Shown: positions 1-64,000 of the stretch, one piece after another | Layout: each line of letters begins with the position of its first letter | How positions within the stretch are numbered: the stretch's first letter is position 1 | Origin: Candidatus Limnocylindrales bacterium | GTDB lineage: Bacteria > Chloroflexota > Limnocylindria > Limnocylindrales > CSP1-4 | Direction of reading: 5' to 3' | NCBI GenBank assembly: GCA_035717785.1 | Contig: DASTIG010000259.1 | Location: 11,316-75,315, forward strand | DNA: 64,000 nucleotides | Notes under the pieces: generated by a model | The model's database searches: none | Told to the model about the DNA's origin: nothing | What the model saw: only the letters and a program-made list of their open reading frames with translations | Position numbers and translations under genes: made by a program

Positions 1-2384
1 CGCGCCTCGCGGCCCGGGGAGGGGTCAGGCAGAGCCAGCGCCGCCGCGCGCCGCCTTATCATCCGTGCCCCGACATCGAACAGCGACGTCCGGCCAGGCC
101 ACGCCGCCGCGGCCGGGAAGCACCGGGCGAGGACATCGGGCGCGAGGTCGATGGTGTCGATAAGCGACCCGCCGATGTAGCTCGCGACCGCGCTGATCCC
201 CATCCGGGCGAGCGTCTTGCGAAGACCCGTCGCGAATGCATCGACCATGTTCTCGACGGCCTCGGCGGTCGTGACCGTCTCGGCGCCGCGCGACCCGGCC
301 AGCTCCGTCGCCAGCTCGAGCGCGAGCCGCGGGTGGACGGCGGTCGCCCCCACCGCAAGCGTCATCGCCATCGCGTGGACGTCGAGGACGTCGGCCGCGT
401 CGAGGACGAGATCGGTCCTGCCGCGAATACCGGCGTCGGTTAGGGCGGTGTGGACCGCACCTGCCGCCAGGATCGACGGCACAGGGAGACGATCCGCCGA
501 GAACGCCGCGTCGCTCACGACGAGGACCTCGACGCCGGCCTCGCTCGCCGCGACGGCGTCGCACGCCAGTCGTTCGAGCGCGAGAGCGAGCCCGCCCGCG
601 CCCTCCGCGACCGGCCACGTCGCATCGAGAACGCGGTGGCGTCGACCGTCGCCCGTGAGAACGTCGATCAGCCCGCCGAGATCTGCGACGATCGGCCGTT
701 CCAGCCGGAGCGTCCGTGGACCACGCGGCGGACCGCCGAGAAGCGCCGGTCGGCGACCCAGCTCGACCCGGAGATCCATGACGACTCGCTCGCGCTCAGG
801 GTCGATCGCCGGGTTCGTCACCTGCGCGAACGCCTGCCGCAGGTGGTCGGCGGCGGGCCGGTCCAGTCGTCCACGACCCGGCGTGGGCGTGTCGTCGCCC
901 ATGCTCCAGAGCGGCTCGTGCGCCTCGAGGGCCATCGTCTTGATGTCGAGCCGCGCCTTCTCCGCATCGAGACCGGCAAGGTAGCGGAGTCGATGATCCA
1001 GCGCCGGCCGTGACTCGATCGCCGCGGCCGCCGCCTCGGCCGTGTCCTCGTGGAGCGGCCGCGGGGCATCGTGGATCGGGAGGTGGCGGAGGACGCGCGC
1101 CTTCGCATCGGTGTCCTCGAGGATCGCGCGCCGGCCCGGTTCGACCAGCAGCATCTCGCCCGGTCCGAGGCGACCGCGACGGACGGTCTCCGAGGCGGCG
1201 AACGGCACGGCGCCCGATTCCGATACGACAGCCACCATCCGATCCGTCGTGACCGCGAAGGCCGCCGGACGAAGCCCGTTCCGGTCGACGAGCGCGCCGA
1301 CGCGCTGTCCATCGGCGAACACGATGGCGGCCGGGCCGTCCCACGGCGCGAGCATGCCTGCGGTCCGGCGACGCAGTGTCGCTACGTGCGGGTGCGGTGC
1401 ACGGCGCAGACCCACGGCCTCGGGGATCGCCGCCAGCAGCGCAGGGGCGAGATCCCACCCGGTCGTCGTCAGCAACTCGAGGCCCTCGTCGAGCGACAGC
1501 GAGTCCGAGCCGTCCGGCGACAGCAGCGATCCGGAGTCGAGCAACTCAGCCGCGATCGGTCGTCCCCCGCGGTCGCGCGTTCGCCCGCGGACCTGCTCGC
1601 GGTTGCCGCGGACCGTGTTGATCTCGCCGTTGTGGGCGATCGACCGGAACGGCTGAGCGAGCCGCCAGACCGGCGTGGTGTTCGTTGCGTACCGCTGGTG
1701 GAAGACCGTATACGCGACTTCGACAGGAGCCCGCAGGTCCGGGTACAACTCGCTCAGTCGCGTCCCCGCGACCAAGCCCTTGTAGACCACCGTCCGGCAC
1801 GATGCAGATGGCACCGACAACTCGGCGACCGCGCCGCCTGTCGCTCGCGCGGCTGTCTCCAGACGCCGTCGAGCGACGACCAGCCGGCGCTCGAACGCCC
1901 CATCTGACGCGCCCTGCGGCCGCGCGACGATCGCCTGGACCACGGCCGGACGCGACGACGCGGCAGCCGCCCCGAGAGCCCCCGGCTCGAACGGAACGGA
2001 TCGCCAGCGAACGACCGGCAGGCCGGCATCCGCGAACACCCGCTCGACGAGCGCCCGTGCCGCCCGGGCCACGACCCGCCCTCGCGGCAGGAACAGCATG
2101 ACGACCCCCGGCCCCTCGGCCGCGCGTGACCCCGCGATCAGGGACAACAGCGACGCCGACAGCGGCATCGCCACGCCGGCCCCGTCGCTCGACTCTCCGT
2201 CGGCGGCGAATGCCCCACGGTGCGCCAGCGCCGCGAGGCCTGCAAGCGCCAGCGGCAACACCCGCGCATGCGACCCACCGCCTGCATCCGCCACGAACCC
2301 GACCCCGCACGCATCGTGCTCGAACCGCGGGTCGTACAGCGGCGCCCGGTGGTCGCGCTCGTCGTGTCGGTCGGTGGCGTCCAT
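1..2384 (-). CDS. gltB: Glutamate synthase large subunit, partial. The N-terminus lies in the window and the C-terminus runs off the left edge.
   Basis: Hand translation of minus frame 0 (codons at 3k..3k+2) gives MDATDRHDERDHRAPLYDPRFEHDACGVGF (catalytic Cys1 motif). Further on it gives CRTVVYKGL...VFHQRYATNTTPVWRLAQPFRSIAHNGEINTVRGN (class-II GATase signature) and LSPDGSDSLSLDEGLELL. At about 800-840 it gives FAQVTNPAIDPERE (FMN central-domain signature). The frame is continuous at every point sampled. It is absent from the ORF track because it has no in-window stop. Confidence 0.85.
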   Translation of the reverse strand, partial: MDATDRHDERDHRAPLYDPRFEHDACGVGFVADAGGGSHARVLPLALAGLAALAHRGAFAADGESSDGAGVAMPLSASLLSLIAGSRAAEGPGVVMLFLPRGRVVARAARALVERVFADAGLPVVRWRSVPFEPGALGAAAASSRPAVVQAIVARPQGASDGAFERRLVVARRRLETAARATGGAVAELSVPSASCRTVVYKGLVAGTRLSELYPDLRAPVEVAYTVFHQRYATNTTPVWRLAQPFRSIAHNGEINTVRGNREQVRGRTRDRGGRPIAAELLDSGSLLSPDGSDSLSLDEGLELLTTTGWDLAPALLAAIPEAVGLRRAPHPHVATLRRRTAGMLAPWDGPAAIVFADGQRVGALVDRNGLRPAAFAVTTDRMVAVVSESGAVPFAASETVRRGRLGPGEMLLVEPGRRAILEDTDAKARVLRHLPIHDAPRPLHEDTAEAAAAAIESRPALDHRLRYLAGLDAEKARLDIKTMALEAHEPLWSMGDDTPTPGRGRLDRPAADHLRQAFAQVTNPAIDPERERVVMDLRVELGRRPALLGGPPRGPRTLRLERPIVADLGGLIDVLTGDGRRHRVLDATWPVAEGAGGLALALERLACDAVAASEAGVEVLVVSDAAFSADRLPVPSILAAGAVHTALTDAGIRGRTDLVLDAADVLDVHAMAMTLAVGATAVHPRLALELATELAGSRGAETVTTAEAVENMVDAFATGLRKTLARMGISAVASYIGGSLIDTIDLAPDVLARCFPAAAAWPGRTSLFDVGARMIRRRAAALALPDPSPGREA

Positions 2385-2541
2385 CTCGCGCTGGCGGCTC
2401 CGAAGGATGTGGAGCGGCCGCCGCCCGGCTGGGACGGTGGCCGCGTGGACGGGGTGTGTCGGATCGAGCGGAGCGACGGAGCGTCGGCCGGTCGAGACCC
2501 GGGAGGAGCCGTTCCCGACCGGCCGTTCGCCCCTCTCTGGG

Positions 2542-3774
2542 TCAGGTCTGGTAGGCCACCTCGCCGTGCGTCGCGAGGTCGATGCCCATCTCCTCGTCCT
2601 TGGCCGACACCCGGATCCCGAGGATCAGGTCGATGACCTTGATGATCACGAGGGTCGAGACGGCGGCGTAGGCCACGGTCGCGCCGACTGCGATGAGCTG
2701 GTTGACGAGCTGCTGGGCATTGCCCTCGAGCAGGCCGGTGTAGGCCTCCTGGATAGCGGCCGAGGCGAAGACACCGGTCGCAACCGCGCCGAACATGCCG
2801 CCCACGCCGTGGACCGCGAACACGTCGAGCGCGTCATCGATCTTGAGGCGCGAGCGCAGCAGCGTGGCGCTGTAGCACAGGCCACCGACCACGAGGCCGA
2901 TGACCAACGCCCCGCCGACGCCGACGAACCCGGAAGCCGGGGTGATGGCGACCAGGCCGGCCACGGCGCCGCAGGCGGCACCGATGACGCTGACCTTGCC
3001 CTTGTGGAGGTAGCTCGCGAGGACCCACGTGATGGTCGCGGCCGCGGCGGCGGTGTTGGTGACGATGAACGCGCTCGCTGCGAGACCATTCGCGGCGACG
3101 GCCGAACCCGCGTTGAAGCCGAACCAGCCGAACCACAGGAGCCCCGCGCCGAGGACCGTCATCGGGACGTCGTGCGGCTCCATCGGCTCGCCGTTGGCGA
3201 CGCGCCGGCCGATCAGCAGGGCCACGACCAACGCCGAGACCCCGGAACTGATGTGGACCACGGTCCCGCCTGCGAAGTCGAGCGCGCCGAGCTTGTACAG
3301 CCAGCCGTCGGCAGACCACACCCAGTGGGCCAGTGGCGAGTACACCAGGATCGACCAGAGGATCGTGAACAGCACAAAAGCGCCGAAACGCTTGCGCTCG
3401 GCGAAGGCGCCGGTGATAAGGGCGGGCGTGATCGCGGCGAACATCAGCTGGAAGGCCGCGAACAACACGAACGGCACGGTCGTCGCATATGTCGCTGACG
3501 GTTCGAGGCCGACGCCGTTGAAGAACGCGAAGTCGAGACCGCCGATCCAACCGGAGCCGATGATCGGCAGTGCGACGTCCGGCCCGAACGCCAGCGAGAA
3601 GCCGACGATGACCCACACGACGCTGACCAGCGCCAAGCCGAAGAAGCTGTGCATGATCGTCGATAGGACGTTCTTGCGCCGCACGAGGCCGCCGTAGAAC
3701 AGCGCCAGCCCCGGCAACATGATCATCACGAGGGCTGTCGACATCAACAGCCAAGCGGTATCGCCAGTGTCCAT
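2542..3774 (-). CDS. amt: Ammonium transporter (Amt family)
   Basis: Polytopic membrane protein carrying the Amt signature DFAGGTVVHISSG. The track ORF was trimmed to the internal ATG at 3774, which follows GGGAGG (MDTGDTAWLLMSTALV...). This gives about 410 aa, typical Amt size. No glnK lies downstream. Confidence 0.85.
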   Translation of the reverse strand: MDTGDTAWLLMSTALVMIMLPGLALFYGGLVRRKNVLSTIMHSFFGLALVSVVWVIVGFSLAFGPDVALPIIGSGWIGGLDFAFFNGVGLEPSATYATTVPFVLFAAFQLMFAAITPALITGAFAERKRFGAFVLFTILWSILVYSPLAHWVWSADGWLYKLGALDFAGGTVVHISSGVSALVVALLIGRRVANGEPMEPHDVPMTVLGAGLLWFGWFGFNAGSAVAANGLAASAFIVTNTAAAAATITWVLASYLHKGKVSVIGAACGAVAGLVAITPASGFVGVGGALVIGLVVGGLCYSATLLRSRLKIDDALDVFAVHGVGGMFGAVATGVFASAAIQEAYTGLLEGNAQQLVNQLIAVGATVAYAAVSTLVIIKVIDLILGIRVSAKDEEMGIDLATHGEVAYQT

Positions 3775-3997
3775 CGTTCCTCCCGGCATGCTCGGGACAC
3801 CCGATCCGAACGGGTGTGGAGCGAACGCTAGGGGGCGGTCAGGCCGCGGTCGTCCCCCGCGGCGGGAACGAGAACGTCGCGGTTCGGGACCATGGCGCGG
3901 CCCTGATCGGTCCAACGTTGCGCTTCGGCGTCACCTCTGATGCAATCGCGCGCGCGCGCATCCCGAGGCAGATCGTGGGTGAGCCGTACGGTCCTCG

Positions 3998-4966
3998 TCA
4001 GTCCTCGCTGCGGACGCGCACTGACCCGACACCGCCCTGGATGTCGAGATCGATGCGGTTCTCGGCGGTCGGATAGTCGGTCGACTGGTAGTCGTCGCCT
4101 ATCCGCGGGAAGCGCGACTCGTCGACCTGGATGCTGCCGAGACCCATCCTCGTCTTGATGCGCGTGGCGACGCCGGTCGGGACGAGGAACGTCAGGCTCG
4201 CGGCGCCGGCTTCTGCCCGCACATCGGTGGCACCCGCCGCGCGCGGCAGGATCACGGTCGTCTCGCTGGCACCGGTCTTGAGCTCGAGACGGCGCAGCTT
4301 CATCTCGCGGAGATCGAGCCGGGTGCGGCTGGCGCCGCCCTGGAGACGCAGGTCGAGCGGCACTTCACCGGTCAGGCCGACATTCCACGTTGACTCCTGG
4401 TTCAGCCAGGGCATGCCCCACGAGGTGTCCTGCTCGAGCTCGACGCTGCCGGGGCCCAGCTCGCGGTGGACGACACCACCGCGGAAGTCGCCGTCCACGA
4501 GAGCGCCGAGTGCGGCGATCCCGGTCGTCAATGTGCCGGCGCCGAATTTGATCCGGACCGACCCCTGCGCCGCGGCCCGAAGGGGCACGACCAGATTTTC
4601 TTGCGGCTTCGAGCCACCCGGGACGACGGCGCCGATCACTAACCAGACGCCCAGCGCGACCAGTAGCCACGGCCACCCTTGTTCGATGAGCTCGCCTGGT
4701 CCCGTGCCGAGCTGGCCGGTCGTGCTCAGGAGCAGGAGCACACCAACCACGATCCACACGATCGGCCAGGTGAACGACCAGAGGACGGGCGCGCCGGGTC
4801 GCCGGTCGAGGATGGTCGAGACGAGCGATGCGACACCGACGAGGATCACGAACAGCGGCCAGACCTCGGTCCACGACAGGTCCATCGCCTGCCGCGCGAG
4901 GAAGACGACGCCAAGACCGATCAGCCAGGTCCCGGCGATCAGCGGTCCACGCCGGCGACTGCTCAT
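3998..4966 (-). CDS. Membrane protein with a C-terminal toastrack/DUF4097 (LiaF-like) beta-rich domain
   Basis: N-terminal TM helices followed by a repetitive beta-strand-rich C-terminal region. Its start overlaps the PspC stop by ATGA. Confidence 0.6.
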   Translation of the reverse strand: MSSRRRGPLIAGTWLIGLGVVFLARQAMDLSWTEVWPLFVILVGVASLVSTILDRRPGAPVLWSFTWPIVWIVVGVLLLLSTTGQLGTGPGELIEQGWPWLLVALGVWLVIGAVVPGGSKPQENLVVPLRAAAQGSVRIKFGAGTLTTGIAALGALVDGDFRGGVVHRELGPGSVELEQDTSWGMPWLNQESTWNVGLTGEVPLDLRLQGGASRTRLDLREMKLRRLELKTGASETTVILPRAAGATDVRAEAGAASLTFLVPTGVATRIKTRMGLGSIQVDESRFPRIGDDYQSTDYPTAENRIDLDIQGGVGSVRVRSED

Positions 4967-5526
4967 TCGGATCCGCCCGATCGCGGGCCACGGCCCATCG
5001 CCGTCAGGACGAGGAGCAGCCCGAGGAGCACCAGGATGAGCGGCCAGAACCAGTCGAAGTCGATCTGGGGCAAGAACTCACGGGCGAGGAAGAACGCGCC
5101 GAGCAGGATCAGGAAGCCCCCGAACAGGAGGCCCGGTGACACCCCGCCGCCGCGCTCGACGCGGGCGGCGCGACGAGCGGCCCGCGCCTCGGCGCGCGCG
5201 TCACGTGCGGCCTGCGATGCCTGAACTGTGTCGCCGGTCTCGGCGAACGGCATCGCGCTTCCCGCGGTCTCGCCCGTCAACGTAGCCCTGGTCGGCGTAG
5301 CCGCCTGGGGAGCGTCAGCGGTCGTCGGCACATAGGTGTCGTCCTCCTCGGGCACCACGATCGCCATCACGATGTACACGAGCAGCGCGATGCCGCCGGT
5401 GAAGATCACGAGCAACGCCCAGATGACGCGCACGAGCGACGGGTCCGCGCCCCACATCTCGGCGAGCCCGCCGGCCACGCCGGCCAGCATCCGGTCGTGG
5501 CGCGACCGGTACAGTCGATCGCCCAT
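4963..5526 (-). CDS. PspC-domain protein
   Basis: MGDRLYRSRHDRMLAGVAGGLAEMWGADPSLVRVIWALLVIFTGGIALLVYIVMAI is a canonical PspC domain. The start was reset to the internal ATG at 5526 because the track ORF 4963..5721 overlaps the upstream gene. TGATG overlap with the upstream stop. Confidence 0.75.
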   Translation of the reverse strand: MGDRLYRSRHDRMLAGVAGGLAEMWGADPSLVRVIWALLVIFTGGIALLVYIVMAIVVPEEDDTYVPTTADAPQAATPTRATLTGETAGSAMPFAETGDTVQASQAARDARAEARAARRAARVERGGGVSPGLLFGGFLILLGAFFLAREFLPQIDFDWFWPLILVLLGLLLVLTAMGRGPRSGGSE

Positions 5527-6479
5527 CAGCAGCCTCCTTCGGGATCGAGCGAGAAGTTCGCGGCGTTGCCCTCGACCGACAGGTCGATGACAGGTGCACC
5601 GACGGCTCCCTCGCGGGTCCAGACGTCGCCGCTCTGGGCCAGCCCGCGATCGTCGAGGTTGTGCGCGAACGTCAGCTGTTCCTCGACGCGAAATCTCAGC
5701 GTCGCGTCGGCGGGGACGCACAGCTCGAGCGCGCCGGCGTTCGCCGAAAGCGATCCGGTCGTGTCGCTGTCGACCAGGAGCCGGGCGCGGCCGGCATTGG
5801 TCGAGATGTCGAGCTGCTCGATGCGCGCGCCCGTGGCGTCGACGCGACCGTCGCCCGCGTTGAGGTCGAGCTTGAACTCGGTCAGCTCGGCGCCGGCGAG
5901 CCGGACGGTGCTACTGCCCGCGTTCGCGGAGACCTCGATCGACTCCACGTGGTCGCCGGGGAGTGTCACGGTCCACGCCTGGCGCCGGAGGCCGAACCCA
6001 CTGGGTGAGCGCAGGCCGATCTCCTGGTCGCTCAGCTCGAGTGTCGGCGGCTGGCCCTGATAGTCCGCCTGGATGCGCCACGCGTCGCCGGGCGCGACGG
6101 ACAGTTCGATCGTGCCGCAATCGAGGTCGAACGTGGCGCTGATCGGCTGGGAGAAGGTGCCGTCGTCCTGGAACCGTTGGCTCGTGCCCGAGCTGAGAGC
6201 CCCGCAGCCACCGACGTTGCCGATCCACGTCGTGCCGGACGCGAGGATCCCGCCGGCCGCGATACCGAGTGCGACCGCGGCGAGCACCGTGGCGAGGATG
6301 CCGGCGCGGGTGCGGCCGAAGATCAACGCGACGCCGAACGCGACCAGCAGCAGCGGCCACAGGCGCCAGGCCTCGGAAAACGCGTTCGGGTCGAGCGCGC
6401 CAGCACGGACGAGCAGCGGCAGCCCGCCTAGAAGGATGAAGAAGAGGCCCCAGAACAGGAGGCCGGACCGGATACGCAT
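5526..6479 (-). CDS. Membrane protein with toastrack/DUF4097-like C-terminal repeats (LiaF-like paralog)
   Basis: Two N-terminal TM helices then a repetitive beta domain (VSANAGSSTVRLAG..LDLNAGDGRVDATG..ISTNAGRARLLVDS). First gene of the coupled triad. Confidence 0.6.
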   Translation of the reverse strand: MRIRSGLLFWGLFFILLGGLPLLVRAGALDPNAFSEAWRLWPLLLVAFGVALIFGRTRAGILATVLAAVALGIAAGGILASGTTWIGNVGGCGALSSGTSQRFQDDGTFSQPISATFDLDCGTIELSVAPGDAWRIQADYQGQPPTLELSDQEIGLRSPSGFGLRRQAWTVTLPGDHVESIEVSANAGSSTVRLAGAELTEFKLDLNAGDGRVDATGARIEQLDISTNAGRARLLVDSDTTGSLSANAGALELCVPADATLRFRVEEQLTFAHNLDDRGLAQSGDVWTREGAVGAPVIDLSVEGNAANFSLDPEGGC

Positions 6480-6592
6480 GGGGCGGTCCCTTGGAGCGAG
6501 ATGCGGACCGCAATGATGCGTCCACGCACCATCGAACCGTCAAGGGCCGATCGTCCCTATCGTGGGCTCGGGGTGTCAGGCGGACAGGCCAC

Positions 6593-6668
6593 TGGCGAGC
6601 CGGGTGGGATTCGAACCCACGACCCAGGGATTAAAAGTCCCCTGCTCTGACCACTGAGCTACCGGCCC
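6593..6668 (-). tRNA. tRNA-Lys(TTT), 76 nt, encoded CCA
   Basis: Reverse complement is GGGCCGGTAGCTCAGTGGTCAGAGCAGGGGACTTTTAATCCCTGGGTCGTGGGTTCGAATCCCACCCGGCTCGCCA. Cloverleaf is complete, anticodon loop CTTTTAA, T-loop GGTTCGAATCC. Confidence 0.9.
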
Positions 6669-6703
6669 GTACTTAGCGTAGCGCGCGGCGACATACCGAT
6701 CGC

Positions 6704-7234
6704 CTAGCCGACCGAGGATCGGACTGCCGACAACGCGTTCTCGATGACGACGTCAAGCGGCGGCGTCACGTCGATGACCGCGCCGCGCTCGTCCGGCTGG
6801 AGGGGCTCGAGCGTCGCCAGCTGCGAGTCGAGCAGGCTGACCGGCATGAAATGGCCGGTCCGATGCGCCATCCGCTCCCGAAGGGTCTCGGCGTCGGCAT
6901 CGAGCAGGATCACGAACGACTCGTCGTTGGGGACTGTGGCTCGGAGGATGTCCCGGTACGCGCGTCTGAGCGCCGAGCAGGGGAGCACCGTGCCGACGCC
7001 GGCCACGTGACGCGCGCCAATCAGGCCGGCGAGCGTCTCAAGCCACGGCCGCCGGTCCTCGTCGGTCAGCGGGATCCCGGCCGCCATCTTCTCGATGTTC
7101 GACTGGGGATGGTAGGCATCGCCGTCGATCACCTCCAGGTCGAGTGCCTCACCGAGCGCCGACGCGACCGACGACTTGCCGCTCCCCGCGACCCCCATGA
7201 CGATCACGTGCTGGCACATCCGCGTGGGTGTCAC
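6704..7234 (-). CDS. gntK: Gluconokinase (GntK/IdnK family)
   Basis: P-loop VMGVAGSGKSSV, then DGDAYHPQSNIEKMAAGIPLTDEDRRPWL, typical of thermoresistant gluconokinase. Confidence 0.75.
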   Translation of the reverse strand: MTPTRMCQHVIVMGVAGSGKSSVASALGEALDLEVIDGDAYHPQSNIEKMAAGIPLTDEDRRPWLETLAGLIGARHVAGVGTVLPCSALRRAYRDILRATVPNDESFVILLDADAETLRERMAHRTGHFMPVSLLDSQLATLEPLQPDERGAVIDVTPPLDVVIENALSAVRSSVG

Positions 7235-7416
7235 GGATCGGCCGGCGGACGGAGGGCTGTTCCCGTCAGGAACGGATATCGAATGAACCGGCGTGATCGA
7301 TGGCTAGATCTGACAGGTTCTGTCGGGATCGCAGCATGGCTGTGCACGTTCATGGCGAGCTCGTTCCTGGGAGGAACTAGCCGGGGCGCGGCGTCGGCCA
7401 GACGACTCACGGTGCC

Positions 7417-8397
7417 TCACGCCGGCGGCGGCACCTCGGTCGGGAGTTGCTCGCCGCGCACGCCGGCCACTAGGTTCGCCGCGGCCATCGCCGCCATCTT
7501 GCCCCGGGTCGCCCGTGACGCCGAGGCGATGTGCGGCACGATCAGGCAGTTGTCCAGCGCCACGAGCGGGTCGTCCATGGGGATCGGCTCCGGGTCGGTG
7601 ACATCGAGACCGGCCGCCCAGATCACTCCGTCGCGCAACGCCGCCGCCAGGGCTGCCTGGTCCACCACAGGGCCCCGCGAGGTGTTCACCAGCACACCAG
7701 TCGGCTTCATCATCGCGAGCGTCTCGGCATTGATCATGTGCCGGGTCACCGGGGAGAGGTTCACGTGGAGCGACACGAAATCGCTCCGCGGCAGGAGCTC
7801 CTCGAGCGGCAGAAACGTCGCCCCAAGTGGATCCGTGACGGACGGTGGCAGCGGCTGGAGGTCGTGGTACAGGATCTCCATCCCGAAACCCTGGGCCCGT
7901 CGCGCCACCGCCTGGCCGATCCGCCCGAACCCGACGATGCCGATCGTCGCGCCATGCACATCGGGGCCGAGCAGCAGCAGCGGCCCCCACGTCTTCCACG
8001 AGCCTGCGCGCACGTATCGATCTGCCTCCGGCAGGCGCCGAGCCGCAGCCATGAGCAGCGACCAGGCGAGGTCCGCGGTCGTCTCCGTCAACACGCCAGG
8101 CGTGTTGCCGACGGGGATACCGCGCCGCGCGCACGCCGCGACATCGATGTTGTCGAAGCCGACCGCGTAGTTGCTCACGACCTTGAGCCGTGGCCCCGCA
8201 GCGTCGAGGAACTCGTCGTCGACCTTGTCGGTCAGCAGTGTCAGGACGCCATCCACCCCTGCGACCCGTCGCAGCAGCTCGTCCCGTGGTGGCGGCAGCT
8301 CGTCCTCCCAGAGGTCCATGTCGCACGCCGCGCGCACGGCATCGAGTCCCTCCTCGGGGATCCGTCGCCCGACGAAGACCTTCGGCCGGTCAGCCAT
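7417..8397 (-). CDS. D-isomer-specific 2-hydroxyacid dehydrogenase (glyoxylate/hydroxypyruvate reductase-like)
   Basis: NAD-binding GIVGFGRIGQAVARRA, catalytic region with VNTSRG..VDQAAL, overall GhrB-like length. Confidence 0.8.
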   Translation of the reverse strand: MADRPKVFVGRRIPEEGLDAVRAACDMDLWEDELPPPRDELLRRVAGVDGVLTLLTDKVDDEFLDAAGPRLKVVSNYAVGFDNIDVAACARRGIPVGNTPGVLTETTADLAWSLLMAAARRLPEADRYVRAGSWKTWGPLLLLGPDVHGATIGIVGFGRIGQAVARRAQGFGMEILYHDLQPLPPSVTDPLGATFLPLEELLPRSDFVSLHVNLSPVTRHMINAETLAMMKPTGVLVNTSRGPVVDQAALAAALRDGVIWAAGLDVTDPEPIPMDDPLVALDNCLIVPHIASASRATRGKMAAMAAANLVAGVRGEQLPTEVPPPA

Positions 8398-9583
8398 GGC
8401 CGAGGCCGGCCACGAACCGGCCCATCCGAGCCAGCGCCTCGTTCAGGTTCTCGCGCGAGTTCGCGTACGAGATCCGGATGTGGTCGGTGCCGACGCCGCC
8501 GAACGCTGTCCCGGCCAGGACGCACACATCGGCCTCGACGAGCAGCCGCTCCGCGAAGTCGGCACCAGTCAATCCGGTCCCCGAGATGTCAGGGAACGCG
8601 TAAAAGGCCCCCAGTGGCGTCGCGCAGCGGATGCCCTCGATCTCGTTGAGCCCTTCGACGATGAGGTCACGGCGCGCCTTGAATTCGACGACCATCGCCT
8701 CGACGTCGTCCTGCGGCCCGACGAGTGCCTGGACGGCGCCGACCTGGACGAAGGTCGGTGCGCAGGAGATCGTGTTGATGACGAGCTCGGCATAGGTCGG
8801 GATGAGCGATTCGGGGACGACAGCGTATCCGAGCCGCCAACCGGTCATCGCGAAGGTCTTGGAGAACCCGTCGAGCACGATCGTGCGATCGGCCATACCC
8901 GGCAACGACGCGATGGAGACGTGCTCCTCGCCGTCATACAGGATCCGGCCGTAGATCTCATCGGTCATGACCCACAGGTCGTGCTCCTGGGCGAGCTGGG
9001 CGATCCGCTGGAGGTCGGAGCGGGTCAGGACACCGCCCGTCGGGTTAGCCGGCGAGTTGATGATCAGCAGCTTCGTCCGCGGCGTTATGAGCGAGGCGAG
9101 CTCTTCGACATCCAGCCGGAACTCGTGCTCCATCCGGATCGGGATGGGCACAGGCGTCGCGCCGACGAACCGGGTCAGCGATTCGTAGATCGGGTAGCCC
9201 GGATCGGGCACGATCACCTCGTCGCCCGGATCGATCAGGCCGAGGATCGCGTACAGCATCACGCCCTTGCCGCCGACCGTGACGAACACCTGCGACGGGT
9301 CGGCTGGGAAACCCTTGCGCGCGGTCACGTCGTCCGCGATCGCACGCCGCAGTTCCGGTATGCCGGGGAACGGTGCGTAGTGCGTCGCGCCGCCATCGAG
9401 CGCCCGTTTGGCTGCCTCGCGGACGTGCGCCGGTGTATCGAAATCGGGCTCGCCGATCTGAAGGTGGATCATCGGTCGCCCTTCGGCCTCGAGGGCGCGG
9501 GCACGAGCGCTGACGGCGAACGCGCCTTCTGTACCGATCGTGCTCATCCGGGCGGCGACGCTGCGGACTGACGAGACGGACAT
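8390..9583 (-). CDS. Pyridoxal-phosphate aminotransferase class I/II (aspartate aminotransferase-like)
   Basis: IGEPDFDTP, NSPANPTGGVL, FSKTFAMTGWRLGY (PLP-lysine motif). Start reset to the ATG at 9583, preceded by GGGAGG with an 8-nt spacer. Confidence 0.8.
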   Translation of the reverse strand: MSVSSVRSVAARMSTIGTEGAFAVSARARALEAEGRPMIHLQIGEPDFDTPAHVREAAKRALDGGATHYAPFPGIPELRRAIADDVTARKGFPADPSQVFVTVGGKGVMLYAILGLIDPGDEVIVPDPGYPIYESLTRFVGATPVPIPIRMEHEFRLDVEELASLITPRTKLLIINSPANPTGGVLTRSDLQRIAQLAQEHDLWVMTDEIYGRILYDGEEHVSIASLPGMADRTIVLDGFSKTFAMTGWRLGYAVVPESLIPTYAELVINTISCAPTFVQVGAVQALVGPQDDVEAMVVEFKARRDLIVEGLNEIEGIRCATPLGAFYAFPDISGTGLTGADFAERLLVEADVCVLAGTAFGGVGTDHIRISYANSRENLNEALARMGRFVAGLGHG

Positions 9584-9600
9584 CGGGTGGACCTCCCGGG

Positions 9601-10518
9601 TTATGGCAGCAATGAGCGGAGCGCGAAGGCGACGTTGGCGGGTCGTTCGGCCAGCCGGCGCATATACCACGGATACCAGGCCTCACCGTAGGCGATGAGC
9701 GTCTGGACGCGAAAGCCGGCCTTGGCGAGTCGATATTGCTCCCGCGCGCGGATCCCGTACAGCATCTCGACCTCGAACCCACCCTTCGGGACACCGGCCG
9801 GGTCGACCTGCTCGGCGATCTGCTCGATAAGCGCCACGTCGTGGGTCCCGAGCCCGAGGCGGATCGGGTGGCCGCGCCCGGTCTTGAGGAAGTCGACCGC
9901 CAGGGCGAGATAGCTGGCGTCGACCTGGCGCTTGTCGCGATAGGCGATCGACTCCGGCTCGTCGTACGCGCCCTTGACGAGGCGGATCGCCGGGTGAAGC
10001 GGCCGCAGCCGCTCGACGTCGGAGGGCGTGCGCTTGAGGTAGGCCTGGAGGCAGATCCCGGTCCTGGGCTGGACGGCGCGCAGCCGCTCATAGAGCGAGA
10101 TCGTCGCCTCGACGTAGTCGCTGCCCTCCATGTCGATCCAGAGGTAGGAGCCGATCGCCGCGGCCTTCTCGGCCAGGCGCGTGAGGTGGGCGAGCGTCCG
10201 GTCCGGGTCGTGATCGAGTCCGAGCTGGGTCGGCTTGACCGACACCTCCCCGCGATACCCGCGGCCAGCGATCGCGTCGAAGACAGCGATGTAGTGGTCC
10301 GCGACCGCGTCGGCCTCGTCCAGGCTGGCGAGGTTTTCGCCGAGTCGCGTGTACATCGTCCCGATGCCAGCTGCCTCGAGCGGCGCGGCGGCGTCGAGTG
10401 CCGAGTCGAGGGTCTCGCCCGGCATGAACTTCCGGACAGCCCTCTTCATGAACCGGAACTGCGGGAGCCGGGTCTTCAGCCAGCTATTGCGGGCCGCCCA
10501 CAGGAACACGCGGCGCAT
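9601..10518 (-). CDS. Proline dehydrogenase
   Basis: The C-terminal 305 aa of track ORF 9601..11376 match the PRODH family (AYLKRTPSDVERL, AIRLVKGAYDEP). The N-terminal 286 aa of that ORF are an R/G-rich antisense artefact overlapping the SDR gene. TGATG coupling to the SDR stop. Confidence 0.75.
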   Translation of the reverse strand: MRRVFLWAARNSWLKTRLPQFRFMKRAVRKFMPGETLDSALDAAAPLEAAGIGTMYTRLGENLASLDEADAVADHYIAVFDAIAGRGYRGEVSVKPTQLGLDHDPDRTLAHLTRLAEKAAAIGSYLWIDMEGSDYVEATISLYERLRAVQPRTGICLQAYLKRTPSDVERLRPLHPAIRLVKGAYDEPESIAYRDKRQVDASYLALAVDFLKTGRGHPIRLGLGTHDVALIEQIAEQVDPAGVPKGGFEVEMLYGIRAREQYRLAKAGFRVQTLIAYGEAWYPWYMRRLAERPANVAFALRSLLP

Positions 10519-11288
10519 CAGGGCAGGGCCTTCACCATGCCGCCATCGACCGGGACGATGGCGCCGGTCACGTACGACGCCGCCGGCGACAGCATGAAGG
10601 CACCGAAACGGCCGATCTCCGCCGGATCGCCGTAGCGCCCGAGCGGGATGCGGTCGATCACACTCTGCCGGACCGCCTCCTGGGTCGTCCCGGTGCGGGC
10701 CGCGGTGACCACCTCCACCTCGATAGCCCGGGCAGTCTGGATGCGTCCGGGTGTGAGGCCGTTGATCCGCACCGGGGAGATCTCGGCGGTCAGCGCCTTG
10801 ATCAACCCGGCGAGCCCCGGGCGGATGGTGTTGGATGCCACCAGGCCGGGGATCGGCTCGCGCGCGGACGACGACAGGATCACGAGGATCGACGGTCGCT
10901 CGCTTGCGCGGAGATGTGGCAGCGCGGCGCGGATGAGACGGACGGCGCTGAGGAGAGTGCCATCGATGGCGCGCTGCCAGCCGTCCTCGTCCAGCTCCTC
11001 GAACGTGCCGGGTGGTGGGCCGCCGGAGTTCACGAGCAGCAGGTCGAGCCCGCCGAACGCGGCTCCAACCCGGTCGACGCAGGCCGCCGGGCCGGCGGGC
11101 GTCCCGAGATCGACGCCGGCGGCGATCGCGCCCGGGATCGTCGAGGTTGCCGCATCGAGCTTCTCGGATGGGCGAGCAGCAAGCGCCACCCGCGCCCCCT
11201 CGGCACCGAGCGCGGTGGCGATGGCGAGGCCGATCCCGCTCGATCCTCCGGTGATCAGGGCGCGCGCGCCGTCCAGACCGAGATCCAT
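10518..11288 (-). CDS. SDR-family oxidoreductase
   Basis: TGGSSGIGLAIA Rossmann motif. Start reset to the internal ATG (MDLGLDGARALITGG). Confidence 0.75.
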   Translation of the reverse strand: MDLGLDGARALITGGSSGIGLAIATALGAEGARVALAARPSEKLDAATSTIPGAIAAGVDLGTPAGPAACVDRVGAAFGGLDLLLVNSGGPPPGTFEELDEDGWQRAIDGTLLSAVRLIRAALPHLRASERPSILVILSSSAREPIPGLVASNTIRPGLAGLIKALTAEISPVRINGLTPGRIQTARAIEVEVVTAARTGTTQEAVRQSVIDRIPLGRYGDPAEIGRFGAFMLSPAASYVTGAIVPVDGGMVKALP

Positions 11289-11417
11289 CCGAGTCGGTTC
11301 CTCCTCCAGCGCCGCCGTCCGACCGGCCTGCGCTGACCGCTCGATGGTACGCGAAGGCAACACCTTCACGGAGCATCAGGAGGCCATCCCTCGCGGGTGG
11401 GGCTAGAATCGCCGCCG

Positions 11418-11828
11418 ATGACCAAGTTCTTCGATATCGACGCCGCCAACGAGGCCCTGGTCGAGGTCGGGCCGTTGCTCGCTACGCTCGCCGACCAGCG
11501 CGCCGAGCTGATCCGGCTGCGTGACCAAGCGCTCGCCGCGCACACGGCTGCGTCGACCGGCGGACCCGCCGGGCTCGACGAGGACGAGGCACAGCGGATC
11601 CGGCTCCGGATGCAGGGCATCGTCGACCAGATGGCCGCGGCCGTGGCGCGCATCGACGGCCTGGGGATCACGCTGCGAGATATCGAGAGTGGCCTGATCG
11701 ACTTCCCGGCTCTCGCGGGCGGCCGCCAGGTCTGGCTGTGCTGGGAGCTAGGCGAGGATGACGTGGCGTTCTGGCATGAGCTGGACACCGGGTTCGAGTC
11801 GCGACGACCGCTCATCGAGCTCGTATGA
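11418..11828 (+). CDS. DUF2203-family protein
   Basis: MTKFFDIDAANEALVEV...GREVWLCWELGEDDVAFWHE pattern. The ATG at 11418 was chosen over the upstream GTG. Confidence 0.55.
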   Translation: MTKFFDIDAANEALVEVGPLLATLADQRAELIRLRDQALAAHTAASTGGPAGLDEDEAQRIRLRMQGIVDQMAAAVARIDGLGITLRDIESGLIDFPALAGGRQVWLCWELGEDDVAFWHELDTGFESRRPLIELV

Positions 11829-12244
11829 ACGAACGCCAGGTCGTGGTCGGGACCGATGGCCGCGCCAAGGCGTATCGACCCCTGCCGGCTGACGCGCGCA
11901 TCGCCGCGGTGCGCGCCGGTCTCGAGGCCTACGCGGCCGGTGACTATTTCGAGGCACACGAGCTGATGGAGCCTGCCTGGATGGGCACAGCCGACCTGGC
12001 CGAGCGATCCCTGATCCAAGGGCTGATCAAGGTGGCCGCCGCGGACGTCCATGCGGTCCGCGGCAACCCGGCCGGCGTCCGACGGAACCTCGAAGGCGCA
12101 CGCGATCGACTGCGATCCGGCGCGACAGGATCGATCACCGGCGTCGAGCTGGACGTCGTCGGGCTCCTGGCCGCGATCGACGAGCGACTCGCCCGCTCGA
12201 CCGGCCTCGAGACGCCCATCTCGATCGACTGGAGGACACGATGA
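11825..12244 (+). CDS. DUF309-family protein
   Basis: AGDYFEAHELMEPAWM motif. ATGA overlap with the upstream gene. Confidence 0.55.
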   Translation: MNERQVVVGTDGRAKAYRPLPADARIAAVRAGLEAYAAGDYFEAHELMEPAWMGTADLAERSLIQGLIKVAAADVHAVRGNPAGVRRNLEGARDRLRSGATGSITGVELDVVGLLAAIDERLARSTGLETPISIDWRTR

Positions 12245-12609
12245 ACGCTGGCCCGCCGATCCCGGCGATCGATGTGGCGGAGGCCGAGCGGCGCCTCCGC
12301 GAGGACCCCGATCGATCGTTGCTCGTCGACGTGCGTGAGGAGAACGAGTTCGTCGACGTCCGTGCGCCAGGAGCGGTGTTATTGCCGATGTCGACGTTCG
12401 CGGCACGGGTCGGAGAGCTGCCCCAGGACCGACCGCTCATGATCGTGTGCCATCTCGGCGGCCGGTCCTTGGCCGCCGCCGGGTTCCTGATCCGGTCCGG
12501 CCGGTCCGATGTGGTCAACGTGACCGGCGGGATGGATGCCTGGGAGCGGGGCGGCCTGCCGGTCCGCCGCGGCACGCCCGATCCTGGCGAGGGCGACCTC
12601 CCCGGCTAG
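12241..12609 (+). CDS. Rhodanese-domain sulfurtransferase
   Basis: VDVREENEF...IVCHLGGRS active-site Cys loop. ATGA overlap with the upstream gene. Confidence 0.75.
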   Translation: MNAGPPIPAIDVAEAERRLREDPDRSLLVDVREENEFVDVRAPGAVLLPMSTFAARVGELPQDRPLMIVCHLGGRSLAAAGFLIRSGRSDVVNVTGGMDAWERGGLPVRRGTPDPGEGDLPG

Positions 12610-12882
12610 ACCAGCTCGGTCGGCGTGTCTGCGCGTGGTGTCGTTATCCGCGCCGCCGCGGGCTTTCACCCGTTTATGCACATGGGCCGCATCAGGCCGA
12701 GGCGAGAAGTCGCCGGGAGATGGCCTGCTTGGGCTGAGGTGTGGTCTCGCGTCTGGCGCGACCTCCTGCCGGCTCCGATCCGCAGCCCGTGATGCGGCCC
12801 GTAGGCATCTACGAAGTACGCGGCGGTCGGCGACGGAAACGGGGCATCAGCGGCGGGAGCGCCACCGCCGGGCTCGTGACCT

Positions 12883-14346
12883 CTACCGGCCCCGGCGGAC
12901 CACCCGGGAAATCAGCGCGCGGGCCTGCGGCTTGTGGGCGTACGCCCACCCGATGAGGATCAGGAGCACGAAGGTCACCGTGCCGGCGCCGGCCGCGTTG
13001 GCGTAGCCGAGCTGCTGGCCGATCTCACCGTCGATCTTCAGGCCCGGGACGGTCGCGCCGAACGGGCCGAGTTGGAAGAACGGGCTCTGGGGCGACGTAT
13101 TCGCACGAAGGCTGGACGTCACGACGCCGGCGGCCGTCTCACCGCCGGTGATGATCACGTTGGGGCCCGTCACGAAGGAGCTGCCCCCGGTCATCCCGAC
13201 GGGCAGGTCGCTGACCGGCAGATGCTTCCACTCGGTGATCGTCCCGTTGTTCTCCGGGATCGACCAATAGAGCTCGGTCTTGGGGCCCTCGTTATCTGCG
13301 CCGCCGACCAGATACAGCGTCCCGTTGGCGGTCCAGCCTGCGGGATCGTCGCGAGCCGCCGGCAGGTTCCAGGCGTTGTCGATATCCCACTTGACGACCT
13401 TGCCCTCGTCCGCGTTCACCGGGAACCCTTCCGGGGCCTCGAGGCCGACCGTGCCTCGCTGGACCGCCCCGACCGGGCCGGCCTCGTCATGGCCGCCGTA
13501 TACCAGGACGAAATCGCCGACGATCGCGGCGATGGCGTCCGTCTGCGGCCTCGCCAGCGCGGCTTCAGTCTCCCATACGCCGAGGACGCCCTTGGCGTCG
13601 AGCAGGCTCTTGTATGTCGTCGTGACGGGACCGTCCGGGCCTTCGCCGCCGATGAGCAGCAACCCATCGGGCGCGGCCACGCCAGCCGCCCCGCCACGCG
13701 CCTCGGGCAGCGCCAGGCCTTCGACTGGCGTCCAATCCGGCAGCACGCTGGTCTGCGGGTCGGGCGTCATCGAGAACACCGTTGTCGTCGGTGCACCCTC
13801 GGCGTCGAAGCCCCCGATCACATAGACCGTGCCGGACACGGCGACCACGCTTGCATCGGTCCGCGGCTCGGGCAGCGGCGGACCCTCCTGCCACGCGTCG
13901 AAGTTGCCGGTGCCTGACAGCTCCGCCACGAACACGGTCGACTGTGCGGTCGTGCCGTCTGAGCCGCCGATGTAGAGGATCTTCGTGCCGAGCTGGATCG
14001 CGGTGCCATCGGTCCGGGCAGCCGGAAGTGCAAGATCGGCCGGCGACTCGTGCCACGGCACGATGGCGCCACGCGGCGCCGGGCACGGGAGCGACTCGTT
14101 CTCGGACGAGCAGAAGTTGATGGGTGACCACACGAGCAGGCCGAGGTCGACCGTACGGTTGACTGTCAGGTAGTACGCCCGATCCGGGATGTAGCCCAGC
14201 AACAGGATGATGATCACCAACCAGACGAAGGCCTTGATGCTGGCCCACGTCCAGCTGTCGGCATCGAGCAGGCCGAAGAGTGCCCGCCTCTTCGGCACGA
14301 TCGTCCCGGGCCCGAGGGCAGGACGCGTGGTCCCGGTGGCGCTCAT
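12883..14346 (-). CDS. Kelch-repeat / galactose-oxidase-like beta-propeller membrane protein
   Basis: N-terminal TM helix (FVWLVIIILLLGYI), repeated GG..DG..T blades (LYIGGSDG, VYVIGGFD, LLLIGGEG, VLVYGGHDE, LYLVGGADNEG, IITGGE), and a C-terminal TM helix. ATGA overlap with the cytochrome c gene stop. Confidence 0.65.
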   Translation of the reverse strand: MSATGTTRPALGPGTIVPKRRALFGLLDADSWTWASIKAFVWLVIIILLLGYIPDRAYYLTVNRTVDLGLLVWSPINFCSSENESLPCPAPRGAIVPWHESPADLALPAARTDGTAIQLGTKILYIGGSDGTTAQSTVFVAELSGTGNFDAWQEGPPLPEPRTDASVVAVSGTVYVIGGFDAEGAPTTTVFSMTPDPQTSVLPDWTPVEGLALPEARGGAAGVAAPDGLLLIGGEGPDGPVTTTYKSLLDAKGVLGVWETEAALARPQTDAIAAIVGDFVLVYGGHDEAGPVGAVQRGTVGLEAPEGFPVNADEGKVVKWDIDNAWNLPAARDDPAGWTANGTLYLVGGADNEGPKTELYWSIPENNGTITEWKHLPVSDLPVGMTGGSSFVTGPNVIITGGETAAGVVTSSLRANTSPQSPFFQLGPFGATVPGLKIDGEIGQQLGYANAAGAGTVTFVLLILIGWAYAHKPQARALISRVVRRGR

Positions 14347-15434
14347 TCGGCCGTGAGAGTGCCGGTCATGTTCGGGTGGACTGAGCAGACGAACGGATAG
14401 TCACCCGCGGCGAGCGCCGGGACGTTGTAGTCCGCCTCGGCGACGCCCGTGATGATGTCGCCCCGAACGACGACCTGACCGCTGGAGTCGTTGACCTGGA
14501 CGTTGTGCGCCACGCCGTTCTCGTCGTTGGCGAAATGGATGACGAAGGCCTCGTCAGCGGGCGCGGTCGCGGTGCTCTGGTCGAAGGCACTGCTCGAGCT
14601 CGTCGAGATCTCGACGACCGTGGCATTCGGATCCGGCGTGGCGGCGGGCGACGTGCCAGGCGACGGGCTCGCGCCGCCGGTGAGCGCATCGAGGTAACAA
14701 TCCGGGTAGGGCGTCGCCTCGGGAGCGGGCTTGTAGTTCGGGTCGCGCCAGCCCGTGAAGGTGATGACCTGACCAGTGATCGGGTCCTTCTTCGGATCGA
14801 GCAGATGCTCGTCCCGGACGATGTAGGTCTGGTCGTTGGTCGCGAGCAGGAACGCGATGAGCTCCTCGATCTGGCGATAGTTGAGCGGCCCGGCCGGATT
14901 GCCCGTGTCCGACCAGATCGGCATCTTGGATAGCGGGTTACCGCAGACATAGCGGCCACCGACGGTCAGCACATTCCGGATGTACGCCTCGTTGAGGTGG
15001 CTGAACAGCTTCTCCTGGCTGTTGAGGGTCGGGCCCTCCCCGCCCTCGCCGTCCACGCCGTGACAGCGCGCGCAATTCGCCTCGTAGATCAGATAGCCGC
15101 GCTCGACCCTGGCGACCTGCTGGGCGTCGATCTCCATGGCCTGACGCGAGGTCGTGAGCCCGCCCGGGGTGCCCAGCTCGTAGAACCAGTACAGCGAGAT
15201 GAACAGGATGATGACGACCAGCGCGAGGAAGCCGACCCAGCGTGCGTTGGCCGACTGGCGAACGACCTGGGCAGCCCGTTCCGGTGTGAACTCGATCCTG
15301 CGGATCGACGGTGGCGCGGTGAACCGGTCGACCGGTGCCACCTCGTCCGGCGGACGAACGGCAGGCAGGCGCTGCTCGGGCTCGCGTCCCTCGGGCTCGC
15401 GCCCCTCGGGCTCGCGTCCGGGCGTATCGGTCAT
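14343..15434 (-). CDS. Membrane-anchored mono-haem cytochrome c fused to a type-1 copper cupredoxin domain
   Basis: One TM helix, CARCH haem-binding site, SKMPIW Met-ligand region, and a C-terminal cupredoxin (VAHN ... CSVHPNM, i.e. C-x2-H-x2-M). Start reset to the ATG at 15434 (MTDTPGREPEGREPEGREPE) because the track ORF start overlaps the Rieske gene. Confidence 0.75.
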   Translation of the reverse strand: MTDTPGREPEGREPEGREPEQRLPAVRPPDEVAPVDRFTAPPSIRRIEFTPERAAQVVRQSANARWVGFLALVVIILFISLYWFYELGTPGGLTTSRQAMEIDAQQVARVERGYLIYEANCARCHGVDGEGGEGPTLNSQEKLFSHLNEAYIRNVLTVGGRYVCGNPLSKMPIWSDTGNPAGPLNYRQIEELIAFLLATNDQTYIVRDEHLLDPKKDPITGQVITFTGWRDPNYKPAPEATPYPDCYLDALTGGASPSPGTSPAATPDPNATVVEISTSSSSAFDQSTATAPADEAFVIHFANDENGVAHNVQVNDSSGQVVVRGDIITGVAEADYNVPALAAGDYPFVCSVHPNMTGTLTAE

Positions 15435-15474
15435 CGGTCCCCTCGAGCGGTCGGGTCGATCACGCGCATGCCGT

Positions 15475-16149
15475 TCAGATGCAGCCGGTCGGGGTGCGCG
15501 GTGGGATGATGCCCGGCTGCCCGAGCGCGACGGGGAGTGGCCCCAGGGTGATCTTGCCGGTATCGATCGAGAGGACGCCGCCGCCAGAGACCGAGATCGA
15601 GAACCGGTCCATACCGCGCGGCGCCGGGCCGTACTGCGCACCGTCGGCCTTGATCCCGAGCCGGTCGTAGCGCGACCCGTGACAAGGGCACTCCAGCCAG
15701 AAGTTCTTCAGGCATGGGTTGGGTTTGCAGCCCAGGTGTGGGCAGCGCTGGTAGAGGGCCCGCACGTTGAGCGCAGATCCCTCGCCGCTGGTGTCCTCGC
15801 CGGCGACGAACCGCTGCTGGGCCGGGTCCTTGAGGATCACGAACGCCCTGGCCTCGGGGAAGTAGGCCGGGAAACCCTCCGCGATCGGCAGCGTGCTGTT
15901 GAGCGTCTTGACCTCGTCGAGCGTGCCGATCCGCAGGACGCCGCCGAAGCCCTTGCGGAGGCTGGGCCAGGCGAACGCCAGCGTGCCGGCCAGCGCCTCG
16001 AGGGTGCCGAGCGCGATCCCCGCTCCGAGCGCGACGCGCATCAGCCGCCGCCGGGACATGCCCTGCACCTGTTCCTTGCGCAGCGACTTGATGGCCTCGG
16101 ATGTCAGGGCGGCGGGCTGGGCGGCCGGTTCGACATGGTAATTGCTCAT
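15475..16149 (-). CDS. Rieske [2Fe-2S] protein with a twin-arginine signal
   Basis: SRRRLMRVALGAG Tat motif; CPHLGC and CPCHGS Rieske boxes. Confidence 0.9.
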   Translation of the reverse strand: MSNYHVEPAAQPAALTSEAIKSLRKEQVQGMSRRRLMRVALGAGIALGTLEALAGTLAFAWPSLRKGFGGVLRIGTLDEVKTLNSTLPIAEGFPAYFPEARAFVILKDPAQQRFVAGEDTSGEGSALNVRALYQRCPHLGCKPNPCLKNFWLECPCHGSRYDRLGIKADGAQYGPAPRGMDRFSISVSGGGVLSIDTGKITLGPLPVALGQPGIIPPRTPTGCI

Positions 16150-16156
16150 GGCGGTC

Positions 16157-16759
16157 CTACAGCGAGAAGTACATGCCAGGGGCGGTCACGAACGGGATGA
16201 CGAACGTGTAGCCCGGGCCACGGAAGAAGATCCCGACGAACGTCAGGACCAGGCCGAGGATGCAGAACAGCGTGAACAGGACCACCGCCGTCTTTCGCTG
16301 GGACGGCCGCGTGACCAGGATGTCGCCGCGATCGACATAGGGGATGAGTGCCGCCCCGACGAGCACGAAGGTCGGCGCGAGGACGCCTGCCACGACCGGA
16401 TGCAGGTAAGCCAGAAGCTCCTGGAGTCCGAGGAAGTACCACGGCGCCTTGGCGACGGCCGGAGTGACATTGCCGTTCGCCAGCTCCTCCAGCGGCGCGT
16501 TGATGAACAGCCCCATGAGCAGCAGGAAGATCGACATCACGCCGGCTGCCAGGAACTCGATCGACAGCAGGTGCGGCCAGGTCATGACCGTGTCGTCCGG
16601 TTCCTTCTGGACCCGGACGACCGCGTCCTGCTTGACGAGCGCGAGCAGCCGATACGGCCGCGCCGACATCGGCACGCGCTGCTTGTCGATCTCGGTCCGC
16701 CGTGCCGGGTCGACGGGCAACACCTCGCGCCGGGTGGTCGGATCCTTGGTATCGGTCAT
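16157..16759 (-). CDS. Cytochrome b C-terminal domain / subunit IV of a b6f-type complex
   Basis: Three TM helices and KAPWYFLGLQELL (PEWY-type motif). Confidence 0.8.
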   Translation of the reverse strand: MTDTKDPTTRREVLPVDPARRTEIDKQRVPMSARPYRLLALVKQDAVVRVQKEPDDTVMTWPHLLSIEFLAAGVMSIFLLLMGLFINAPLEELANGNVTPAVAKAPWYFLGLQELLAYLHPVVAGVLAPTFVLVGAALIPYVDRGDILVTRPSQRKTAVVLFTLFCILGLVLTFVGIFFRGPGYTFVIPFVTAPGMYFSL

Positions 16760-16886
16760 CCCAACCGCCTCGCAATCTCCGGACCGCTAGGACGGCCGAG
16801 GCGAAGGCGCCGCCGAGCAGCGCGAGCGAGCGCACCTCGAGGTGCGTGAGCGAGTGCGCGGAGGCGGCAACGCACGCGTCGGTCGC

Positions 16887-17615
16887 TCATAGCGGGCCGG
16901 AGATCCCGCCGTCTTTGCGGATCCGCCAAAAGTGCACCGTAAGGAAGATGGCCGCGATGAGCGGCAAGAACACGACATGTCCCACATAGAACCGTATCAA
17001 TGTGTTCTGGCCGACTTCGACGCCGCCGAGGAGGATTCGATTGACCGGCGTGTTGAAGATCGGGACGTAGCCACCCATGTTCGTGCCGATCGTGATGGCC
17101 CAGAAGGCGATCTGGTCCCACGGCAGCAGGTAGCCCGTGAAGCTCAGCATGATCGTGAGGAAGAGCAGGACGACCCCGACGACCCAGTTGAACTCGCGCG
17201 GCGGCTTGTAGGCCCCGTGGTAGAAGACCCGCATCATGTGCAGGAACACGAAGAACACCATGAGGTGGGCGCCCCACCGATGGACGTTCCGGGTCAGCAG
17301 CCCGAACGTGACTTCGCTCTGGATCTCGAGGATGTTGGTGTACGCCAGGGTCGCCGATGGGACGTAGAAGAACATCAGGTACACGCCGGTCACGGTCAGG
17401 ACGAGGAACAGGAAGAACGACAGTCCGCCGAGGCAGAACGTGTAGGCGAACTTGACCGCGTGCTGGCGGACGCGGACCGGGTGGATGTGCAGGAAGACGT
17501 TGTTCATGACCGCGTACGCGCGCGAACGCTCGTCCCGCGGGTAGGGCTGCCGGAAGAGGGACCGCCAGACCGGGCTACGCCGGATCGTCTGGTCGACCCG
17601 CTCCAGGAAACTCAC
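16887..17615 (-). CDS. Cytochrome b6 (N-terminal four-helix haem-binding domain of split cytochrome b)
   Basis: HRWGAHLMVFFVFLHMMRVFYHGAYK and LPWDQIAFWAITIGT with conserved His ligands. ATGA overlap with the upstream flavoprotein stop. Confidence 0.85.
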   Translation of the reverse strand: MSFLERVDQTIRRSPVWRSLFRQPYPRDERSRAYAVMNNVFLHIHPVRVRQHAVKFAYTFCLGGLSFFLFLVLTVTGVYLMFFYVPSATLAYTNILEIQSEVTFGLLTRNVHRWGAHLMVFFVFLHMMRVFYHGAYKPPREFNWVVGVVLLFLTIMLSFTGYLLPWDQIAFWAITIGTNMGGYVPIFNTPVNRILLGGVEVGQNTLIRFYVGHVVFLPLIAAIFLTVHFWRIRKDGGISGPL

Positions 17616-19489
17616 CGGGCTCCTCCTGCGACGCCGGGGGTGCCGGCCAGCTGCGCATCCCGGTACGACTCCTTGTAGAGCCGTCCGTCAGTCGAGATCT
17701 CCTGCAACTCGAACCGCTCCATCGTAATGGCGTCGAACGGGCACCGCTTGACGCACAACGCGCAGCGGATGCAGCGCTCCTCGTCGAGGATCATGGCGCC
17801 GCCGTTGTCCCAGCCGTAAGCCTCCTCGAGCTCCGGCAGGAGGCCCTCGGACTTGAGCGTGTTGATGTCGGTCATGTGAATGACGCCCTCGGGGCAGACA
17901 TCCGCACACGCGCCGCACAAGACGCAGCGGAACGGGTCGAACCAGATGTTGTAGTTGCACATCAGGCAGCGGGTCGATTCGGCGACCGCGCCGTTCGCGT
18001 CGTAGCCCATCTCGACCGGCGTGTTGAAGTTGACGATCGGATCGGTCGATGGCATCCGCGCCTGGAGCGGGACCATCGGGATGTGCTGGCGGGGCAGGAC
18101 GTCGTAGAACTCGGGCATGTCGTGGCGCCACGAACTCGTGACCTTCACGTTCGCGTCGACCGTCACGTCGGTCCGGCCGGCGAGGTAGCGGTCGATCGCG
18201 TAGGCGGCCTTCTTGCCGTGCCCGGCCGCCTCGATCAGCGTCGTCGGGCCTGTCACGAAGTCGCCGCAAGCGAACACGCCGCGGACGTTCGTGGCGTACG
18301 TCGCGGGGTCGACCTTGACCCGGCCCCGATTGATCTCGAAGCTCGCGTCGACCGGCAGGAACGTCAGGTCCGCCGCCTGCGACACGGCCGGGATGACGGT
18401 CTTGGCCGGGACGAGGAACTCCGATCCCTCGATGGGGACCGGGGAACGTCGACCGGATGCGTCCGGCTCACCGAGGCGGTTGCGGATGAACTTGACGCCG
18501 GTAACCTTGCCGTCTTCGCCGAGCACCTCGATCGGGCTGGCAAGGAACTCCATCCGGACGCCCTCGCGCTCGGTCTCTCCGAGCTCCTCCTCGTCGACCA
18601 CGAGCTCCGAGCGGGTCCGCCGGTATGCGATCGTGACGTTCTCGGCGCCGTGGCGCAGGCTGGTCCGCGAGCAGTCCATCGCGGTGTAGCCACCGCCGAT
18701 GACGACGACATCGTTGCCCACCTCGAGCGGCTGACCGAGATTGGCGCGCTTCATGAAATCGACGCCGTAGTCGACGCCCTCGAGGTCGGCGCCCGGGACG
18801 TCCAGGGCGACGGCGTCCATCGCCCCGGCCGTGATCGCGATCGCGTCGAAATCGCGCTGGAGCTGATCGAACGTGATGTCTTTGCCGATCGTCGTGTCGT
18901 AGACGAATGCGACCCCGAGGCGTTCGATCAGCCGGACGTCCATCTCGATCGCCTCGCGCGGGAGGCGGAACGCGGGGACGCCGATGAGCATGGTGCCGCC
19001 GCCGTACGGGAGGCTGTCGAACACCGTGCACTGATAGCCCTTCATGGCCAGCTCCCGGGCGACGGCCAGGCCGGCCGGGCCGGCGCCGACGATGGCGACC
19101 CGATCGACCCGCGGCGCGATGTCGGGCATGACGTCCGGGATGCCGGACGCCTCGTGCCACTCGACGAGGAACCGCTTCATCGCCCGGATCGCCAGCGGGC
19201 GATCGATGTCGCCGCGCCGGCAGGCCCGCTCGCACGGCGCGGAGCAGACGTACGAGCACATCGCTGCGACCGGGTTCGGTTCGCGGGACAAGATGTAACC
19301 CTCTTCGAACCGGCCTTCGGCGGCGAGGTTGAGATAGCCCCGGCAGTTGGTCCCGACAGGGCAGGCTTCCTGGCATTCGATGTTGCACTGCAACCAGGAG
19401 GCGTCGACAGGCTGGACGAGGAATTCCTGGGCTGGATCGATGGCCAAGCGGGCGTGCCTTTCCGTGGAGTGGTCGGGCTCGGGGCGCAA
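17612..19489 (-). CDS. GltD/SudA/NfnB-like NAD(P)H-dependent iron-sulfur flavoprotein with a C-terminal 2x[4Fe-4S] ferredoxin domain
   Basis: N-terminal Cys cluster (CNIECQEACPVGTNC ... CSYVCSAPCERAC), FAD site VAIVGAGPAGLAVA, NAD(P) site VVVIGGGYTAMD, and two CxxCxxCxxxCP motifs (CLMCNYN..CVLCGACADVCP; CIRCALCVKRCP). Confidence 0.8.
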   Translation of the reverse strand: MRPEPDHSTERHARLAIDPAQEFLVQPVDASWLQCNIECQEACPVGTNCRGYLNLAAEGRFEEGYILSREPNPVAAMCSYVCSAPCERACRRGDIDRPLAIRAMKRFLVEWHEASGIPDVMPDIAPRVDRVAIVGAGPAGLAVARELAMKGYQCTVFDSLPYGGGTMLIGVPAFRLPREAIEMDVRLIERLGVAFVYDTTIGKDITFDQLQRDFDAIAITAGAMDAVALDVPGADLEGVDYGVDFMKRANLGQPLEVGNDVVVIGGGYTAMDCSRTSLRHGAENVTIAYRRTRSELVVDEEELGETEREGVRMEFLASPIEVLGEDGKVTGVKFIRNRLGEPDASGRRSPVPIEGSEFLVPAKTVIPAVSQAADLTFLPVDASFEINRGRVKVDPATYATNVRGVFACGDFVTGPTTLIEAAGHGKKAAYAIDRYLAGRTDVTVDANVKVTSSWRHDMPEFYDVLPRQHIPMVPLQARMPSTDPIVNFNTPVEMGYDANGAVAESTRCLMCNYNIWFDPFRCVLCGACADVCPEGVIHMTDINTLKSEGLLPELEEAYGWDNGGAMILDEERCIRCALCVKRCPFDAITMERFELQEISTDGRLYKESYRDAQLAGTPGVAGGAR

Positions 19490-19709
19490 CGTGATGATCG
19501 GCTGTTCGCCGACCGCCCGAATCTACCATTCGCCTCGTGAGGGCTGCAAAGGCGCGGCCGGGCGCGGTGAGCGTGCGCCCCGCCGTCGAGACGCGTTCAC
19601 GCGCACGCGTCACAGGTTGACGCTGACCCGTGTTCGCAGCTACGCTGGCCATGCGGGGGAAGCCGCCCGTGCTCGGTGAGGAGCGCGATCGGATGGAGTT
19701 GCGGACAGC

Positions 19710-21455
19710 GTGACCGGGAGCGAGTTCGTCTTCCTGGCGTTCGGCGTGATCCTGGGGATCGCCGCGGGTGCCGCCCTCATCGAGTTCATCCGGGCACGGC
19801 GACCCGCGCGTGGGGTCCGAGTGATCGTGGCCCCGGACGCCGTCCCCCGCCGTCGCGCCGCGACCCTCGCCAACGATGCCTTCACCGACTCACCGGTCGC
19901 AGTGGACCCGGCCCACGGGGGCCCGGCCGACCGCCAGGGCCTGCTGTCGAACAACGGCCTGTCCGAGCCGTCATCTCGAACACCTGTTCTCACCCCAACG
20001 CCCCGGCCTGTGGCCGAGCCGGCCTTCCGGCTGACCGGGCCGACACCCCCGACGGTCGGCCCTCTCGTGCCAGGCGCCCCAGGACGGGCCGCCGCACAGG
20101 GGATGCCGATATCGACCGGCATCGACCCGATGCTGACCGCCCTGCGGGCGAGCGCCGCCGCGAGCGCCGCGTCGGCCATGCAGGGTGCCGCCGCGCCCGT
20201 CGCCACCGCCGTCATGACGGAGTCGGAGGAGCCGGCCGAGGTCGCTGCGAAGGCCAACCCGGCGTCGACGACGAAGGGCCGAGCGACGAAGGGTGCGAGC
20301 CAGGCGGCGCCCGAAGCCCCGTCACCGACCGAGGCTCCGAGCGGACCGTGCGGTGAGGCGCGGCGCATCGCCGATGAGCGTTGCGAGCTCGCGACCCGGG
20401 CCCGAGGCCAGGCGGTCGCGGCGGAGGACACCCACCGGGCAGCGCAGCGTGCCTACGACGACCACGAGACCGCCATGGCGGAGGCCGCCGCGTCAGCCGA
20501 CGCCCGGGCGATCCGCCAGGCCAAGGACCAGGCCCAGGCACGATTCCGCGCAGGGCGGGCCGGGGCGCGCACCGCCGAGGACGTCGAGAACGCGGCACGC
20601 GACTGGCTCCACGAGATCAATAGGATCAACGCCCAGACCGGCGACGCGACCACGATCCTCGAGCGCACGCGCGCTGCCGCCCCCGAGATGGCGGTCCGCC
20701 TGGAGCGGACGGCCGTCGAGGCAGATGGGGCGCGGGTCGCGGCCGAGACCGCCGAGGCGGCGTGCGTGGCGGCTCGCCAGGCCGTGGCGGATTGCGAAGA
20801 ACGCGCCGCAGGCGGCCGTCCGAGTCCGCCACCGACCGGCACGGACGACGATCGGGACCGGGACGACGCGGCATCCGACACGCTGGTGGCCGCTTTGCGA
20901 GCCGGGGCATCACCACGGATCGTGCGGCTGCTGCGCGGCGATCGGACGGCGATGCACGAGGTCGTCGATGCGCTCGGTGGCGACGACGCCGATGAGCGGC
21001 GCCGATGGCAGGTCGCGATGGCCGATCTCACCGACGCGATCGTGGCCGATGCGATCGCCGCGTCCGCGTTCGACTTTCCGACCGACCACCCATTCTGGGG
21101 TCCGTTCAACCGGTCGCAGGGGCGCGACATCGCGGCCGCGCTGTCGTCACTCGGTTATCGATTCGATGGGCTCGGCGGCTGGGTCGACGATCGGTACCCG
21201 TCGCAGCGCGACCTGTCGCTCGCGCTCGGCTATGCCGGCCTCGACCCCATGCGCATGCGTCACTGGCCGAACGACGCCGAGATGGCGACGCTGTTCCAGG
21301 AGGTCGAGGTGGCCGCTGCGGAGCACCTTGCCAACACGGCCGGTGACCTTACCCTAGGCGAGCTCGTCGCGATGCTTGGGCGGCGGGCCGACGGACTAGC
21401 GGACATCTGGAACGAGTGGGGACGGATCCGGCCGGTCCTGCTCGACGAGCGCTGA
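19710..21455 (+). CDS. Membrane-anchored Ala-rich coiled-coil protein of unknown function
   Basis: Single N-terminal TM helix, a long Ala/Glu/Arg-rich helical region, and a conserved-looking C-terminal domain. Codon bias is consistent with coding. Confidence 0.5.
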   Translation: MTGSEFVFLAFGVILGIAAGAALIEFIRARRPARGVRVIVAPDAVPRRRAATLANDAFTDSPVAVDPAHGGPADRQGLLSNNGLSEPSSRTPVLTPTPRPVAEPAFRLTGPTPPTVGPLVPGAPGRAAAQGMPISTGIDPMLTALRASAAASAASAMQGAAAPVATAVMTESEEPAEVAAKANPASTTKGRATKGASQAAPEAPSPTEAPSGPCGEARRIADERCELATRARGQAVAAEDTHRAAQRAYDDHETAMAEAAASADARAIRQAKDQAQARFRAGRAGARTAEDVENAARDWLHEINRINAQTGDATTILERTRAAAPEMAVRLERTAVEADGARVAAETAEAACVAARQAVADCEERAAGGRPSPPPTGTDDDRDRDDAASDTLVAALRAGASPRIVRLLRGDRTAMHEVVDALGGDDADERRRWQVAMADLTDAIVADAIAASAFDFPTDHPFWGPFNRSQGRDIAAALSSLGYRFDGLGGWVDDRYPSQRDLSLALGYAGLDPMRMRHWPNDAEMATLFQEVEVAAAEHLANTAGDLTLGELVAMLGRRADGLADIWNEWGRIRPVLLDER

Positions 21456-21461
21456 CGGCCG

Positions 21462-22220
21462 CTAGCCCTTCGACTCGTCCTCGTCGTCGTCGATGACGAT
21501 GACGCGCAGGGCCTCCGCCGCTCCGGCACTGATCGACTCACCCTCCTCGGCCGCCCAGCTCCGGATCCGTGTGGCAAGGGCATCCATGTCGCGGATCTGG
21601 CTGCGATGCTCGCCCAGGGCGGCGAGCTTGCGGTCGAGCGTCCCCGTGACGTCGACCCATGCATCGGGCCGCTCCGACCAGAAGAGGTACAGGCGCCTCA
21701 CCGCGTGGGCCGCCAGGCCGTCGCGAGCCAGGGCAGGGAATGCCATCGGGTTGCGCGCGGCCGGATAGACGGCATCGACCGCAGCGAAACCCGCCGCACG
21801 ATGATCCGTGTGGTTCACGCCGCCGCCGCGATGGAACACGGCCTCCGGGTCGGTGGCGAAGACCGCGTCCGGCCGGAACGTCCGGATCTCGCGGACGAGA
21901 AGCTCCCGCAACGGAAGGTCGTTCGCGAGGGCGCCGTCCGGCTGGTGGAGGAAGCTCACGCCCGCGTAGCCGACCACGGCCGCCGCGGCGCGCTGCTCGG
22001 TCTCGCGCAGCGCCGCCAACTCGAGCGGATCGGCGTCCGGGTCCTCGCCACCCTGGTCGCCCGACGTGCAACACACCAGCCAGCCGACGGATCCCGCATC
22101 GATCCAGCGGGCGGCCGTGCCGGCCGGACCGAAGTCGGCGTCGTCCGGGTGACCGGCGATAACCATGAACCGGGCGGGCCGCCAGTCGTGGTCGCGAGGC
22201 GGCTCGGGCGGGCCCGTCAT
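21462..22220 (-). CDS. PIG-L / LmbE-family N-acetylglucosaminyl deacetylase
   Basis: VIAGHPDDADFG motif. The start is uncertain; the track ORF extends to 22331 and the internal ATG was chosen. Confidence 0.65.
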   Translation of the reverse strand: MTGPPEPPRDHDWRPARFMVIAGHPDDADFGPAGTAARWIDAGSVGWLVCCTSGDQGGEDPDADPLELAALRETEQRAAAAVVGYAGVSFLHQPDGALANDLPLRELLVREIRTFRPDAVFATDPEAVFHRGGGVNHTDHRAAGFAAVDAVYPAARNPMAFPALARDGLAAHAVRRLYLFWSERPDAWVDVTGTLDRKLAALGEHRSQIRDMDALATRIRSWAAEEGESISAGAAEALRVIVIDDDEDESKG

Positions 22221-22376
22221 GTGGCGCGCCGGCGGGGGGCTCCAACACGCCGCGGCCATGCAGGAATGTCCTTGCGGGCCGTGTGAGGGGCGCGTACGCT
22301 TGAGGCCGAGGCTTCGCTCGTCTCCCCCCACGGGCGAAGTCTCATTCCATTCCCGGGAGGACCCGTCACCGGCCGG

Positions 22377-22859
22377 TCAGCGGGCGACGGCCTGGAGCTC
22401 GTCCAGGGCGGCCAGGACCTCGCCGGCGTGGCCCTCCGGCTTGACCTTCGGCCAGACATTGGCGATGCGTCCGGCGGGGTCGATCAGGAACGTCGTCCGG
22501 GCCGTTCCCATGTAGGTCCGCCCGTAGTTCTGCTTCTCGACCCACGAGCCGTACGCCTCGGCGACCTGGTGATCCTCGTCGGCCAGGAGCGTGAACGGTA
22601 GCCCGAACTTCTCGCGGAAATGACGCTTGCTGGCGGCACCCTGGGGGCTGATACCCCAGACATCAGCACCCCGCTCGGTGATGGTTTGGTTCGCGTCGCG
22701 GAACTCGCAGGCCTCGACCGTGCAGCCGGGGGTGTCGTCCTTGGGATAGAAGTAGAGGATGGTCCAGCGGCCGCGTTGATCGGCGAGGTCGTGGACCGTG
22801 CCCGTCTCGTCGGGCAGGGCGATCGGGGGCGCCTGATCGCCGACGGTCGGCATGCTCAT
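22377..22859 (-). CDS. bcp: Thiol peroxidase, Bcp-type peroxiredoxin
   Basis: YFYPKDDTPGCTVEAC peroxidatic Cys motif. Confidence 0.85.
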   Translation of the reverse strand: MSMPTVGDQAPPIALPDETGTVHDLADQRGRWTILYFYPKDDTPGCTVEACEFRDANQTITERGADVWGISPQGAASKRHFREKFGLPFTLLADEDHQVAEAYGSWVEKQNYGRTYMGTARTTFLIDPAGRIANVWPKVKPEGHAGEVLAALDELQAVAR

Positions 22860-22861
22860 CG

Positions 22862-23554
22862 TCAGAGCGTAGCAGGGGTCTCCACGATGAGGAGCCGGCC
22901 GGCCCGGAGAGTGACAGTCGCGGTCTCAGCGGTCCGCACGTTGGACAGCCCCCTGCTGCGGCCGACGAGCAGGGCCTCGTCCTGGAGCGGGAACTGGAGG
23001 CCGATGGTCGTCACGCCGGTCGCGTCGGCACCGACCGGCAGCAACGACACGAGGTCGTCGATCCGGCCGCTGAGGTCCTCCTCTTCAGGCGAGCCGTCCG
23101 GCGCGGGAGCCGACAGCAGCCGGACGCGTGCATCGGCGCCGACCAGACGGACGTCGACGGCGCGGAGCTCCGGCATCGCGAGGAGCGCCAGGTTCGCGAG
23201 CGCATGGTCGAGACGCGGGCCGCCGAGCGCGCCGAGGATCGTGATCGCCGACGGCCGCTTGGTCAGCGCCGCGGCGACGGCCAGCTCGGTGTCGGATTCG
23301 TCCTTGTCGACTGGCGCCCGTTCGACCGGGATCCCCGCGGCCTCGAGGGACGCGATACCGTCCTCGCCGAGCGAGTCGCCATCGCCGACCCACAGATCGA
23401 TACGCAGCCCGAGCGCTCCGGCATGCCGCGCGCCGCCGTCCGCGGCGACCACATACGGGTCGGGCGCCAGCCAGCCGGGCCAGGCCAGGTCGATCGCTGT
23501 ACGCGAGCCCACCTCGCCGTCCGCGAGGACGATGGCCTGGGTGGTCGACACCAT
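22862..23554 (-). CDS. Thiamine pyrophosphokinase
   Basis: LWVGDGDSL and the TPK fold pattern. Only the C-terminal 230 aa of track ORF 22862..24202 are real; the rest is an antisense artefact. Confidence 0.65.
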   Translation of the reverse strand: MVSTTQAIVLADGEVGSRTAIDLAWPGWLAPDPYVVAADGGARHAGALGLRIDLWVGDGDSLGEDGIASLEAAGIPVERAPVDKDESDTELAVAAALTKRPSAITILGALGGPRLDHALANLALLAMPELRAVDVRLVGADARVRLLSAPAPDGSPEEEDLSGRIDDLVSLLPVGADATGVTTIGLQFPLQDEALLVGRSRGLSNVRTAETATVTLRAGRLLIVETPATL

Positions 23555-23602
23555 GCTGCGGATGCTAGCGGTCCCGCACGAACCCGATGCTAGACTCCGG
23601 CC

Positions 23603-24163
23603 GTGCCCACCCCCATCGACCACCCTGCCGTCCGACGCGTCATCGCCGCTGCAGAGCGGAAGGGGATCGACCTCGACATCGTCACGTTCGACGAGTCGAC
23701 CCACACCGCCCAGGAGGCGGCGCTGGCGGTGGGCGGCGAACTCGGCCAGATCGTCAAGGCGCTCGTGTTCGTCGCCCCGTCCGACGCAGGGCCCGAACCG
23801 ATCATCTGTCTCGTGTCGGGTCAGAACAGGGTCGACGTCGCCCGGCTGGCGGCGGTCGCCGGCGAGCCGGACATCCGTCGGGCCACGGCTCGCGAAGCGC
23901 ACGAGCTGGTCGGCTTCGTCATCGGCGGTATCCCGCCCATCGGTTTCGATCGGCCGGTCCGCGTGATCATGGACCCGGACCTCGGGCGGTATACGACCGT
24001 GTGGGCAGCCGCCGGTCTGCCGACTGCGGTTTTCGAGGTGCCTCCCGCGACGTTGCGCACGCTGGCCAACGCCACGGTCGCGCCGATCAGCGAGGAGCGT
24101 CGGGCCGCCGATGTCGAGGCGGACGAGCAGGGATCCGGTCGCCTCGCCTCGACGGGGGCGTGA
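23603..24163 (+). CDS. ybaK: YbaK / prolyl-tRNA-synthetase-associated aminoacyl-tRNA deacylase
   Basis: YbaK/ProX editing-domain pattern (VKALVFV, GFVIGGIPPIG). Confidence 0.7.
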   Translation: MPTPIDHPAVRRVIAAAERKGIDLDIVTFDESTHTAQEAALAVGGELGQIVKALVFVAPSDAGPEPIICLVSGQNRVDVARLAAVAGEPDIRRATAREAHELVGFVIGGIPPIGFDRPVRVIMDPDLGRYTTVWAAAGLPTAVFEVPPATLRTLANATVAPISEERRAADVEADEQGSGRLASTGA

Positions 24164-24759
24164 CGGCACAGGCGGGGTCGAGCCGCGTGGCTCGCGAACC
24201 ACGCAACGCGACGATCGCCTACCCGGGCGGTCTGCGCGCGCGCTGGCGCTGGGGCGGCAGCGGTCAGTCGGCCGACGTTTTCGCGCTCAGCGAGGCCGGT
24301 GGAACGCTCATCGACCTGGGCCCCAACGTCAGCTCTGACCCCGATGCCCTGTGCCGTGCCGAGCTCCGGCTCGAGGGCCCGCGCGGGTCGTGGACGGCCC
24401 GGTTCGCCTCGACGATCTTCGACGAGCCGAGGGCGATCTACTGGGACACGGCCGGTCTGCTCATCGTGGCTTACGGGTTCCATACGTTCGGGCTGGACGC
24501 CGCCAGCGGCACCCTCCGCTGGGAGCATCGCTCGGCATCACCCATCATCGCGCTGCTCGGGTCGCCGCGGCTCGGCCACGTCCTCGTGCAGGCCGAGATC
24601 GAGACGTTCGCGCTCGAGGGGGACGGGACGGTCGGGTGGCGGGTCGCCCACTCGGACGTCGTCACCGCCGCCGAGCTTGTCGGTGGTCGGCTGGTCCTGA
24701 CCGGGTTCGACGGACAGCTCAACGCCCTGGATCCTGCGACCGGCCGGTCGGCGGGCTGA
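24160..24759 (+). CDS. Hypothetical protein
   Basis: GTG start overlapping the ybaK stop (GTGA). About 199 aa with coding-like composition and no recognised domain. Confidence 0.35.
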   Translation: MTAQAGSSRVAREPRNATIAYPGGLRARWRWGGSGQSADVFALSEAGGTLIDLGPNVSSDPDALCRAELRLEGPRGSWTARFASTIFDEPRAIYWDTAGLLIVAYGFHTFGLDAASGTLRWEHRSASPIIALLGSPRLGHVLVQAEIETFALEGDGTVGWRVAHSDVVTAAELVGGRLVLTGFDGQLNALDPATGRSAG

Positions 24760-24910
24760 CCGCGATGTGGACAGACGGTGGATAACCCGGCGCTTGTCGC
24801 CCACATTCGTGGATGACCGCCGTTGACCGTGTCGAGGCTGCACCCGTAGCGTAGAGGTCAGCCCGGAGGGGCCGAACGATACTAACGGCGGCGATCGCAT
24901 CAACGCCCAC

Positions 24911-25879
24911 GTGTCGTGGAGGTTCCTTCGGGCCCTTCCATGTCCGGCCACTCACGGACGAGCGGGTATAGTCGCCGCCGTGACCCCCCTGATCCCGATC
25001 GTCGTCGGCTTCGTCGCGCTCGGCATCGGCGTCGCGATCCTGCGGACACTCGGGACGAATTACCGAGTCGGACGGCTCCTCGCGGTGACACCTGTCGTGC
25101 CGGTGGCGCAGGCCCGCGAGCTGGCCTCCGGACCGCCGCGGTTCGTCGCGGTCCGCGGCCGGATCGATGCCGAGCAGGAGTTCGAGGACGACGCGCACCG
25201 CCCCCTCGTGTTGCGTCGGGTCCGCGTCCAGCTCGCCAACGGTCGCGGCTGGACGACGATCGACGAGCAGCGACAGTCTGTGGACTTCGAGGTCCGCGAG
25301 GGTCTCGACGGGATCGCCGTCGACCACGACGCGATCGCGGATGGGCTCATCGTCATCCCGCGCCAGTCCGTCGGGACGGCGGCCGACGCGCCCGACCGCG
25401 TCCCGCCCGGCACGGCGCCGGAGGTCCCGCTGCGCTTGCGGGTCGAGCAGTTGTCGTCCGTCGAGCACGCAACGGTGGCCGGAGTCCCGGCCATCGACCC
25501 GTCGAGCGGCACGGCCCGTATGACCGCCGGTCTTGGACGCCCGCTCATCGTCACGACCCTCGAACGCGATGAGGCGATGCGCGTGCTCGCGGCCGATGCG
25601 CCGCGGCGGCCGCTGATCGCCGTCATCGCGCTGGCGATCGGGCTCATCGCGATCACCGTCGGCCTGGCGTGGGCGGTGGCCGGCGCGCTCACGCAACCGG
25701 CCCTGGCCGCGACCCCGTCGCCTTCGGCCGTCCTCGGCGGAGATCCGCGCAGCAGCGGCGAGGGTCCTGGGCTGGTCGGCGATCCCCTGACTGCCATCGT
25801 GCTCGTATTCGTGATCGGCATCGGCGCCGCGATCACGGCGGCGTTATACGTCCGCCTGACAGGAGGTCGCCGAGCCTGA
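24911..25879 (+). CDS. Hypothetical polytopic membrane protein
   Basis: TM helices at the N-terminus, middle and C-terminus. No recognised domain. Confidence 0.45.
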   Translation: MSWRFLRALPCPATHGRAGIVAAVTPLIPIVVGFVALGIGVAILRTLGTNYRVGRLLAVTPVVPVAQARELASGPPRFVAVRGRIDAEQEFEDDAHRPLVLRRVRVQLANGRGWTTIDEQRQSVDFEVREGLDGIAVDHDAIADGLIVIPRQSVGTAADAPDRVPPGTAPEVPLRLRVEQLSSVEHATVAGVPAIDPSSGTARMTAGLGRPLIVTTLERDEAMRVLAADAPRRPLIAVIALAIGLIAITVGLAWAVAGALTQPALAATPSPSAVLGGDPRSSGEGPGLVGDPLTAIVLVFVIGIGAAITAALYVRLTGGRRA

Positions 25880-25989
25880 TCGCGGGGTCCCGGGCGAACA
25901 TCCGACTGCCGGGACCTTCGGACTATTGGAAAGAACTGTGAGATTGGTAGCCTCGGCCACGTGCACTTCACAGTTCCTCCATCGAGGCG

Positions 25990-28923
25990 ATGAATACCCA
26001 CCTGCCCCCGCGCCCGATCGACGCGACACTCTCTGTCACCAAGGCCGCGCGGCTCCTCGGCGTGCATCCGAACACGGTCCGCGCCTGGAGCGACGCGGGT
26101 CGTCTTCGGTTCTACCGCATCAACCCGCGGGGCGATCGGCGCTACCGGCTCGGTGACCTCCAGCGGTTCCTCGCGAGCGCCGAGCAGGGCGCAGCGGACT
26201 CGGCCCGGCATGCGGTTGGAGCGCCCCGCCGCCAGCCGGACGGGCATCGCCAGCCACCAGCCCGGGTCGATCTGGCGCCGCTCCTCGATCCGACCGACGC
26301 GGAACGCCACCGCCGAGACCTGGCGCTCCTCGACGCGATCGCTCGTGAGCCGTTCGGCCAGACGACGCTCGAGGAAGATCTGGACAGGGTCGCGGACCAC
26401 GTTCGCGACGCCGGCGACCGGGCGATGGTCGTGATCTGGCAGCGCCACGACGATCGACTGATGCCGGCCGCGGTGGCGGTACCGCCAGGGGTCGCCCCTC
26501 CGCGTCTGCTCGACGTCCCGAGGTCGTTCGGCGTCCTGGGACGGGCACTCGACGCCGCGACGCGGCGGAGTGCCCGCGCGATCGACGATGCCCCTGGTGT
26601 GCTCGCCGTGGAGGCCGGCGAGGGCGAGCGGGTCACCGCGACCGTGCTGCCCGGCGATCGCGAGGAGCTCGCCGCCGCGATCCCCGGACGCGACGGACCG
26701 TGGGGCGTGCTGTTGGTCGTCGCCGCGCCAGGGGACGGCTTCGAACCTCTCGATCACGACCTCGCGACGGTCCTCGCCGACGCGATCGGCGCCATCGTCG
26801 GCGTCGTCCGCCGGGAGGAGGAGGTCGCCCACCTGCTCCATCGGGCGGAGGCGCTGCGTCGGGTGGCCGGCGACATCGGCAGCGGGGTCGATCTCGACCG
26901 TATCCTCGCCGGCCTCGTCGACCACGCGATGGTGCTGTTCGAGGGTGACCGGGGCGCGGTGTTCCTGCGCCAGCCCGACGGCAAGGTCGTGGCCGAGGTC
27001 AGCCGCGGCGTGTCAGCGGCGTACACCGCCGCGGTCCGCGACTTCCCGGAGCGGTGCCTGCCGAACTATGCGATCGCCGCCCGCCGACCGCTGTTCTCGA
27101 CCAACTACCGTGACGACCCGCGGGGCGCCGATGTCCGTGCGGCGGTCGTCCAGGAGGGTTTCGACACGATGTGCACGGCGCCGTTGCTCGACGGCGACCA
27201 CGTGCTCGGCCTTCTCAACGTCTACCACGACGAACCGCACGAGTGGAGCGCGGACGAGCTCGAGACGATCACGGCCCTCGGCACGCAGGCCAGCGTGGCC
27301 ATCCGCACTGCCCAGAACTTCGAGCAGATGGCGACCTGGACGGCCCAGCTGCAGTCGATCCAACAGCTTGGGGCGCGACTCAATCACCTCTCGAACGTCC
27401 GCGATATCGGCCTGGCGATCGGCACCGAGCTGCGTCAGCTGATCGACTATCACAACGTCCGCGTCTACCGGCGGATGGGCGACGAGCTGGTCCCTGTCGC
27501 ACTCCGCGGGCAGGTCGGCGAGTACGTCGACGAGACGCCGGACCAGTTGAAGGTCGCGATGGGCGAGGGCATCACGGGCTGGGTCGCCGAGCACCGCATC
27601 GCCCAGTACCTTCCCGACGCGAGCACCGACCCGCGCGCCAACACCATCCCCGGCACCGAGGACGACCTCGAGGAATCGATGCTGCTCGCGCCGATGCTGT
27701 TCGAGGACGAAGTCCTCGGCGTGCTGGTCCTCTCGAAGCTCGGCCTCCACCAGTTCAGCGACGACGACCTGCGCCTGCTCGTGATCTACGCGAGCTTCGC
27801 GGCGCAGGCGATGGCCAACGCCGATGCCACGGGACGGCTGCGCGAGCAGTCGGCAGCGCTCGAGCAGCAGCTCCGCAGCCAGCGGGCGCTCCTGCAGATC
27901 ACCGAGTCGATCCTCACGACGCTCGATGGACGCGCCGTGCTCGAGGGCATCACCGAACGGCTGGGCGGGCTCATCGCCTGCGACAACGTCGCGATCGAGG
28001 TGCTCGATCCGGCCACCGGCCTCCTGACGCCGTTGACAGCGCGTGGCGTCCACGCGGCCGCGTACATGGAGCCGTGGGAACCGGGTGAGTCCGGCGTCGC
28101 GACATGGGTCGTCGAGCACAACGAACCCGTCTACATCGAGGACGAGCGCCGCGACCCGCGCGTCAATCATTTCCGCGTGCTCGACGGGATCGACGACTCG
28201 TCCGCTGATGGCAGCCTCATCGTCGTGCCGCTGCGCGGCCGATCCGGCGCGACCGGGGTCCTGACGATGGAGCGCCTCGGCGTCGGGAACACGTTTGCGC
28301 CCGAGGAGTTCGACCTCGTGAAGTTGTTCGCGGCGCAGGTGTCGATCGCCCTGCAGAACGCGGAGGTGTACCGCGCCGTCGAGATCCGCGCCCAAACGGA
28401 CGGCCTGACCGGCCTTCTCAACCACACCACGTTCGAGGACCACTTGGGTCGCGCGGTCCGCGACGGCGCGCCCTTCGGGCTCATCATGCTCGACCTCGAC
28501 GACTTCCGGCAGGTCAACAACCGGATGGGCCACCTGGCCGGGGACGAGGAGCTGCGGCGCATCGCCAAGGCCTTGACGCGATCAGGCCGTGACTCCGACC
28601 TGGTGTTCCGCTACGGCGGCGACGAGTTCGCGTTCCTGCTGCCGCATACCGACGCGACCGGCACGCGACAGGTCGCCGAACGGGCAGGCGCAGCCGTGCG
28701 CGGTCTGGGCGGTCCGGTCACCGCCTCGATCGGAGTCGCGACGTTCCCCACGGACGGGGCATCCGCGGCCGATGTCCTGCTTGCCGCGGACCGGGCGTGC
28801 TTCGTCGCCAAGCGCGGTGGCCGCGATCGCGTCGCGACCGCCGCCGAGGGCCTGGCCCTCGCCGCCGAGTTCCGGCCGCAAGCGCCGACGCCGGTCGATT
28901 CCGAGGTGGAAGCAGCCAGCTAG
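25990..28923 (+). CDS. Excisionase/MerR-type HTH + multi-GAF + GGDEF diguanylate cyclase
   Basis: N-terminal LSVTKAARLLGVHPNTVRAWSDAGRLRFYRINPRGDRRYRLGDLQRFL (excisionase-family HTH). At least three GAF-like blocks. C-terminal GGDEF with RYGGDEF and an upstream GLLNHTTFEDHL block. Confidence 0.8.
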   Translation: MNTHLPPRPIDATLSVTKAARLLGVHPNTVRAWSDAGRLRFYRINPRGDRRYRLGDLQRFLASAEQGAADSARHAVGAPRRQPDGHRQPPARVDLAPLLDPTDAERHRRDLALLDAIAREPFGQTTLEEDLDRVADHVRDAGDRAMVVIWQRHDDRLMPAAVAVPPGVAPPRLLDVPRSFGVLGRALDAATRRSARAIDDAPGVLAVEAGEGERVTATVLPGDREELAAAIPGRDGPWGVLLVVAAPGDGFEPLDHDLATVLADAIGAIVGVVRREEEVAHLLHRAEALRRVAGDIGSGVDLDRILAGLVDHAMVLFEGDRGAVFLRQPDGKVVAEVSRGVSAAYTAAVRDFPERCLPNYAIAARRPLFSTNYRDDPRGADVRAAVVQEGFDTMCTAPLLDGDHVLGLLNVYHDEPHEWSADELETITALGTQASVAIRTAQNFEQMATWTAQLQSIQQLGARLNHLSNVRDIGLAIGTELRQLIDYHNVRVYRRMGDELVPVALRGQVGEYVDETPDQLKVAMGEGITGWVAEHRIAQYLPDASTDPRANTIPGTEDDLEESMLLAPMLFEDEVLGVLVLSKLGLHQFSDDDLRLLVIYASFAAQAMANADATGRLREQSAALEQQLRSQRALLQITESILTTLDGRAVLEGITERLGGLIACDNVAIEVLDPATGLLTPLTARGVHAAAYMEPWEPGESGVATWVVEHNEPVYIEDERRDPRVNHFRVLDGIDDSSADGSLIVVPLRGRSGATGVLTMERLGVGNTFAPEEFDLVKLFAAQVSIALQNAEVYRAVEIRAQTDGLTGLLNHTTFEDHLGRAVRDGAPFGLIMLDLDDFRQVNNRMGHLAGDEELRRIAKALTRSGRDSDLVFRYGGDEFAFLLPHTDATGTRQVAERAGAAVRGLGGPVTASIGVATFPTDGASAADVLLAADRACFVAKRGGRDRVATAAEGLALAAEFRPQAPTPVDSEVEAAS

Positions 28924-28981
28924 CGTCGTCCCCCGCCCCCCCACACGACGCCCCTGGCGGCGATCGGCAGGACGAGCCAGG

Positions 28982-29434
28982 ATGTCCCCGATGGGCGACC
29001 TCCGACGCCTGGCCGCCGCCGCGTTCGTCGCAGGATCGGTCGCGGTGTTCGCGGCCGGCTGCATCCCGCAGAGCGGGCGAGTCGGGTCGCCGACCGGCGC
29101 GCCGGGCACCTCGGCGTCGGTCGCCACGCCACTGCCCTCCCCCTCCGGTCCGTCTGAGCGGCCGTCGTTCGTCCGTCCGACGCCGACGCCGCTGCCGACC
29201 TTCCTCGTCTACACCGTGAGGCCGGGCGACACATTGACCTCGATCGCCCGGCTGTTCCGCACGACCGCGCGCAGCATCGCGTTCTGGAACCGCGCGAACC
29301 ATCCGTCGCTCGACCCGGACTCCCCGACCTACGCGCCGGATCGCATCCAGGCCGGCTGGAACCTGTACCTGGTCCCCGATGTCGAGCTCGATCCCGAGGA
29401 CCTGCCGGAGGAGCCCTCTGAAGCCCCGTCCTGA
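28982..29434 (+). CDS. LysM-domain lipoprotein
   Basis: Signal peptide with lipobox (AAFVAGSVAVFAAGC) and LysM (YTVRPGDTLTSIARLF). Only the terminal 150 aa of track ORF 28589..29434 are used. Confidence 0.65.
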   Translation: MSPMGDLRRLAAAAFVAGSVAVFAAGCIPQSGRVGSPTGAPGTSASVATPLPSPSGPSERPSFVRPTPTPLPTFLVYTVRPGDTLTSIARLFRTTARSIAFWNRANHPSLDPDSPTYAPDRIQAGWNLYLVPDVELDPEDLPEEPSEAPS

Positions 29435-29437
29435 GGG

Positions 29438-30202
29438 TCAGAGCCGCCCGGCGTCGATGATCCGCTGCAGGAACTGGCGCGTCCTGGGCTCGCGCGGGTC
29501 GCTGAACACCTGGTCCGGCGGACCGGACTCGCAGATCACGCCCTGGTCGAGGAAGCAGACGCGATCGGCGATCTCGCGCGCGAAACCCATCTCGTGGGTC
29601 GCGATCAACATCGTCATGCCGCCGGCGGCCAGTTCGCGGATCACGCCGAGCACCTCGGCGACGAGCTCGGGATCCAGGGCGCTCGTCACCTCGTCGAGGA
29701 GGAGCAGATCTGGCTGCATCGCCAACGCGCGGATGATGGCGACGCGTTGCTGCTGCCCGCCGGACAGCCGATCCGGATAGTCGAGGCGCTTGTCGGCCAG
29801 CCCGAACCGGTCCAGCAGCCGGGTCGCGGCCGCCTCGGCCTCGGCGCGCGGCGTCCGCAGCACCTTCCGCGGGGCGAGCGCGATGTTGTCGAGCACCGAC
29901 ATGTGCGGGAACAGGTTGTAGGCCTGGAACACGATGCCGATGCGCCGACGGATCCGATCGACGTCGACGTCGAGCGCGGTGATCTCCTCGCCCTCGATGA
30001 CGATCCGCCCAGCGTCGATCGGCTCGATCAGGTTGATGCACCGCAGCAACGTCGATTTCCCGGAGCCCGACGCGCCGATGAGGCACACGACCTCGTGCTC
30101 CGCGACATCTAGGTCGATGCCGCGCAGGACGAGGAGCGACCCGAACGACTTCTCGAGGCCCTCGATCTGGAGGGCCGGGATGGGCGCGGGCGACGAGGTC
30201 AT
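29438..30202 (-). CDS. Amino-acid ABC transporter ATP-binding protein
   Basis: Walker A GASGSGKST, signature LSGGQQQRV, Walker B LLLLDEVTSALD. ATGA overlap with the permease stop. Confidence 0.85.
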   Translation of the reverse strand: MTSSPAPIPALQIEGLEKSFGSLLVLRGIDLDVAEHEVVCLIGASGSGKSTLLRCINLIEPIDAGRIVIEGEEITALDVDVDRIRRRIGIVFQAYNLFPHMSVLDNIALAPRKVLRTPRAEAEAAATRLLDRFGLADKRLDYPDRLSGGQQQRVAIIRALAMQPDLLLLDEVTSALDPELVAEVLGVIRELAAGGMTMLIATHEMGFAREIADRVCFLDQGVICESGPPDQVFSDPREPRTRQFLQRIIDAGRL

Positions 30203-31029
30203 CGTCGACCTCCGGCGGCCTGCCGTCGATCGCGCGCGATCAGGACGTCGGTAAAGCGGGCGAGCGGGATCGTCACGACGACGAACACGAGCGCGACTGC
30301 CATGTACGGCGTGAAGTTGAACGCGGCTGCCTGCTTGATCTGCGCAGTCCGGAAGATCTCCACCACCCCGATGGACGACACGAGGACCGTGTCCTTCTGC
30401 AGCCCGATGAAGTCGTTGAGCAACGGCGGAACGACGCGCCGCACGGCCTGCGGCACGACGACGTGGCGGAGACTCTGCCAGCGGCTCAGCCCGAGCGAGC
30501 GCGCCGCGGCATCCTGGCTTGGGTGGACCGACTCGATGCCGGCCCGGTACACCTCGGAGACATACGCCGAGTAGACCAGCGTCAGTGCCAGGATCCCGTA
30601 CAGGATCGGGGGCGTCTTGGGGTCGACGAGACCCAACCCCGGGATCCCGAACCCGAGGACGAAGATCACGAGCAGCCCCGGGAGGGCGCGGAAGATGTCC
30701 GCGTACAACGTCGCGACGAGGCGGACCGGGAAGAAAACCGGCCCCGGCACGCTGCGCAGGATCGCGATGACGAGGCCGAAGATCAGGACCAGGATCTCCG
30801 CCGCGACGAACAGCTGGATGTTGACGAAGAAGGCCGCCACGATTCCGGGCAACGCCGCGGCGAAGACCTGGCCATCGAGGAACGAGCTCTGGACGGCCGG
30901 CCAGCCCGGGGCGTTGACGACGATCCAGGCCAGGACACCGAAGACGACGACGGTGCTGGCCAGCGCGAGGAGCGATGCACGCAACGCCCGCCGTCGATCT
31001 CGGCGACGGCGGGCGTCGGTGACGTTCAT
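30199..31029 (-). CDS. Amino-acid ABC transporter permease (HisM/GlnP family)
   Basis: Polytopic protein with an EAA-like loop (AARSLGLSRWQSLRHVVVPQA). Confidence 0.8.
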   Translation of the reverse strand: MNVTDARRRRDRRRALRASLLALASTVVVFGVLAWIVVNAPGWPAVQSSFLDGQVFAAALPGIVAAFFVNIQLFVAAEILVLIFGLVIAILRSVPGPVFFPVRLVATLYADIFRALPGLLVIFVLGFGIPGLGLVDPKTPPILYGILALTLVYSAYVSEVYRAGIESVHPSQDAAARSLGLSRWQSLRHVVVPQAVRRVVPPLLNDFIGLQKDTVLVSSIGVVEIFRTAQIKQAAAFNFTPYMAVALVFVVVTIPLARFTDVLIARDRRQAAGGRR

Positions 31030-31050
31030 GCGCGGGCGACCCCGCGTGGC

Positions 31051-31992
31051 CTACGGGCCGAAGACCGGGACGGCGTCCTGGAAGGGCAGGAACTGGCTGG
31101 CCAGCGCTTCGAGCGTGCCCTCGTTGATCAGCACGTCGATGGCGGCCTCGACACATGGCGTGAGCGAGCTGTCCTTGGCCAGCACGGCGCTGAAATGCTC
31201 GGGTGTGCCGCCCTTGAACTGACCCACGATCGTCGAGCCATCGAGCTGTACGTTGGTGATGTAGTCGGCCGTCGGCAGGTCGACGACGACCCCGTCGATG
31301 GTTCCCTGGCCGAGGGCCTGGATGGCTGCGTCGTTCGTGTCGTAGACCTGCGCAGCCTTGGTCGGCTGGATGATCGTGTTGATCGCATCGAGGCTCGTCG
31401 TGCCGACCTGCGCGCCGAACGTGTAGTCCTTGAGTGACGAGGTCGAGCTCACCGCGGCGATCGGCGTGCCCTCCATGGCGACGAGCGACTGTCTGCCGAA
31501 GTAGTAGCCCTTCGTCAGGTCGACAGTCTGGCGGCGCTCGGGGGTGTCGGTCACCTGGTTGAGGTCGATGTCGAAGGTCTTCGGTCCCGGCGCGAAGGCG
31601 TTCGCGAACGGGACTACGACCCACGTGACCTCTTCACGGCTGAAGCCGAGCTGATCGGCGATGGCGTAGCCGACGGCGCTCTCGAAGCCGGTCGCGTTGG
31701 TCGGGTCGCCGAGCTCCCAGGGAGCGGTCTTGCTCCCGTCGGTGTTCTCGAGGAAGTACGGCGGGTACGCGGGATTGTCGGTGCCGATCGTGAACGTGCC
31801 GGCAGTCACCAGGGTGAGGCTGTCCTTGGCGCACGCTTCGGGCGTTGCCAGGGCCTCGCTGGGGGCGACCGACGGCCCGACCGACGGGGCGACCGACGGG
31901 GACGCGCTGATGGGGGCCGCACCAGGGCTCGTGCAGGCCGCGAGCAGGATCGCGAGCATGCCGGCGATGGCGACGCCTGTGGTCTTGCGCAT
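31051..31992 (-). CDS. Amino-acid ABC transporter substrate-binding lipoprotein (SBP family 3)
   Basis: Lipobox LLAAC; periplasmic binding-protein fold pattern. Confidence 0.75.
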   Translation of the reverse strand: MRKTTGVAIAGMLAILLAACTSPGAAPISASPSVAPSVGPSVAPSEALATPEACAKDSLTLVTAGTFTIGTDNPAYPPYFLENTDGSKTAPWELGDPTNATGFESAVGYAIADQLGFSREEVTWVVVPFANAFAPGPKTFDIDLNQVTDTPERRQTVDLTKGYYFGRQSLVAMEGTPIAAVSSTSSLKDYTFGAQVGTTSLDAINTIIQPTKAAQVYDTNDAAIQALGQGTIDGVVVDLPTADYITNVQLDGSTIVGQFKGGTPEHFSAVLAKDSSLTPCVEAAIDVLINEGTLEALASQFLPFQDAVPVFGP

Positions 31993-32756
31993 GGGTTGGA
32001 TCTCCGAGGGGGAACGGGGACGGGCGAGAGTGTACCCGCCGATGTCATACGTGTCAGGTAGGAGTTCGCCGCAGGCGATCCGCCGTTGCGTCGCCCGGAA
32101 CGCGCCGAAGCGGCGCCGGGAGGAGGTTCGGCGCCGCTTCGGCGTTGGTCGATCGCTCGGGCGGGAGGAGGGTCACACCCTCGCGATCGGGTGATATGCG
32201 GAGATCAGTGCGGTCGGGCGGTGCCTCCGTCGGACGGTCCGAACCGTCCGCTCTGGACCATCGCCTTGAGGAACAGAAGTTGGTTGACCTGGCGGATCGA
32301 CCATCGACCATCGCCGACGGGGATGCCGCACAGGAATGCGGTCAGCGTGGCCGCTTCGTCAGGCGCGAGGCCCCTGCTCACCAGGAGCCGGTAGGTCGAA
32401 CGCGTCTCCGGCTGGACCGTCTCGTCCCTGACCGGTGACGGGGCCGGGGAGGGTGTCGGCTTCGCTGCCGCGGACCCAGCTCCGACCGTGGACCCGGCCC
32501 CGAGCAAGCGCACCGACGAAGCGTGGCGAGGCGATCGCCCGCGTCCCCGTGAACCTCGCTGCGCCGGCCCGTCCATGTGTCACTGGCCCCTCGGATCCCC
32601 TCGATAGCCGCTTCCGGATGGTCCGGTGCGGTAGGGGCATGCTGGTCCCGGCTGGCACCGGTCGCGATGACCCATCGGTCCTACGCCGACCGGTACTTGC
32701 GGTGGCGGCCTCCCCGCCGGCCCGTCGAGGCGCGCGAGAGCCCTAGACTCGGCGCC

Positions 32757-33953
32757 ATGCGGGTACGACGCCTTGGTCTGCGGCTCATCGGGTTGGCCCT
32801 GGTCGGCGCCTGGGGGCTTGCCGCTGCCCTGGTGCTGCTGGCGTATCGCCCGGGTGGCCCGCTCGACCTGATCGTCGGCATCACGATGCTCCTGCCGCTG
32901 GGCATCGCGGCCCTCGGCGTCCGCTGGCCGCCTCTCGCGCGCCGGGAGGTGTCCCACGCGCTGATCGTGGCGCTCGGGCTCGGGACGCTGCTCGTCCTGC
33001 TGCCGTCCATCGGCGGCGTGCTCAACCAGCTGCAGGCATATGGCTCGCAGACCCTGATGCCATCGCCCGAGGCTGCATACCCGTGGCTTCTCGCACTCAT
33101 CGGGACCAGCCTCTTCACGGGCTTCGGCCAGGCCCGCCGGGTGATGGGCGGCATGGCCCGCCGTCGCCAGCGGTTGCGCCTCGGTCTGGCCATCGCCACC
33201 GCCCTGACGCTCGTCGCTGGCACGGCCTTCGGCGGCGCCGCGATCGCCAACGAGATAAGCCTGCGCGACACCGACCGGCCGAGCATCGGCTCGCGCTTCG
33301 GGCCGACCGACCTCGGCCCCGATGTCGAGCCGCCGTCCTGTGACGGCCCTGTCGTGGCGGGCTCGACCGCGCGCCTTGCGGCGCGGTTCGTGGGCTCGAT
33401 CGACGGACGGCAGAGCGGGACCGTCGATCTTGTCGGTCACCGGTCGGGCGCGGACTTCCGCTGGCTCGCGTACGTCGCCACCAACCGTGAGCTGGGCCAG
33501 TACGGCCAGGCGCGGCGCGGCGATGCCGGGTGGCTACGCACGCCCGCCGCCGGCTGGGTGCCCACCTTGCTGACGGTCGTCCAGGACTCGACGCTCGATC
33601 TGCGGACGGTCGGCGTGGCGCTCACCGACGGCGCCCGAGCCACCGCCGAGGACTACGGCATCGAGGTCATCGAGCGCGCGCCGGCACGGCGCTGCCGCGT
33701 GACCGTCGACGGGTCGATCTTCCGGGCGAATTTCCCCCCTGTCGCGTGGCTCGTCGGCGACCAGGATCTCGAGCGCTGGCGCGGCCAGCTCGATTACTGG
33801 ATCTTCCTCGACGGTGCGCTCGGCCAGGTCGCGGGGTCGGTCAACGGCGAAGCAAGCGGGATCGAGGAGGAAGCCATCCAGGGCAGGATCGAAGTGCTGC
33901 TGACCGCGACCGAGCGCGGCCGCGACGTCGTGATCGCGGCCCCGGTGCCATGA
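32757..33953 (+). CDS. Hypothetical membrane protein
   Basis: Start reset to MRVRRLGLRLIGLALVGAW. Several N-terminal TM helices and a large C-terminal soluble domain. The stop overlaps the WYL regulator start (ATGA). Confidence 0.5.
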   Translation: MRVRRLGLRLIGLALVGAWGLAAALVLLAYRPGGPLDLIVGITMLLPLGIAALGVRWPPLARREVSHALIVALGLGTLLVLLPSIGGVLNQLQAYGSQTLMPSPEAAYPWLLALIGTSLFTGFGQARRVMGGMARRRQRLRLGLAIATALTLVAGTAFGGAAIANEISLRDTDRPSIGSRFGPTDLGPDVEPPSCDGPVVAGSTARLAARFVGSIDGRQSGTVDLVGHRSGADFRWLAYVATNRELGQYGQARRGDAGWLRTPAAGWVPTLLTVVQDSTLDLRTVGVALTDGARATAEDYGIEVIERAPARRCRVTVDGSIFRANFPPVAWLVGDQDLERWRGQLDYWIFLDGALGQVAGSVNGEASGIEEEAIQGRIEVLLTATERGRDVVIAAPVP

Positions 33954-34960
33954 CGTTCGAGACGGACGAGCGGCCGTTCGGCAAACGCGACCGCCTGGCC
34001 CGGATGCTGCGCGTGGTCGCGGTGCTGCGCGGTCACCCCGAGGGGATCCGACCCGCCGAGATCGCCCGCCGCACCGGGGTCGCGACGCGGACCGTCTATC
34101 GCGACCTGCGCGCGCTCGAGACCGAGGTGGGCGTCGCTGTCTGGTCGGAGGACGGGCTGTGGGGTGTCGTCGGCGAGGAGTTCCTGCCGCCGCTCAAGCT
34201 GACCCTCGACGAGGCGATGGCCGTCGTGCTGTCGGCTCGCCTGATGGTCCGCTACGCCGACAAGTACGACCCGGACCTCGCTGCAGCATTCGAGAAGCTC
34301 GAGGAAGTGCTGCCGCGGCCGCTCGCGGAGCACGTCGAGCGGACCCTCGATGTCCTCGCCCAGCATCCGCGCGACGCGGCATTCAGCGAACACGTCCATC
34401 GGTTGACTCGGGCATGGGCGGAACGGCGGGTGGTGACGCTCGACTACGAACCGGCGCGCTACGGCCCCGATGCCGCCGCCCGGCGTGCGGTCGTCCGTCC
34501 CTATCTCATCGAGCCATCGCTCCAGACCCACGCTCTGTACCTGATCGGCTGGGACGAGACCCGCGATGCGCTGCGGACGTTCAAGATCGAACGGATCCGC
34601 GACGTGGCGCTCACCCCGCGGACATTCGACTTGCCGGAGGGCGACGGCGTCGAGGGCGCGCTCCGCCGGGCCTGGGACATCATCGCGGATCAGCCGCCGA
34701 CGGAGATCGTCCTGCGCTTCGCACCGTCCGTCGCGACGCGTGTCCAGGAGGCGACGTGGCATCCGACTCAGCGGGTCGAGGTTGCGGCTGACGGCTCGCT
34801 GACTTGGCGGGCGACGGTCGCCGGGACCATCGAGATCCGGCTCTGGATCCTGTCGTGGGGCGACGATGTGGAGGTGCTGGAGCCCGAGGCGCTGCGATTT
34901 GACGTTGCCTCGACGCACCGTCGTGCCGGTGAGCGATACGGCTCGGAGGACAAGCCCTAG
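33950..34960 (+). CDS. HTH-WYL-WCX transcriptional regulator (PafBC/BrxR-like)
   Basis: N-terminal HTH_11 (RLARMLRVVAVLRGHPEGIRPAEIARRTGVATRTVYRDLRALE), central WYL-type region (YLIGWDETRDALRTFKIERI), and C-terminal WCX-like region. Confidence 0.7.
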   Translation: MTFETDERPFGKRDRLARMLRVVAVLRGHPEGIRPAEIARRTGVATRTVYRDLRALETEVGVAVWSEDGLWGVVGEEFLPPLKLTLDEAMAVVLSARLMVRYADKYDPDLAAAFEKLEEVLPRPLAEHVERTLDVLAQHPRDAAFSEHVHRLTRAWAERRVVTLDYEPARYGPDAAARRAVVRPYLIEPSLQTHALYLIGWDETRDALRTFKIERIRDVALTPRTFDLPEGDGVEGALRRAWDIIADQPPTEIVLRFAPSVATRVQEATWHPTQRVEVAADGSLTWRATVAGTIEIRLWILSWGDDVEVLEPEALRFDVASTHRRAGERYGSEDKP

Positions 34961-35023
34961 ACGACTGGGGTAGGGTAGTCCGATCACGAACCAACGTGCC
35001 CCCCACACGTAAAGGACGTGCTC

Positions 35024-35827
35024 ATGCACCTCTCGCCCGCCCGGCGGCGGCTGGCTATCGCCATGCGCGCCGCCCTGATCGCCACGTTCGCGATCACCGT
35101 CTTCGCTCCGTCAGCGAGCGCGACATCCGCATCGACCGCGGAGTCCAGCATCATTGGCTGGATCAACAGTGCCCGATCCGCGCGCGGCCTCGTCCCGCTC
35201 AGATACGACGGCGATCTCGCCGCGATCTCGGGTCTCCGGGCCAGTCGGATGGCGTCAGCCAACGTGATGAGCCACACGATCGGCGGCAACCTCAGTTCAC
35301 AGCTGAACGCGTACGGCGTCGCCTGGTACCGCTACGGCGAGAACATCGGCTGGTCCACCGCAACGTGGCCGTCGACCTCCGGCCGAGCGATCTTTCTCGC
35401 CTGGATGAACAGCCCCTCGCATCGGGCGCTGATCCTGAGCGACCGTTTCAACTATGTCGGCGTCGGACTCGCCTATCGGTCGTCGAATCACAAGACCTTC
35501 GGGTCGGCGGTGTTCGCCGAGACAACCGACCACACACGAGCCGTCGGACGGGTGACGGGCGCCTCGCGGTCCGGCGACGACGTGCGCTGGACGTGGAGCG
35601 GCTACGACCCGCGGCTCCAGACCCACACGGCCGGGCTGGCTCATTTCGACGTCCAATATCGGATCAACTACGGGACGTGGGTGCTCCTGCGGAACAACAC
35701 CACGCAGACGTCCCTCAGCCTCGCCAACAGATCCCACGGCCGGTCCTACTCGCTCCGCGTGCGGGCCACCGATCGACGTGGCAATGTGGGTGCATGGAGC
35801 AGCGAGTCGCGTATCTGGGTCCCCTGA
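35024..35827 (+). CDS. Secreted CAP/SCP-domain protein with a C-terminal beta-sandwich extension
   Basis: Signal peptide; CAP-like GENIGW..SPSHRALIL..YVGVG. The ATG at 35024 has a better spaced AAGGA than the track GTG at 35018. Confidence 0.6.
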   Translation: MHLSPARRRLAIAMRAALIATFAITVFAPSASATSASTAESSIIGWINSARSARGLVPLRYDGDLAAISGLRASRMASANVMSHTIGGNLSSQLNAYGVAWYRYGENIGWSTATWPSTSGRAIFLAWMNSPSHRALILSDRFNYVGVGLAYRSSNHKTFGSAVFAETTDHTRAVGRVTGASRSGDDVRWTWSGYDPRLQTHTAGLAHFDVQYRINYGTWVLLRNNTTQTSLSLANRSHGRSYSLRVRATDRRGNVGAWSSESRIWVP

Positions 35828-35837
35828 CGACCCAACC

Positions 35838-37247
35838 ATGAGGCGGCACCCGTTCGCCGCCGTCAACCTCATCAGCGACCCGATCCACGGGTATATCGAA
35901 CTCACGAAGCGGCTCTCGCCGCCGGAGTCGGCGGCCGCTGGACTACCGGAGGAAGACGTCGCCGAGGAGGACCTCCTCGATACGGCGTGGCTCCAGCGGC
36001 TCCGCCGCATCAGTCAGCTCCAGAGTGCTCGGTGGGTCTTCCCGACCGCCGAGCACTCTCGATTCACCCATGGCCTCGGCGTCATGCACGAGGCCGGGCT
36101 GTGGGCCCGTTCGCTGTATCCCAGCCTGCGCACCGCCTTGATCGCCGAAGGCGAGGCCGACATCCCGTCCGAGGGCCTGGTGACCGAGACCATGCGGATG
36201 GCCGGGCTGCTCCACGACGTCGGGCACGGGCCGTTTGCTCACTTCTTCGACGATCACGTGCTGTCGGCGTTCGAGGCTCCCGCTGATCCGCGCCGGCCGG
36301 ACGCCAAACGCCTGACCCACGAGGACCTGAGCGGCCGGATCATCGGTGAGCTCGGCGAGTTGCTGCGCGGTCTGCGTCGGGCACCAGGTGCCGTCGCAGA
36401 GCGGGACGCGCTGCGCGACGACGAGTCCATCGACCCGGCGTGGGTCGCATTCCTCATCGCGAAACCGGCCCTCAGGGATCCCGCGATGCCGCGCTGGGTC
36501 CGCTGGCTCGCGCCACTCCTGTCGGGTGTCTTCACGGTCGACAACCTCGACTACGTGCGACGCGACGCTTACCTCACCGGGGTGACCGCGGGGCCGGTCG
36601 ACGTCGAGCGGCTGCGCCGGTACACGTTCATCGGCAGCGACGGCCTCACGCTGTTCGAGCCCGGGCTCGGCGCGCTGGAGATGTTCCTGAGCGCGCGGCG
36701 GTTCATGTACCAGCAGGTCTACTTCCATCGGACGGTCCGGGCCATCGACCTGGACCTCGCCGAGGTGTTCGGATCGTCGATCCGGGCGATCTTCGGCGAC
36801 GGTTCCCCGGCCGATCGGCTGGCCGCCTACGCCGATCTGGACGAGTACGCGCTGCTCCACCAGGCGGCCCGATGGGCACGTGGCCTCGACGTGGTGGAGA
36901 ACCTCGGACGCGCGCCCGAGCCGGGCGACGGCCGGGTGTCGCCGGAGCTCGCCGCCGCGTGGCGGGCGATCCTGCTCCGCCAGCCGACGTGGCGGTCCGA
37001 GGCGGAGGTACGCGCCGAGTACGAGTCAGGCGATCCGCCCCGTGCCGTCATCGAGTCCCTCGGCGAGGCGGAACCCGGCCGGGTGGCGATCGACCTCGCG
37101 GTCATCGACGCGCGCCCGGCCGACGCGACCGCCACCGATCGCCTCCTCGCGCTCGAGGGCCGGGATGGCACCGCGATGTCGCTGTCGAGGTCGCTCGGGT
37201 CGATCCCCGCGTACTGGCTGGTCGGCCGGCGCTACCGCCGCCGCTGA
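35838..37247 (+). CDS. HD-domain dGTP/dNTP triphosphohydrolase-like protein
   Basis: HSRFTHGLGVMH ... LLHDVGHGPFAH HD motifs. Start reset to MRRHPFAAVN. Confidence 0.75.
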   Translation: MRRHPFAAVNLISDPIHGYIELTKRLSPPESAAAGLPEEDVAEEDLLDTAWLQRLRRISQLQSARWVFPTAEHSRFTHGLGVMHEAGLWARSLYPSLRTALIAEGEADIPSEGLVTETMRMAGLLHDVGHGPFAHFFDDHVLSAFEAPADPRRPDAKRLTHEDLSGRIIGELGELLRGLRRAPGAVAERDALRDDESIDPAWVAFLIAKPALRDPAMPRWVRWLAPLLSGVFTVDNLDYVRRDAYLTGVTAGPVDVERLRRYTFIGSDGLTLFEPGLGALEMFLSARRFMYQQVYFHRTVRAIDLDLAEVFGSSIRAIFGDGSPADRLAAYADLDEYALLHQAARWARGLDVVENLGRAPEPGDGRVSPELAAAWRAILLRQPTWRSEAEVRAEYESGDPPRAVIESLGEAEPGRVAIDLAVIDARPADATATDRLLALEGRDGTAMSLSRSLGSIPAYWLVGRRYRRR

Positions 37248-37291
37248 CGGAGTCACGCAGATCAGGGCGGTATGCGACTCTGGTAGACGCC

Positions 37292-38080
37292 ATGACTGAC
37301 ACCTCCAGACCACCGATGGACGCTCCGGCATCCGCCTACGACCGGCGCTGGATCGCCACGCACCTCGCCGAGGAGCGCCACGAAAGCTCCCTCCTCGGTG
37401 AGATCCGCGAGGTCGTGTTCGGCCTGCAGGACGGCCTGGTCTCGACGCTGGCCGTCGTCGCCACCGTGGCTGGTGCTTCGGGGCAGGCCTTTCCCGTCAT
37501 CGTCGCCGGTATCGCCAGCGGCCTGGCCGGCGTGTTCTCGATGGCCGCCGGCGAATACATCGGCAGCAAGAGCCAGCGCGAGATCTTCGACGCCCAGATC
37601 CACGAGGAGCGCCACGAAGTCGAGGAGCGGCCCGGCGAGGCCGAGGCCGAAGTCGCGTTCATGCTGACCGAGGAAGGGCTCAGCGAGGAGGAGGCGGCGC
37701 GGATCGCGGCACAGATGGCGCGCCATCCAGAGGTGCTGCTGCGGACGATGGTGACCCGCGAGCTCGGCATCCAGGTCGACGAGCACGGCGGCAGCGTCTT
37801 CCGCGGGGCCCTGTTCATGGGAGCGGCGTTCGGTCTGGGCGCGCTCGTCCCGGTCCTGCCATTCCTGTTCATGCCGATCGGCATGGCGATCCCGACCGCG
37901 GTCGTCGCCACCGGGCTCGTGCTGTTCGGTATCGGCGTCGTGAAGAGTCGCTGGACCCATCGCTCCGCGTTGTCGTCGGGTCTCGAGGTCCTGATGCTGG
38001 CCGCCGTGGCGGGCATCGCCGGCTACCTCTTCGGGACCGTCCTGCCGCAGCTGCTGGGCGTCGCCGGGATCGCTGCCTAG
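37292..38080 (+). CDS. VIT1/CCC1-family iron/manganese transporter
   Basis: VIT-family pattern (EVVFGLQDGLVSTLAVV ... GEYIGSKSQRE) with C-terminal TM helices. Only the terminal 262 aa of the track ORF are used. Confidence 0.7.
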   Translation: MTDTSRPPMDAPASAYDRRWIATHLAEERHESSLLGEIREVVFGLQDGLVSTLAVVATVAGASGQAFPVIVAGIASGLAGVFSMAAGEYIGSKSQREIFDAQIHEERHEVEERPGEAEAEVAFMLTEEGLSEEEAARIAAQMARHPEVLLRTMVTRELGIQVDEHGGSVFRGALFMGAAFGLGALVPVLPFLFMPIGMAIPTAVVATGLVLFGIGVVKSRWTHRSALSSGLEVLMLAAVAGIAGYLFGTVLPQLLGVAGIAA

Positions 38081-40776
38081 CGGACTTTCGCGCCGCCGGT
38101 GGTTGCCTGCTGGATCGCCGCGAGCACCCGATCCGGCGTCGCGGGCACGACGTCGATCCGCGTCCCGATCGCGTCGCGGATCGCGCCGAAAATCGCCGGC
38201 GCGGTGGGGATCAACGCGGGCTCGCCGACCCCTTTCGCGCCATATGGTCCGGCCGGCTCGGCGTCCTCGATGATGTGGCACTCGATCGGCGGCACGTCGC
38301 CGATGGTCGGGATCAGGTAGTCGTGGAGGTTGTCGGTCCGACCGGCGTGGTACTCCTCCATGAGCGCGAAGCCGAGACCCTGCGCGATCCCACCGTGGAT
38401 CTGTCCTTCGACGAGCATCGGGTTGATCGCCCGACCGACGTCGTGCGCCGCCACGATCCGGCGGACGACCGTCGTCCCGAGCTCGATGTCGACGTCGACG
38501 ACCGCGATCTGGGCACCGAATCCGTACGTCTCGTACGGGATGCCCTGTCCGTCGGCATCGAGAGGCGTCGTCCGCGGATCGTACGTGCCGGTCCCCACGA
38601 GGATGCACCCCTCGGCGTCGACCGGCAGTGCCGAGAGGTCCGGCCCGGCCATCTCGATCATGCGGAGCAGGTCCACCGCGGCGAGCTTCGTCGCGTTGCC
38701 CGACACGAACGTCTGGCGGGATGCTGAGGTCTTGCCTGCGTCGGCGGTGCGATCGGTGTCGCCGGCGACGAGATCGACGGCGGTCACCGGCGTCTCGAGC
38801 GCATCCGCGGCGATCTGGGTGAGGATCGTGTTCGAGCCCTGCCCGATGTCCTGGGCGCCGCTGAACAGGACGTACGACCCGTCGGGCCGCAGGCCGATCC
38901 GGATGGTGGACGGATTTGTCAGCGACGTGTTGCCGATGCCGTACCACATCGCCCCTATGCCGATGCCCCGCCGGATCGGGCTGCGGTCGGCGGCGGCGAT
39001 CTGGTTGTGATGCCGCGCGTCCTCCGTCCCCTCGACCCAGGCCGGGCGCAGGGCCTCGAGGCAGGGCACCAACCCTGCGCTCGCAGCGAGCACCTGGCCG
39101 GTCGCCGTCGTCGATCCAGCGCGCAGCGCATTGCGGAGCCGGATCTCGAGGCGATCGATGCCGAGCCCCGCCGCGACGTCGTCTACGAGCGCCTCCCCCG
39201 CGATCGCGGCCTGGGGCACGCCGAAACCACGAAACGCGCCGGAGATCGGGCCGTTCGTATAGATCGCCCGGGTCGTCGCCCGAACGGCCGGCACCTCGTA
39301 CGGCCCCGAGGCATGCACGGGGACGCGGTTGGCGACCGTCGGACCCCACGAGGCGTACGCGCCCGTATCGAAATCGCCGTGGAACGCGAGGGCCGTGAAC
39401 CGGCCATCGGCGTCCGCACCGAGCGACGCGGTCATGCGCGCCGGGTGCCGCTTGGTCGTCGAGCGCATCGACTCAGGGCGGGTGTAGACGCAGCGGACCG
39501 CGCGGTCGAGAAGCCACGCCGCCACTGCGATCAACGGCTGGAGCGACAGGTCGAGCTTCCCGCCGAAGCCGCCGCCGCAGGCGGTCGGGACGACCCGCAC
39601 ACGGTCCGGCGCGAGCCCGAGGATCAGCGCGATCTCGTCGCGGTCCATGTATGGCGTCTGGGTCGACGCCACGACCTCGATCCGGTCGCCGTCGCGTCGC
39701 GCGAAACCGGCCTCCGGTTCGATATAGGCATGCTCCAGGTGACTCGTCTGGAACGTCCCGGTCGCCACGATCGTCGACGCGGCCAGCCCCGTCTCCACGT
39801 CTCCGCGCGCGACCCGGCCGCTCGTCAGGACGTTGCCAGGAAACGCGTCGTGGAACTGGGTCGTGCCGGGCGCCGCCGCGACCGCCGGGTCGAGGATCGG
39901 TTCCAGGGGTTGCCACTCGATCGGGAGGTCGCTGTCGTCGATGCGCGCGATCGTCTCGGCGTCGCCGACCAGGGCTGCGACTGCTTCCCCGCGGAACCGG
40001 ACGTACCCGTCGGCGAGCACCGGCTGGTCCTTGCCGGTGGCATAGATCCCATAGAGGTTCTGGCCGGGAACGTCAGCGGCAACGAGCACTCGCACGAGTC
40101 CCGGGTTGGCGGCATGGAGCGGCGCGAGGTCACCGATCGTGAAGCGTGCGTGGGCATGCGGCGACCGGACGGCCCGCAGGTGGAGCACGTCGACGGGCGC
40201 GCGATCCGCGCCGAAGGACGTCATGCCGATGACCTGGTCGATCCCGTCGACGCGGGCGATCCGCGCGCCGACAGCGACGCCCGACGGCGACGGTGGAGCG
40301 TCCTCGGTGGCCCCAGCGTCGATCACGGCCTCGACGATCTTGCGGTAGCCGGTGCAGCGGCACAGGACGCCACCGAGCGCATCCATGACGTTGGTCTCGG
40401 TGGGGTGCGGCCGCGTCGCGAGGAGAGCATCGGCGGCCATGAGCATGCCCGGCGTGCAGATCCCGCATTGCGCGGCGCCGGTCCGCAGGAACGCGGCCTG
40501 GATCGGCCGCAAGGAGTCACCGGAGGCGAGGCCCTCGACGGTATCGACCGCGCGACCGTCCAGCTGACCGAGCGGGACGAGGCACGCGCACACCGGGTCG
40601 CCGTCCAGGCGGACCGTGCAGGCGCCGCAGTCGCCGGCATCGCAGCCGACCTTCGTGCCGGTCAGACCAAGGTCGTCTCGCAGGACCTCGCTGAGCCGCC
40701 GCATCGGGTCGCCATCGACCGCGACCTCCCGGCCGTTGACCCTGAAGGTCGTCGGTCGAGCCGCCACGTCGGTCAC
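38077..40776 (-). CDS. Xanthine-dehydrogenase-family protein: fused [2Fe-2S] small subunit and molybdopterin-binding large subunit
   Basis: N-terminal CDAGDCGACTV, QCGICTPG, LCRCTGY (CoxS-like) are continuous with a roughly 750-aa Moco domain. Probable GTG start at 40776, GTGA-overlapping the FAD-subunit stop. The N-terminal 170 aa of the track ORF are rejected. Confidence 0.75.
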   Translation of the reverse strand: MTDVAARPTTFRVNGREVAVDGDPMRRLSEVLRDDLGLTGTKVGCDAGDCGACTVRLDGDPVCACLVPLGQLDGRAVDTVEGLASGDSLRPIQAAFLRTGAAQCGICTPGMLMAADALLATRPHPTETNVMDALGGVLCRCTGYRKIVEAVIDAGATEDAPPSPSGVAVGARIARVDGIDQVIGMTSFGADRAPVDVLHLRAVRSPHAHARFTIGDLAPLHAANPGLVRVLVAADVPGQNLYGIYATGKDQPVLADGYVRFRGEAVAALVGDAETIARIDDSDLPIEWQPLEPILDPAVAAAPGTTQFHDAFPGNVLTSGRVARGDVETGLAASTIVATGTFQTSHLEHAYIEPEAGFARRDGDRIEVVASTQTPYMDRDEIALILGLAPDRVRVVPTACGGGFGGKLDLSLQPLIAVAAWLLDRAVRCVYTRPESMRSTTKRHPARMTASLGADADGRFTALAFHGDFDTGAYASWGPTVANRVPVHASGPYEVPAVRATTRAIYTNGPISGAFRGFGVPQAAIAGEALVDDVAAGLGIDRLEIRLRNALRAGSTTATGQVLAASAGLVPCLEALRPAWVEGTEDARHHNQIAAADRSPIRRGIGIGAMWYGIGNTSLTNPSTIRIGLRPDGSYVLFSGAQDIGQGSNTILTQIAADALETPVTAVDLVAGDTDRTADAGKTSASRQTFVSGNATKLAAVDLLRMIEMAGPDLSALPVDAEGCILVGTGTYDPRTTPLDADGQGIPYETYGFGAQIAVVDVDIELGTTVVRRIVAAHDVGRAINPMLVEGQIHGGIAQGLGFALMEEYHAGRTDNLHDYLIPTIGDVPPIECHIIEDAEPAGPYGAKGVGEPALIPTAPAIFGAIRDAIGTRIDVVPATPDRVLAAIQQATTGGAKVR

Positions 40777-41609
40777 GCGAGCACCTGCGCGACCGCGCGC
40801 CGCACCAGCGTCAGGGCAGCATCCCGTCGGTATGCCGCGGTCGCACGGACATCGTCGATCGGGCTGAGGCCGGCCAGGTCGGCCGCGGTGATCTCGTCGG
40901 CGAGCTCCGCCGCCGGCGCCCGTCCTACCAGTCGTGCCTCGGCCCCACCGACCCGCTGCGGCACCTCGGAACACGCACCCACCACGATCCGTGCTGTCGA
41001 GATCGCACCCTCGTCGCCTAGCTCCACCACGACCGCCACCATCGCGATCGAGATCACGAGATACGCGCGCGACCCGAGCTTGAGGAACGCCGACCGGGTC
41101 GACGAGCCCGCGCGTGGCACGAGGACTGCCGTGACCAGCTCGTCCGGCCGCCGGATCGTCCTGCGATTGCCGACGACGAACTCCCCGACCGGCACCTCCC
41201 GCCGGCCCGCGGCCGAAACCAGCTCGACCCGCGCGTCGAGTGCCATGAGGTTCGGCAGCCCGTCGGCGGCCGGCGACGCGTTGCACAGGTTCCCGGCGAC
41301 TGTGCCACGGTGCTGGATCTCGACCCCACCCACGGCACGCGCCGCCCCCTTCAGCCCATCGAAGGCGGGCGGTAGGTCGGCGCGGATCACGTCGGTCCAG
41401 GTCGCGAGAGCGGGGATCCGGATCACGTCGTCGGTCACGACGATGGCCCGCAGCTCGGGCAGTGCCGTCACGTCCAGGATGTCATCGCCGACCCACTTTC
41501 CGACCCGCGCGGGATAGATGTCGGTGCCACCGGCGAGCATCGTCAGCGGACGCTCGGCCAGCGCCAGCAGCGCCTCCTCGATGCTGGTCGGTCGCAGGTA
41601 GCTGGCCAT
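40773..41609 (-). CDS. Xanthine-dehydrogenase-family FAD-binding subunit (CoxM-like)
   Basis: LAGGTDIYP ... GTVAGNLCNASPAAD pattern. Confidence 0.8.
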   Translation of the reverse strand: MASYLRPTSIEEALLALAERPLTMLAGGTDIYPARVGKWVGDDILDVTALPELRAIVVTDDVIRIPALATWTDVIRADLPPAFDGLKGAARAVGGVEIQHRGTVAGNLCNASPAADGLPNLMALDARVELVSAAGRREVPVGEFVVGNRRTIRRPDELVTAVLVPRAGSSTRSAFLKLGSRAYLVISIAMVAVVVELGDEGAISTARIVVGACSEVPQRVGGAEARLVGRAPAAELADEITAADLAGLSPIDDVRATAAYRRDAALTLVRRAVAQVLA

Positions 41610-41617
41610 CGGACCTG

Positions 41618-42601
41618 TCAGTCGCGGACGAGCGGCAGCACGTCGGAAGCGATCCGCTCGAGGGCGTCCGGGCTCCAGTCGAGCGGATTCAGGATGACGT
41701 GCTCGACGCCACCGAGCGCCTCGATCTTGCCGCGGATGCGTTCGGCCAGGGCGCCGGCCTCACCGAGGAGATAGAACTCCTGCCAGTAGTCGAGATCCAT
41801 CCCGGAGAAGGTTCGGAACATCGCGGTGGCGCTGTCCGGCGACTCGCCCGGCCCGAGGACGTGGATGAAGTTCGAGTAGACCTTGGTCATCTCGTCGGGG
41901 TTCCGCTCGAACCCCGCCATCTCCTCCTGGATGATCGCCCAGTCGCCGGCCACCATCTCCGCGGTCGCCGACGAGTGCGGCACCCATGTCGAGGCGTACT
42001 TCGCGATCCGCCGCAGGACCGGGCGGATCGTGTCGACCTGCTGGCCGTAGATCTTCTCCGACGGTTGCGTGCCACCGCCGATCCAGATGGGTGGGTGCGG
42101 CCGTTGGATCGGCTTCGGCTCGATCGTCAGGTCCTCGAACCGATAGAACTGCCCCTCGTACGTGACGTTGTCGCCGGCCCACAGGGCGGTGATCGCCTCG
42201 AGCATCTCGTTCATCCGACGGCCGCGCTCACGGAACGGGATGCGCAGCGCGGCGAACTCGCCTTCGTGCCAGCCGACGCCGACGCCGAGGATCGAGCGGC
42301 CGCCGGATAGCACGTCGAGCGTCGCCCATTCCTTGGCGAACGCGACCGGATCGCGGAACGGGAGCACCAGCACCAGCGTCCCGAGGCGCATCGTCCGGGT
42401 CACGCCGGCCAGTGCGGACAACAGCGAGATCGGTTCGAGCCAGGTCGTCCGATAGGCCGGCGGGGCGACGAGCAGGTGGTCGATCAGGACCGCGCTTTCG
42501 AAGCCGAGGTCCTCGGCCCGTCGGAGATACGCCCCCATGTCCACGAGATTCGCCGTGTCCTGTCCGAGCGCGAAGCTCGGCAGCCGGAGGCCGAACCGCA
42601 T
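41618..42601 (-). CDS. Luciferase-like monooxygenase-family (F420/flavin-dependent) oxidoreductase
   Basis: LLM pattern (GFESAVLIDHL, LGVGVGW). Start reset to MRFGLRL, 1-nt overlapping the upstream stop. Confidence 0.7.
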   Translation of the reverse strand: MRFGLRLPSFALGQDTANLVDMGAYLRRAEDLGFESAVLIDHLLVAPPAYRTTWLEPISLLSALAGVTRTMRLGTLVLVLPFRDPVAFAKEWATLDVLSGGRSILGVGVGWHEGEFAALRIPFRERGRRMNEMLEAITALWAGDNVTYEGQFYRFEDLTIEPKPIQRPHPPIWIGGGTQPSEKIYGQQVDTIRPVLRRIAKYASTWVPHSSATAEMVAGDWAIIQEEMAGFERNPDEMTKVYSNFIHVLGPGESPDSATAMFRTFSGMDLDYWQEFYLLGEAGALAERIRGKIEALGGVEHVILNPLDWSPDALERIASDVLPLVRD

Positions 42602-43788
42602 CAATGCCCACCCGCGCCGACAGCGGGTCCCGTGACGACCTCGGCCATCCGCCCCGCCGGCGCCGTGTTGCGACTCCGCCCGATCAGCGGCACGCCGTCG
42701 ACGATCACCATCGAGACGCCGGGGATGTCCCCGGTCGCGAGCGCCTCGAGCGCCGTCGTGCCGACGCTGCCGACCGGCGCGTCCACGATGCACAGGTCGG
42801 CGGCCCGACCAGGGGCGATGACGCCCGTATCCAGACCGTGGACGCGTGCGGTATTGCCGGTCGCGAGGGCGACGACGGTCTCCGGCGGGACGCCACCAAT
42901 GGACGCGAGATGGGCCATGAGCCGGAGGATGCCAAGCGGCACGACGCCTGTCCCCGACGGGGCATCGTTGCCGAGGATGACGCGGGCCAGCGCACCGGCC
43001 TCCGAGGCCTTGCGCAGCGCCACCAGTGCGGTGCGGCCGTTCCCGCAGTGCACGAGCTCGAGGGCCATGCCTGTGTCGGCCGCGACGAGGCGCTCGATGT
43101 CGGTCTCCGGGAGCGACGTCGTGCCGCCGTTGATGTGGCCGGCGATGTCGGGGTTGGCCTCGAGGACGGCATCCGCCCCGATCGCCCCCGACCCGGGCAG
43201 CGACGGGCCGCCGGTGTGGTAGGTCGACACCATCCCGTGCGCGCGACCCCAGGCGACCATCGGGGCGGCGTCGGAGCCGGTCTTGACCGAGCCGAGCCCG
43301 ATCTCGCCGATGAGCCGCACGCCGCCGGCGGCCATCTCGGCGAAGTCGGCCTCGACCAGTCCCTGCTCAAGGATCGGAGCGCCGGCGCGAACCTTGACGC
43401 CGCCTGGTCGGAACGTCGCATACGTGCGGGCGATCGCGATGGCCAGTGCCTTGAGCCCGACGATGTCCTTCGGACGGCCCGGCACGTGCGGCTCGCCGGC
43501 GGAGATCATGGTCGTGACCCCGCCGTGGAGGGACGACTCGATGAAGTCGACGGTCCGCTGGCGGGGCGTGAAGTCGCCCACGACCGGGTGGGCGTGCGAG
43601 TCGATGAGGCCGGGGATGACCGTCGTGCCTTTGGCGTCGATGACACTGTCGGCGTCGCCGCGATTGCCGACACCGTAGCCGACGGCATCGATCCGGCCGT
43701 CGACGATCGAGATCGAGTCGCCGTCGATGAGCGGCGCGTCGATGTCGCCCGAGGCGATCCGGCCGATGCCTGTGATCAGCGTCTGCAC
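42601..43788 (-). CDS. Amidohydrolase of the enamidase-like family
   Basis: N-terminus ITGIGRIASGDIDAPLIDGDSISIVDGRIDAVG and GLIDSHAHP. GTG start at 43788 follows GAGG with an 8-nt spacer. Confidence 0.6.
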   Translation of the reverse strand: MQTLITGIGRIASGDIDAPLIDGDSISIVDGRIDAVGYGVGNRGDADSVIDAKGTTVIPGLIDSHAHPVVGDFTPRQRTVDFIESSLHGGVTTMISAGEPHVPGRPKDIVGLKALAIAIARTYATFRPGGVKVRAGAPILEQGLVEADFAEMAAGGVRLIGEIGLGSVKTGSDAAPMVAWGRAHGMVSTYHTGGPSLPGSGAIGADAVLEANPDIAGHINGGTTSLPETDIERLVAADTGMALELVHCGNGRTALVALRKASEAGALARVILGNDAPSGTGVVPLGILRLMAHLASIGGVPPETVVALATGNTARVHGLDTGVIAPGRAADLCIVDAPVGSVGTTALEALATGDIPGVSMVIVDGVPLIGRSRNTAPAGRMAEVVTGPAVGAGGH

Positions 43789-43798
43789 AGTGGGCGCC

Positions 43799-44371
43799 TC
43801 AGCGCAGGCCGTCCTCGCCGACGGCGTCTGCAGCGGCGAGACCGCCGATCCGCGCATGCGGCCGGCCCGCGTTCGTCACGGCCAGGGCCAGCAACAGCTC
43901 GTCGGCGCCGGGCGCATCGGGGACCGAGATCGTGACCGCGTCGAAATGCGAGCGGATCAGCATCGCCTTGATGTGGTGCACCGGGATGTCGAGTGTGGCG
44001 CCCATCGCGGCCCGCTTCTTCACCGACGGGAGGATCGACACGCCGCTCGTGCGCGTCCGTGTCGGCTGCCCGAACTTCGGATGGAGGACGGCGGCCACGT
44101 GCTCGAGCTCCCCGTGCTCGCCGACGATGCCGCCCTTGCCGTACGCCTCGACCGGCTCGCCGAGGGCCTCCTGGCAGCGCCGCGTCAGCTCATCACCGAG
44201 GAACTCCCCGAAGTCGATGAGCTCGGCAAGGTCGTCGGACCAGGAACCCGCGTAGGGGTTGGAGCAGACGACCGCCACTGCGACCCGGCGGAGCGGACGT
44301 TCGAGCTCGCGCTCGCCGTCAGACACGATCTCCTCGCGGAACGTCGCCCACTTGCGGATGTGGATCGTCAC
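43799..44371 (-). CDS. Amino-acid-synthesis-family protein (PF06684-like)
   Basis: GGIVGEHGELEHVAAVLHPKFG block. GTG start at 44371 follows GGAGGAG. The longer track ORF N-terminus is rejected. Confidence 0.55.
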   Translation of the reverse strand: MTIHIRKWATFREEIVSDGERELERPLRRVAVAVVCSNPYAGSWSDDLAELIDFGEFLGDELTRRCQEALGEPVEAYGKGGIVGEHGELEHVAAVLHPKFGQPTRTRTSGVSILPSVKKRAAMGATLDIPVHHIKAMLIRSHFDAVTISVPDAPGADELLLALAVTNAGRPHARIGGLAAADAVGEDGLR

Positions 44372-44475
44372 GGTGTCTCCTCCGACCGCTCTCGCCTCGT
44401 GACCGAAGTATGCCGCGGGACGGTTGCCGGGGCGGCGGGCGTGGTGTACACAGGCGGCTGGAGGAGATCGCCCCG

Positions 44476-45351
44476 ATGGCACGCTTGCAAGCGAAGAGCT
44501 TCGAGACACCGGACGAGGTCCGCTCGATCCCCCATGGCAACGTCAGGATCCTGGATCTCGGCGACATCGTGGTGGGACGGCAGGTCTGGGAGCCCGGGTG
44601 GCGCTGGTCCAAGGACGTGAAGCCCATCGCCATGACCGAGCTGTGCGAATACCACCACATCGGCGTGACGATCTCAGGAACCGTCCACGTCCAGATGCGC
44701 GACGGCGCCGAGCTCGACATCACGCCAGACACCGCATATGAGATCCCGCCCGGTCACGATGCCTGGGTCGTCGGTGACGAGCCATACGTCACGTTCGACT
44801 TCGCTGGCATGCGAGGATTCCTCGTGCCGCCCGACGTCACGGGCGAGCGGATCCTCGCGACGATCCTGTTCACGGATGTCGTCGACTCGACCGCGTCAGC
44901 GGAACAGATGGGCGACCACCGCTGGCGCAAGGTGATCGCGGACCACGATGACCGGGTGCGCTACCACCTCGCGTCGTTCCGCGGCCGCGAGGTCAAGGAG
45001 ACCGGGGACGGGTTCCTGGCCATCTTCGACGGCACGGCGCGTGCTGTGCGCTGCGCTGCCGTCATCCGCGACTCGGTCCGGGAACTCGGCATCCAGATCC
45101 GAGCGGGTATCCACACGGGTGAGATCGAGATCGTGCCGAACGACGTTCGTGGGGTGGCGGTGCACACCGCGGCCCGGATCCTTTCCCTCGGCGGTCCAGG
45201 CGACATCCTGGTGTCCGGGACGACCTACGAGCTGCTCGCCGGCTCCGGACTGTTGTTCAAGGATGGCGGGAGCCACGAGCTCAAGGGATTGACCGGCGTG
45301 CGATCCGTGTACGTCCTCGAGGATCCGTCGACTCTTGTCGCGAACGGCTGA
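44476..45351 (+). CDS. Cupin domain fused to a class III adenylate/guanylate cyclase catalytic domain (paralog 1)
   Basis: Cupin HHIGVTISGTVHVQMRDG..IPPGHDAW, then cyclase ILFTDVVDSTA ... GDGFLAIFDG ... AGIHTGEIE. Confidence 0.75.
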   Translation: MARLQAKSFETPDEVRSIPHGNVRILDLGDIVVGRQVWEPGWRWSKDVKPIAMTELCEYHHIGVTISGTVHVQMRDGAELDITPDTAYEIPPGHDAWVVGDEPYVTFDFAGMRGFLVPPDVTGERILATILFTDVVDSTASAEQMGDHRWRKVIADHDDRVRYHLASFRGREVKETGDGFLAIFDGTARAVRCAAVIRDSVRELGIQIRAGIHTGEIEIVPNDVRGVAVHTAARILSLGGPGDILVSGTTYELLAGSGLLFKDGGSHELKGLTGVRSVYVLEDPSTLVANG

Positions 45352-45368
45352 CGCCTCCTGGGCGTCCG

Positions 45369-45728
45369 TCACGCATCACGCCAGTCGCACCAGGCGCGAA
45401 CGATGGACTCGAGCTCCGGACGAGCGGCTTCTGCCTCGTCGAGATCGGCGACCTTCATGACGCGCGACGTGTCACCGCTCCCCTCGAGGCGTGGATACAT
45501 GCCCGGGATCTTCGCGCCGAGGTGGAACATCAGGCTCGCATGCTGCCGGCTCTTCGGGTAGAAGCTGGCGATGTTGCCTTTGTACGTGAACGTCGGCGCC
45601 TGCCACTTGATGCACTCATCGACACGCGGGTCTGTATCGAGCACGATCTCCCGGACCCGCTGGACGACGTCCTTCATCGGGTTGTCGTATCGCTCGAACC
45701 AGGCGTCCACTTCGGGCTGTCTCGGCAT
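45369..45728 (-). CDS. DUF1801/YdhG-like protein
   Basis: Length and sequence pattern typical of DUF1801. Confidence 0.5.
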   Translation of the reverse strand: MPRQPEVDAWFERYDNPMKDVVQRVREIVLDTDPRVDECIKWQAPTFTYKGNIASFYPKSRQHASLMFHLGAKIPGMYPRLEGSGDTSRVMKVADLDEAEAARPELESIVRAWCDWRDA

Positions 45729-45747
45729 CGCCGTCGCGCCTCTCGGT

Positions 45748-46203
45748 CTACGACGGGTCGGCGAGGAGCACGTACAGCTTGTCCGGCGCGAGGCAGACGA
45801 AGTAGCCGGCGAGACGCGGGTAGGCCGCGGGCGGTACCAGGAGCACCTCGTCGTGGCTCACGACCACTTTCCCGGCGGGGTCGCGGATGACTCGCTCCGC
45901 ATCGCTGCCGGGCTGGAACCCGACCGACCAATACGTCGTGAGCGTCACGCCGGTGTCGGTAACGGCTGAGACCTGCTCGGCCGCCGTGGGGTCGATGCGG
46001 AACGTCATGCTCGTGTAGTCGATCCCGATCGTGTCACAGCCGAGGTTGGCCGGTGCTTCGTGCAGCACGATCGCCGTCTCGGCGGCCGAGGGGCTGGCGG
46101 AAGGCTCCGCCGTCTGACTGGGAGGGGTGCCGGTACATGCGGCGAGGGATAAACAGAGGAACAACCAGGCGACGCGCGGACGGATCATCGGACTGTGCCT
46201 CAT
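45748..46203 (-). CDS. Hypothetical lipoprotein
   Basis: Signal peptide with lipobox LSLAAC. Confidence 0.5.
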   Translation of the reverse strand: MRHSPMIRPRVAWLFLCLSLAACTGTPPSQTAEPSASPSAAETAIVLHEAPANLGCDTIGIDYTSMTFRIDPTAAEQVSAVTDTGVTLTTYWSVGFQPGSDAERVIRDPAGKVVVSHDEVLLVPPAAYPRLAGYFVCLAPDKLYVLLADPS

Positions 46204-46351
46204 CTGAGCTGACGGGCAGGCGGCTACGAAAATACTCGGCCCGGCCCGCTGAGGGACAGCCTAGTGGACTCCTGTCGCGCGTGATCGGTTGCACAGGCCA
46301 CGCCCGGCGTCTCGAGGCGAACAGGCGTGTGCGAGGTATCATCCGCGGCGT

Positions 46352-46428
46352 CCGCCCGTAGCTCAGTGGATCAGAGCGACTGACTTCGGATCAGTAGGTC
46401 GGGGGTTCGAATCCCTCCGGGCGGGCCA
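46352..46428 (+). tRNA. tRNA-Arg (anticodon read as TCG), 77 nt, encoded CCA
   Basis: CCGCCCGTAGCTCAGTGGATCAGAGCGACTGACTTCGGATCAGTAGGTCGGGGGTTCGAATCCCTCCGGGCGGGCCA. Full cloverleaf, anticodon loop CTTCGGA. Confidence 0.85.
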
Positions 46429-46445
46429 GATCCCAAGCACGAAAG

Positions 46446-46473
46446 AGGCCCCGTGACGTCCGTCCGGGGCCTC
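46446..46473 (+). terminator. Stem-loop immediately 3' of tRNA-Arg
   Basis: GAGGCCCCG-(10 nt)-CGGGGCCTC, a 9-bp GC stem, followed by TCGATTCC (weak U tract). Confidence 0.4.
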
Positions 46474-46698
46474 TCGATTCCTCCTGCCGTCCTGGAGCTG
46501 GCGTGTGGCTGACAACGGGTGTCCGACAAAGCACCCCTACTCGACCCGTTCGTCGTCGCCCGATCCACCCTGTAACGGCCATCGACGTCCTTGAGAATCT
46601 GAGGCGCACCACGAACGCGCAGGTGCTAGCCTCACGCCGGATATCCGACGCCTCCCCGGGCGTGGAGCCGGCGACGAGTGGGGACGGCCCGACACCGT

Positions 46699-47241
46699 AT
46701 GTGGCGGCACGTGGAAATCAACGCGACCATCGCTCACCCGGTCGAGCGAGTATTCGCCTACCTGGCCGACCCACTGCGCTGGCACGAGTTTGCGCCTGCC
46801 TGTGTATTCCGGCGGCAGATCGGCGATCTGCCACCTCGAATCGGCACGCGCTGGATGGCCACAGATCGTATTGGTCCGTTCCGCTTCCACTTCATCGATG
46901 AGCTGGCCGAACTGGAGCCGAACCGTCGCGTGGTCTGGCTATCGTCCGCGCCGTGGAACGCGCGAGTCGAGTACATCTGCACCCCGGCCGGTGAGAACAC
47001 GAACATCGAGGCGCGCTACGAGGGGGATATCAGCGGCTTCCTCCGCCTGTTGACGGGGTGGTTGCCCCCGGGAGTCGTGCGATGGGTCCTGTCGCAGGAC
47101 TTCCGGCGCCTTGAACAACGGCTCGAGCGGAAAGCGACGGCCGCGAGTCGATGGCAGCCTGGATACCACCCCGACCTCGCCACCGAGGATGGGTTCATGG
47201 CCATGGCCGTCGACCGCGCCGATGACGTGACGAGGCCCTAG
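46699..47241 (+). CDS. SRPBCC (START/polyketide-cyclase-like) family protein
   Basis: MWRHVEINATIAHPVERVFAYLADP pattern. Confidence 0.6.
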   Translation: MWRHVEINATIAHPVERVFAYLADPLRWHEFAPACVFRRQIGDLPPRIGTRWMATDRIGPFRFHFIDELAELEPNRRVVWLSSAPWNARVEYICTPAGENTNIEARYEGDISGFLRLLTGWLPPGVVRWVLSQDFRRLEQRLERKATAASRWQPGYHPDLATEDGFMAMAVDRADDVTRP

Positions 47242-47245
47242 CGGG

Positions 47246-47698
47246 ATGTACCAGCTGTTCCTCTACCTCCACATCATCTGTGCCGTCATCTGGGTCGGCG
47301 GGGCGCTTTACGCCCAGCTGCTCGCCCTTCGCGTCACCCGTTCGCCGGATCCATCGGAGCTGCCGCACCTGGCGCGTCACATCGAATCCATCGGCGCGCG
47401 CGTCTTCATGCCGGCAGCGCTGCTGCTGTTCGTCTCCGGCAGCGCGATGACCTTGCAAGCGTGGAGCTTCGGGCAAACCTGGATCGCAATTTCGGTCGCC
47501 CTATGGGTGCTCTCGGCGGTGGCCGGCGCTGTCTACCTCGGACCTCGCGTCAAGCGGGCCGCCGAGCTCTTCGAAGCCGACGGGCCGACGTCGCAGGCGG
47601 GCCGCGAACTCATCAATCGCCTGTTCGTGGTCTCGCGGCTGGAGCTCATCGGCTTTGCGGTGGTCATCGCACTCATGACCTTCAAGCCGGGGGCATGA
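47246..47698 (+). CDS. DUF2269-like four-TM membrane protein (paralog of 57783..58232)
   Basis: MYQLFLYLHIICAVIWVGG N-terminus and four TM helices. Confidence 0.55.
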   Translation: MYQLFLYLHIICAVIWVGGALYAQLLALRVTRSPDPSELPHLARHIESIGARVFMPAALLLFVSGSAMTLQAWSFGQTWIAISVALWVLSAVAGAVYLGPRVKRAAELFEADGPTSQAGRELINRLFVVSRLELIGFAVVIALMTFKPGA

Positions 47699-47977
47699 AA
47701 CCTTCGGGCTCTCACGATGTTCGAGGGAGCGGGCGCCGCACGCCCGAAGCCAGCGGCCATGGCAGGGGAGGGCGTCACGACCGGAGTTATCGACATGCTT
47801 GAACTCATCGATGGGGCTCCTGACGGCGTCGTGGGTCTGTCAGCCACACAATCGTTGCTGCCTGCGAGCCGGAGTTGGTCGCGTTCACCACTCTCGGCGC
47901 GGTCGAGCTGAGGGGCGCCCGCGACGCGATCAATTCCCACCCTGCGCCCGCGTGCGAATCCGAGGACGAACATCGGT

Positions 47978-48838
47978 ATGCGATCGGAGTTCATCAATGC
48001 GAACGGCATCCGCTTCCACTGCCTGACCGATGGCGCAGGTCCGCTGGTCGTCCTGCTTCACGGCTTCCCGCAGTTTTCGTACGAGTACCGCCACCTCGTC
48101 CCGGCCCTGGCCCGGGCGGGATACCGGGCGGTGGCGCCTGACCTGCGGGGCTTCGGCGACACGAGCCGGCCGACACGGATCGAGGACTACGCACTCCAGA
48201 CCCTCGGCGATGACGTCGCGGCACTTATCGACGCCTTCGGCGAGCCGAAAGCGCATGTCCTTGGACACGAGTGGGGCGGCATCGTTGCCGCCGAGGCGGC
48301 GTTGTCCCACCCGGACAAGGTGGACCGCCTGATCCTGGTCAACGGCCCGCCGGCGATCACCCTGGGACGGGCGATCCATCACAGCTGGCGCCAACGGGTC
48401 CGGAGCTCCTACGTCCTGTTCTACCGCATCCCGCGCCTGCCAGAGTGGTGGCTGACCGCGCTTCATGGCCGGGTCATGAGCCTACTGCTCTCCGACGGGG
48501 CATTCAGCGCCGAGGATTTGGCTGTGTACCGCGATGCCATCTGCCTACCGCGCGCTGCCTGGGCGGGCCTGGCCTATTACCGCTCGATCGCGCACACCAT
48601 CAAGGACGATGCCAACCGGCTGCGAGGCAAGCGAATCACCTCACCCGCCCTGATCCTCTGGGGCGAGCGCGACCGGACCCTGCGCCGGGACCTGGCGCTG
48701 CGGCTCGACGGGCAGTTCACGAACCCGCCGCGCAAGGTCTTCTTTCCCGACGTCGGACACTGGGTCATCGAGGCCCGCCCCGACGAGGTCGCCCGCATTG
48801 TGACCGGGTTCATCGACGAGGATCTAGTGCCCGGCTAG
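47978..48838 (+). CDS. Alpha/beta hydrolase (epoxide-hydrolase-like)
   Basis: HGFPQFSYEYRH and GHEWGG nucleophile-elbow region. Confidence 0.8.
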   Translation: MRSEFINANGIRFHCLTDGAGPLVVLLHGFPQFSYEYRHLVPALARAGYRAVAPDLRGFGDTSRPTRIEDYALQTLGDDVAALIDAFGEPKAHVLGHEWGGIVAAEAALSHPDKVDRLILVNGPPAITLGRAIHHSWRQRVRSSYVLFYRIPRLPEWWLTALHGRVMSLLLSDGAFSAEDLAVYRDAICLPRAAWAGLAYYRSIAHTIKDDANRLRGKRITSPALILWGERDRTLRRDLALRLDGQFTNPPRKVFFPDVGHWVIEARPDEVARIVTGFIDEDLVPG

Positions 48839-48924
48839 CACCGTGTCCGGCGCCATGCGCCGTGGTTCCTGCGCTTCCGACGCCCCGCGGGCGCGCCAAG
48901 ACCGCCGCCGCGTGGACGCATGCC

Positions 48925-49212
48925 TCAGGGCAGCCGGCGGATGACCGTGGCCCGGAAGGGCCCCGCCACCAGCTCGAGGACCGGACCATAGGTGCCGGCG
49001 GCCATGGCCTTCGCGAGATGCGTCGTCCGTGCTTCAAGTGACTCCCAGTCGGCGATGTCGATGAGCAGGTCGGAGTCGTCGAGCGACTCGTAGTACGTGC
49101 TCCCGTGGTAGCCGCTCGGTCGATCGCGTGTGGCGAGCTGCTCGATGAGCGATCGCAACTCGTCTCGGCGCCCTGGTTTGGCCTTCAGCTCGACGATGAC
49201 CTTGACTGCCAT
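48925..49212 (-). CDS. Antibiotic-biosynthesis-monooxygenase (ABM/Dabb) domain protein
   Basis: MAVKVIVELKAKPGRRDEL, about 95 aa. The upstream 75 aa of the track ORF are rejected. Confidence 0.55.
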   Translation of the reverse strand: MAVKVIVELKAKPGRRDELRSLIEQLATRDRPSGYHGSTYYESLDDSDLLIDIADWESLEARTTHLAKAMAAGTYGPVLELVAGPFRATVIRRLP

Positions 49213-49610
49213 GGCACTCCTCCCGCCAGGACCCGATCCGGCCGAGCTCCGGCGACGCCGGGAGGCGATCGTAGCGAAACGGCGGCGTGGCATGTTGTTC
49301 CTGCGCGCCCGACGCCCTCCGGGCGGGCCAGTGTCACGGGCGCTCACGAACGTCGGCCCTGCCACGACGATCCGCTCGTAAACCGCGTGGATCAAGTCGG
49401 CCCGTTCGGCGGGAGCTCCGCAGACTCGATCTTCCACACGGCCTCGATCGCCCTGGGCCCACTTTCGGATCCTGAGGACACCGACCGGGGTCGACGGCCG
49501 GCGACCCGAGGCTCGGCAGAGTTTCGAACCTTGTCCGCCCGGGGCGCGGTCCTACGTCAACCTCGAGCCTCTCGACCCGAGCCCTGTGGACGACCCCGCA
49601 GCTCCCGGTC

Positions 49611-50102
49611 TTACGATCGGCCCAGCGCGACCATCAGGCCCAGGATCGAGACAATCCCTGCCAGTTCCACGGCGAATCCAGCCCTGAGTCGCTGGAGCGC
49701 AGCCTCGCCTCCAGGCTCCGCGGCGCCGCCTTCTCCGGTGGTCGCGTCGCGCTCGAGGTCTGCCGCCGCTCGACTGGTAACGAGGCCGCCCGTTGCGAAG
49801 ACCGCCAACGCCACCACGATGGATGCGACCCACAAGGTCCCGAATGGGGTAGCGAGATCGTCGAGGCCCGCGATACGCCCGCTCGAAACGCCAAGGAGCA
49901 GGCCCGTCGTCGCGGCCAGCAACGCCGAACCGATCACCAGGCGCTCCGGTCCAACGATCAGGCTGTGCACGAGCGCGGGGCGCTCGCCCGGCGGTCGTCG
50001 GCCGATGTAGGGGACGACAACCAGATTCGCGAAGATCGACGCCCCGAGCCAGGCCGCTCCACCAAGGAGATGGAGGAAGACCAGGATCCAGCCCGGTTCC
50101 AT
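49611..50102 (-). CDS. Hypothetical membrane protein
   Basis: Four predicted TM helices. Confidence 0.45.
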   Translation of the reverse strand: MEPGWILVFLHLLGGAAWLGASIFANLVVVPYIGRRPPGERPALVHSLIVGPERLVIGSALLAATTGLLLGVSSGRIAGLDDLATPFGTLWVASIVVALAVFATGGLVTSRAAADLERDATTGEGGAAEPGGEAALQRLRAGFAVELAGIVSILGLMVALGRS

Positions 50103-50190
50103 CAGGATCTGACTCCCATGATCGGGACATCGCGGTTCGCGGATCGTCGGAGTCTAGCCAGTCAGTCCGTCGTTCCAGCACATCCGCAGG

Positions 50191-50856
50191 TCAAACTCGC
50201 AGATATGCAAGAACGGCTAGCACGCGGCGATGGTCGGCCACAGCTGGCTCGAGGCCAAGCTTCGAAAAGATCGTCCCGACGTGCCGCTCCACGGTCTTGA
50301 GCTCTAGCGTCAGGCGCTGTGCGATCGCGGCATTCGATCGCCCCTCGGCCATAGAGCCCAGGATCTCTCGCTCTCGGCGGGTCAGCTCGTCGAGTGGCGA
50401 ATGCTGGCGCCGCCGGCCGAGGAGCATGCCGACGACCTCAGGATCGATGACCGAACCGCCCGCGGCGACGCGCCGAACGGCGTCGCCGAGGTCGGGCAGG
50501 CGCAGGACGCGATCCTTCAGGAGATAGCCGACCCCGACCGGATCCTCTCTAAGCAGGTCGACTGCATAGCGTGTCTCCACATACTGCGAGAGAACGAGGA
50601 TTGCCGTTCCCGGCCATCGGCGTCGGATCTCACGGGCAGCTTCGAGGCCCTCGGTCGTGTGGCTGGGCGGCATCCGCACGTCGACGATGGCGACGTCCGG
50701 TTGCTCGCGCTCGATCAGCGCCAGGAGGCCCGGCACGTCAGCCGCCTGACCGATCACGAAGAACCCGGCCGCAACCAGCGCCGCGGCGAGGGCCTCCCTC
50801 AGCAGGATGGCGTCATCCGCGAGCGTGATGCGGATGGCGGCGGCCGGCTCGCTCAC
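50191..50856 (-). CDS. LuxR/NarL-family response regulator (REC + HTH)
   Basis: REC domain (IRITLADD...DVAIVDVRMP) and LuxR HTH (LTRREREILGSMAEGRSNAAIAQRLTLELKTVERHV). Probable GTG start at 50856, GTGA-overlapping the upstream stop. Confidence 0.7.
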   Translation of the reverse strand: MSEPAAAIRITLADDAILLREALAAALVAAGFFVIGQAADVPGLLALIEREQPDVAIVDVRMPPSHTTEGLEAAREIRRRWPGTAILVLSQYVETRYAVDLLREDPVGVGYLLKDRVLRLPDLGDAVRRVAAGGSVIDPEVVGMLLGRRRQHSPLDELTRREREILGSMAEGRSNAAIAQRLTLELKTVERHVGTIFSKLGLEPAVADHRRVLAVLAYLRV

Positions 50857-51401
50857 GTTGCCGCCGGTCTTGGAGTTCCAGGTGATCGCGCCGGCGCGGC
50901 GTTCAGGAACCGAATCGAATCGATGATGCTGTGAGCGGTCGGAAGCCACGGGTCCATTCCGGGGTCGTCCGCGCTCCACACCTCGATTGCGATCGTCTCC
51001 CCGTCGAGATCGAGTAGCGAAACCTCCTTGTACGAGCCGACCCAGACCATTGCAGTCGCTCCGCCCGGCCACAGGTCGTGCCACAGGCCGAGCGCATCGC
51101 CGTCCGGGCAACCCGTCTCGGCGCCGGCGACACTGAGCTTCACTTGCATCCCCGCGCGGTTGTCGACCAGGACGCTGCCCGTTTCCGTAACGTCGAGGTG
51201 GTCGACCGACCGCAGGTACGCAAGTAGACCCTGGACGCCCGGCTCGCGTCGGCGAAGCTGGTTCGTCGATCCGTCGCGCCAACCGCAGATCTCGACCTGG
51301 CCGATCACCAGCCAGATCGGGATCCCGACGATAAGCGGCAGGAGCATGCGGCGCGCCGGGTCAGTGGCCCCGCGCCAATGGCGCCAGATGGCCACGATCA
51401 C
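50853..51401 (-). CDS. Hypothetical protein with an N-terminal TM helix
   Basis: Coupled upstream of the orphan response regulator. No kinase motifs. Confidence 0.35.
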   Translation of the reverse strand: MIVAIWRHWRGATDPARRMLLPLIVGIPIWLVIGQVEICGWRDGSTNQLRRREPGVQGLLAYLRSVDHLDVTETGSVLVDNRAGMQVKLSVAGAETGCPDGDALGLWHDLWPGGATAMVWVGSYKEVSLLDLDGETIAIEVWSADDPGMDPWLPTAHSIIDSIRFLNAAPARSPGTPRPAAT

Positions 51402-51473
51402 GAGCGGGAAGAGGGTCGTAGTCGCGAGCAGCGCGATGGCATTCCGGAGCCACTCGTACAGCTCGGGGTTCGG

Positions 51474-52013
51474 TCAGATGACGAACGCGTTCCGGATGCA
51501 CTCCGGGTTACAACCGATCTCCCACCAGTCGCCCGCGAACACGATCTCCTTGAGGGTCCAAACGATCACCAGCAGGTAGCCGTAGGCCACGACGCCCCGA
51601 TCGAACCGACCCCGGAGCTCGCCTGAAGGGAAGCTCACGATGAGATGTACGAATACGGCCAGGGCAGCTACATCGCTCGCCCGGGCCAAGGTGAAGACGA
51701 TCGAGTTCGGGACGTATTCGAGCGCGTCGATCCTCAATGTCACTGCCAGGAGGAAGATCAGTTTCCAGAGTCGACCATTCGGCTGACGAGCGATCGCGAC
51801 CAACAGGATCGGTAGCCACACGAGGCCGCCGAGCGCGTTGGCTGCGATCTCAGGGGGAGGCAAGGCGTTCCAGAAGTCGCGCAGCGGCGACACGAACGGG
51901 TAGATGGCACCGGCCGCGACGACGGCGACGTAGGCGACTCCGACGACGATCATCCGGCTTGCCCGCTGCCGCCGGTCGTACCCGGCAACTGGCGCGATTG
52001 CTCCCACGGTCAT
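51474..52013 (-). CDS. Hypothetical polytopic membrane protein
   Basis: Five to six TM helices. Confidence 0.4.
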   Translation of the reverse strand: MTVGAIAPVAGYDRRQRASRMIVVGVAYVAVVAAGAIYPFVSPLRDFWNALPPPEIAANALGGLVWLPILLVAIARQPNGRLWKLIFLLAVTLRIDALEYVPNSIVFTLARASDVAALAVFVHLIVSFPSGELRGRFDRGVVAYGYLLVIVWTLKEIVFAGDWWEIGCNPECIRNAFVI

Positions 52014-52714
52014 CGCACCGTGCCTCCTGCACCCGAAAGCGACGAGCTCATCGTCCCACCGGATCGGTGTGGCGCAAGAGAGGGCTTGCCCCCAAAAACC
52101 CGATTCCGCGGTTGGGGGCCGACACGGACGAAACGCTGGTTCCCGAACCCTAGCGTTGCGACAGCGTCCACAGGCCGGTCCAGTCGACTTCTGGCTGAAC
52201 CGGGTCGGGCGGAGGTCAGGAGCTATCGAATGACTGCTGTCTCACAAGCCCAGTCGCGGCGACCCAAGACGACGCTCTCGACGACGCCACCGCCTCACGC
52301 CCGAGGGGCGATATCGAGGGTCGCGCTCGTTGGCATCCTGACGCTGATCGAGGCTCTACTGATCCTCGCCGTCGTCGCTAGCAGCCTTGGTCTGGGCGCG
52401 GAAGGCAGCCCGGGCGTGGGGCCGGATCATCCGCCGCCTCCCCGCCCGTTGCCGGCTGGTGCGGCGGTTGAGCGACTGCTGACCTAGGTCACGGAGGTGC
52501 CAAGGTGAAGGCTGTTCGTCCATTCGAGGCCTGGCCGTGCTGCGCACCCGCCTGACTGAACGCCTTCATCTCGATCATCAAGCCGTCTCCGGGGACACGC
52601 CGTCACCGATGAGCCTGTTGCGGACCGCCGCGCGGCGTGCCTCGTCGTCGCCATCCAGGCCGCCTTGTTCATTTTCGCGCGTTGACGGAGGGTTTAGCGC
52701 GGCGACGCATGCCG

Positions 52715-52840
52715 TAAGTGACAAGTAAGTGGCTGCCGTCAGACTCGACCCCCGCTACGGTCCCGGACTCGCGATCCCGTCCTAGTACGGCCAGCTTGTC
52801 CGGGCCGACCGGGGTCTTGGGCCGACCGGGGCCTTGCCTG
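52715..52840. repeat. GC-rich structured repeat, copy 1 (diverged; hairpin 1 degraded, hairpin 2 duplicated)
   Basis: GTAAGTGACAAGTAAGTGGCTGCCG...CGCTACGGTCCCGGAC...GTCCGGGCCGACCGGGGTCTTGGGCCGACCGGGG aligns to copies 2-5. Confidence 0.5.
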
Positions 52841-52909
52841 GACGAAGGACACCAAGTGTCGTTGGCACGTCCGCGGATGATGGCGTCACCAACAGAGCGA
52901 GCGGCATTG

Positions 52910-53340
52910 CCATGACCAACCTCTCGGCGAAAGGCACAGGCAACGACCGACCCGAGCACATGGACGGCACCCTCGCGGCCGCCGCCGGGATGACCCTGCT
53001 CGTCGGACTGCTCATCACCGTGATGGGCCTCGGCCACCTTTATGGGGTGATCGTGACCGCCACGGGACGGGGCTACGTCTACGACTTCCGGCTCGCAGCA
53101 CTGTTGCTGGTCGGGATCGCGCTCGTCTTTGGGGGTGCGTTATGCCTCTCGGCAGTGCGTGGTCTCGCCCGCCGTCAACGAACTGCCTGGGGCCGCGCTT
53201 TGATCGGCACGCTCTTGTTGCTCCTCGTCCTGGTGCCGCTCATCCCGATGCAACCGGACATGGCACCCGGGCTGTCGGTCCTTGCCGCGGTGAACCTCAT
53301 GGTGCTGCTAGTAGCCCGGCGCGGGCTGAAAGGCGTTTGA
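52910..53340 (+). CDS. Small four-TM membrane protein (paralog A), immediately downstream of repeat copy 1
   Basis: MTNLSAKG... with four hydrophobic helices. Similar architecture and local sequence to 53493..53951. Confidence 0.4.
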
Positions 53341-53374
53341 CGCCGCCACCTTGGCGTGCGACGGCTAACCGTCG

Positions 53375-53468
53375 CGTAACGGGCGACAGCTAGGCTGCCG
53401 CGGCCCAGGCTCCGGTCCCGGACCTTCGATCCCGCTTCGGCGGCCAGCGGTCTGGGCCGACCAGGTCA
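53375..53468. repeat. GC-rich structured repeat, copy 2 (best preserved)
   Basis: GTAACGGGCGACAGCTAGGCTGCCGCGGCCCAGGCTCCGGTCCCGGACCTTCGATCCCGCTTCGGCGGCCAGCGGTCTGGGCCGACCAGGTC. Hairpin 1 is CCGC-TTCG-GCGG; hairpin 2 is GGTCTGG-GCCGA-CCAGGTC. Confidence 0.6.
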
Positions 53469-53492
53469 GTTTTCCCACGACGCCGCGACGGC

Positions 53493-53951
53493 ATGGACAT
53501 ATATTGCGGGTCGACACGAAGTCGCGCCAAGGGAGATCGTCGGTTGGCTCGTCGGATCGCTGCGATCCTCTACTTCGTTCCCGGACTCGGCGTCACCATA
53601 TCGACGCTCATGATCCTGGCGTACCAGGAGCGGCGCGGTGAGCTCCCGATGACCCCGTTCGGGTGGCGTCTCATGGGGAGCACCGTGCCAGGGATGGGCG
53701 CCGACCAGCTGACGCCCCTGGGCACGGCGCTGGCGTGGCTACTGATCGGCGTGTCCGCGGTTGACGCGGCGGCTGGCAGGTGGCTGTGGCAGGACCGCCG
53801 TCGCGGCACGGTGGTGGGTCTCGCGACGACCCCGGTCAACTTCGCCCTGGGCCTGCTGTTCCAGGTGCCGTTCCTGATCGTCGTCCCGCCATTGCGGGCG
53901 GGCCTCGTGATCGCCGAGTTCCGGCGGTCGTCCAAGCCCGAAGCACAGTAG
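53493..53951 (+). CDS. Small four-TM membrane protein (paralog B), immediately downstream of repeat copy 2
   Basis: Same helix pattern as paralog A (GVSAVDAAAGRWLWQDRRRGTVVGL vs GGALCLSAVRGLARRQRTAWGRALIGTL). Confidence 0.4.
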   Translation: MDIYCGSTRSRAKGDRRLARRIAAILYFVPGLGVTISTLMILAYQERRGELPMTPFGWRLMGSTVPGMGADQLTPLGTALAWLLIGVSAVDAAAGRWLWQDRRRGTVVGLATTPVNFALGLLFQVPFLIVVPPLRAGLVIAEFRRSSKPEAQ

Positions 53952-54519
53952 TCCCACGGGTCGGCCGTCGCCTCGGTCACACCCTCGCCGATGAGGCTGG
54001 CGCGGACGGCCCGCCGTGCTTCGTCGATGCGCTCGGTGTCGACTCGGCGGGACGGGCACACGCGACCGGCCAATAGCCGGCAGCGGTCTGGTGTCCGCTG
54101 GGCGTATCAGACGCTTCAGAACCCAGGGATGTCCAGGGTTTGTGGCCCGATGCCGGCGACGAGGACCGCGATGCCGATCAGCGCAAGAGGATCAGCACCA
54201 ACGCAGCGATGATCTTGTCGCGACGGGGGGCGCCCGGCGGCGAATGCTCCGTGGCGATCCGTATCAGTCCTTACCCCGCGAAGAGGACGGTGCCGGCCCC
54301 GATCAGCACGGGCAGCGGCGGCTTCATCAGCTGGGCGACCGTCCACCAATGAGCAGTTCGATGCCCACCGTCATTGCAACGAGCGCACCCAGCGGCCCAG
54401 TCATTTCGATCACCTGCGGCATCAGCGTCGCGCTCATCGTCATGTTTGCGCTCGCGCTGCGCAGGGCGTATGCGCTCCCAGCTGGGCCTTAAGAAGTATT
54501 GCCCCTTGGATACGCAACA

Positions 54520-54615
54520 CTCCCTAGTTACGCTGGCCTGACCCCGGCTCCGGTCCCGGACCCACGAACCGGCTTCCCCTCGCCGAGCAGCTTGTCCGGG
54601 GCCGACCGGGGCAGG
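54520..54615. repeat. GC-rich structured repeat, copy 3 (middle diverged)
   Basis: CCCCGGCTCCGGTCCCGGAC ... CTTGTCCGGGGCCGACCGGGG. Confidence 0.5.
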
Positions 54616-54664
54616 AGCCTGATGGTTCGGGGGTCGACCGGCGGGACATGCCGGTAAGTCTGGG

Positions 54665-54765
54665 GTAAGCGGCGACAGCAAGGCTGATAACCCCGGCTCC
54701 GGTCCCGGACGTTCGATCCCGCTTCGGCGTGCGGTCAGATGGTCCGGGCCGACCGGGAAGCTCAC
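54665..54765. repeat. GC-rich structured repeat, copy 4
   Basis: GTAAGCGGCGACAGCAAGGCTGATAACCCCGGCTCCGGTCCCGGACGTTCGATCCCGCTTCGGCGTGCGGTCAGATGGTCCGGGCCGACCGGGAAG. Confidence 0.6.
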
Positions 54766-54800
54766 TGGGCCGGCCGGCAAACGGTGACGGTAGAAGCCCC

Positions 54801-55649
54801 TCAATGTGGCGTGATGACGATGGAGTCGAGGATGTCCTGCAGCTGGACTTGGTCCTCGACGTGCGCCTCGGGATCCGGCGAGGCGCCCCCGTCCTCCTCG
54901 AATCTGGTGGTACCGGGGAAATCAGTTGTCCAGATGACCAGGACCGAGCCCTCGACGTCGAGGAGGGTGAACTGGTTGACGCTCGGCTCGGTGCTGGGAA
55001 AGATCGGCCCGAACGGATATCCCGAGGGCGTGTCGAAGAGCGTCCCTTCGCAGGTTGCCGTCGCACCGCGGGTGATCTCGACGCGCTTCCCGGAGAAGCC
55101 ACCCACGGTGACGTCCTCCACGCGGGTGACCGGGAATGCTTCCGACGACGAGAACGCATCGGCCAGGGCATCAGCCGATCTCGTGGCCGATGCATCCATG
55201 AATCCGGCCGCGGGGTCGCAGGGATCGACCCGCACCTTACCAACGACCGTGAACGCCACGCCCCAGGCTGATCCGTTGGCAGCGCCGGTATCCAAGCTGT
55301 TCACGAGGACTGCGTGGGCGTCGGAAGCCTGACGCGTAGCTCCGGGCCAGAAGTGCCACCATCCGGCTGGCACCTCGAAGTCGATGCGTGCCGGGTAGGC
55401 GGGAAGGTCCAGGTAATAGGCCCCGGCCGGCAGATCGCCGGCTTCAGGAGAGTCCATCAGGGATGTTGGGCCGGACGCCGTCGGCGCCGCTGTGGCTGAC
55501 GGAGATGGACTCGCTGTGGCTGATGGAGATGGACTCACGGTCGAGATCGCTGGCGGACTGGACGTTCCACAGCCGGCAACGATGCCGATGACGAGGGCGG
55601 AAACGCCAGCGAGGGACGTGACCGCTCCCGCGCGTACTCGGGTGGGCAA
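54801..55649 (-). CDS. Lipoprotein of unknown function
   Basis: Lipobox IVAGC, Ser/Pro/Ala-rich linker, globular C-terminal domain. Confidence 0.55.
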   Translation of the reverse strand: MPTRVRAGAVTSLAGVSALVIGIVAGCGTSSPPAISTVSPSPSATASPSPSATAAPTASGPTSLMDSPEAGDLPAGAYYLDLPAYPARIDFEVPAGWWHFWPGATRQASDAHAVLVNSLDTGAANGSAWGVAFTVVGKVRVDPCDPAAGFMDASATRSADALADAFSSSEAFPVTRVEDVTVGGFSGKRVEITRGATATCEGTLFDTPSGYPFGPIFPSTEPSVNQFTLLDVEGSVLVIWTTDFPGTTRFEEDGGASPDPEAHVEDQVQLQDILDSIVITPH

Positions 55650-55968
55650 GACCGCTGCTCCTCCTCGCTGTTATCGCGTGCGGATCGGAGGGACGCCCAC
55701 GGACCCCTTATGGGCGGTGTCCGATCTGTTTAGGCGTCCCTACCCTGTATGCGTCGATCCACCGCGGTGCGTGATTCGTGCGATGGCCGCGGCGTCCTCC
55801 GGGATCGTGAAACGCGCGACCGTGCTGCCGCGGTCCCGCACCGTGCCTTTGATGAGTACCTCCACGCTGCGAACGTGCGGTACTCGCATGTGGGCGGAGT
55901 CTATCGGCTCGTGGCCACATCGGCGCGATAGTATTTGCCTGCGAGCGCGCTGGCGTGAGGACCGCGAC

Positions 55969-56532
55969 ATGACGGTCTACCGAGTCGAGAGCTACATGGT
56001 TAGGGCGGTCGACCCCGGGGTTCTCAAGGAAGGAACGTTGGGTCGCCAGGGGGCAGACGCCATCAGCTCGCGCGGGCTCATCGACACCGACGCGCGGCGG
56101 CGACGCACAGTGCCCCTGAGGGGTGCTGCGATCAGCTTGGCGGTCGCTGTGATTCTGGTCGCATGCGGAGGCCCCGGTGTCTCGCTCGGGCCGAGTTCCC
56201 CACCGGCCTCACCCCTCGCGAGTGAGACGACGTTCGCATCCGCATCGATCCTGCTCGTGGCGACGGATCCAGAGTGTGGTGGAGGACAGACCGTAAGCGG
56301 GGACATCGATCGCCCAGCAGGTGCGCCGATTGATCCCATACAGTCTCTGTTGAAGGACTTCGAGGGCGTGCTCACGACCGATCACCTTGTCCTGGGCTCG
56401 TATCAGGGACGGCCGGCGGTGATCGTTACCCGTGATCAGCGGGTCGTCTTCATCGGCAGCTTCGGCCAGGACGGTCGCATCTATCAGTACGTGGGCTGTG
56501 CCGCGGCGGGCATCCAGGTGGGTGGCACGTAG
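55969..56532 (+). CDS. Putative lipoprotein
   Basis: Hydrophobic segment ISLAVAVILVACGG (lipobox). The true start may be the GTG at about 56110 rather than the ATG at 55969, which is preceded by GTGAGGA. Confidence 0.4.
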   Translation: MTVYRVESYMVRAVDPGVLKEGTLGRQGADAISSRGLIDTDARRRRTVPLRGAAISLAVAVILVACGGPGVSLGPSSPPASPLASETTFASASILLVATDPECGGGQTVSGDIDRPAGAPIDPIQSLLKDFEGVLTTDHLVLGSYQGRPAVIVTRDQRVVFIGSFGQDGRIYQYVGCAAAGIQVGGT

Positions 56533-56848
56533 GCCTACGACGATGCGAGCGATCTGAGGACCTTGCGGTGACGGAGCCGAATGAACGGCGGGAGACGCTA
56601 GGTTCGACCAGAACGTGACGGGCTTCCGGGCGGAGGAGGAGTTCGGCTTCGACGCTGAGCCCCACGTCAGGACTGGCAAGTTCGTGAAGATCCTCGGCCT
56701 CTAGTCGAGATGGGTCCCGAACCGTGACGCTCGGTGTCCTTAGCGATGCCGAGCGTCACGGCTGGCGGTTCGTTCACATCCCTCCCTAACGCACGCCCGT
56801 GGTCGTTCGTTATCACCCAAAGACCCCGAATTCCCCCGTGCGTGAGGT

Positions 56849-57337
56849 ATGCCTATGACCCGCTTCAAGGCCGTCCCCGTTGCTATCGCTGCAGTCGCGC
56901 TGTCAGCCGGCGTCGCATTCGCCTACAAAGCCCTTCCGGAGGCCCCCGCGACGGGCCTCGACATGGCCACGGAGGCGGCGGAACGCACGGTTCCGGCCAG
57001 GCCCGAGCCGATCGAGCACACGGCTCCGGCAGACGCGACCACCGCGGCCGACGGCGCCGATGTCGACCTCCCCGACGCCGCTGCCCACGGAGCGGATGTG
57101 TCGGCCGCAGCCACCGGGGACGATCCCACACCCGATACGAACCGCGGCGCCGACGTGTCGGAGGTCGCTCGCGACAACGCTGGCGCAGCCGCCGTCGAAG
57201 AGCACAAGCCCGCTGATGCCGGCCCGCCCGACGACCCCGGACCCCCGGATGCAGTCGAGCTTCCCGGCGACGCCCCAGAGGACCCGGGTCCACCCGCTGA
57301 TCCCGGCCAGCCCGAGGAGCCCGGACGCCCGAACTAG
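56849..57337 (+). CDS. Secreted Ala/Asp/Pro-rich low-complexity protein
   Basis: Signal peptide MPMTRFKAVPVAIAAVALSAGVAFA; GAGGT RBS 6 nt upstream. Confidence 0.55.
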   Translation: MPMTRFKAVPVAIAAVALSAGVAFAYKALPEAPATGLDMATEAAERTVPARPEPIEHTAPADATTAADGADVDLPDAAAHGADVSAAATGDDPTPDTNRGADVSEVARDNAGAAAVEEHKPADAGPPDDPGPPDAVELPGDAPEDPGPPADPGQPEEPGRPN

Positions 57338-57346
57338 GCCCCGTCC

Positions 57347-57395
57347 AAGCAAAGAACCCCGCTCGTCAACACCTCCGACGGGCGGGGTTCTACTT
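57347..57395 (+). terminator. Rho-independent-type terminator hairpin
   Basis: GAACCCCGC-T-CGTC-(9 nt)-GACG-G-GCGGGGTTC followed by TACTTATGC, immediately after the stop at 57337. Confidence 0.55.
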
Positions 57396-57782
57396 ATGCA
57401 TCTACGGCGCGCTCAGGGCTTGGCTGGTGCGCATCCCCAGCGCCAGCGCTTCGTCGCGATCGGCGCGGGGCGGAGTGCCTCCATCGCCACCTCGCGAGGC
57501 GATAGCCAGGCCGTTCGCCGCGGGCTCGTCCAGCGCGAGATCAGCGCGGCGCGCGTCGTCGCGGGCCTACCGCCCAGCGCGGGCGGCTGACCAGACGGCA
57601 AGGATCGGTCGGGTCGGTCGCTCGTGTCCCGCCTTGGCACCGCCGCCACCCCCGGCCATCCCGCCACGACTAACTGCGAGCCGGCCTAGGTCGGGGTCGT
57701 GGGACCATCGCTCGGCGCCACGCCCGCAGCCGCCGAGCTGGTCCACGTCCCGGCGGTGCTAGGTTCTGGTGGGCGAATAACG

Positions 57783-58232
57783 CTAGAGCGTCGGCTTGAC
57801 GACCATGACGAATACGATCAGCAGCGTGACCGTGACCATCCCGGCCAGCGCGTAGACCGGGGTTCGTGACCGGATGGCGGTCGCCACCGTCGCGACCTCG
57901 CTGCGCACCTCCTCTTCTACACGATGCGTCCATCGCTCGAACGTGAAGTTAAAGGCGATGAGCAGGATGATCAGGAGGTACGCCGCGATCAGCCATGGCG
58001 CCGCGATATCGATCGAGCCGTTCAGCGCCGTGACGAACCCGAACAGGAGGCCAAGACCGTAGAACGCCGCGCCGGCCCGAAATACGACGGTCGTGTGGAC
58101 GAACGTCTTGCGGATGTTCTCGACACTGCCACTGCGCGCGACTAGGTAGAGCAGCACGGACGGGCCGATGGCCAACGCCGTCGCAAGGAACATCGATCCG
58201 ACATGGATGAACTTGAATAGCGAGTACGGCAT
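57783..58232 (-). CDS. DUF2269-like four-TM membrane protein (paralog of 47246..47698)
   Basis: MPYSLFKFIHVGSMFLATALAIG N-terminus; four TM helices. Confidence 0.55.
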   Translation of the reverse strand: MPYSLFKFIHVGSMFLATALAIGPSVLLYLVARSGSVENIRKTFVHTTVVFRAGAAFYGLGLLFGFVTALNGSIDIAAPWLIAAYLLIILLIAFNFTFERWTHRVEEEVRSEVATVATAIRSRTPVYALAGMVTVTLLIVFVMVVKPTL

Positions 58233-58240
58233 CTCGACCT

Positions 58241-58822
58241 CTAGTCCGCGCGGATCCCGTCGAGTAATACCGCGACGAGGTCGGTCTCGAAGGCATCGAC
58301 ATCGGCCGGGCCGAGATGCTTGGCGATGATCGCCCAGAACAAAGCTCGGGCCGGCACTGTCGGGTCATGGATCCGCAGTTCGCCGGCGACGATGCGAGCG
58401 CGGAGGTACTCGGTCAGGACCGCTTGTCCTTCCTCGGTGACCCGCGCGAGCGCCCTGGCGACGATGGGGTTCGTCGGCGACTCCGCCACCACCAACCGCA
58501 GTAACTCGGGACGTTCGCCGAGGACCTCTGACAGGCCGACAGCGATCTCCGAGAGGACCTCCGCCGCCGGCCGGTCGGGCGAGACGGCAAGGAGCGCACG
58601 CAGGCGGGGGAGGAAGGCATATCGCTCGAGGACTGCCGCGAGGAGGTCGTCCTTGCTGTCGAAGTAGTGGTAAACGAGCCCGTGTGCCGTGCCTGTGGCG
58701 GCCGCGATGTCCGCGATCGTCGTCGCGCGGAAACCCCGCTCCGCGAAAAGCCGCAGCGATGCGTCAATGAGTTCCGATCGCCGCTGATCGGCCTGAAGCG
58801 TTCGAGCGGTCTGCCGAACCAT
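58241..58822 (-). CDS. TetR-family transcriptional regulator
   Basis: RRSELIDASLRLFAERGFRATTIADIAAATGTAHGLVYHYFDSKDDLL is a TetR HTH. Confidence 0.85.
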   Translation of the reverse strand: MVRQTARTLQADQRRSELIDASLRLFAERGFRATTIADIAAATGTAHGLVYHYFDSKDDLLAAVLERYAFLPRLRALLAVSPDRPAAEVLSEIAVGLSEVLGERPELLRLVVAESPTNPIVARALARVTEEGQAVLTEYLRARIVAGELRIHDPTVPARALFWAIIAKHLGPADVDAFETDLVAVLLDGIRAD

Positions 58823-58904
58823 GGACGGAGTATTCCACTCACTGACTGGTCAGTCAACAGGAGCGGATGCCGGCTCGGGGCTCAGTCCAGTTGGCCGTCA
58901 ATCG

Positions 58905-59075
58905 GGCAGCCTCCTGACCTTCCGCAGGTCGGCGATGCAGTCCCAGCCAGGCAAGGCTGGGGCCTCCCAGTACGCCAACCCCCGCTCGAGGCCGTCCTGC
59001 TCCGCCTGCGCTTCCCCATGCCGCGGGCCAAGCGTCGGCCGTCGTCTCGGTCACTCCCTCACCAACCAGGCGGCT
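58905..59075. repeat. Degenerate module B copy (protein-like on the minus strand: ...LVGEGVTETTADAWPAAW...)
   Basis: Aligns at DNA level with 59835-59925, 61140-61330, 53955-54030 and 52520-52650 (CCCAGCC..CTGCCAGTACGCC..GCTCGAGG.CGTCC...GCCTCCCATGCCGCG...CGTCGGCCGTC...GGTCAC.C.CTCGCCGATGAGGC). Confidence 0.5.
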
Positions 59076-59205
59076 GCGCGTGGCGACCGGGGCAGTCGGC
59101 GATTCGTTGGTGTGCTGCACGTTGAACTGCGTCAGCGAGTCACAGTCCGAGACTCGACGGGACGATACGCGGACCGATCGCCCCGTCGACCGGCCCGTAC
59201 ATGTC

Positions 59206-59763
59206 CTAGTCGGCGACGACGCCGGCATCCCACACGAACTGGAAGCGACCGGACGTCCCGCCGCAGCCGCTGCCGCTACTGAGTGTGTAGCAGACGGAGT
59301 CCTCCGCGTCGACGCAGGTGCTCGACCCAGGCGGGGTGCCCTCCTTGATGTCGCACCTGGACTCGAAGTTCTTGTCGAAGCCGAGACCTCGCCTTAAGGC
59401 GAGCGCGGTCCGCTGGCTGTCCTCGACCAAGCCGTCGAGGATCCCGAGCGTAACCTCGGGACCAATCGTCCGGTCCAAAGCCACGACCGTCGCGACGATG
59501 GTGCCCACCGCGTCCAGCGCGAGTGGCACTTCCTCGTAGTGCAGGCAGACCTCGGCTCCTACCACAAACCGCTCCAGGTCCGCGCGGATGCCGGCGTGCT
59601 CGATCTTGCCAACGGCCGAGCGTGTCGCTGACAAACGGCCGCCGCCCCGATTCTCCTGCCCTATCGCCACCGCAATCTCCTCCGCTGCACTGACCACCCC
59701 AAGGCGGGCAATGGACTGTACCGGTGCGCTGTATGCGGCTGCCAGCCGCCGTGAGGTCACCAC
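59206..59763 (-). CDS. Hypothetical protein with a Cys-rich C-terminus
   Basis: Start abuts repeat copy 5. C-terminus CDIKEGTPPGSSTCVDAEDSVCYTLSSGSGCGG. Coding status is uncertain. Confidence 0.3.
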   Translation of the reverse strand: MVTSRRLAAAYSAPVQSIARLGVVSAAEEIAVAIGQENRGGGRLSATRSAVGKIEHAGIRADLERFVVGAEVCLHYEEVPLALDAVGTIVATVVALDRTIGPEVTLGILDGLVEDSQRTALALRRGLGFDKNFESRCDIKEGTPPGSSTCVDAEDSVCYTLSSGSGCGGTSGRFQFVWDAGVVAD

Positions 59764-59830
59764 TTGGGCTCCGGTCCCAGACCTTCGATCCCGCTTCGGC
59801 GTTCAGTCGGTCCGGCCGACCGGGCGGCGG
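59761..59830. repeat. GC-rich structured repeat, copy 5, contiguous with module B
   Basis: CTTGGGCTCCGGTCCCAGACCTTCGATCCCGCTTCGGCGTTCAGTCGGTCCGGCCGACCGGGCGG. Confidence 0.6.
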
Positions 59831-59936
59831 TCCAGTCCCAGCCCGCCTGCCAGTACGCCGAGCCGCGCTCGAGGGCGTCCCGTGCCGCCTTGGCCTCCCA
59901 TGCCGCGATCCAGGTAGTCGATAAGATTGGCAGATC

Positions 59937-60797
59937 GTGGGTCTCAGCAAGAAGAGCTTCGACGCACCCGACGAGCACGTCGAGATGCACGGCGTGACTG
60001 CGGACGTCGTCGAGATCGCCGATTCGACGATCAGTCGCAACGCCTTCCAGCCTGGTGTGCACTGCCCGCAGATCAGCGTCGAAGGCAAGCCGGTATGCAT
60101 GGCGCACCACACCGGCTACGTGGTCGCGGGTCGGCTTCATGTCGAGATGCGAGATGGGTCCGTCATGGATGTCGGACCCAATGATGTCTTCGATATTCCG
60201 CCGGGCCATGACGGTTGGGTGATCAGCGACGAGCCGTGGCTTGCGGTCAATTGGGCGGGCTTCCGGTCGTGGGTGCCGGGTCGAACGGGCGAGCGGGTGC
60301 TGCTGACGATCCTTTTCACCGACCTCGTCGGCTCGACCGAAAGGGCCGTGTCTCTGGGCGATCGCGAATGGCGTGATGTCCTGGCTCGACACTACCGCTC
60401 GGTCCGTGTCGCTCTTGATCGCTACCGCGGTCGTGAGGTCGACACCGCGGGCGACGGCTTCCTCGCCGTGTTCGACGGCGCCGGTCGTGCGATCCACGCG
60501 GCGAGCGCCATCCGCGAGGCGGCTCGCAAGGACGGCCTATCGATCCGCGCCGGGATACATTCGGGCGAGGTCGAGATCATTGGCGATGCCGTCCGAGGCG
60601 TCGCCGTGCACGAGGCGTCGCGCATCGCCACCGTCGCCGGCGCAGACGAGATCCTGATCTCCGAGGCGACCCGCATGCTGTCGGCCGGAGGAGCGTTCAC
60701 GTTCGATGCCCGTGGGCCGTTCGTCCTGAAAGGCCTGCCCGGTCCCCGCACGCTGTTCGTCGCCGATCCGATCGAGGAGGCAACGCCGACGGCGTGA
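59937..60797 (+). CDS. Cupin domain fused to a class III adenylate/guanylate cyclase (paralog 2)
   Basis: Collinear with 44476..45351 (KSFDAPDEHVE vs KSFETPDEVRS; IPPGHDGWV vs IPPGHDAWV; LLTILFTDLVGSTE ... TAGDGFLAVFDG ... AGIHSGEVE). Confidence 0.75.
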   Translation: MGLSKKSFDAPDEHVEMHGVTADVVEIADSTISRNAFQPGVHCPQISVEGKPVCMAHHTGYVVAGRLHVEMRDGSVMDVGPNDVFDIPPGHDGWVISDEPWLAVNWAGFRSWVPGRTGERVLLTILFTDLVGSTERAVSLGDREWRDVLARHYRSVRVALDRYRGREVDTAGDGFLAVFDGAGRAIHAASAIREAARKDGLSIRAGIHSGEVEIIGDAVRGVAVHEASRIATVAGADEILISEATRMLSAGGAFTFDARGPFVLKGLPGPRTLFVADPIEEATPTA

Positions 60798-61139
60798 GCC
60801 GCAGGACCTGACCACTTGCGCTCGGGATGGCGTGAGCGCAGCCATCCCCTGCACCACCACCCTCGCCTGCGCCTGGACGCTGCGCCTGTCGCATAGAACC
60901 CGTCGCGCGACGGCGACGCTCTATGCTCCGCCGATCGACCCGCGGCCGCCCCTGAGCCGGCCGGGGTCGGAGCCTCCGCACCTCGATGTTCCGCTGCTGC
61001 TCATCACGCCGGCGGACGGCGAGTCTTCAGCCGGGACCAACGCTTCTGGCTCCAGGTCAGTGACGATTTCAGAGCAGCTGACGCCACCATGCGAGTGCTA
61101 TGAAGAGGAGGTCATCGACTTCGTCGCTGGCCTGGCGTG

Positions 61140-61330
61140 AGCCGGTCGAACGCGATGCTCCCGCTGGGCGGCGATCTAATCCCAGCCCGACTGCCAGTGC
61201 GCGGAGCCTCGCTCGAGGGCCGTCCTCGGCCGCCCTGGCCTCCCACGCCGCGATCCAGGCGTCGGCCGTCCCTGGCGTCACGCGCTCGCCGATGAGGCGG
61301 TTGCGGGTGGCGGCGCGGCGGGCCACGTCG
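61140..61330. repeat. Degenerate module B copy (minus-strand reading ...TDVARRAATRNRLIGERVTPGTADAWIAAWEARAAEDG...)
   Basis: Same alignment as above and the longest preserved copy. It has no accompanying intact repeat core. Confidence 0.5.
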
Positions 61331-61912
61331 GTGCGCTCAGGGGTCGGCTCGGCGGGACACGCTGCCAAGTCTGAGCTAGCCGACAAACAGCTTGACGGTC
61401 ACAAATAGAATACGGCGGCAGGGGGGTCTGGTTTGCCCACGAGGTGAGCCCGTGACCGTCCACGTCAACGAGCGTCGGCGCCAAAGCGACCGGGCGGAGG
61501 ACCGTGCGAAGCGAGCGGCGAAGCTCGGTGACCTGATCGGATTCTTCGTGGCGCGCGGGCAGGCTGAGGCGGCGCGACGTCGCCGCGACGAGTGGCGGGA
61601 TCGCGAGCTCGGGCCAGAAGGGTCTTTGGGCTAGGCCGCGCGATTACGCGAGTTAGCCGATCTCCACGTCGAAGCTGTCGGGCGGCACGTCGAGCCATTC
61701 AGCGATCGCCGCCCGCGCCTCGTCCAGCGCCGCCCAACGCCCCGTTGCGGTCACTTAGACCCACGGCATTGGTCCACGTGGCAACGGCCATCCTCCGCGG
61801 TCCTGACGCGACATGCGGGGCGGTCGCCGCGAGCGCGACCCGCGGCTCAGCACGCGCTCCCGCAGGGACTACTGAGCCTAAGGGGCGACCGAGGGCCACA
61901 AGGCTGTGCCGG

Positions 61913-62857
61913 TCAGCGGTAGCGCTCGTACCAGGACAGCACGCGCAGGGCGCGCAGGGTATTCCATCGGCTGGGCAGCCCTTCCCTCTCGTCCATGTCG
62001 AACCCGAGATCGCGGACGCTGGCGTCGACCAGTTCGCTCTCGTGGGGGTTCTCGAGCGGCAACCGGCCTTCGGGGTCGCGCTTGGAGCGGACCAGGTCGA
62101 TGCCCTCAACCAGCCGGGCGTCAGGCGTCACGCCGGCTGCACGCAGGTAGTCGAGCCCGCGCAAGGCGTCGTAGTGGTAGCCGGTCGGGAACGAGAACAG
62201 CGTGAAGGCGGGATCGATCAGCTCGCCGCTCGACATCCGGCGCAGCATCCGGCGAGCGACCAGGTATTCCTGCCCACGCTCACTCGCCGTGGTCACCTCG
62301 GCCGAGCCGCCGGTCACTCGCTCGTGCTCCAGAAGGCCCTCGAGCACGTTGATCGTCGTGTGGAAGGACCCGCGGGTCGAGCCATTCTGCTGCTCACAGT
62401 TCCATCCGCCATCGGCCATCTGCTCGCCGAGCAGCCGCTCGACGATGCCTGTCACGTCCTGGCCGAAGTACGAGCCGACAGTCACGACGCGTCCGTTGAT
62501 GCATGGCTCGACCTCGCCTGCGAACACCGGTCGGCCGTTCCATGGCGCCCACGGGTTGTGCCACGTGGCCTTGTCGCGGACAAGACCGATCGCGCTCCGA
62601 GCCTCCTGACTCGACGCGTCGAGACCCATGTCGCGGAGCATCAGCAGGGCGAGGAGGGAGATCCACTCGGTATCCGGCTTGCCGACGTCCCACAGCCCAT
62701 CCTCCCGTCGGATCGCCAACAGCCGCGCGCCCCAGCCTTCGGTGGCAACGCGGGCACGCTCCGCGGCCACCTTGTCGGCCGGCGCATCGGTCAGGTCGCG
62801 CAGCGCCTGCCAGCGGATCGCCGGGTCCGCATCGAGCAGCCAGTCGAGCGCGTTCAT
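61913..62857 (-). CDS. Hypothetical protein, possibly an alpha/alpha-toroid (prenyltransferase/terpene-cyclase-like) fold
   Basis: Start reset to MNALDWLLDADPAIRWQALRDL (AAGGGGA RBS). The upstream 91 aa of the track ORF are rejected. The fold assignment is tentative. Confidence 0.45.
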   Translation of the reverse strand: MNALDWLLDADPAIRWQALRDLTDAPADKVAAERARVATEGWGARLLAIRREDGLWDVGKPDTEWISLLALLMLRDMGLDASSQEARSAIGLVRDKATWHNPWAPWNGRPVFAGEVEPCINGRVVTVGSYFGQDVTGIVERLLGEQMADGGWNCEQQNGSTRGSFHTTINVLEGLLEHERVTGGSAEVTTASERGQEYLVARRMLRRMSSGELIDPAFTLFSFPTGYHYDALRGLDYLRAAGVTPDARLVEGIDLVRSKRDPEGRLPLENPHESELVDASVRDLGFDMDEREGLPSRWNTLRALRVLSWYERYR

Positions 62858-63470
62858 CAGGCAGGTCCCCTTCGTTTCGATGGGCGCACCGTAGGGGATG
62901 GCGAAGTCATCCGTCGACGAGTGACGGCGCGAATCGCGGGCTGTTTCGCCGCTGCAAGGACCGGGCCCTCTTTGATACTGCGGGCCGTCGTACCGGACCA
63001 CTAACGTCGATCTCGGCAAGCCGCCATGACGACAGACGAAGAGATCGAACGACGCGACGCGACGCAGAGGAACGATGTGATGTGGCCGTACGTCCATGAA
63101 CCGGGGGCCGATCACGCCCGCTCTGATCACGATCCCGAGCTCCGACGCAGCATTTCGCGACCACGTCTAGGGGCTGCGCTGACTGGCGTGCTCAGCGGAC
63201 CTCGAGATCGGGCTGCGGCGCATATTCCCGCGCGTCGAGGTGCGGGAGCGCGCGATCTCGGGAGAGGCCCCGGCGTCGTACGTGTATCGGGACGGCGCGT
63301 GGGGATAGTCGCTCTCCGGTTCCTGGTGGGATAACCCCCACCTGTCCCGGGTGACCGTCTCACTCGCCTGCTGGATCACCCGAGCTAACGCGACATTGAG
63401 GGACGGGCGGAGAGATTCGTGACGGTCTTCCGCCTGGCCGGTGGGCACGCCTGACCCCAGTTCGCTTTGG

Positions 63471-63977
63471 TCAGCGTTCGCGAACGAGCTCCGCAAGCGG
63501 TCGTCGTCCGGTCCCGGGACCACTCCGAGGCCGTCGAGCCTCGTCCGTCGCGTGTCCGATCGCGACGATGGTCCTGATCCAGGCCGGCGGCGCGACACCC
63601 AGCAACGCCCCGACTTCGGCCTGTTCCGCAGCGCCGTCCGCCCAGCCGATGCCGCCACCGAGACCGAGGGCACTCGCGGCGATCAGGATCCGCTCGGCCG
63701 CTCGGCCCTCATCGTAGGTGTCCTCGTCGGGATGTTCGCCGTTCATCAAGATAGCGATGGCGATCGGAGCCCTGGCGACATGCCGTGCATAGGGGGCGAG
63801 CTCCGCGATCCGTCGCCGAACATCCCGGTCGCGAATCACGATGAACATCCACGGCTGACGGTTCTCCGAGCTGCCGGTCCAGCGGGCGACCTCGAGGATG
63901 GCCCGGATCGCCGCCTCGTCGACGGGCTCGTCGGTGAAGCGACGGACCTGCCGCGTGCGCCGCAAGGCCCGCAGCAC
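63471..63977 (-). CDS. Nitroreductase-family protein
   Basis: MLRALRRTRQVRRFTDEPV N-terminus typical of nitroreductase/NADH-oxidase superfamily; about 168 aa. Confidence 0.7.
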   Translation of the reverse strand: MLRALRRTRQVRRFTDEPVDEAAIRAILEVARWTGSSENRQPWMFIVIRDRDVRRRIAELAPYARHVARAPIAIAILMNGEHPDEDTYDEGRAAERILIAASALGLGGGIGWADGAAEQAEVGALLGVAPPAWIRTIVAIGHATDEARRPRSGPGTGRRPLAELVRER

Positions 63978-64000
63978 GGTCTCGGCTGAGGCGTCATCCA

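Follow-up and report, generated by a model that had tools for sequence, protein, structure and literature searches.

A six-gene operon of a Limnocylindria bacterium combines genes for a predicted NAD(P)-binding flavoprotein and a b6-type Rieske/cytochrome b complex

Why would a flavoprotein that is predicted to handle NAD(P)(H) be encoded in one operon with a quinol-oxidising Rieske/cytochrome b complex, and in which direction would electrons pass between the two? This question is raised by six co-directional minus-strand genes at positions 12883-19447 of a 64,000-nucleotide stretch of DNA, hereafter referred to as the window. The host is a Chloroflexota bacterium (Limnocylindria) from soil or freshwater. 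A previous sequence-only reading of the window had placed the genes in the order flavoprotein, cytochrome b6, subunit IV, Rieske protein, cytochrome c-cupredoxin fusion and Kelch propeller, and the open reading frames, Pfam and NCBIfam matches and sequence motifs agree with both this order and the domain contents. The genes had also been described as packed with ATGA overlaps or short gaps. Closer examination revealed a true ATGA at the cytochrome c-cupredoxin/Kelch junction, whereas the flavoprotein and cytochrome b6 genes share a 4-nt GTGA overlap (GTG start, TGA stop) that is preceded by the Shine-Dalgarno sequence GGAGGA. The gap between the subunit IV and Rieske genes measures 7 nt, and the one between the Rieske and cytochrome c genes about 40 nt if the latter gene starts at ATG 15434. 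The cytochrome b6 and subunit IV genes are separated by a 127-nt spacer (16760..16886, minus strand), for which an Rfam search gave no match; among the relatives, this spacer is 18 nt long in locus L001 and about 120 nt in L006. Genes on the opposite strand flank the operon on both sides, namely a rhodanese gene (12241-12609, plus strand) and an unknown gene (19710-21455, plus strand).

The open frame of the flavoprotein gene (17612..19447, minus strand; Pfam Fer4_20, Pyr_redox_2 and Fer4) reaches up to TTG 19489. The most likely start is TTG 19447, however, as this yields a protein of 611 residues, the length of most homologues. The N-terminal Fer4_20 domain contains eight cysteines, enough for two [4Fe-4S] clusters, and is followed by a pair of Rossmann domains. 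At the C-terminus lies a dicluster ferredoxin domain with a CxxC and two CxxCxxCxxxCP motifs. No transmembrane segment was predicted, and the protein appears to be soluble; an AF2 model was of poor quality in the FeS domains. The best NCBIfam match is PRK12771. The protein had previously been labelled GltD/SudA-like, which is appropriate for its GltD-like core, but its closest solved relatives are StnC, the large subunit of NfnABC and NfnB rather than GltD or SudA. In the PDB, 9bov_A, 9n5u_A and 8oh5_C rank first, followed by NfnB and then GltD, with e-values of 1e-108 to 1e-85 for StnC, NfnABC and NfnB as compared to 6e-64 for GltD. Judged by these sequence relationships, it is a flavoprotein of the NfnB/StnC/GltD type, with predicted FAD, NAD(P) and FeS sites.

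That the flavoprotein is simply a glutamate synthase small subunit (GltD) encoded beside a b6-type complex is highly improbable. This view can draw on the GltD-like Fer4_20 and Pyr_redox_2 core and on the presence of gltB in the same window (3-2384, minus strand). This gltB gene, however, is located 15 kb from the flavoprotein gene and runs off the start of the window. A downstream gltD would therefore fall outside the window, which makes the earlier remark that gltB lacks an adjacent gltD uninformative. In addition, the flavoprotein stays below the cut-offs of the NCBIfam GltD models (TIGR01317, 201 bits with a cut-off of 448; TIGR01318, 267 bits with a cut-off of 483), carries the additional C-terminal dicluster domain, and matches StnC, NfnABC and NfnB better than GltD in the PDB. 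The sequence-only reading had considered that the closest homologues might turn out to be ordinary GltD proteins encoded next to gltB, but no gltB-like gene was found near the flavoprotein relatives in 85 related loci. A chance location of an ordinary GltD upstream of the complex was thus ruled out by model scores, PDB ranking and the survey of loci.

Cytochrome b6 (16887..17615, minus strand; 242 aa; Pfam Cytochrome_B, 1.8e-46) is of the four-helix type. Its haem b ligands are His112/His126 and His213/His228, and Cys61 in YTFCLGG represents the CxGG haem cn site. Its best PDB match is chloroplast b6 (8.7e-52), in an alignment that begins at residue 59. The preceding 58 residues form an n-side N-terminal extension, which is common to all linked cytochrome b6 proteins and contains His43 in the sequence FLHIHP. 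An alignment of 27 linked cytochrome b6 sequences showed that His43 is invariant (27/27) and that haem cn has been lost in the linked versions of Acidobacteriota, Victivallales and Zixibacteria. The electron path is therefore not uniform across the family. Subunit IV (16157..16759, minus strand; 200 aa; Pfam Cytochrom_B_C and motifs) has three transmembrane helices, a Qo motif of the 'APWY' type (AKAPWYFL) and the n-side motif TWPHLLSIEF, of which the Glu is shared with the anammox proteins. The APWY quinol-site motif was present in all 26 linked complexes analysed.

The Rieske [2Fe-2S] protein (15475..16149, minus strand; 224 aa; Pfam Rieske and TM_PetC) carries SRRRLM as its Tat motif, with CPHLGC and CPCHGSRY as the two cluster-binding boxes. 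Ser and Tyr in the second of these boxes, which raise the midpoint potential, are a high-potential signature. The adjacent gene (14343..15434, minus strand; Pfam Cytochrom_C and Cupredoxin_1) specifies a membrane-anchored fusion of a monohaem cytochrome c (CARCH) and a cupredoxin with a type-1 copper site (His...CSVHPNM), in which residues 66-84 form a transmembrane segment. Its start is most likely ATG 15434 (363 aa) and not the top of the open frame at 15641, since the homologues have lengths of 337-355 aa. These homologues occur in Limnocylindria-type loci only, besides one weak partial match in L019. The ATG of the last gene (12883..14346, minus strand; 487 aa; Pfam Kelch families) overlaps the cytochrome c stop codon. 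The encoded Kelch beta-propeller protein has one transmembrane helix at each end, gave only generic Kelch matches in the PDB, and is kept in L001, L004, L006, L008 and L009 at 41-60% identity. By these comparisons, its gene is a lineage-specific sixth member of the operon.

The earlier reading allowed for the adjacency being absent from related genomes, but linkage is kept across several phyla. Of the six Limnocylindria-type loci compared (L001, L004 and L006-L009), five have the identical six-gene order, and the sixth has the first five genes before the contig ends. More broadly, flavoprotein relatives adjoin the genes for Rieske protein, cytochrome b6 and subunit IV in 28 of 88 fetched loci. 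Beyond Limnocylindria, such loci belong to Acidobacteriota (15 loci), Scalindua, Brocadia, Nitrospinota, Nitrospirota, Zixibacteria, Victivallales and one further contig. The gene order varies between these lineages, but the adjacency of the flavoprotein gene to the Rieske, b6 and subunit IV genes is kept. The conserved order in the Limnocylindria-type loci and the adjacency in 28 of 88 loci therefore place the operon arrangement far beyond chance. The flavoprotein module is found beside differing high-potential p-side partners, and it recurs in anammox bacteria, Nitrospinota and Nitrospirae, lineages that need to lift electrons to NAD(P)H.

The pairing had been likened to the NAD(P)-oxidoreductase Rieske/cytochrome b complexes of anammox bacteria, a view with which both homology and synteny agree. 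Searching with a profile of the nearest non-self relatives retrieved an 'NAD(P) oxidoreductase [Ca. Scalindua rubra]', which is 40% identical to the window flavoprotein over its full length, with the family-wide cysteines conserved. Its gene is located inside an operon for Rieske protein, cytochrome b, subunit IV and multihaem cytochrome c, and the same is true for Brocadia (L071). In Kuenenia, the Kuste4569-4574 subunits migrate together, the homologous NAD(P) oxidoreductase among them, and expression of the complexes is high (PMC12954380, PMC5600118). Quinone-based bifurcation that yields NAD(P)H has been proposed for these homologous complexes on the basis of AF3 models and of potentials determined for isolated Rieske fragments (PMC12954380). 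The Rieske potentials measured were +303 and +335 mV, from which it follows by symmetry that haem bL would be low enough in potential for NAD(P)+ reduction. The models place an extra haem b on His43/His62 and a Glu ligand to haem cn in a segment of subunit IV (PMC12954380). The window subunit IV has its Glu in the matching segment, and His43 of the window cytochrome b6 lies in the extra-haem region. The arrangement had also been called non-canonical. The pairing is indeed real, but it has been published before (Kartal 2011/2013; Dibrova 2013/2017, 'subfamily G'; Kao & Hunte 2014, 'APWY clade') and, since Dibrova et al. 2017 had already noted it beyond anammox bacteria, it is less novel than implied. 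Particular to the window locus are the minimal p-side with a monohaem c-cupredoxin, the Kelch protein and the aerobic-type host.

Our preferred reading, to which we assign a probability of roughly 0.4, is that the six genes encode one membrane complex, a b6-type Rieske/cytochrome b quinol oxidase belonging to 'subfamily G' (the 'APWY clade'), in which quinone-based bifurcation reduces NADP+ via an FeS/FAD wire. The NADP(H)-FAD subunit would be located on the cytoplasmic face and be wired to the membrane haems via at least four [4Fe-4S] clusters. Menaquinol would be oxidised at the APWY Qo site, and one electron would pass to the high-potential Rieske protein, the membrane-anchored cytochrome c, the blue-copper domain and a terminal oxidase. 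The other, strongly reducing electron would pass through haems bL, bH and cn, possibly with an extra interfacial haem on His43 in this path, to the ferredoxin domain and from there through the two Fer4_20 clusters to FAD, where two such electrons would reduce NADP+. NAD(P)H would thereby be obtained from a quinone-level reductant without use of proton-motive force, as proposed for anammox bacteria. The bifurcation would presumably be reversible. In favour of this direction are the high-potential Rieske box, the invariant APWY motif, the recurrence of the module in lineages that need to lift electrons to NAD(P)H, its occurrence beside differing p-side partners, and its nearest structurally solved relatives, which are the reversible NADP(H) modules of StnABC and NfnABC. 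Gene content, cofactor motifs, homology to the anammox subunit and conserved linkage were observed directly, while physical attachment of the flavoprotein, electron path, nucleotide specificity and, most of all, the direction of electron flow are inferred.

It argues against bifurcation that an aerobic heterotroph has simpler routes to NADPH, that haem cn is missing from some of the linked versions, and that several flavoproteins of the clade stand alone. Moreover, the conserved haem cn Cys with the nearby Glu and His of subunit IV (WPH...E) resembles a functional site of quinone reduction (Qn), which would short-circuit the low-potential branch, a point also raised by the anammox authors (PMC12954380). 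These residues fit proton-coupled quinone reduction, and according to the same authors such a His lacks an obvious role in simple haem-to-haem transfer (PMC12954380). The same complex might instead operate in reverse, which we regard as rather unlikely. Cytochrome b6 would then anchor the flavoprotein, which, as an NAD(P)H dehydrogenase, would pass electrons from NAD(P)H via FAD and the FeS wire to haem cn/bH and menaquinone at an n-side site (or to the b haems directly). The quinol would subsequently be oxidised at Qo. The complex would thus function as an NAD(P)H:cytochrome c/copper oxidoreductase and contain a redox loop of its own, reminiscent of ferredoxin/FNR-driven cyclic flow into b6f. 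This direction would be thermodynamically downhill and would suit a host lineage that resembles an aerobic heterotroph with a simple cytochrome c-cupredoxin outlet, and Dibrova et al. regard cytochrome b with a protruding oxidoreductase as a 'membrane-anchored dehydrogenase'. However, the roughly 250 mV that separate NAD(P)H from menaquinone would go unused, which the anammox authors deem unlikely where proton-pumping NADH dehydrogenases are present (PMC12954380). Nor does reverse operation account for two findings on the linked complexes: all of them have the APWY motif and the high-potential Rieske signature, and they are enriched in lithotrophs dependent on reverse electron flow.

Less probable still is that the flavoprotein is co-transcribed without being a stable subunit. 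It might then be a soluble NADPH:ferredoxin-type oxidoreductase that supplies or removes electrons for another process on which the complex depends, such as cofactor maturation, adjusting the redox state of the quinone pool or preventing over-reduction, or it might serve an unrelated function. The lack of a membrane segment is consistent with this idea, and P0124, the nearest outgroup flavoprotein (50% identical), and further close relatives (P0293, L026, L030, L048 and L063) have no neighbouring cytochrome b gene, which means that the module is not obligatorily bound to cytochrome b. On the other hand, seven or more named lineages keep the adjacency although their gene orders are reshuffled, the GTGA overlap couples the flavoprotein translationally to cytochrome b6, the anammox homologue of the flavoprotein migrates together with its complex (PMC12954380), and the n-side extension of all linked cytochrome b6 proteins is a plausible docking surface.

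Among known systems, the anammox complexes (Kuenenia Kustd1480-1485 and Kuste4569-4574; Scalindua; Brocadia) share with the window complex a split, b6-like cytochrome b with CxGG, the AKAPWYFL motif of subunit IV, the Rieske CPCHGS box, the invariant N-terminal His of cytochrome b6 and the Glu of subunit IV. Their cytoplasmic FAD/NAD(P) protein, likewise encoded within the operon, has the same domain order and conserved cysteines, but its N-terminal FeS domain contains five cysteines instead of eight. They have hexa-/octahaem cytochromes or an HAO-like protein in place of the monohaem c-cupredoxin fusion, and five transmembrane helices in subunit IV instead of three. The order flavoprotein-b6-subunit IV-Rieske and the Kelch membrane protein distinguish the window locus further, and its host belongs to a Chloroflexota lineage without anammoxosome or hydrazine metabolism.

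The short cytochrome b with CxGG and APWY also characterises 'subfamily G' (Dibrova et al. 2013/2017), which equals the 'APWY clade' (Kao & Hunte 2014). Its taxonomic distribution is broad and patchy, including Chloroflexi, Planctomycetes, Nitrospinae and delta-Proteobacteria (Dibrova; Kao & Hunte), and large NAD(P)-binding, Cys-rich oxidoreductase proteins have been reported to accompany it 'in many other cases'. The accessible papers on this group describe no Limnocylindria, no c-cupredoxin/Kelch composition and no function. Geobacter ExtOPQ (Rieske protein, cytochrome b and a membrane protein) and the G. metallireducens p-cresol cluster are members that, unlike the window locus, lack the flavoprotein. 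The window cytochrome b6 barely passes the NCBIfam ExtP cut-off (293.2 versus 290 bits) and thus belongs to the same broad cytochrome b subfamily as Geobacter ExtP, while the ExtQ model is failed (55.6 bits with a cut-off of 150). The multihaem cytochromes ExtKLMNS, porin and selenoprotein of extHIJKLMNOPQS are all absent from the window operon. It would be wrong to carry the product name 'selenite/tellurite reduction' over to the window cytochrome b6.

Among solved structures, those of the electron-bifurcating transhydrogenases StnABC, NfnABC and NfnAB (PDB 8oh5, 9bov, 9n5u, 4ylf and 5jca) contain the nearest homologues of the flavoprotein. Their GltD-like NADP(H)-FAD module with two [4Fe-4S] clusters is about 40-50% identical to it, and both have a YRR(T/S) stretch that follows the second Rossmann strand. 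As in the window flavoprotein, further FeS motifs follow this module in StnC and NfnABC. The window operon, however, lacks both an FNR-like NfnA and a NuoE/F-like partner. A membrane b6/Rieske complex takes the place of the partner here, so that any bifurcation would be quinone-based at Qo and not flavin-based. Like cyanobacterial and chloroplast b6f, this complex has its cytochrome b divided into b6 and subunit IV, keeps the x13 and x14 His spacing and the haem cn Cys, and shows the conserved C-terminal RKDGGISGPL. It differs from b6f by the n-side extension of cytochrome b6, by APWY instead of PEWY at the Qo site, by the absence of cytochrome f, and by a dedicated flavoprotein where b6f binds FNR/ferredoxin transiently.

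The window has a G+C content of about 70%, and between 12883 and 19489 it carries six minus-strand open frames with a strong third-position G+C bias, which are bounded on either side by plus-strand genes (one for a rhodanese at 12241-12609 and, at 19710-21455, one for an unknown protein of 581 aa). Pfam and NCBIfam searches, together with direct motif reading, bore out the order and the domains that an earlier sequence-only reading had assigned to these six genes. The leading gene (17612-19447) encodes a soluble flavoprotein of 611-625 aa with an Fer4_20 domain carrying eight cysteines, two Rossmann domains (Pyr_redox_2) and, according to the motif reading, a C-terminal region with one CxxC and two CxxCxxCxxxCP motifs. 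Cytochrome b6 (242 aa, start at 17615) has the haem ligands His112/126 and His213/228, and its Cys61, in YTFCLGG, represents the CxGG site for covalent haem cn. Subunit IV is encoded by a separate gene (200 aa) and has three helices and the quinol-site motif AKAPWYFL. The Rieske protein has a Tat motif (SRRRLM) and the boxes CPHLGC and CPCHGSRY, the latter with the Ser and Tyr signature. The c-type subunit is, by its Pfam domains, a monohaem fusion of a class I cytochrome c and a cupredoxin; it carries a single membrane helix near its N-terminus, the haem c site CARCH and the type-1 copper site CSVHPNM. The last gene encodes a Kelch propeller protein whose two ends each carry a membrane helix, and for which the PDB offered generic Kelch propellers only and no lead on function.

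The tight ATGA coupling that had been described for the cluster held for the junction between cytochrome c and Kelch, where stop and start codon overlap in this way. Between the flavoprotein and b6 the overlap reads GTGA, with GGAGGA ahead of it, and the remaining neighbours are separated by 127, 7 and about 40 nt; two of the start coordinates proposed at that time were over-long. The 127-nt spacer between b6 and subunit IV (16760-16886) is far longer than that in the related locus L001 (18 nt) and near that in L006 (about 120 nt). An Rfam scan of the whole operon, including this spacer, gave no match. A consensus promoter scan of 12400-19900 detected no promoter-like site, and a terminator scan of the same region detected three terminator-like sites, all of them within coding sequence and no more numerous than in shuffled sequence; both were uninformative on the transcript. 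The operon flanks are syntenic in the related MAG loci L001 and L004. On one side (19710-28923) they comprise the 581-aa protein, which has no Pfam match, a PIG-L deacetylase, an AhpC/Bcp peroxiredoxin, a thiamine pyrophosphokinase-like protein, a HAD protein and a MerR-HTH protein with three GAF domains and a GGDEF domain (25951-28923), and on the other (11397-12609) DUF2203, DUF309 and the rhodanese. Further away, the minus strand at 38077-41481 encodes a 1134-aa molybdoenzyme of the xanthine dehydrogenase/aldehyde oxidase/CO dehydrogenase family, in which two [2Fe-2S] domains are fused to molybdopterin-binding domains.

In the PDB, the flavoprotein is matched best by 9bov_A (6.5e-108), 9n5u_A (5.6e-107) and 8oh5_C (2.6e-93), which are the large, NADP(H)-binding subunits of two electron-bifurcating transhydrogenases, NfnABC and StnABC. 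Lower ranks were taken by NfnB (4ylf_B, 5.6e-85), NfnI-L, GltD (6e-64) and dihydropyrimidine dehydrogenase (4e-31). This order was repeated by Foldseek with an AF2 model, which was built from a 16-sequence alignment and is reliable in the Rossmann core only (pLDDT below 50 in the FeS domains). The profile and structure searches that the sequence-only reading had suggested rank NfnABC/StnABC before NfnB, and NfnB before GltD. Since the stretch AYRRTRSE after the second Rossmann strand matches the YRR(T/S)xE of NfnABC/StnABC/NfnB-type NADPH enzymes, the nucleotide may be NADP(H), an assignment that we make with low confidence. Acidobacteriota relatives have CLE(S/R)R at the position of YRRTR, a sequence difference suggesting that they may prefer another nucleotide, and they also carry an insertion of about 35 residues past the second GGG motif.

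The best 120 homologues of the flavoprotein in a set of 5.8 billion proteins were 86-94% identical, and the named ones came from Candidatus Limnocylindrales or Chloroflexi MAGs. In a library clustered at 50%, one cluster follows at 50% identity, and after it come many full-length proteins (570-650 aa) at about 40%. A profile made from relatives with about 40-50% identity (A1) retrieved an 'NAD(P) oxidoreductase [Candidatus Scalindua rubra]', as well as proteins from Scalinduaceae, Ca. Acidoferrum, Ca. Angelobacter and Chloroflexota. The Scalindua protein aligns over its full length with the window flavoprotein at 40% identity, with the cysteines shared by the family conserved, and its gene sits within a Rieske/cytochrome b operon, as does that of Brocadia (locus L071). 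With this identity and the conserved linkage, the anammox-type pairing proposed in the sequence-only reading was upheld. The gene order in Scalindua is Rieske, cytochrome b, a small open frame, flavoprotein, subunit IV-like, an 803-aa multihaem c and cytochrome c, and in Ca. Acidoferrum it is cupredoxin-like, flavoprotein, Rieske, b6, subunit IV, a 713-aa multihaem c and cytochrome c.

Two Limnocylindria-type contigs contained all six operon genes and, on their flanks, the same genes as in the window. When one genome per GTDB species was scanned with alignment A2, 80 loci were obtained, the neighbours of which were identified by tblastn with the window proteins. In the linked loci, cytochrome b6 and subunit IV lie by the flavoprotein, and a Rieske protein was detected in all except two. 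They comprise four further Limnocylindria or Chloroflexia MAGs with the window gene order, thirteen Acidobacteriota MAGs with the order flavoprotein-Rieske-b6-subunit IV, one locus each in Nitrospinota, Victivallales, Zixibacteria and Nitrospirae, and Ca. Brocadia sapporoensis. Accordingly, the six-gene order, the conservation of which had been raised as a point to check, recurs in Limnocylindria-type loci, and the adjacency spans several phyla. One MAG labelled Candidatus Limnocylindrales (GCA_035639165.1, locus L087) has an Acidobacteria-type cluster of cupredoxin-like, flavoprotein, Rieske, b6, subunit IV and 680-aa multihaem c genes, with a flavoprotein near-identical to a protein that bears the label Ca. 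Angelobacter. Either the lineage possesses a complex of a second type, or the MAG contains a binning error. On a Logan contig (SRR10029121, locus L088), a flavoprotein-Rieske-b6-subunit IV-dihaem c cluster is flanked by genes for a molybdopterin oxidoreductase, a 4Fe-4S subunit and an EB_dh-type haem subunit, a set resembling a type II DMSO-reductase family enzyme, which would be a further high-potential periplasmic partner for the flavoprotein/b6/Rieske module. In locus L008 (9834-11171), the b6 frame diverges at its C-terminus and continues into subunit IV; this apparent frameshift is probably an assembly error.

Several features are common to the linked complexes. The APWY motif of the Qo site is present in subunit IV of all 26 analysed linked loci, with AKAPWY in 24 loci, TKAPWY in L004 and MRAPWY in L049. 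The Rieske box is CPCHGS or CACHGS in every readable case (22 linked loci and the window). At its N-terminus, cytochrome b6 of the linked loci and the window is extended on the n-side by a segment that contains WRSxFR-like and N-x-F-L-H motifs (27/27). In the window this extension corresponds to residues 1-58 (17442-17615, minus strand); chloroplast b6 lacks it and aligns only from residue 59. Within this extension His43 (window numbering) is invariant in the 27 aligned sequences, and it is in this region that an AF3 model of the anammox complexes has an extra interfacial haem b, on His43/His62. Limnocylindria, anammox bacteria, Nitrospinota and Nitrospirae retain the cysteine of CxGG. It is lost in Victivallales, Zixibacteria and Acidobacteriota, the last of which have Y or F instead. 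In anammox bacteria, Nitrospinota and Nitrospirae, subunit IV is extended at its C-terminus by two helices, and most Acidobacteriota versions carry an internal insertion. The cytochrome c-cupredoxin fusion and the Kelch gene were found only in Limnocylindria-type loci, with the exception of one weak partial cytochrome c match in L019. Among the Acidobacteriota versions (L003, L010-L012, L014, L016, L017, L020-L022, L024, L027, L036 and L057), some appear to have b6 and subunit IV fused, with open frames of about 440-510 aa in L012, L021, L022 and L057.

The locus belongs to the subfamily G (APWY) type of Rieske/cytochrome b complexes with an NAD(P) flavoprotein, which is a known kind, since it has been described in three earlier studies, and an uncharacterised one. 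Kao and Hunte defined an 'APWY clade' of cytochrome b, no member of which had been characterised, in delta-Proteobacteria, Chloroflexi, Nitrospirales, Planctomycetes, some Actinobacteria and two genera of Firmicutes, and all its cytochromes b were paired with mid- to high-potential Rieske types (PMC4122944). Dibrova et al. (2017) noted NAD(P)-binding oxidoreductase genes inside the bc operons of some planctomycetes and, in their updated tree, such proximity 'in many other cases' (PMC5600118). A 2025 study of Kuenenia Rieske proteins reported a putative cytoplasmic NAD(P) oxidoreductase in two of three complexes, co-migration of every subunit of Kuste4569-4574, and titration of isolated Rieske fragments at +303 and +335 mV (PMC12954380). 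In the AF3 models of that study, four FeS clusters lie between FAD and the membrane part, haem cn is Glu-ligated, and an unexpected extra haem b is bound by His43/His62 of two cytochrome b monomers; the function favoured by its authors is bifurcation, with quinol-driven NAD(P)H production (PMC12954380). Our literature search for Limnocylindria together with Rieske/cytochrome b, or with the subunit composition of the operon, found nothing specific.

Because of its cofactor sites, the GTGA coupling, the co-migrating Kuenenia homologue and the conserved linkage, we infer that the flavoprotein docks on the n-side of the complex. It probably does so on the conserved N-terminal extension of b6, with the C-terminal ferredoxin domain probably nearest to the haems. 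As for the direction of electron flow, we tentatively favour that of the published anammox scheme, i.e. from menaquinol to NADP+ (probability of about 0.4). Menaquinol would be oxidised at the acid-less APWY site, and one electron would pass via the high-potential Rieske cluster, cytochrome c and the blue copper to an oxidase, while the other would travel through bL, bH and cn and along the FeS wire to FAD, where NADP+ would be reduced. This direction has indirect support from the Ser/Tyr signature of the Rieske protein and the invariant APWY motif, from the fact that the closest solved homologues of the flavoprotein are NADP(H) ports, from the repeated appearance of the module in lineages where electrons must flow uphill, and from the varied high-potential p-side partners that it adjoins. 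The main rival is the reverse flow, in which the flavoprotein would act as a cytochrome b-anchored NAD(P)H dehydrogenase feeding the n-side quinone site. Thermodynamics, the conserved haem cn/Glu/His environment and the likely heterotrophy of the host all speak for this option, which we regard as somewhat less likely than NADP+ reduction.

In a further reading, the flavoprotein would not be a subunit of the complex. Relatives from Firmicutes, Desulfobacterota, Bathyarchaeia and other groups lack an adjacent cytochrome b. In a neighbour-joining tree, which is without bootstrap support and only indicative, these unlinked relatives mostly form a separate clade, and a few unlinked flavoproteins (P0124, P0293, that of Capsulimonas, and others) fall among the linked ones. 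Among the linked loci the genes stay adjacent while their order varies, as would be expected of subunits of one complex. A non-subunit role is therefore improbable, and much less likely than either NADP+ reduction or reverse flow. The same applies even more strongly to a plain GltD, a reading to which we give hardly any weight. The curated GltD models all stay below their cut-offs, with scores ranging from under one half of the cut-off to about 70% of it (TIGR01317, 200.8 bits against 447.7; TIGR01318, 266.9 against 483; TIGR01316, 330 against 472), and the gltB gene of the window, at 3-2384, is 15 kb off and cut by the window edge. This minus-strand frame encodes the N-terminal 794 aa of GltB (GATase_2 and central domain), and, since it runs off the window start, the FMN domain and any downstream gltD fall outside the window. 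A gltB-like gene was found beside none of the flavoprotein relatives (0 of 85 loci), so that the ordinary GltD beside gltB, which the sequence-only reading had kept in mind, was not encountered. The public names of the family, namely 'formate dehydrogenase major/beta subunit', 'FAD-dependent oxidoreductase' and 'NADPH-dependent glutamate synthase beta subunit-like oxidoreductase/ferredoxin', do not reflect the conserved Rieske/cytochrome b link, and metabolic reconstructions that name the protein 'glutamate synthase beta subunit' or 'formate dehydrogenase beta subunit' are wrong.

Rieske/cytochrome b complexes with an NAD(P) oxidoreductase have been under discussion since 2011-2013, quinone-based bifurcation being proposed as a second route from quinol to NAD(P)H next to reverse complex I driven by the proton-motive force. 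To our knowledge, functional thinking on them rests wholly on anammox bacteria, which are slow-growing and genetically intractable. Limnocylindria are abundant, aerobic-type Chloroflexota of soil and freshwater. What is new here is this lineage, together with a minimal, aerobic-looking composition that includes a lineage-specific Kelch protein. While overturning nothing, our findings do show that the anammox-type complex is widespread among abundant aerobic-type bacteria of soil and freshwater, and its function could therefore become easier to test. In this very abundant lineage the sole b-type complex seen here includes the module as a standard component with translational coupling, the Limnocylindria form is the simplest (four core subunits and the flavoprotein), and the module also occurs in Acidobacteriota families containing cultured aerobes. 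These versions offer simpler material for biochemistry and cryo-EM. A bolder reading, which we consider rather unlikely, is that in Limnocylindria and many aerobic Acidobacteriota complex III itself is an O2-driven, quinone-based bifurcating NADP+ reductase. For each menaquinol, one electron would then reach O2 via cytochrome c and copper and the other NADPH, so that quinone-level reductant from succinate or from trace-gas H2/CO oxidation would yield biosynthetic NADPH without reversed complex I and at no cost in proton-motive force. The Kartal anammox hypothesis would in that case describe a general, widespread respiratory strategy that is testable in cultivable aerobes.

Among known systems, the flavoprotein shares with NfnAB, StnABC and NfnABC the NfnB/StnC-like NADP(H)-FAD module and two [4Fe-4S] clusters. 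Neither an NfnA partner (FNR-like, [2Fe-2S]) nor NuoE/F-like StnAB proteins are encoded by the six operon genes or their immediate neighbours. The Geobacter ExtOPQ system (selenite/tellurite) was also considered, as the NCBIfam model ExtP, which spans the His43 region of b6, scored marginally (293.2 bits; cut-off 290). This label was rejected because of the score of ExtQ (55.6; cut-off 150) and the gene context, with no ext-type neighbours (ExtKLMNS multihaem cytochromes, ExtI porin) around the operon. Cytochrome b6f (PetBDCA) has PEWY and cytochrome f, whereas the operon has APWY and the cytochrome c-cupredoxin fusion. The features of subfamily G are present: a short four-helix cytochrome b with four haem-ligating histidines and the CxGG motif, a separate subunit IV, APWY instead of PEWY or PDWY, and a GltD/NfnB-like NAD(P)/FAD gene with extra FeS motifs that is homologous to Kuste4570/Kustd1483-type subunits. 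From the anammox sub-type, whose partner protein is multihaem c or HAO-like and whose subunit IV is 5-TM, the operon differs by its monohaem c-cupredoxin and its 3-TM subunit IV; the anammox characters define that sub-type and not the wider kind.
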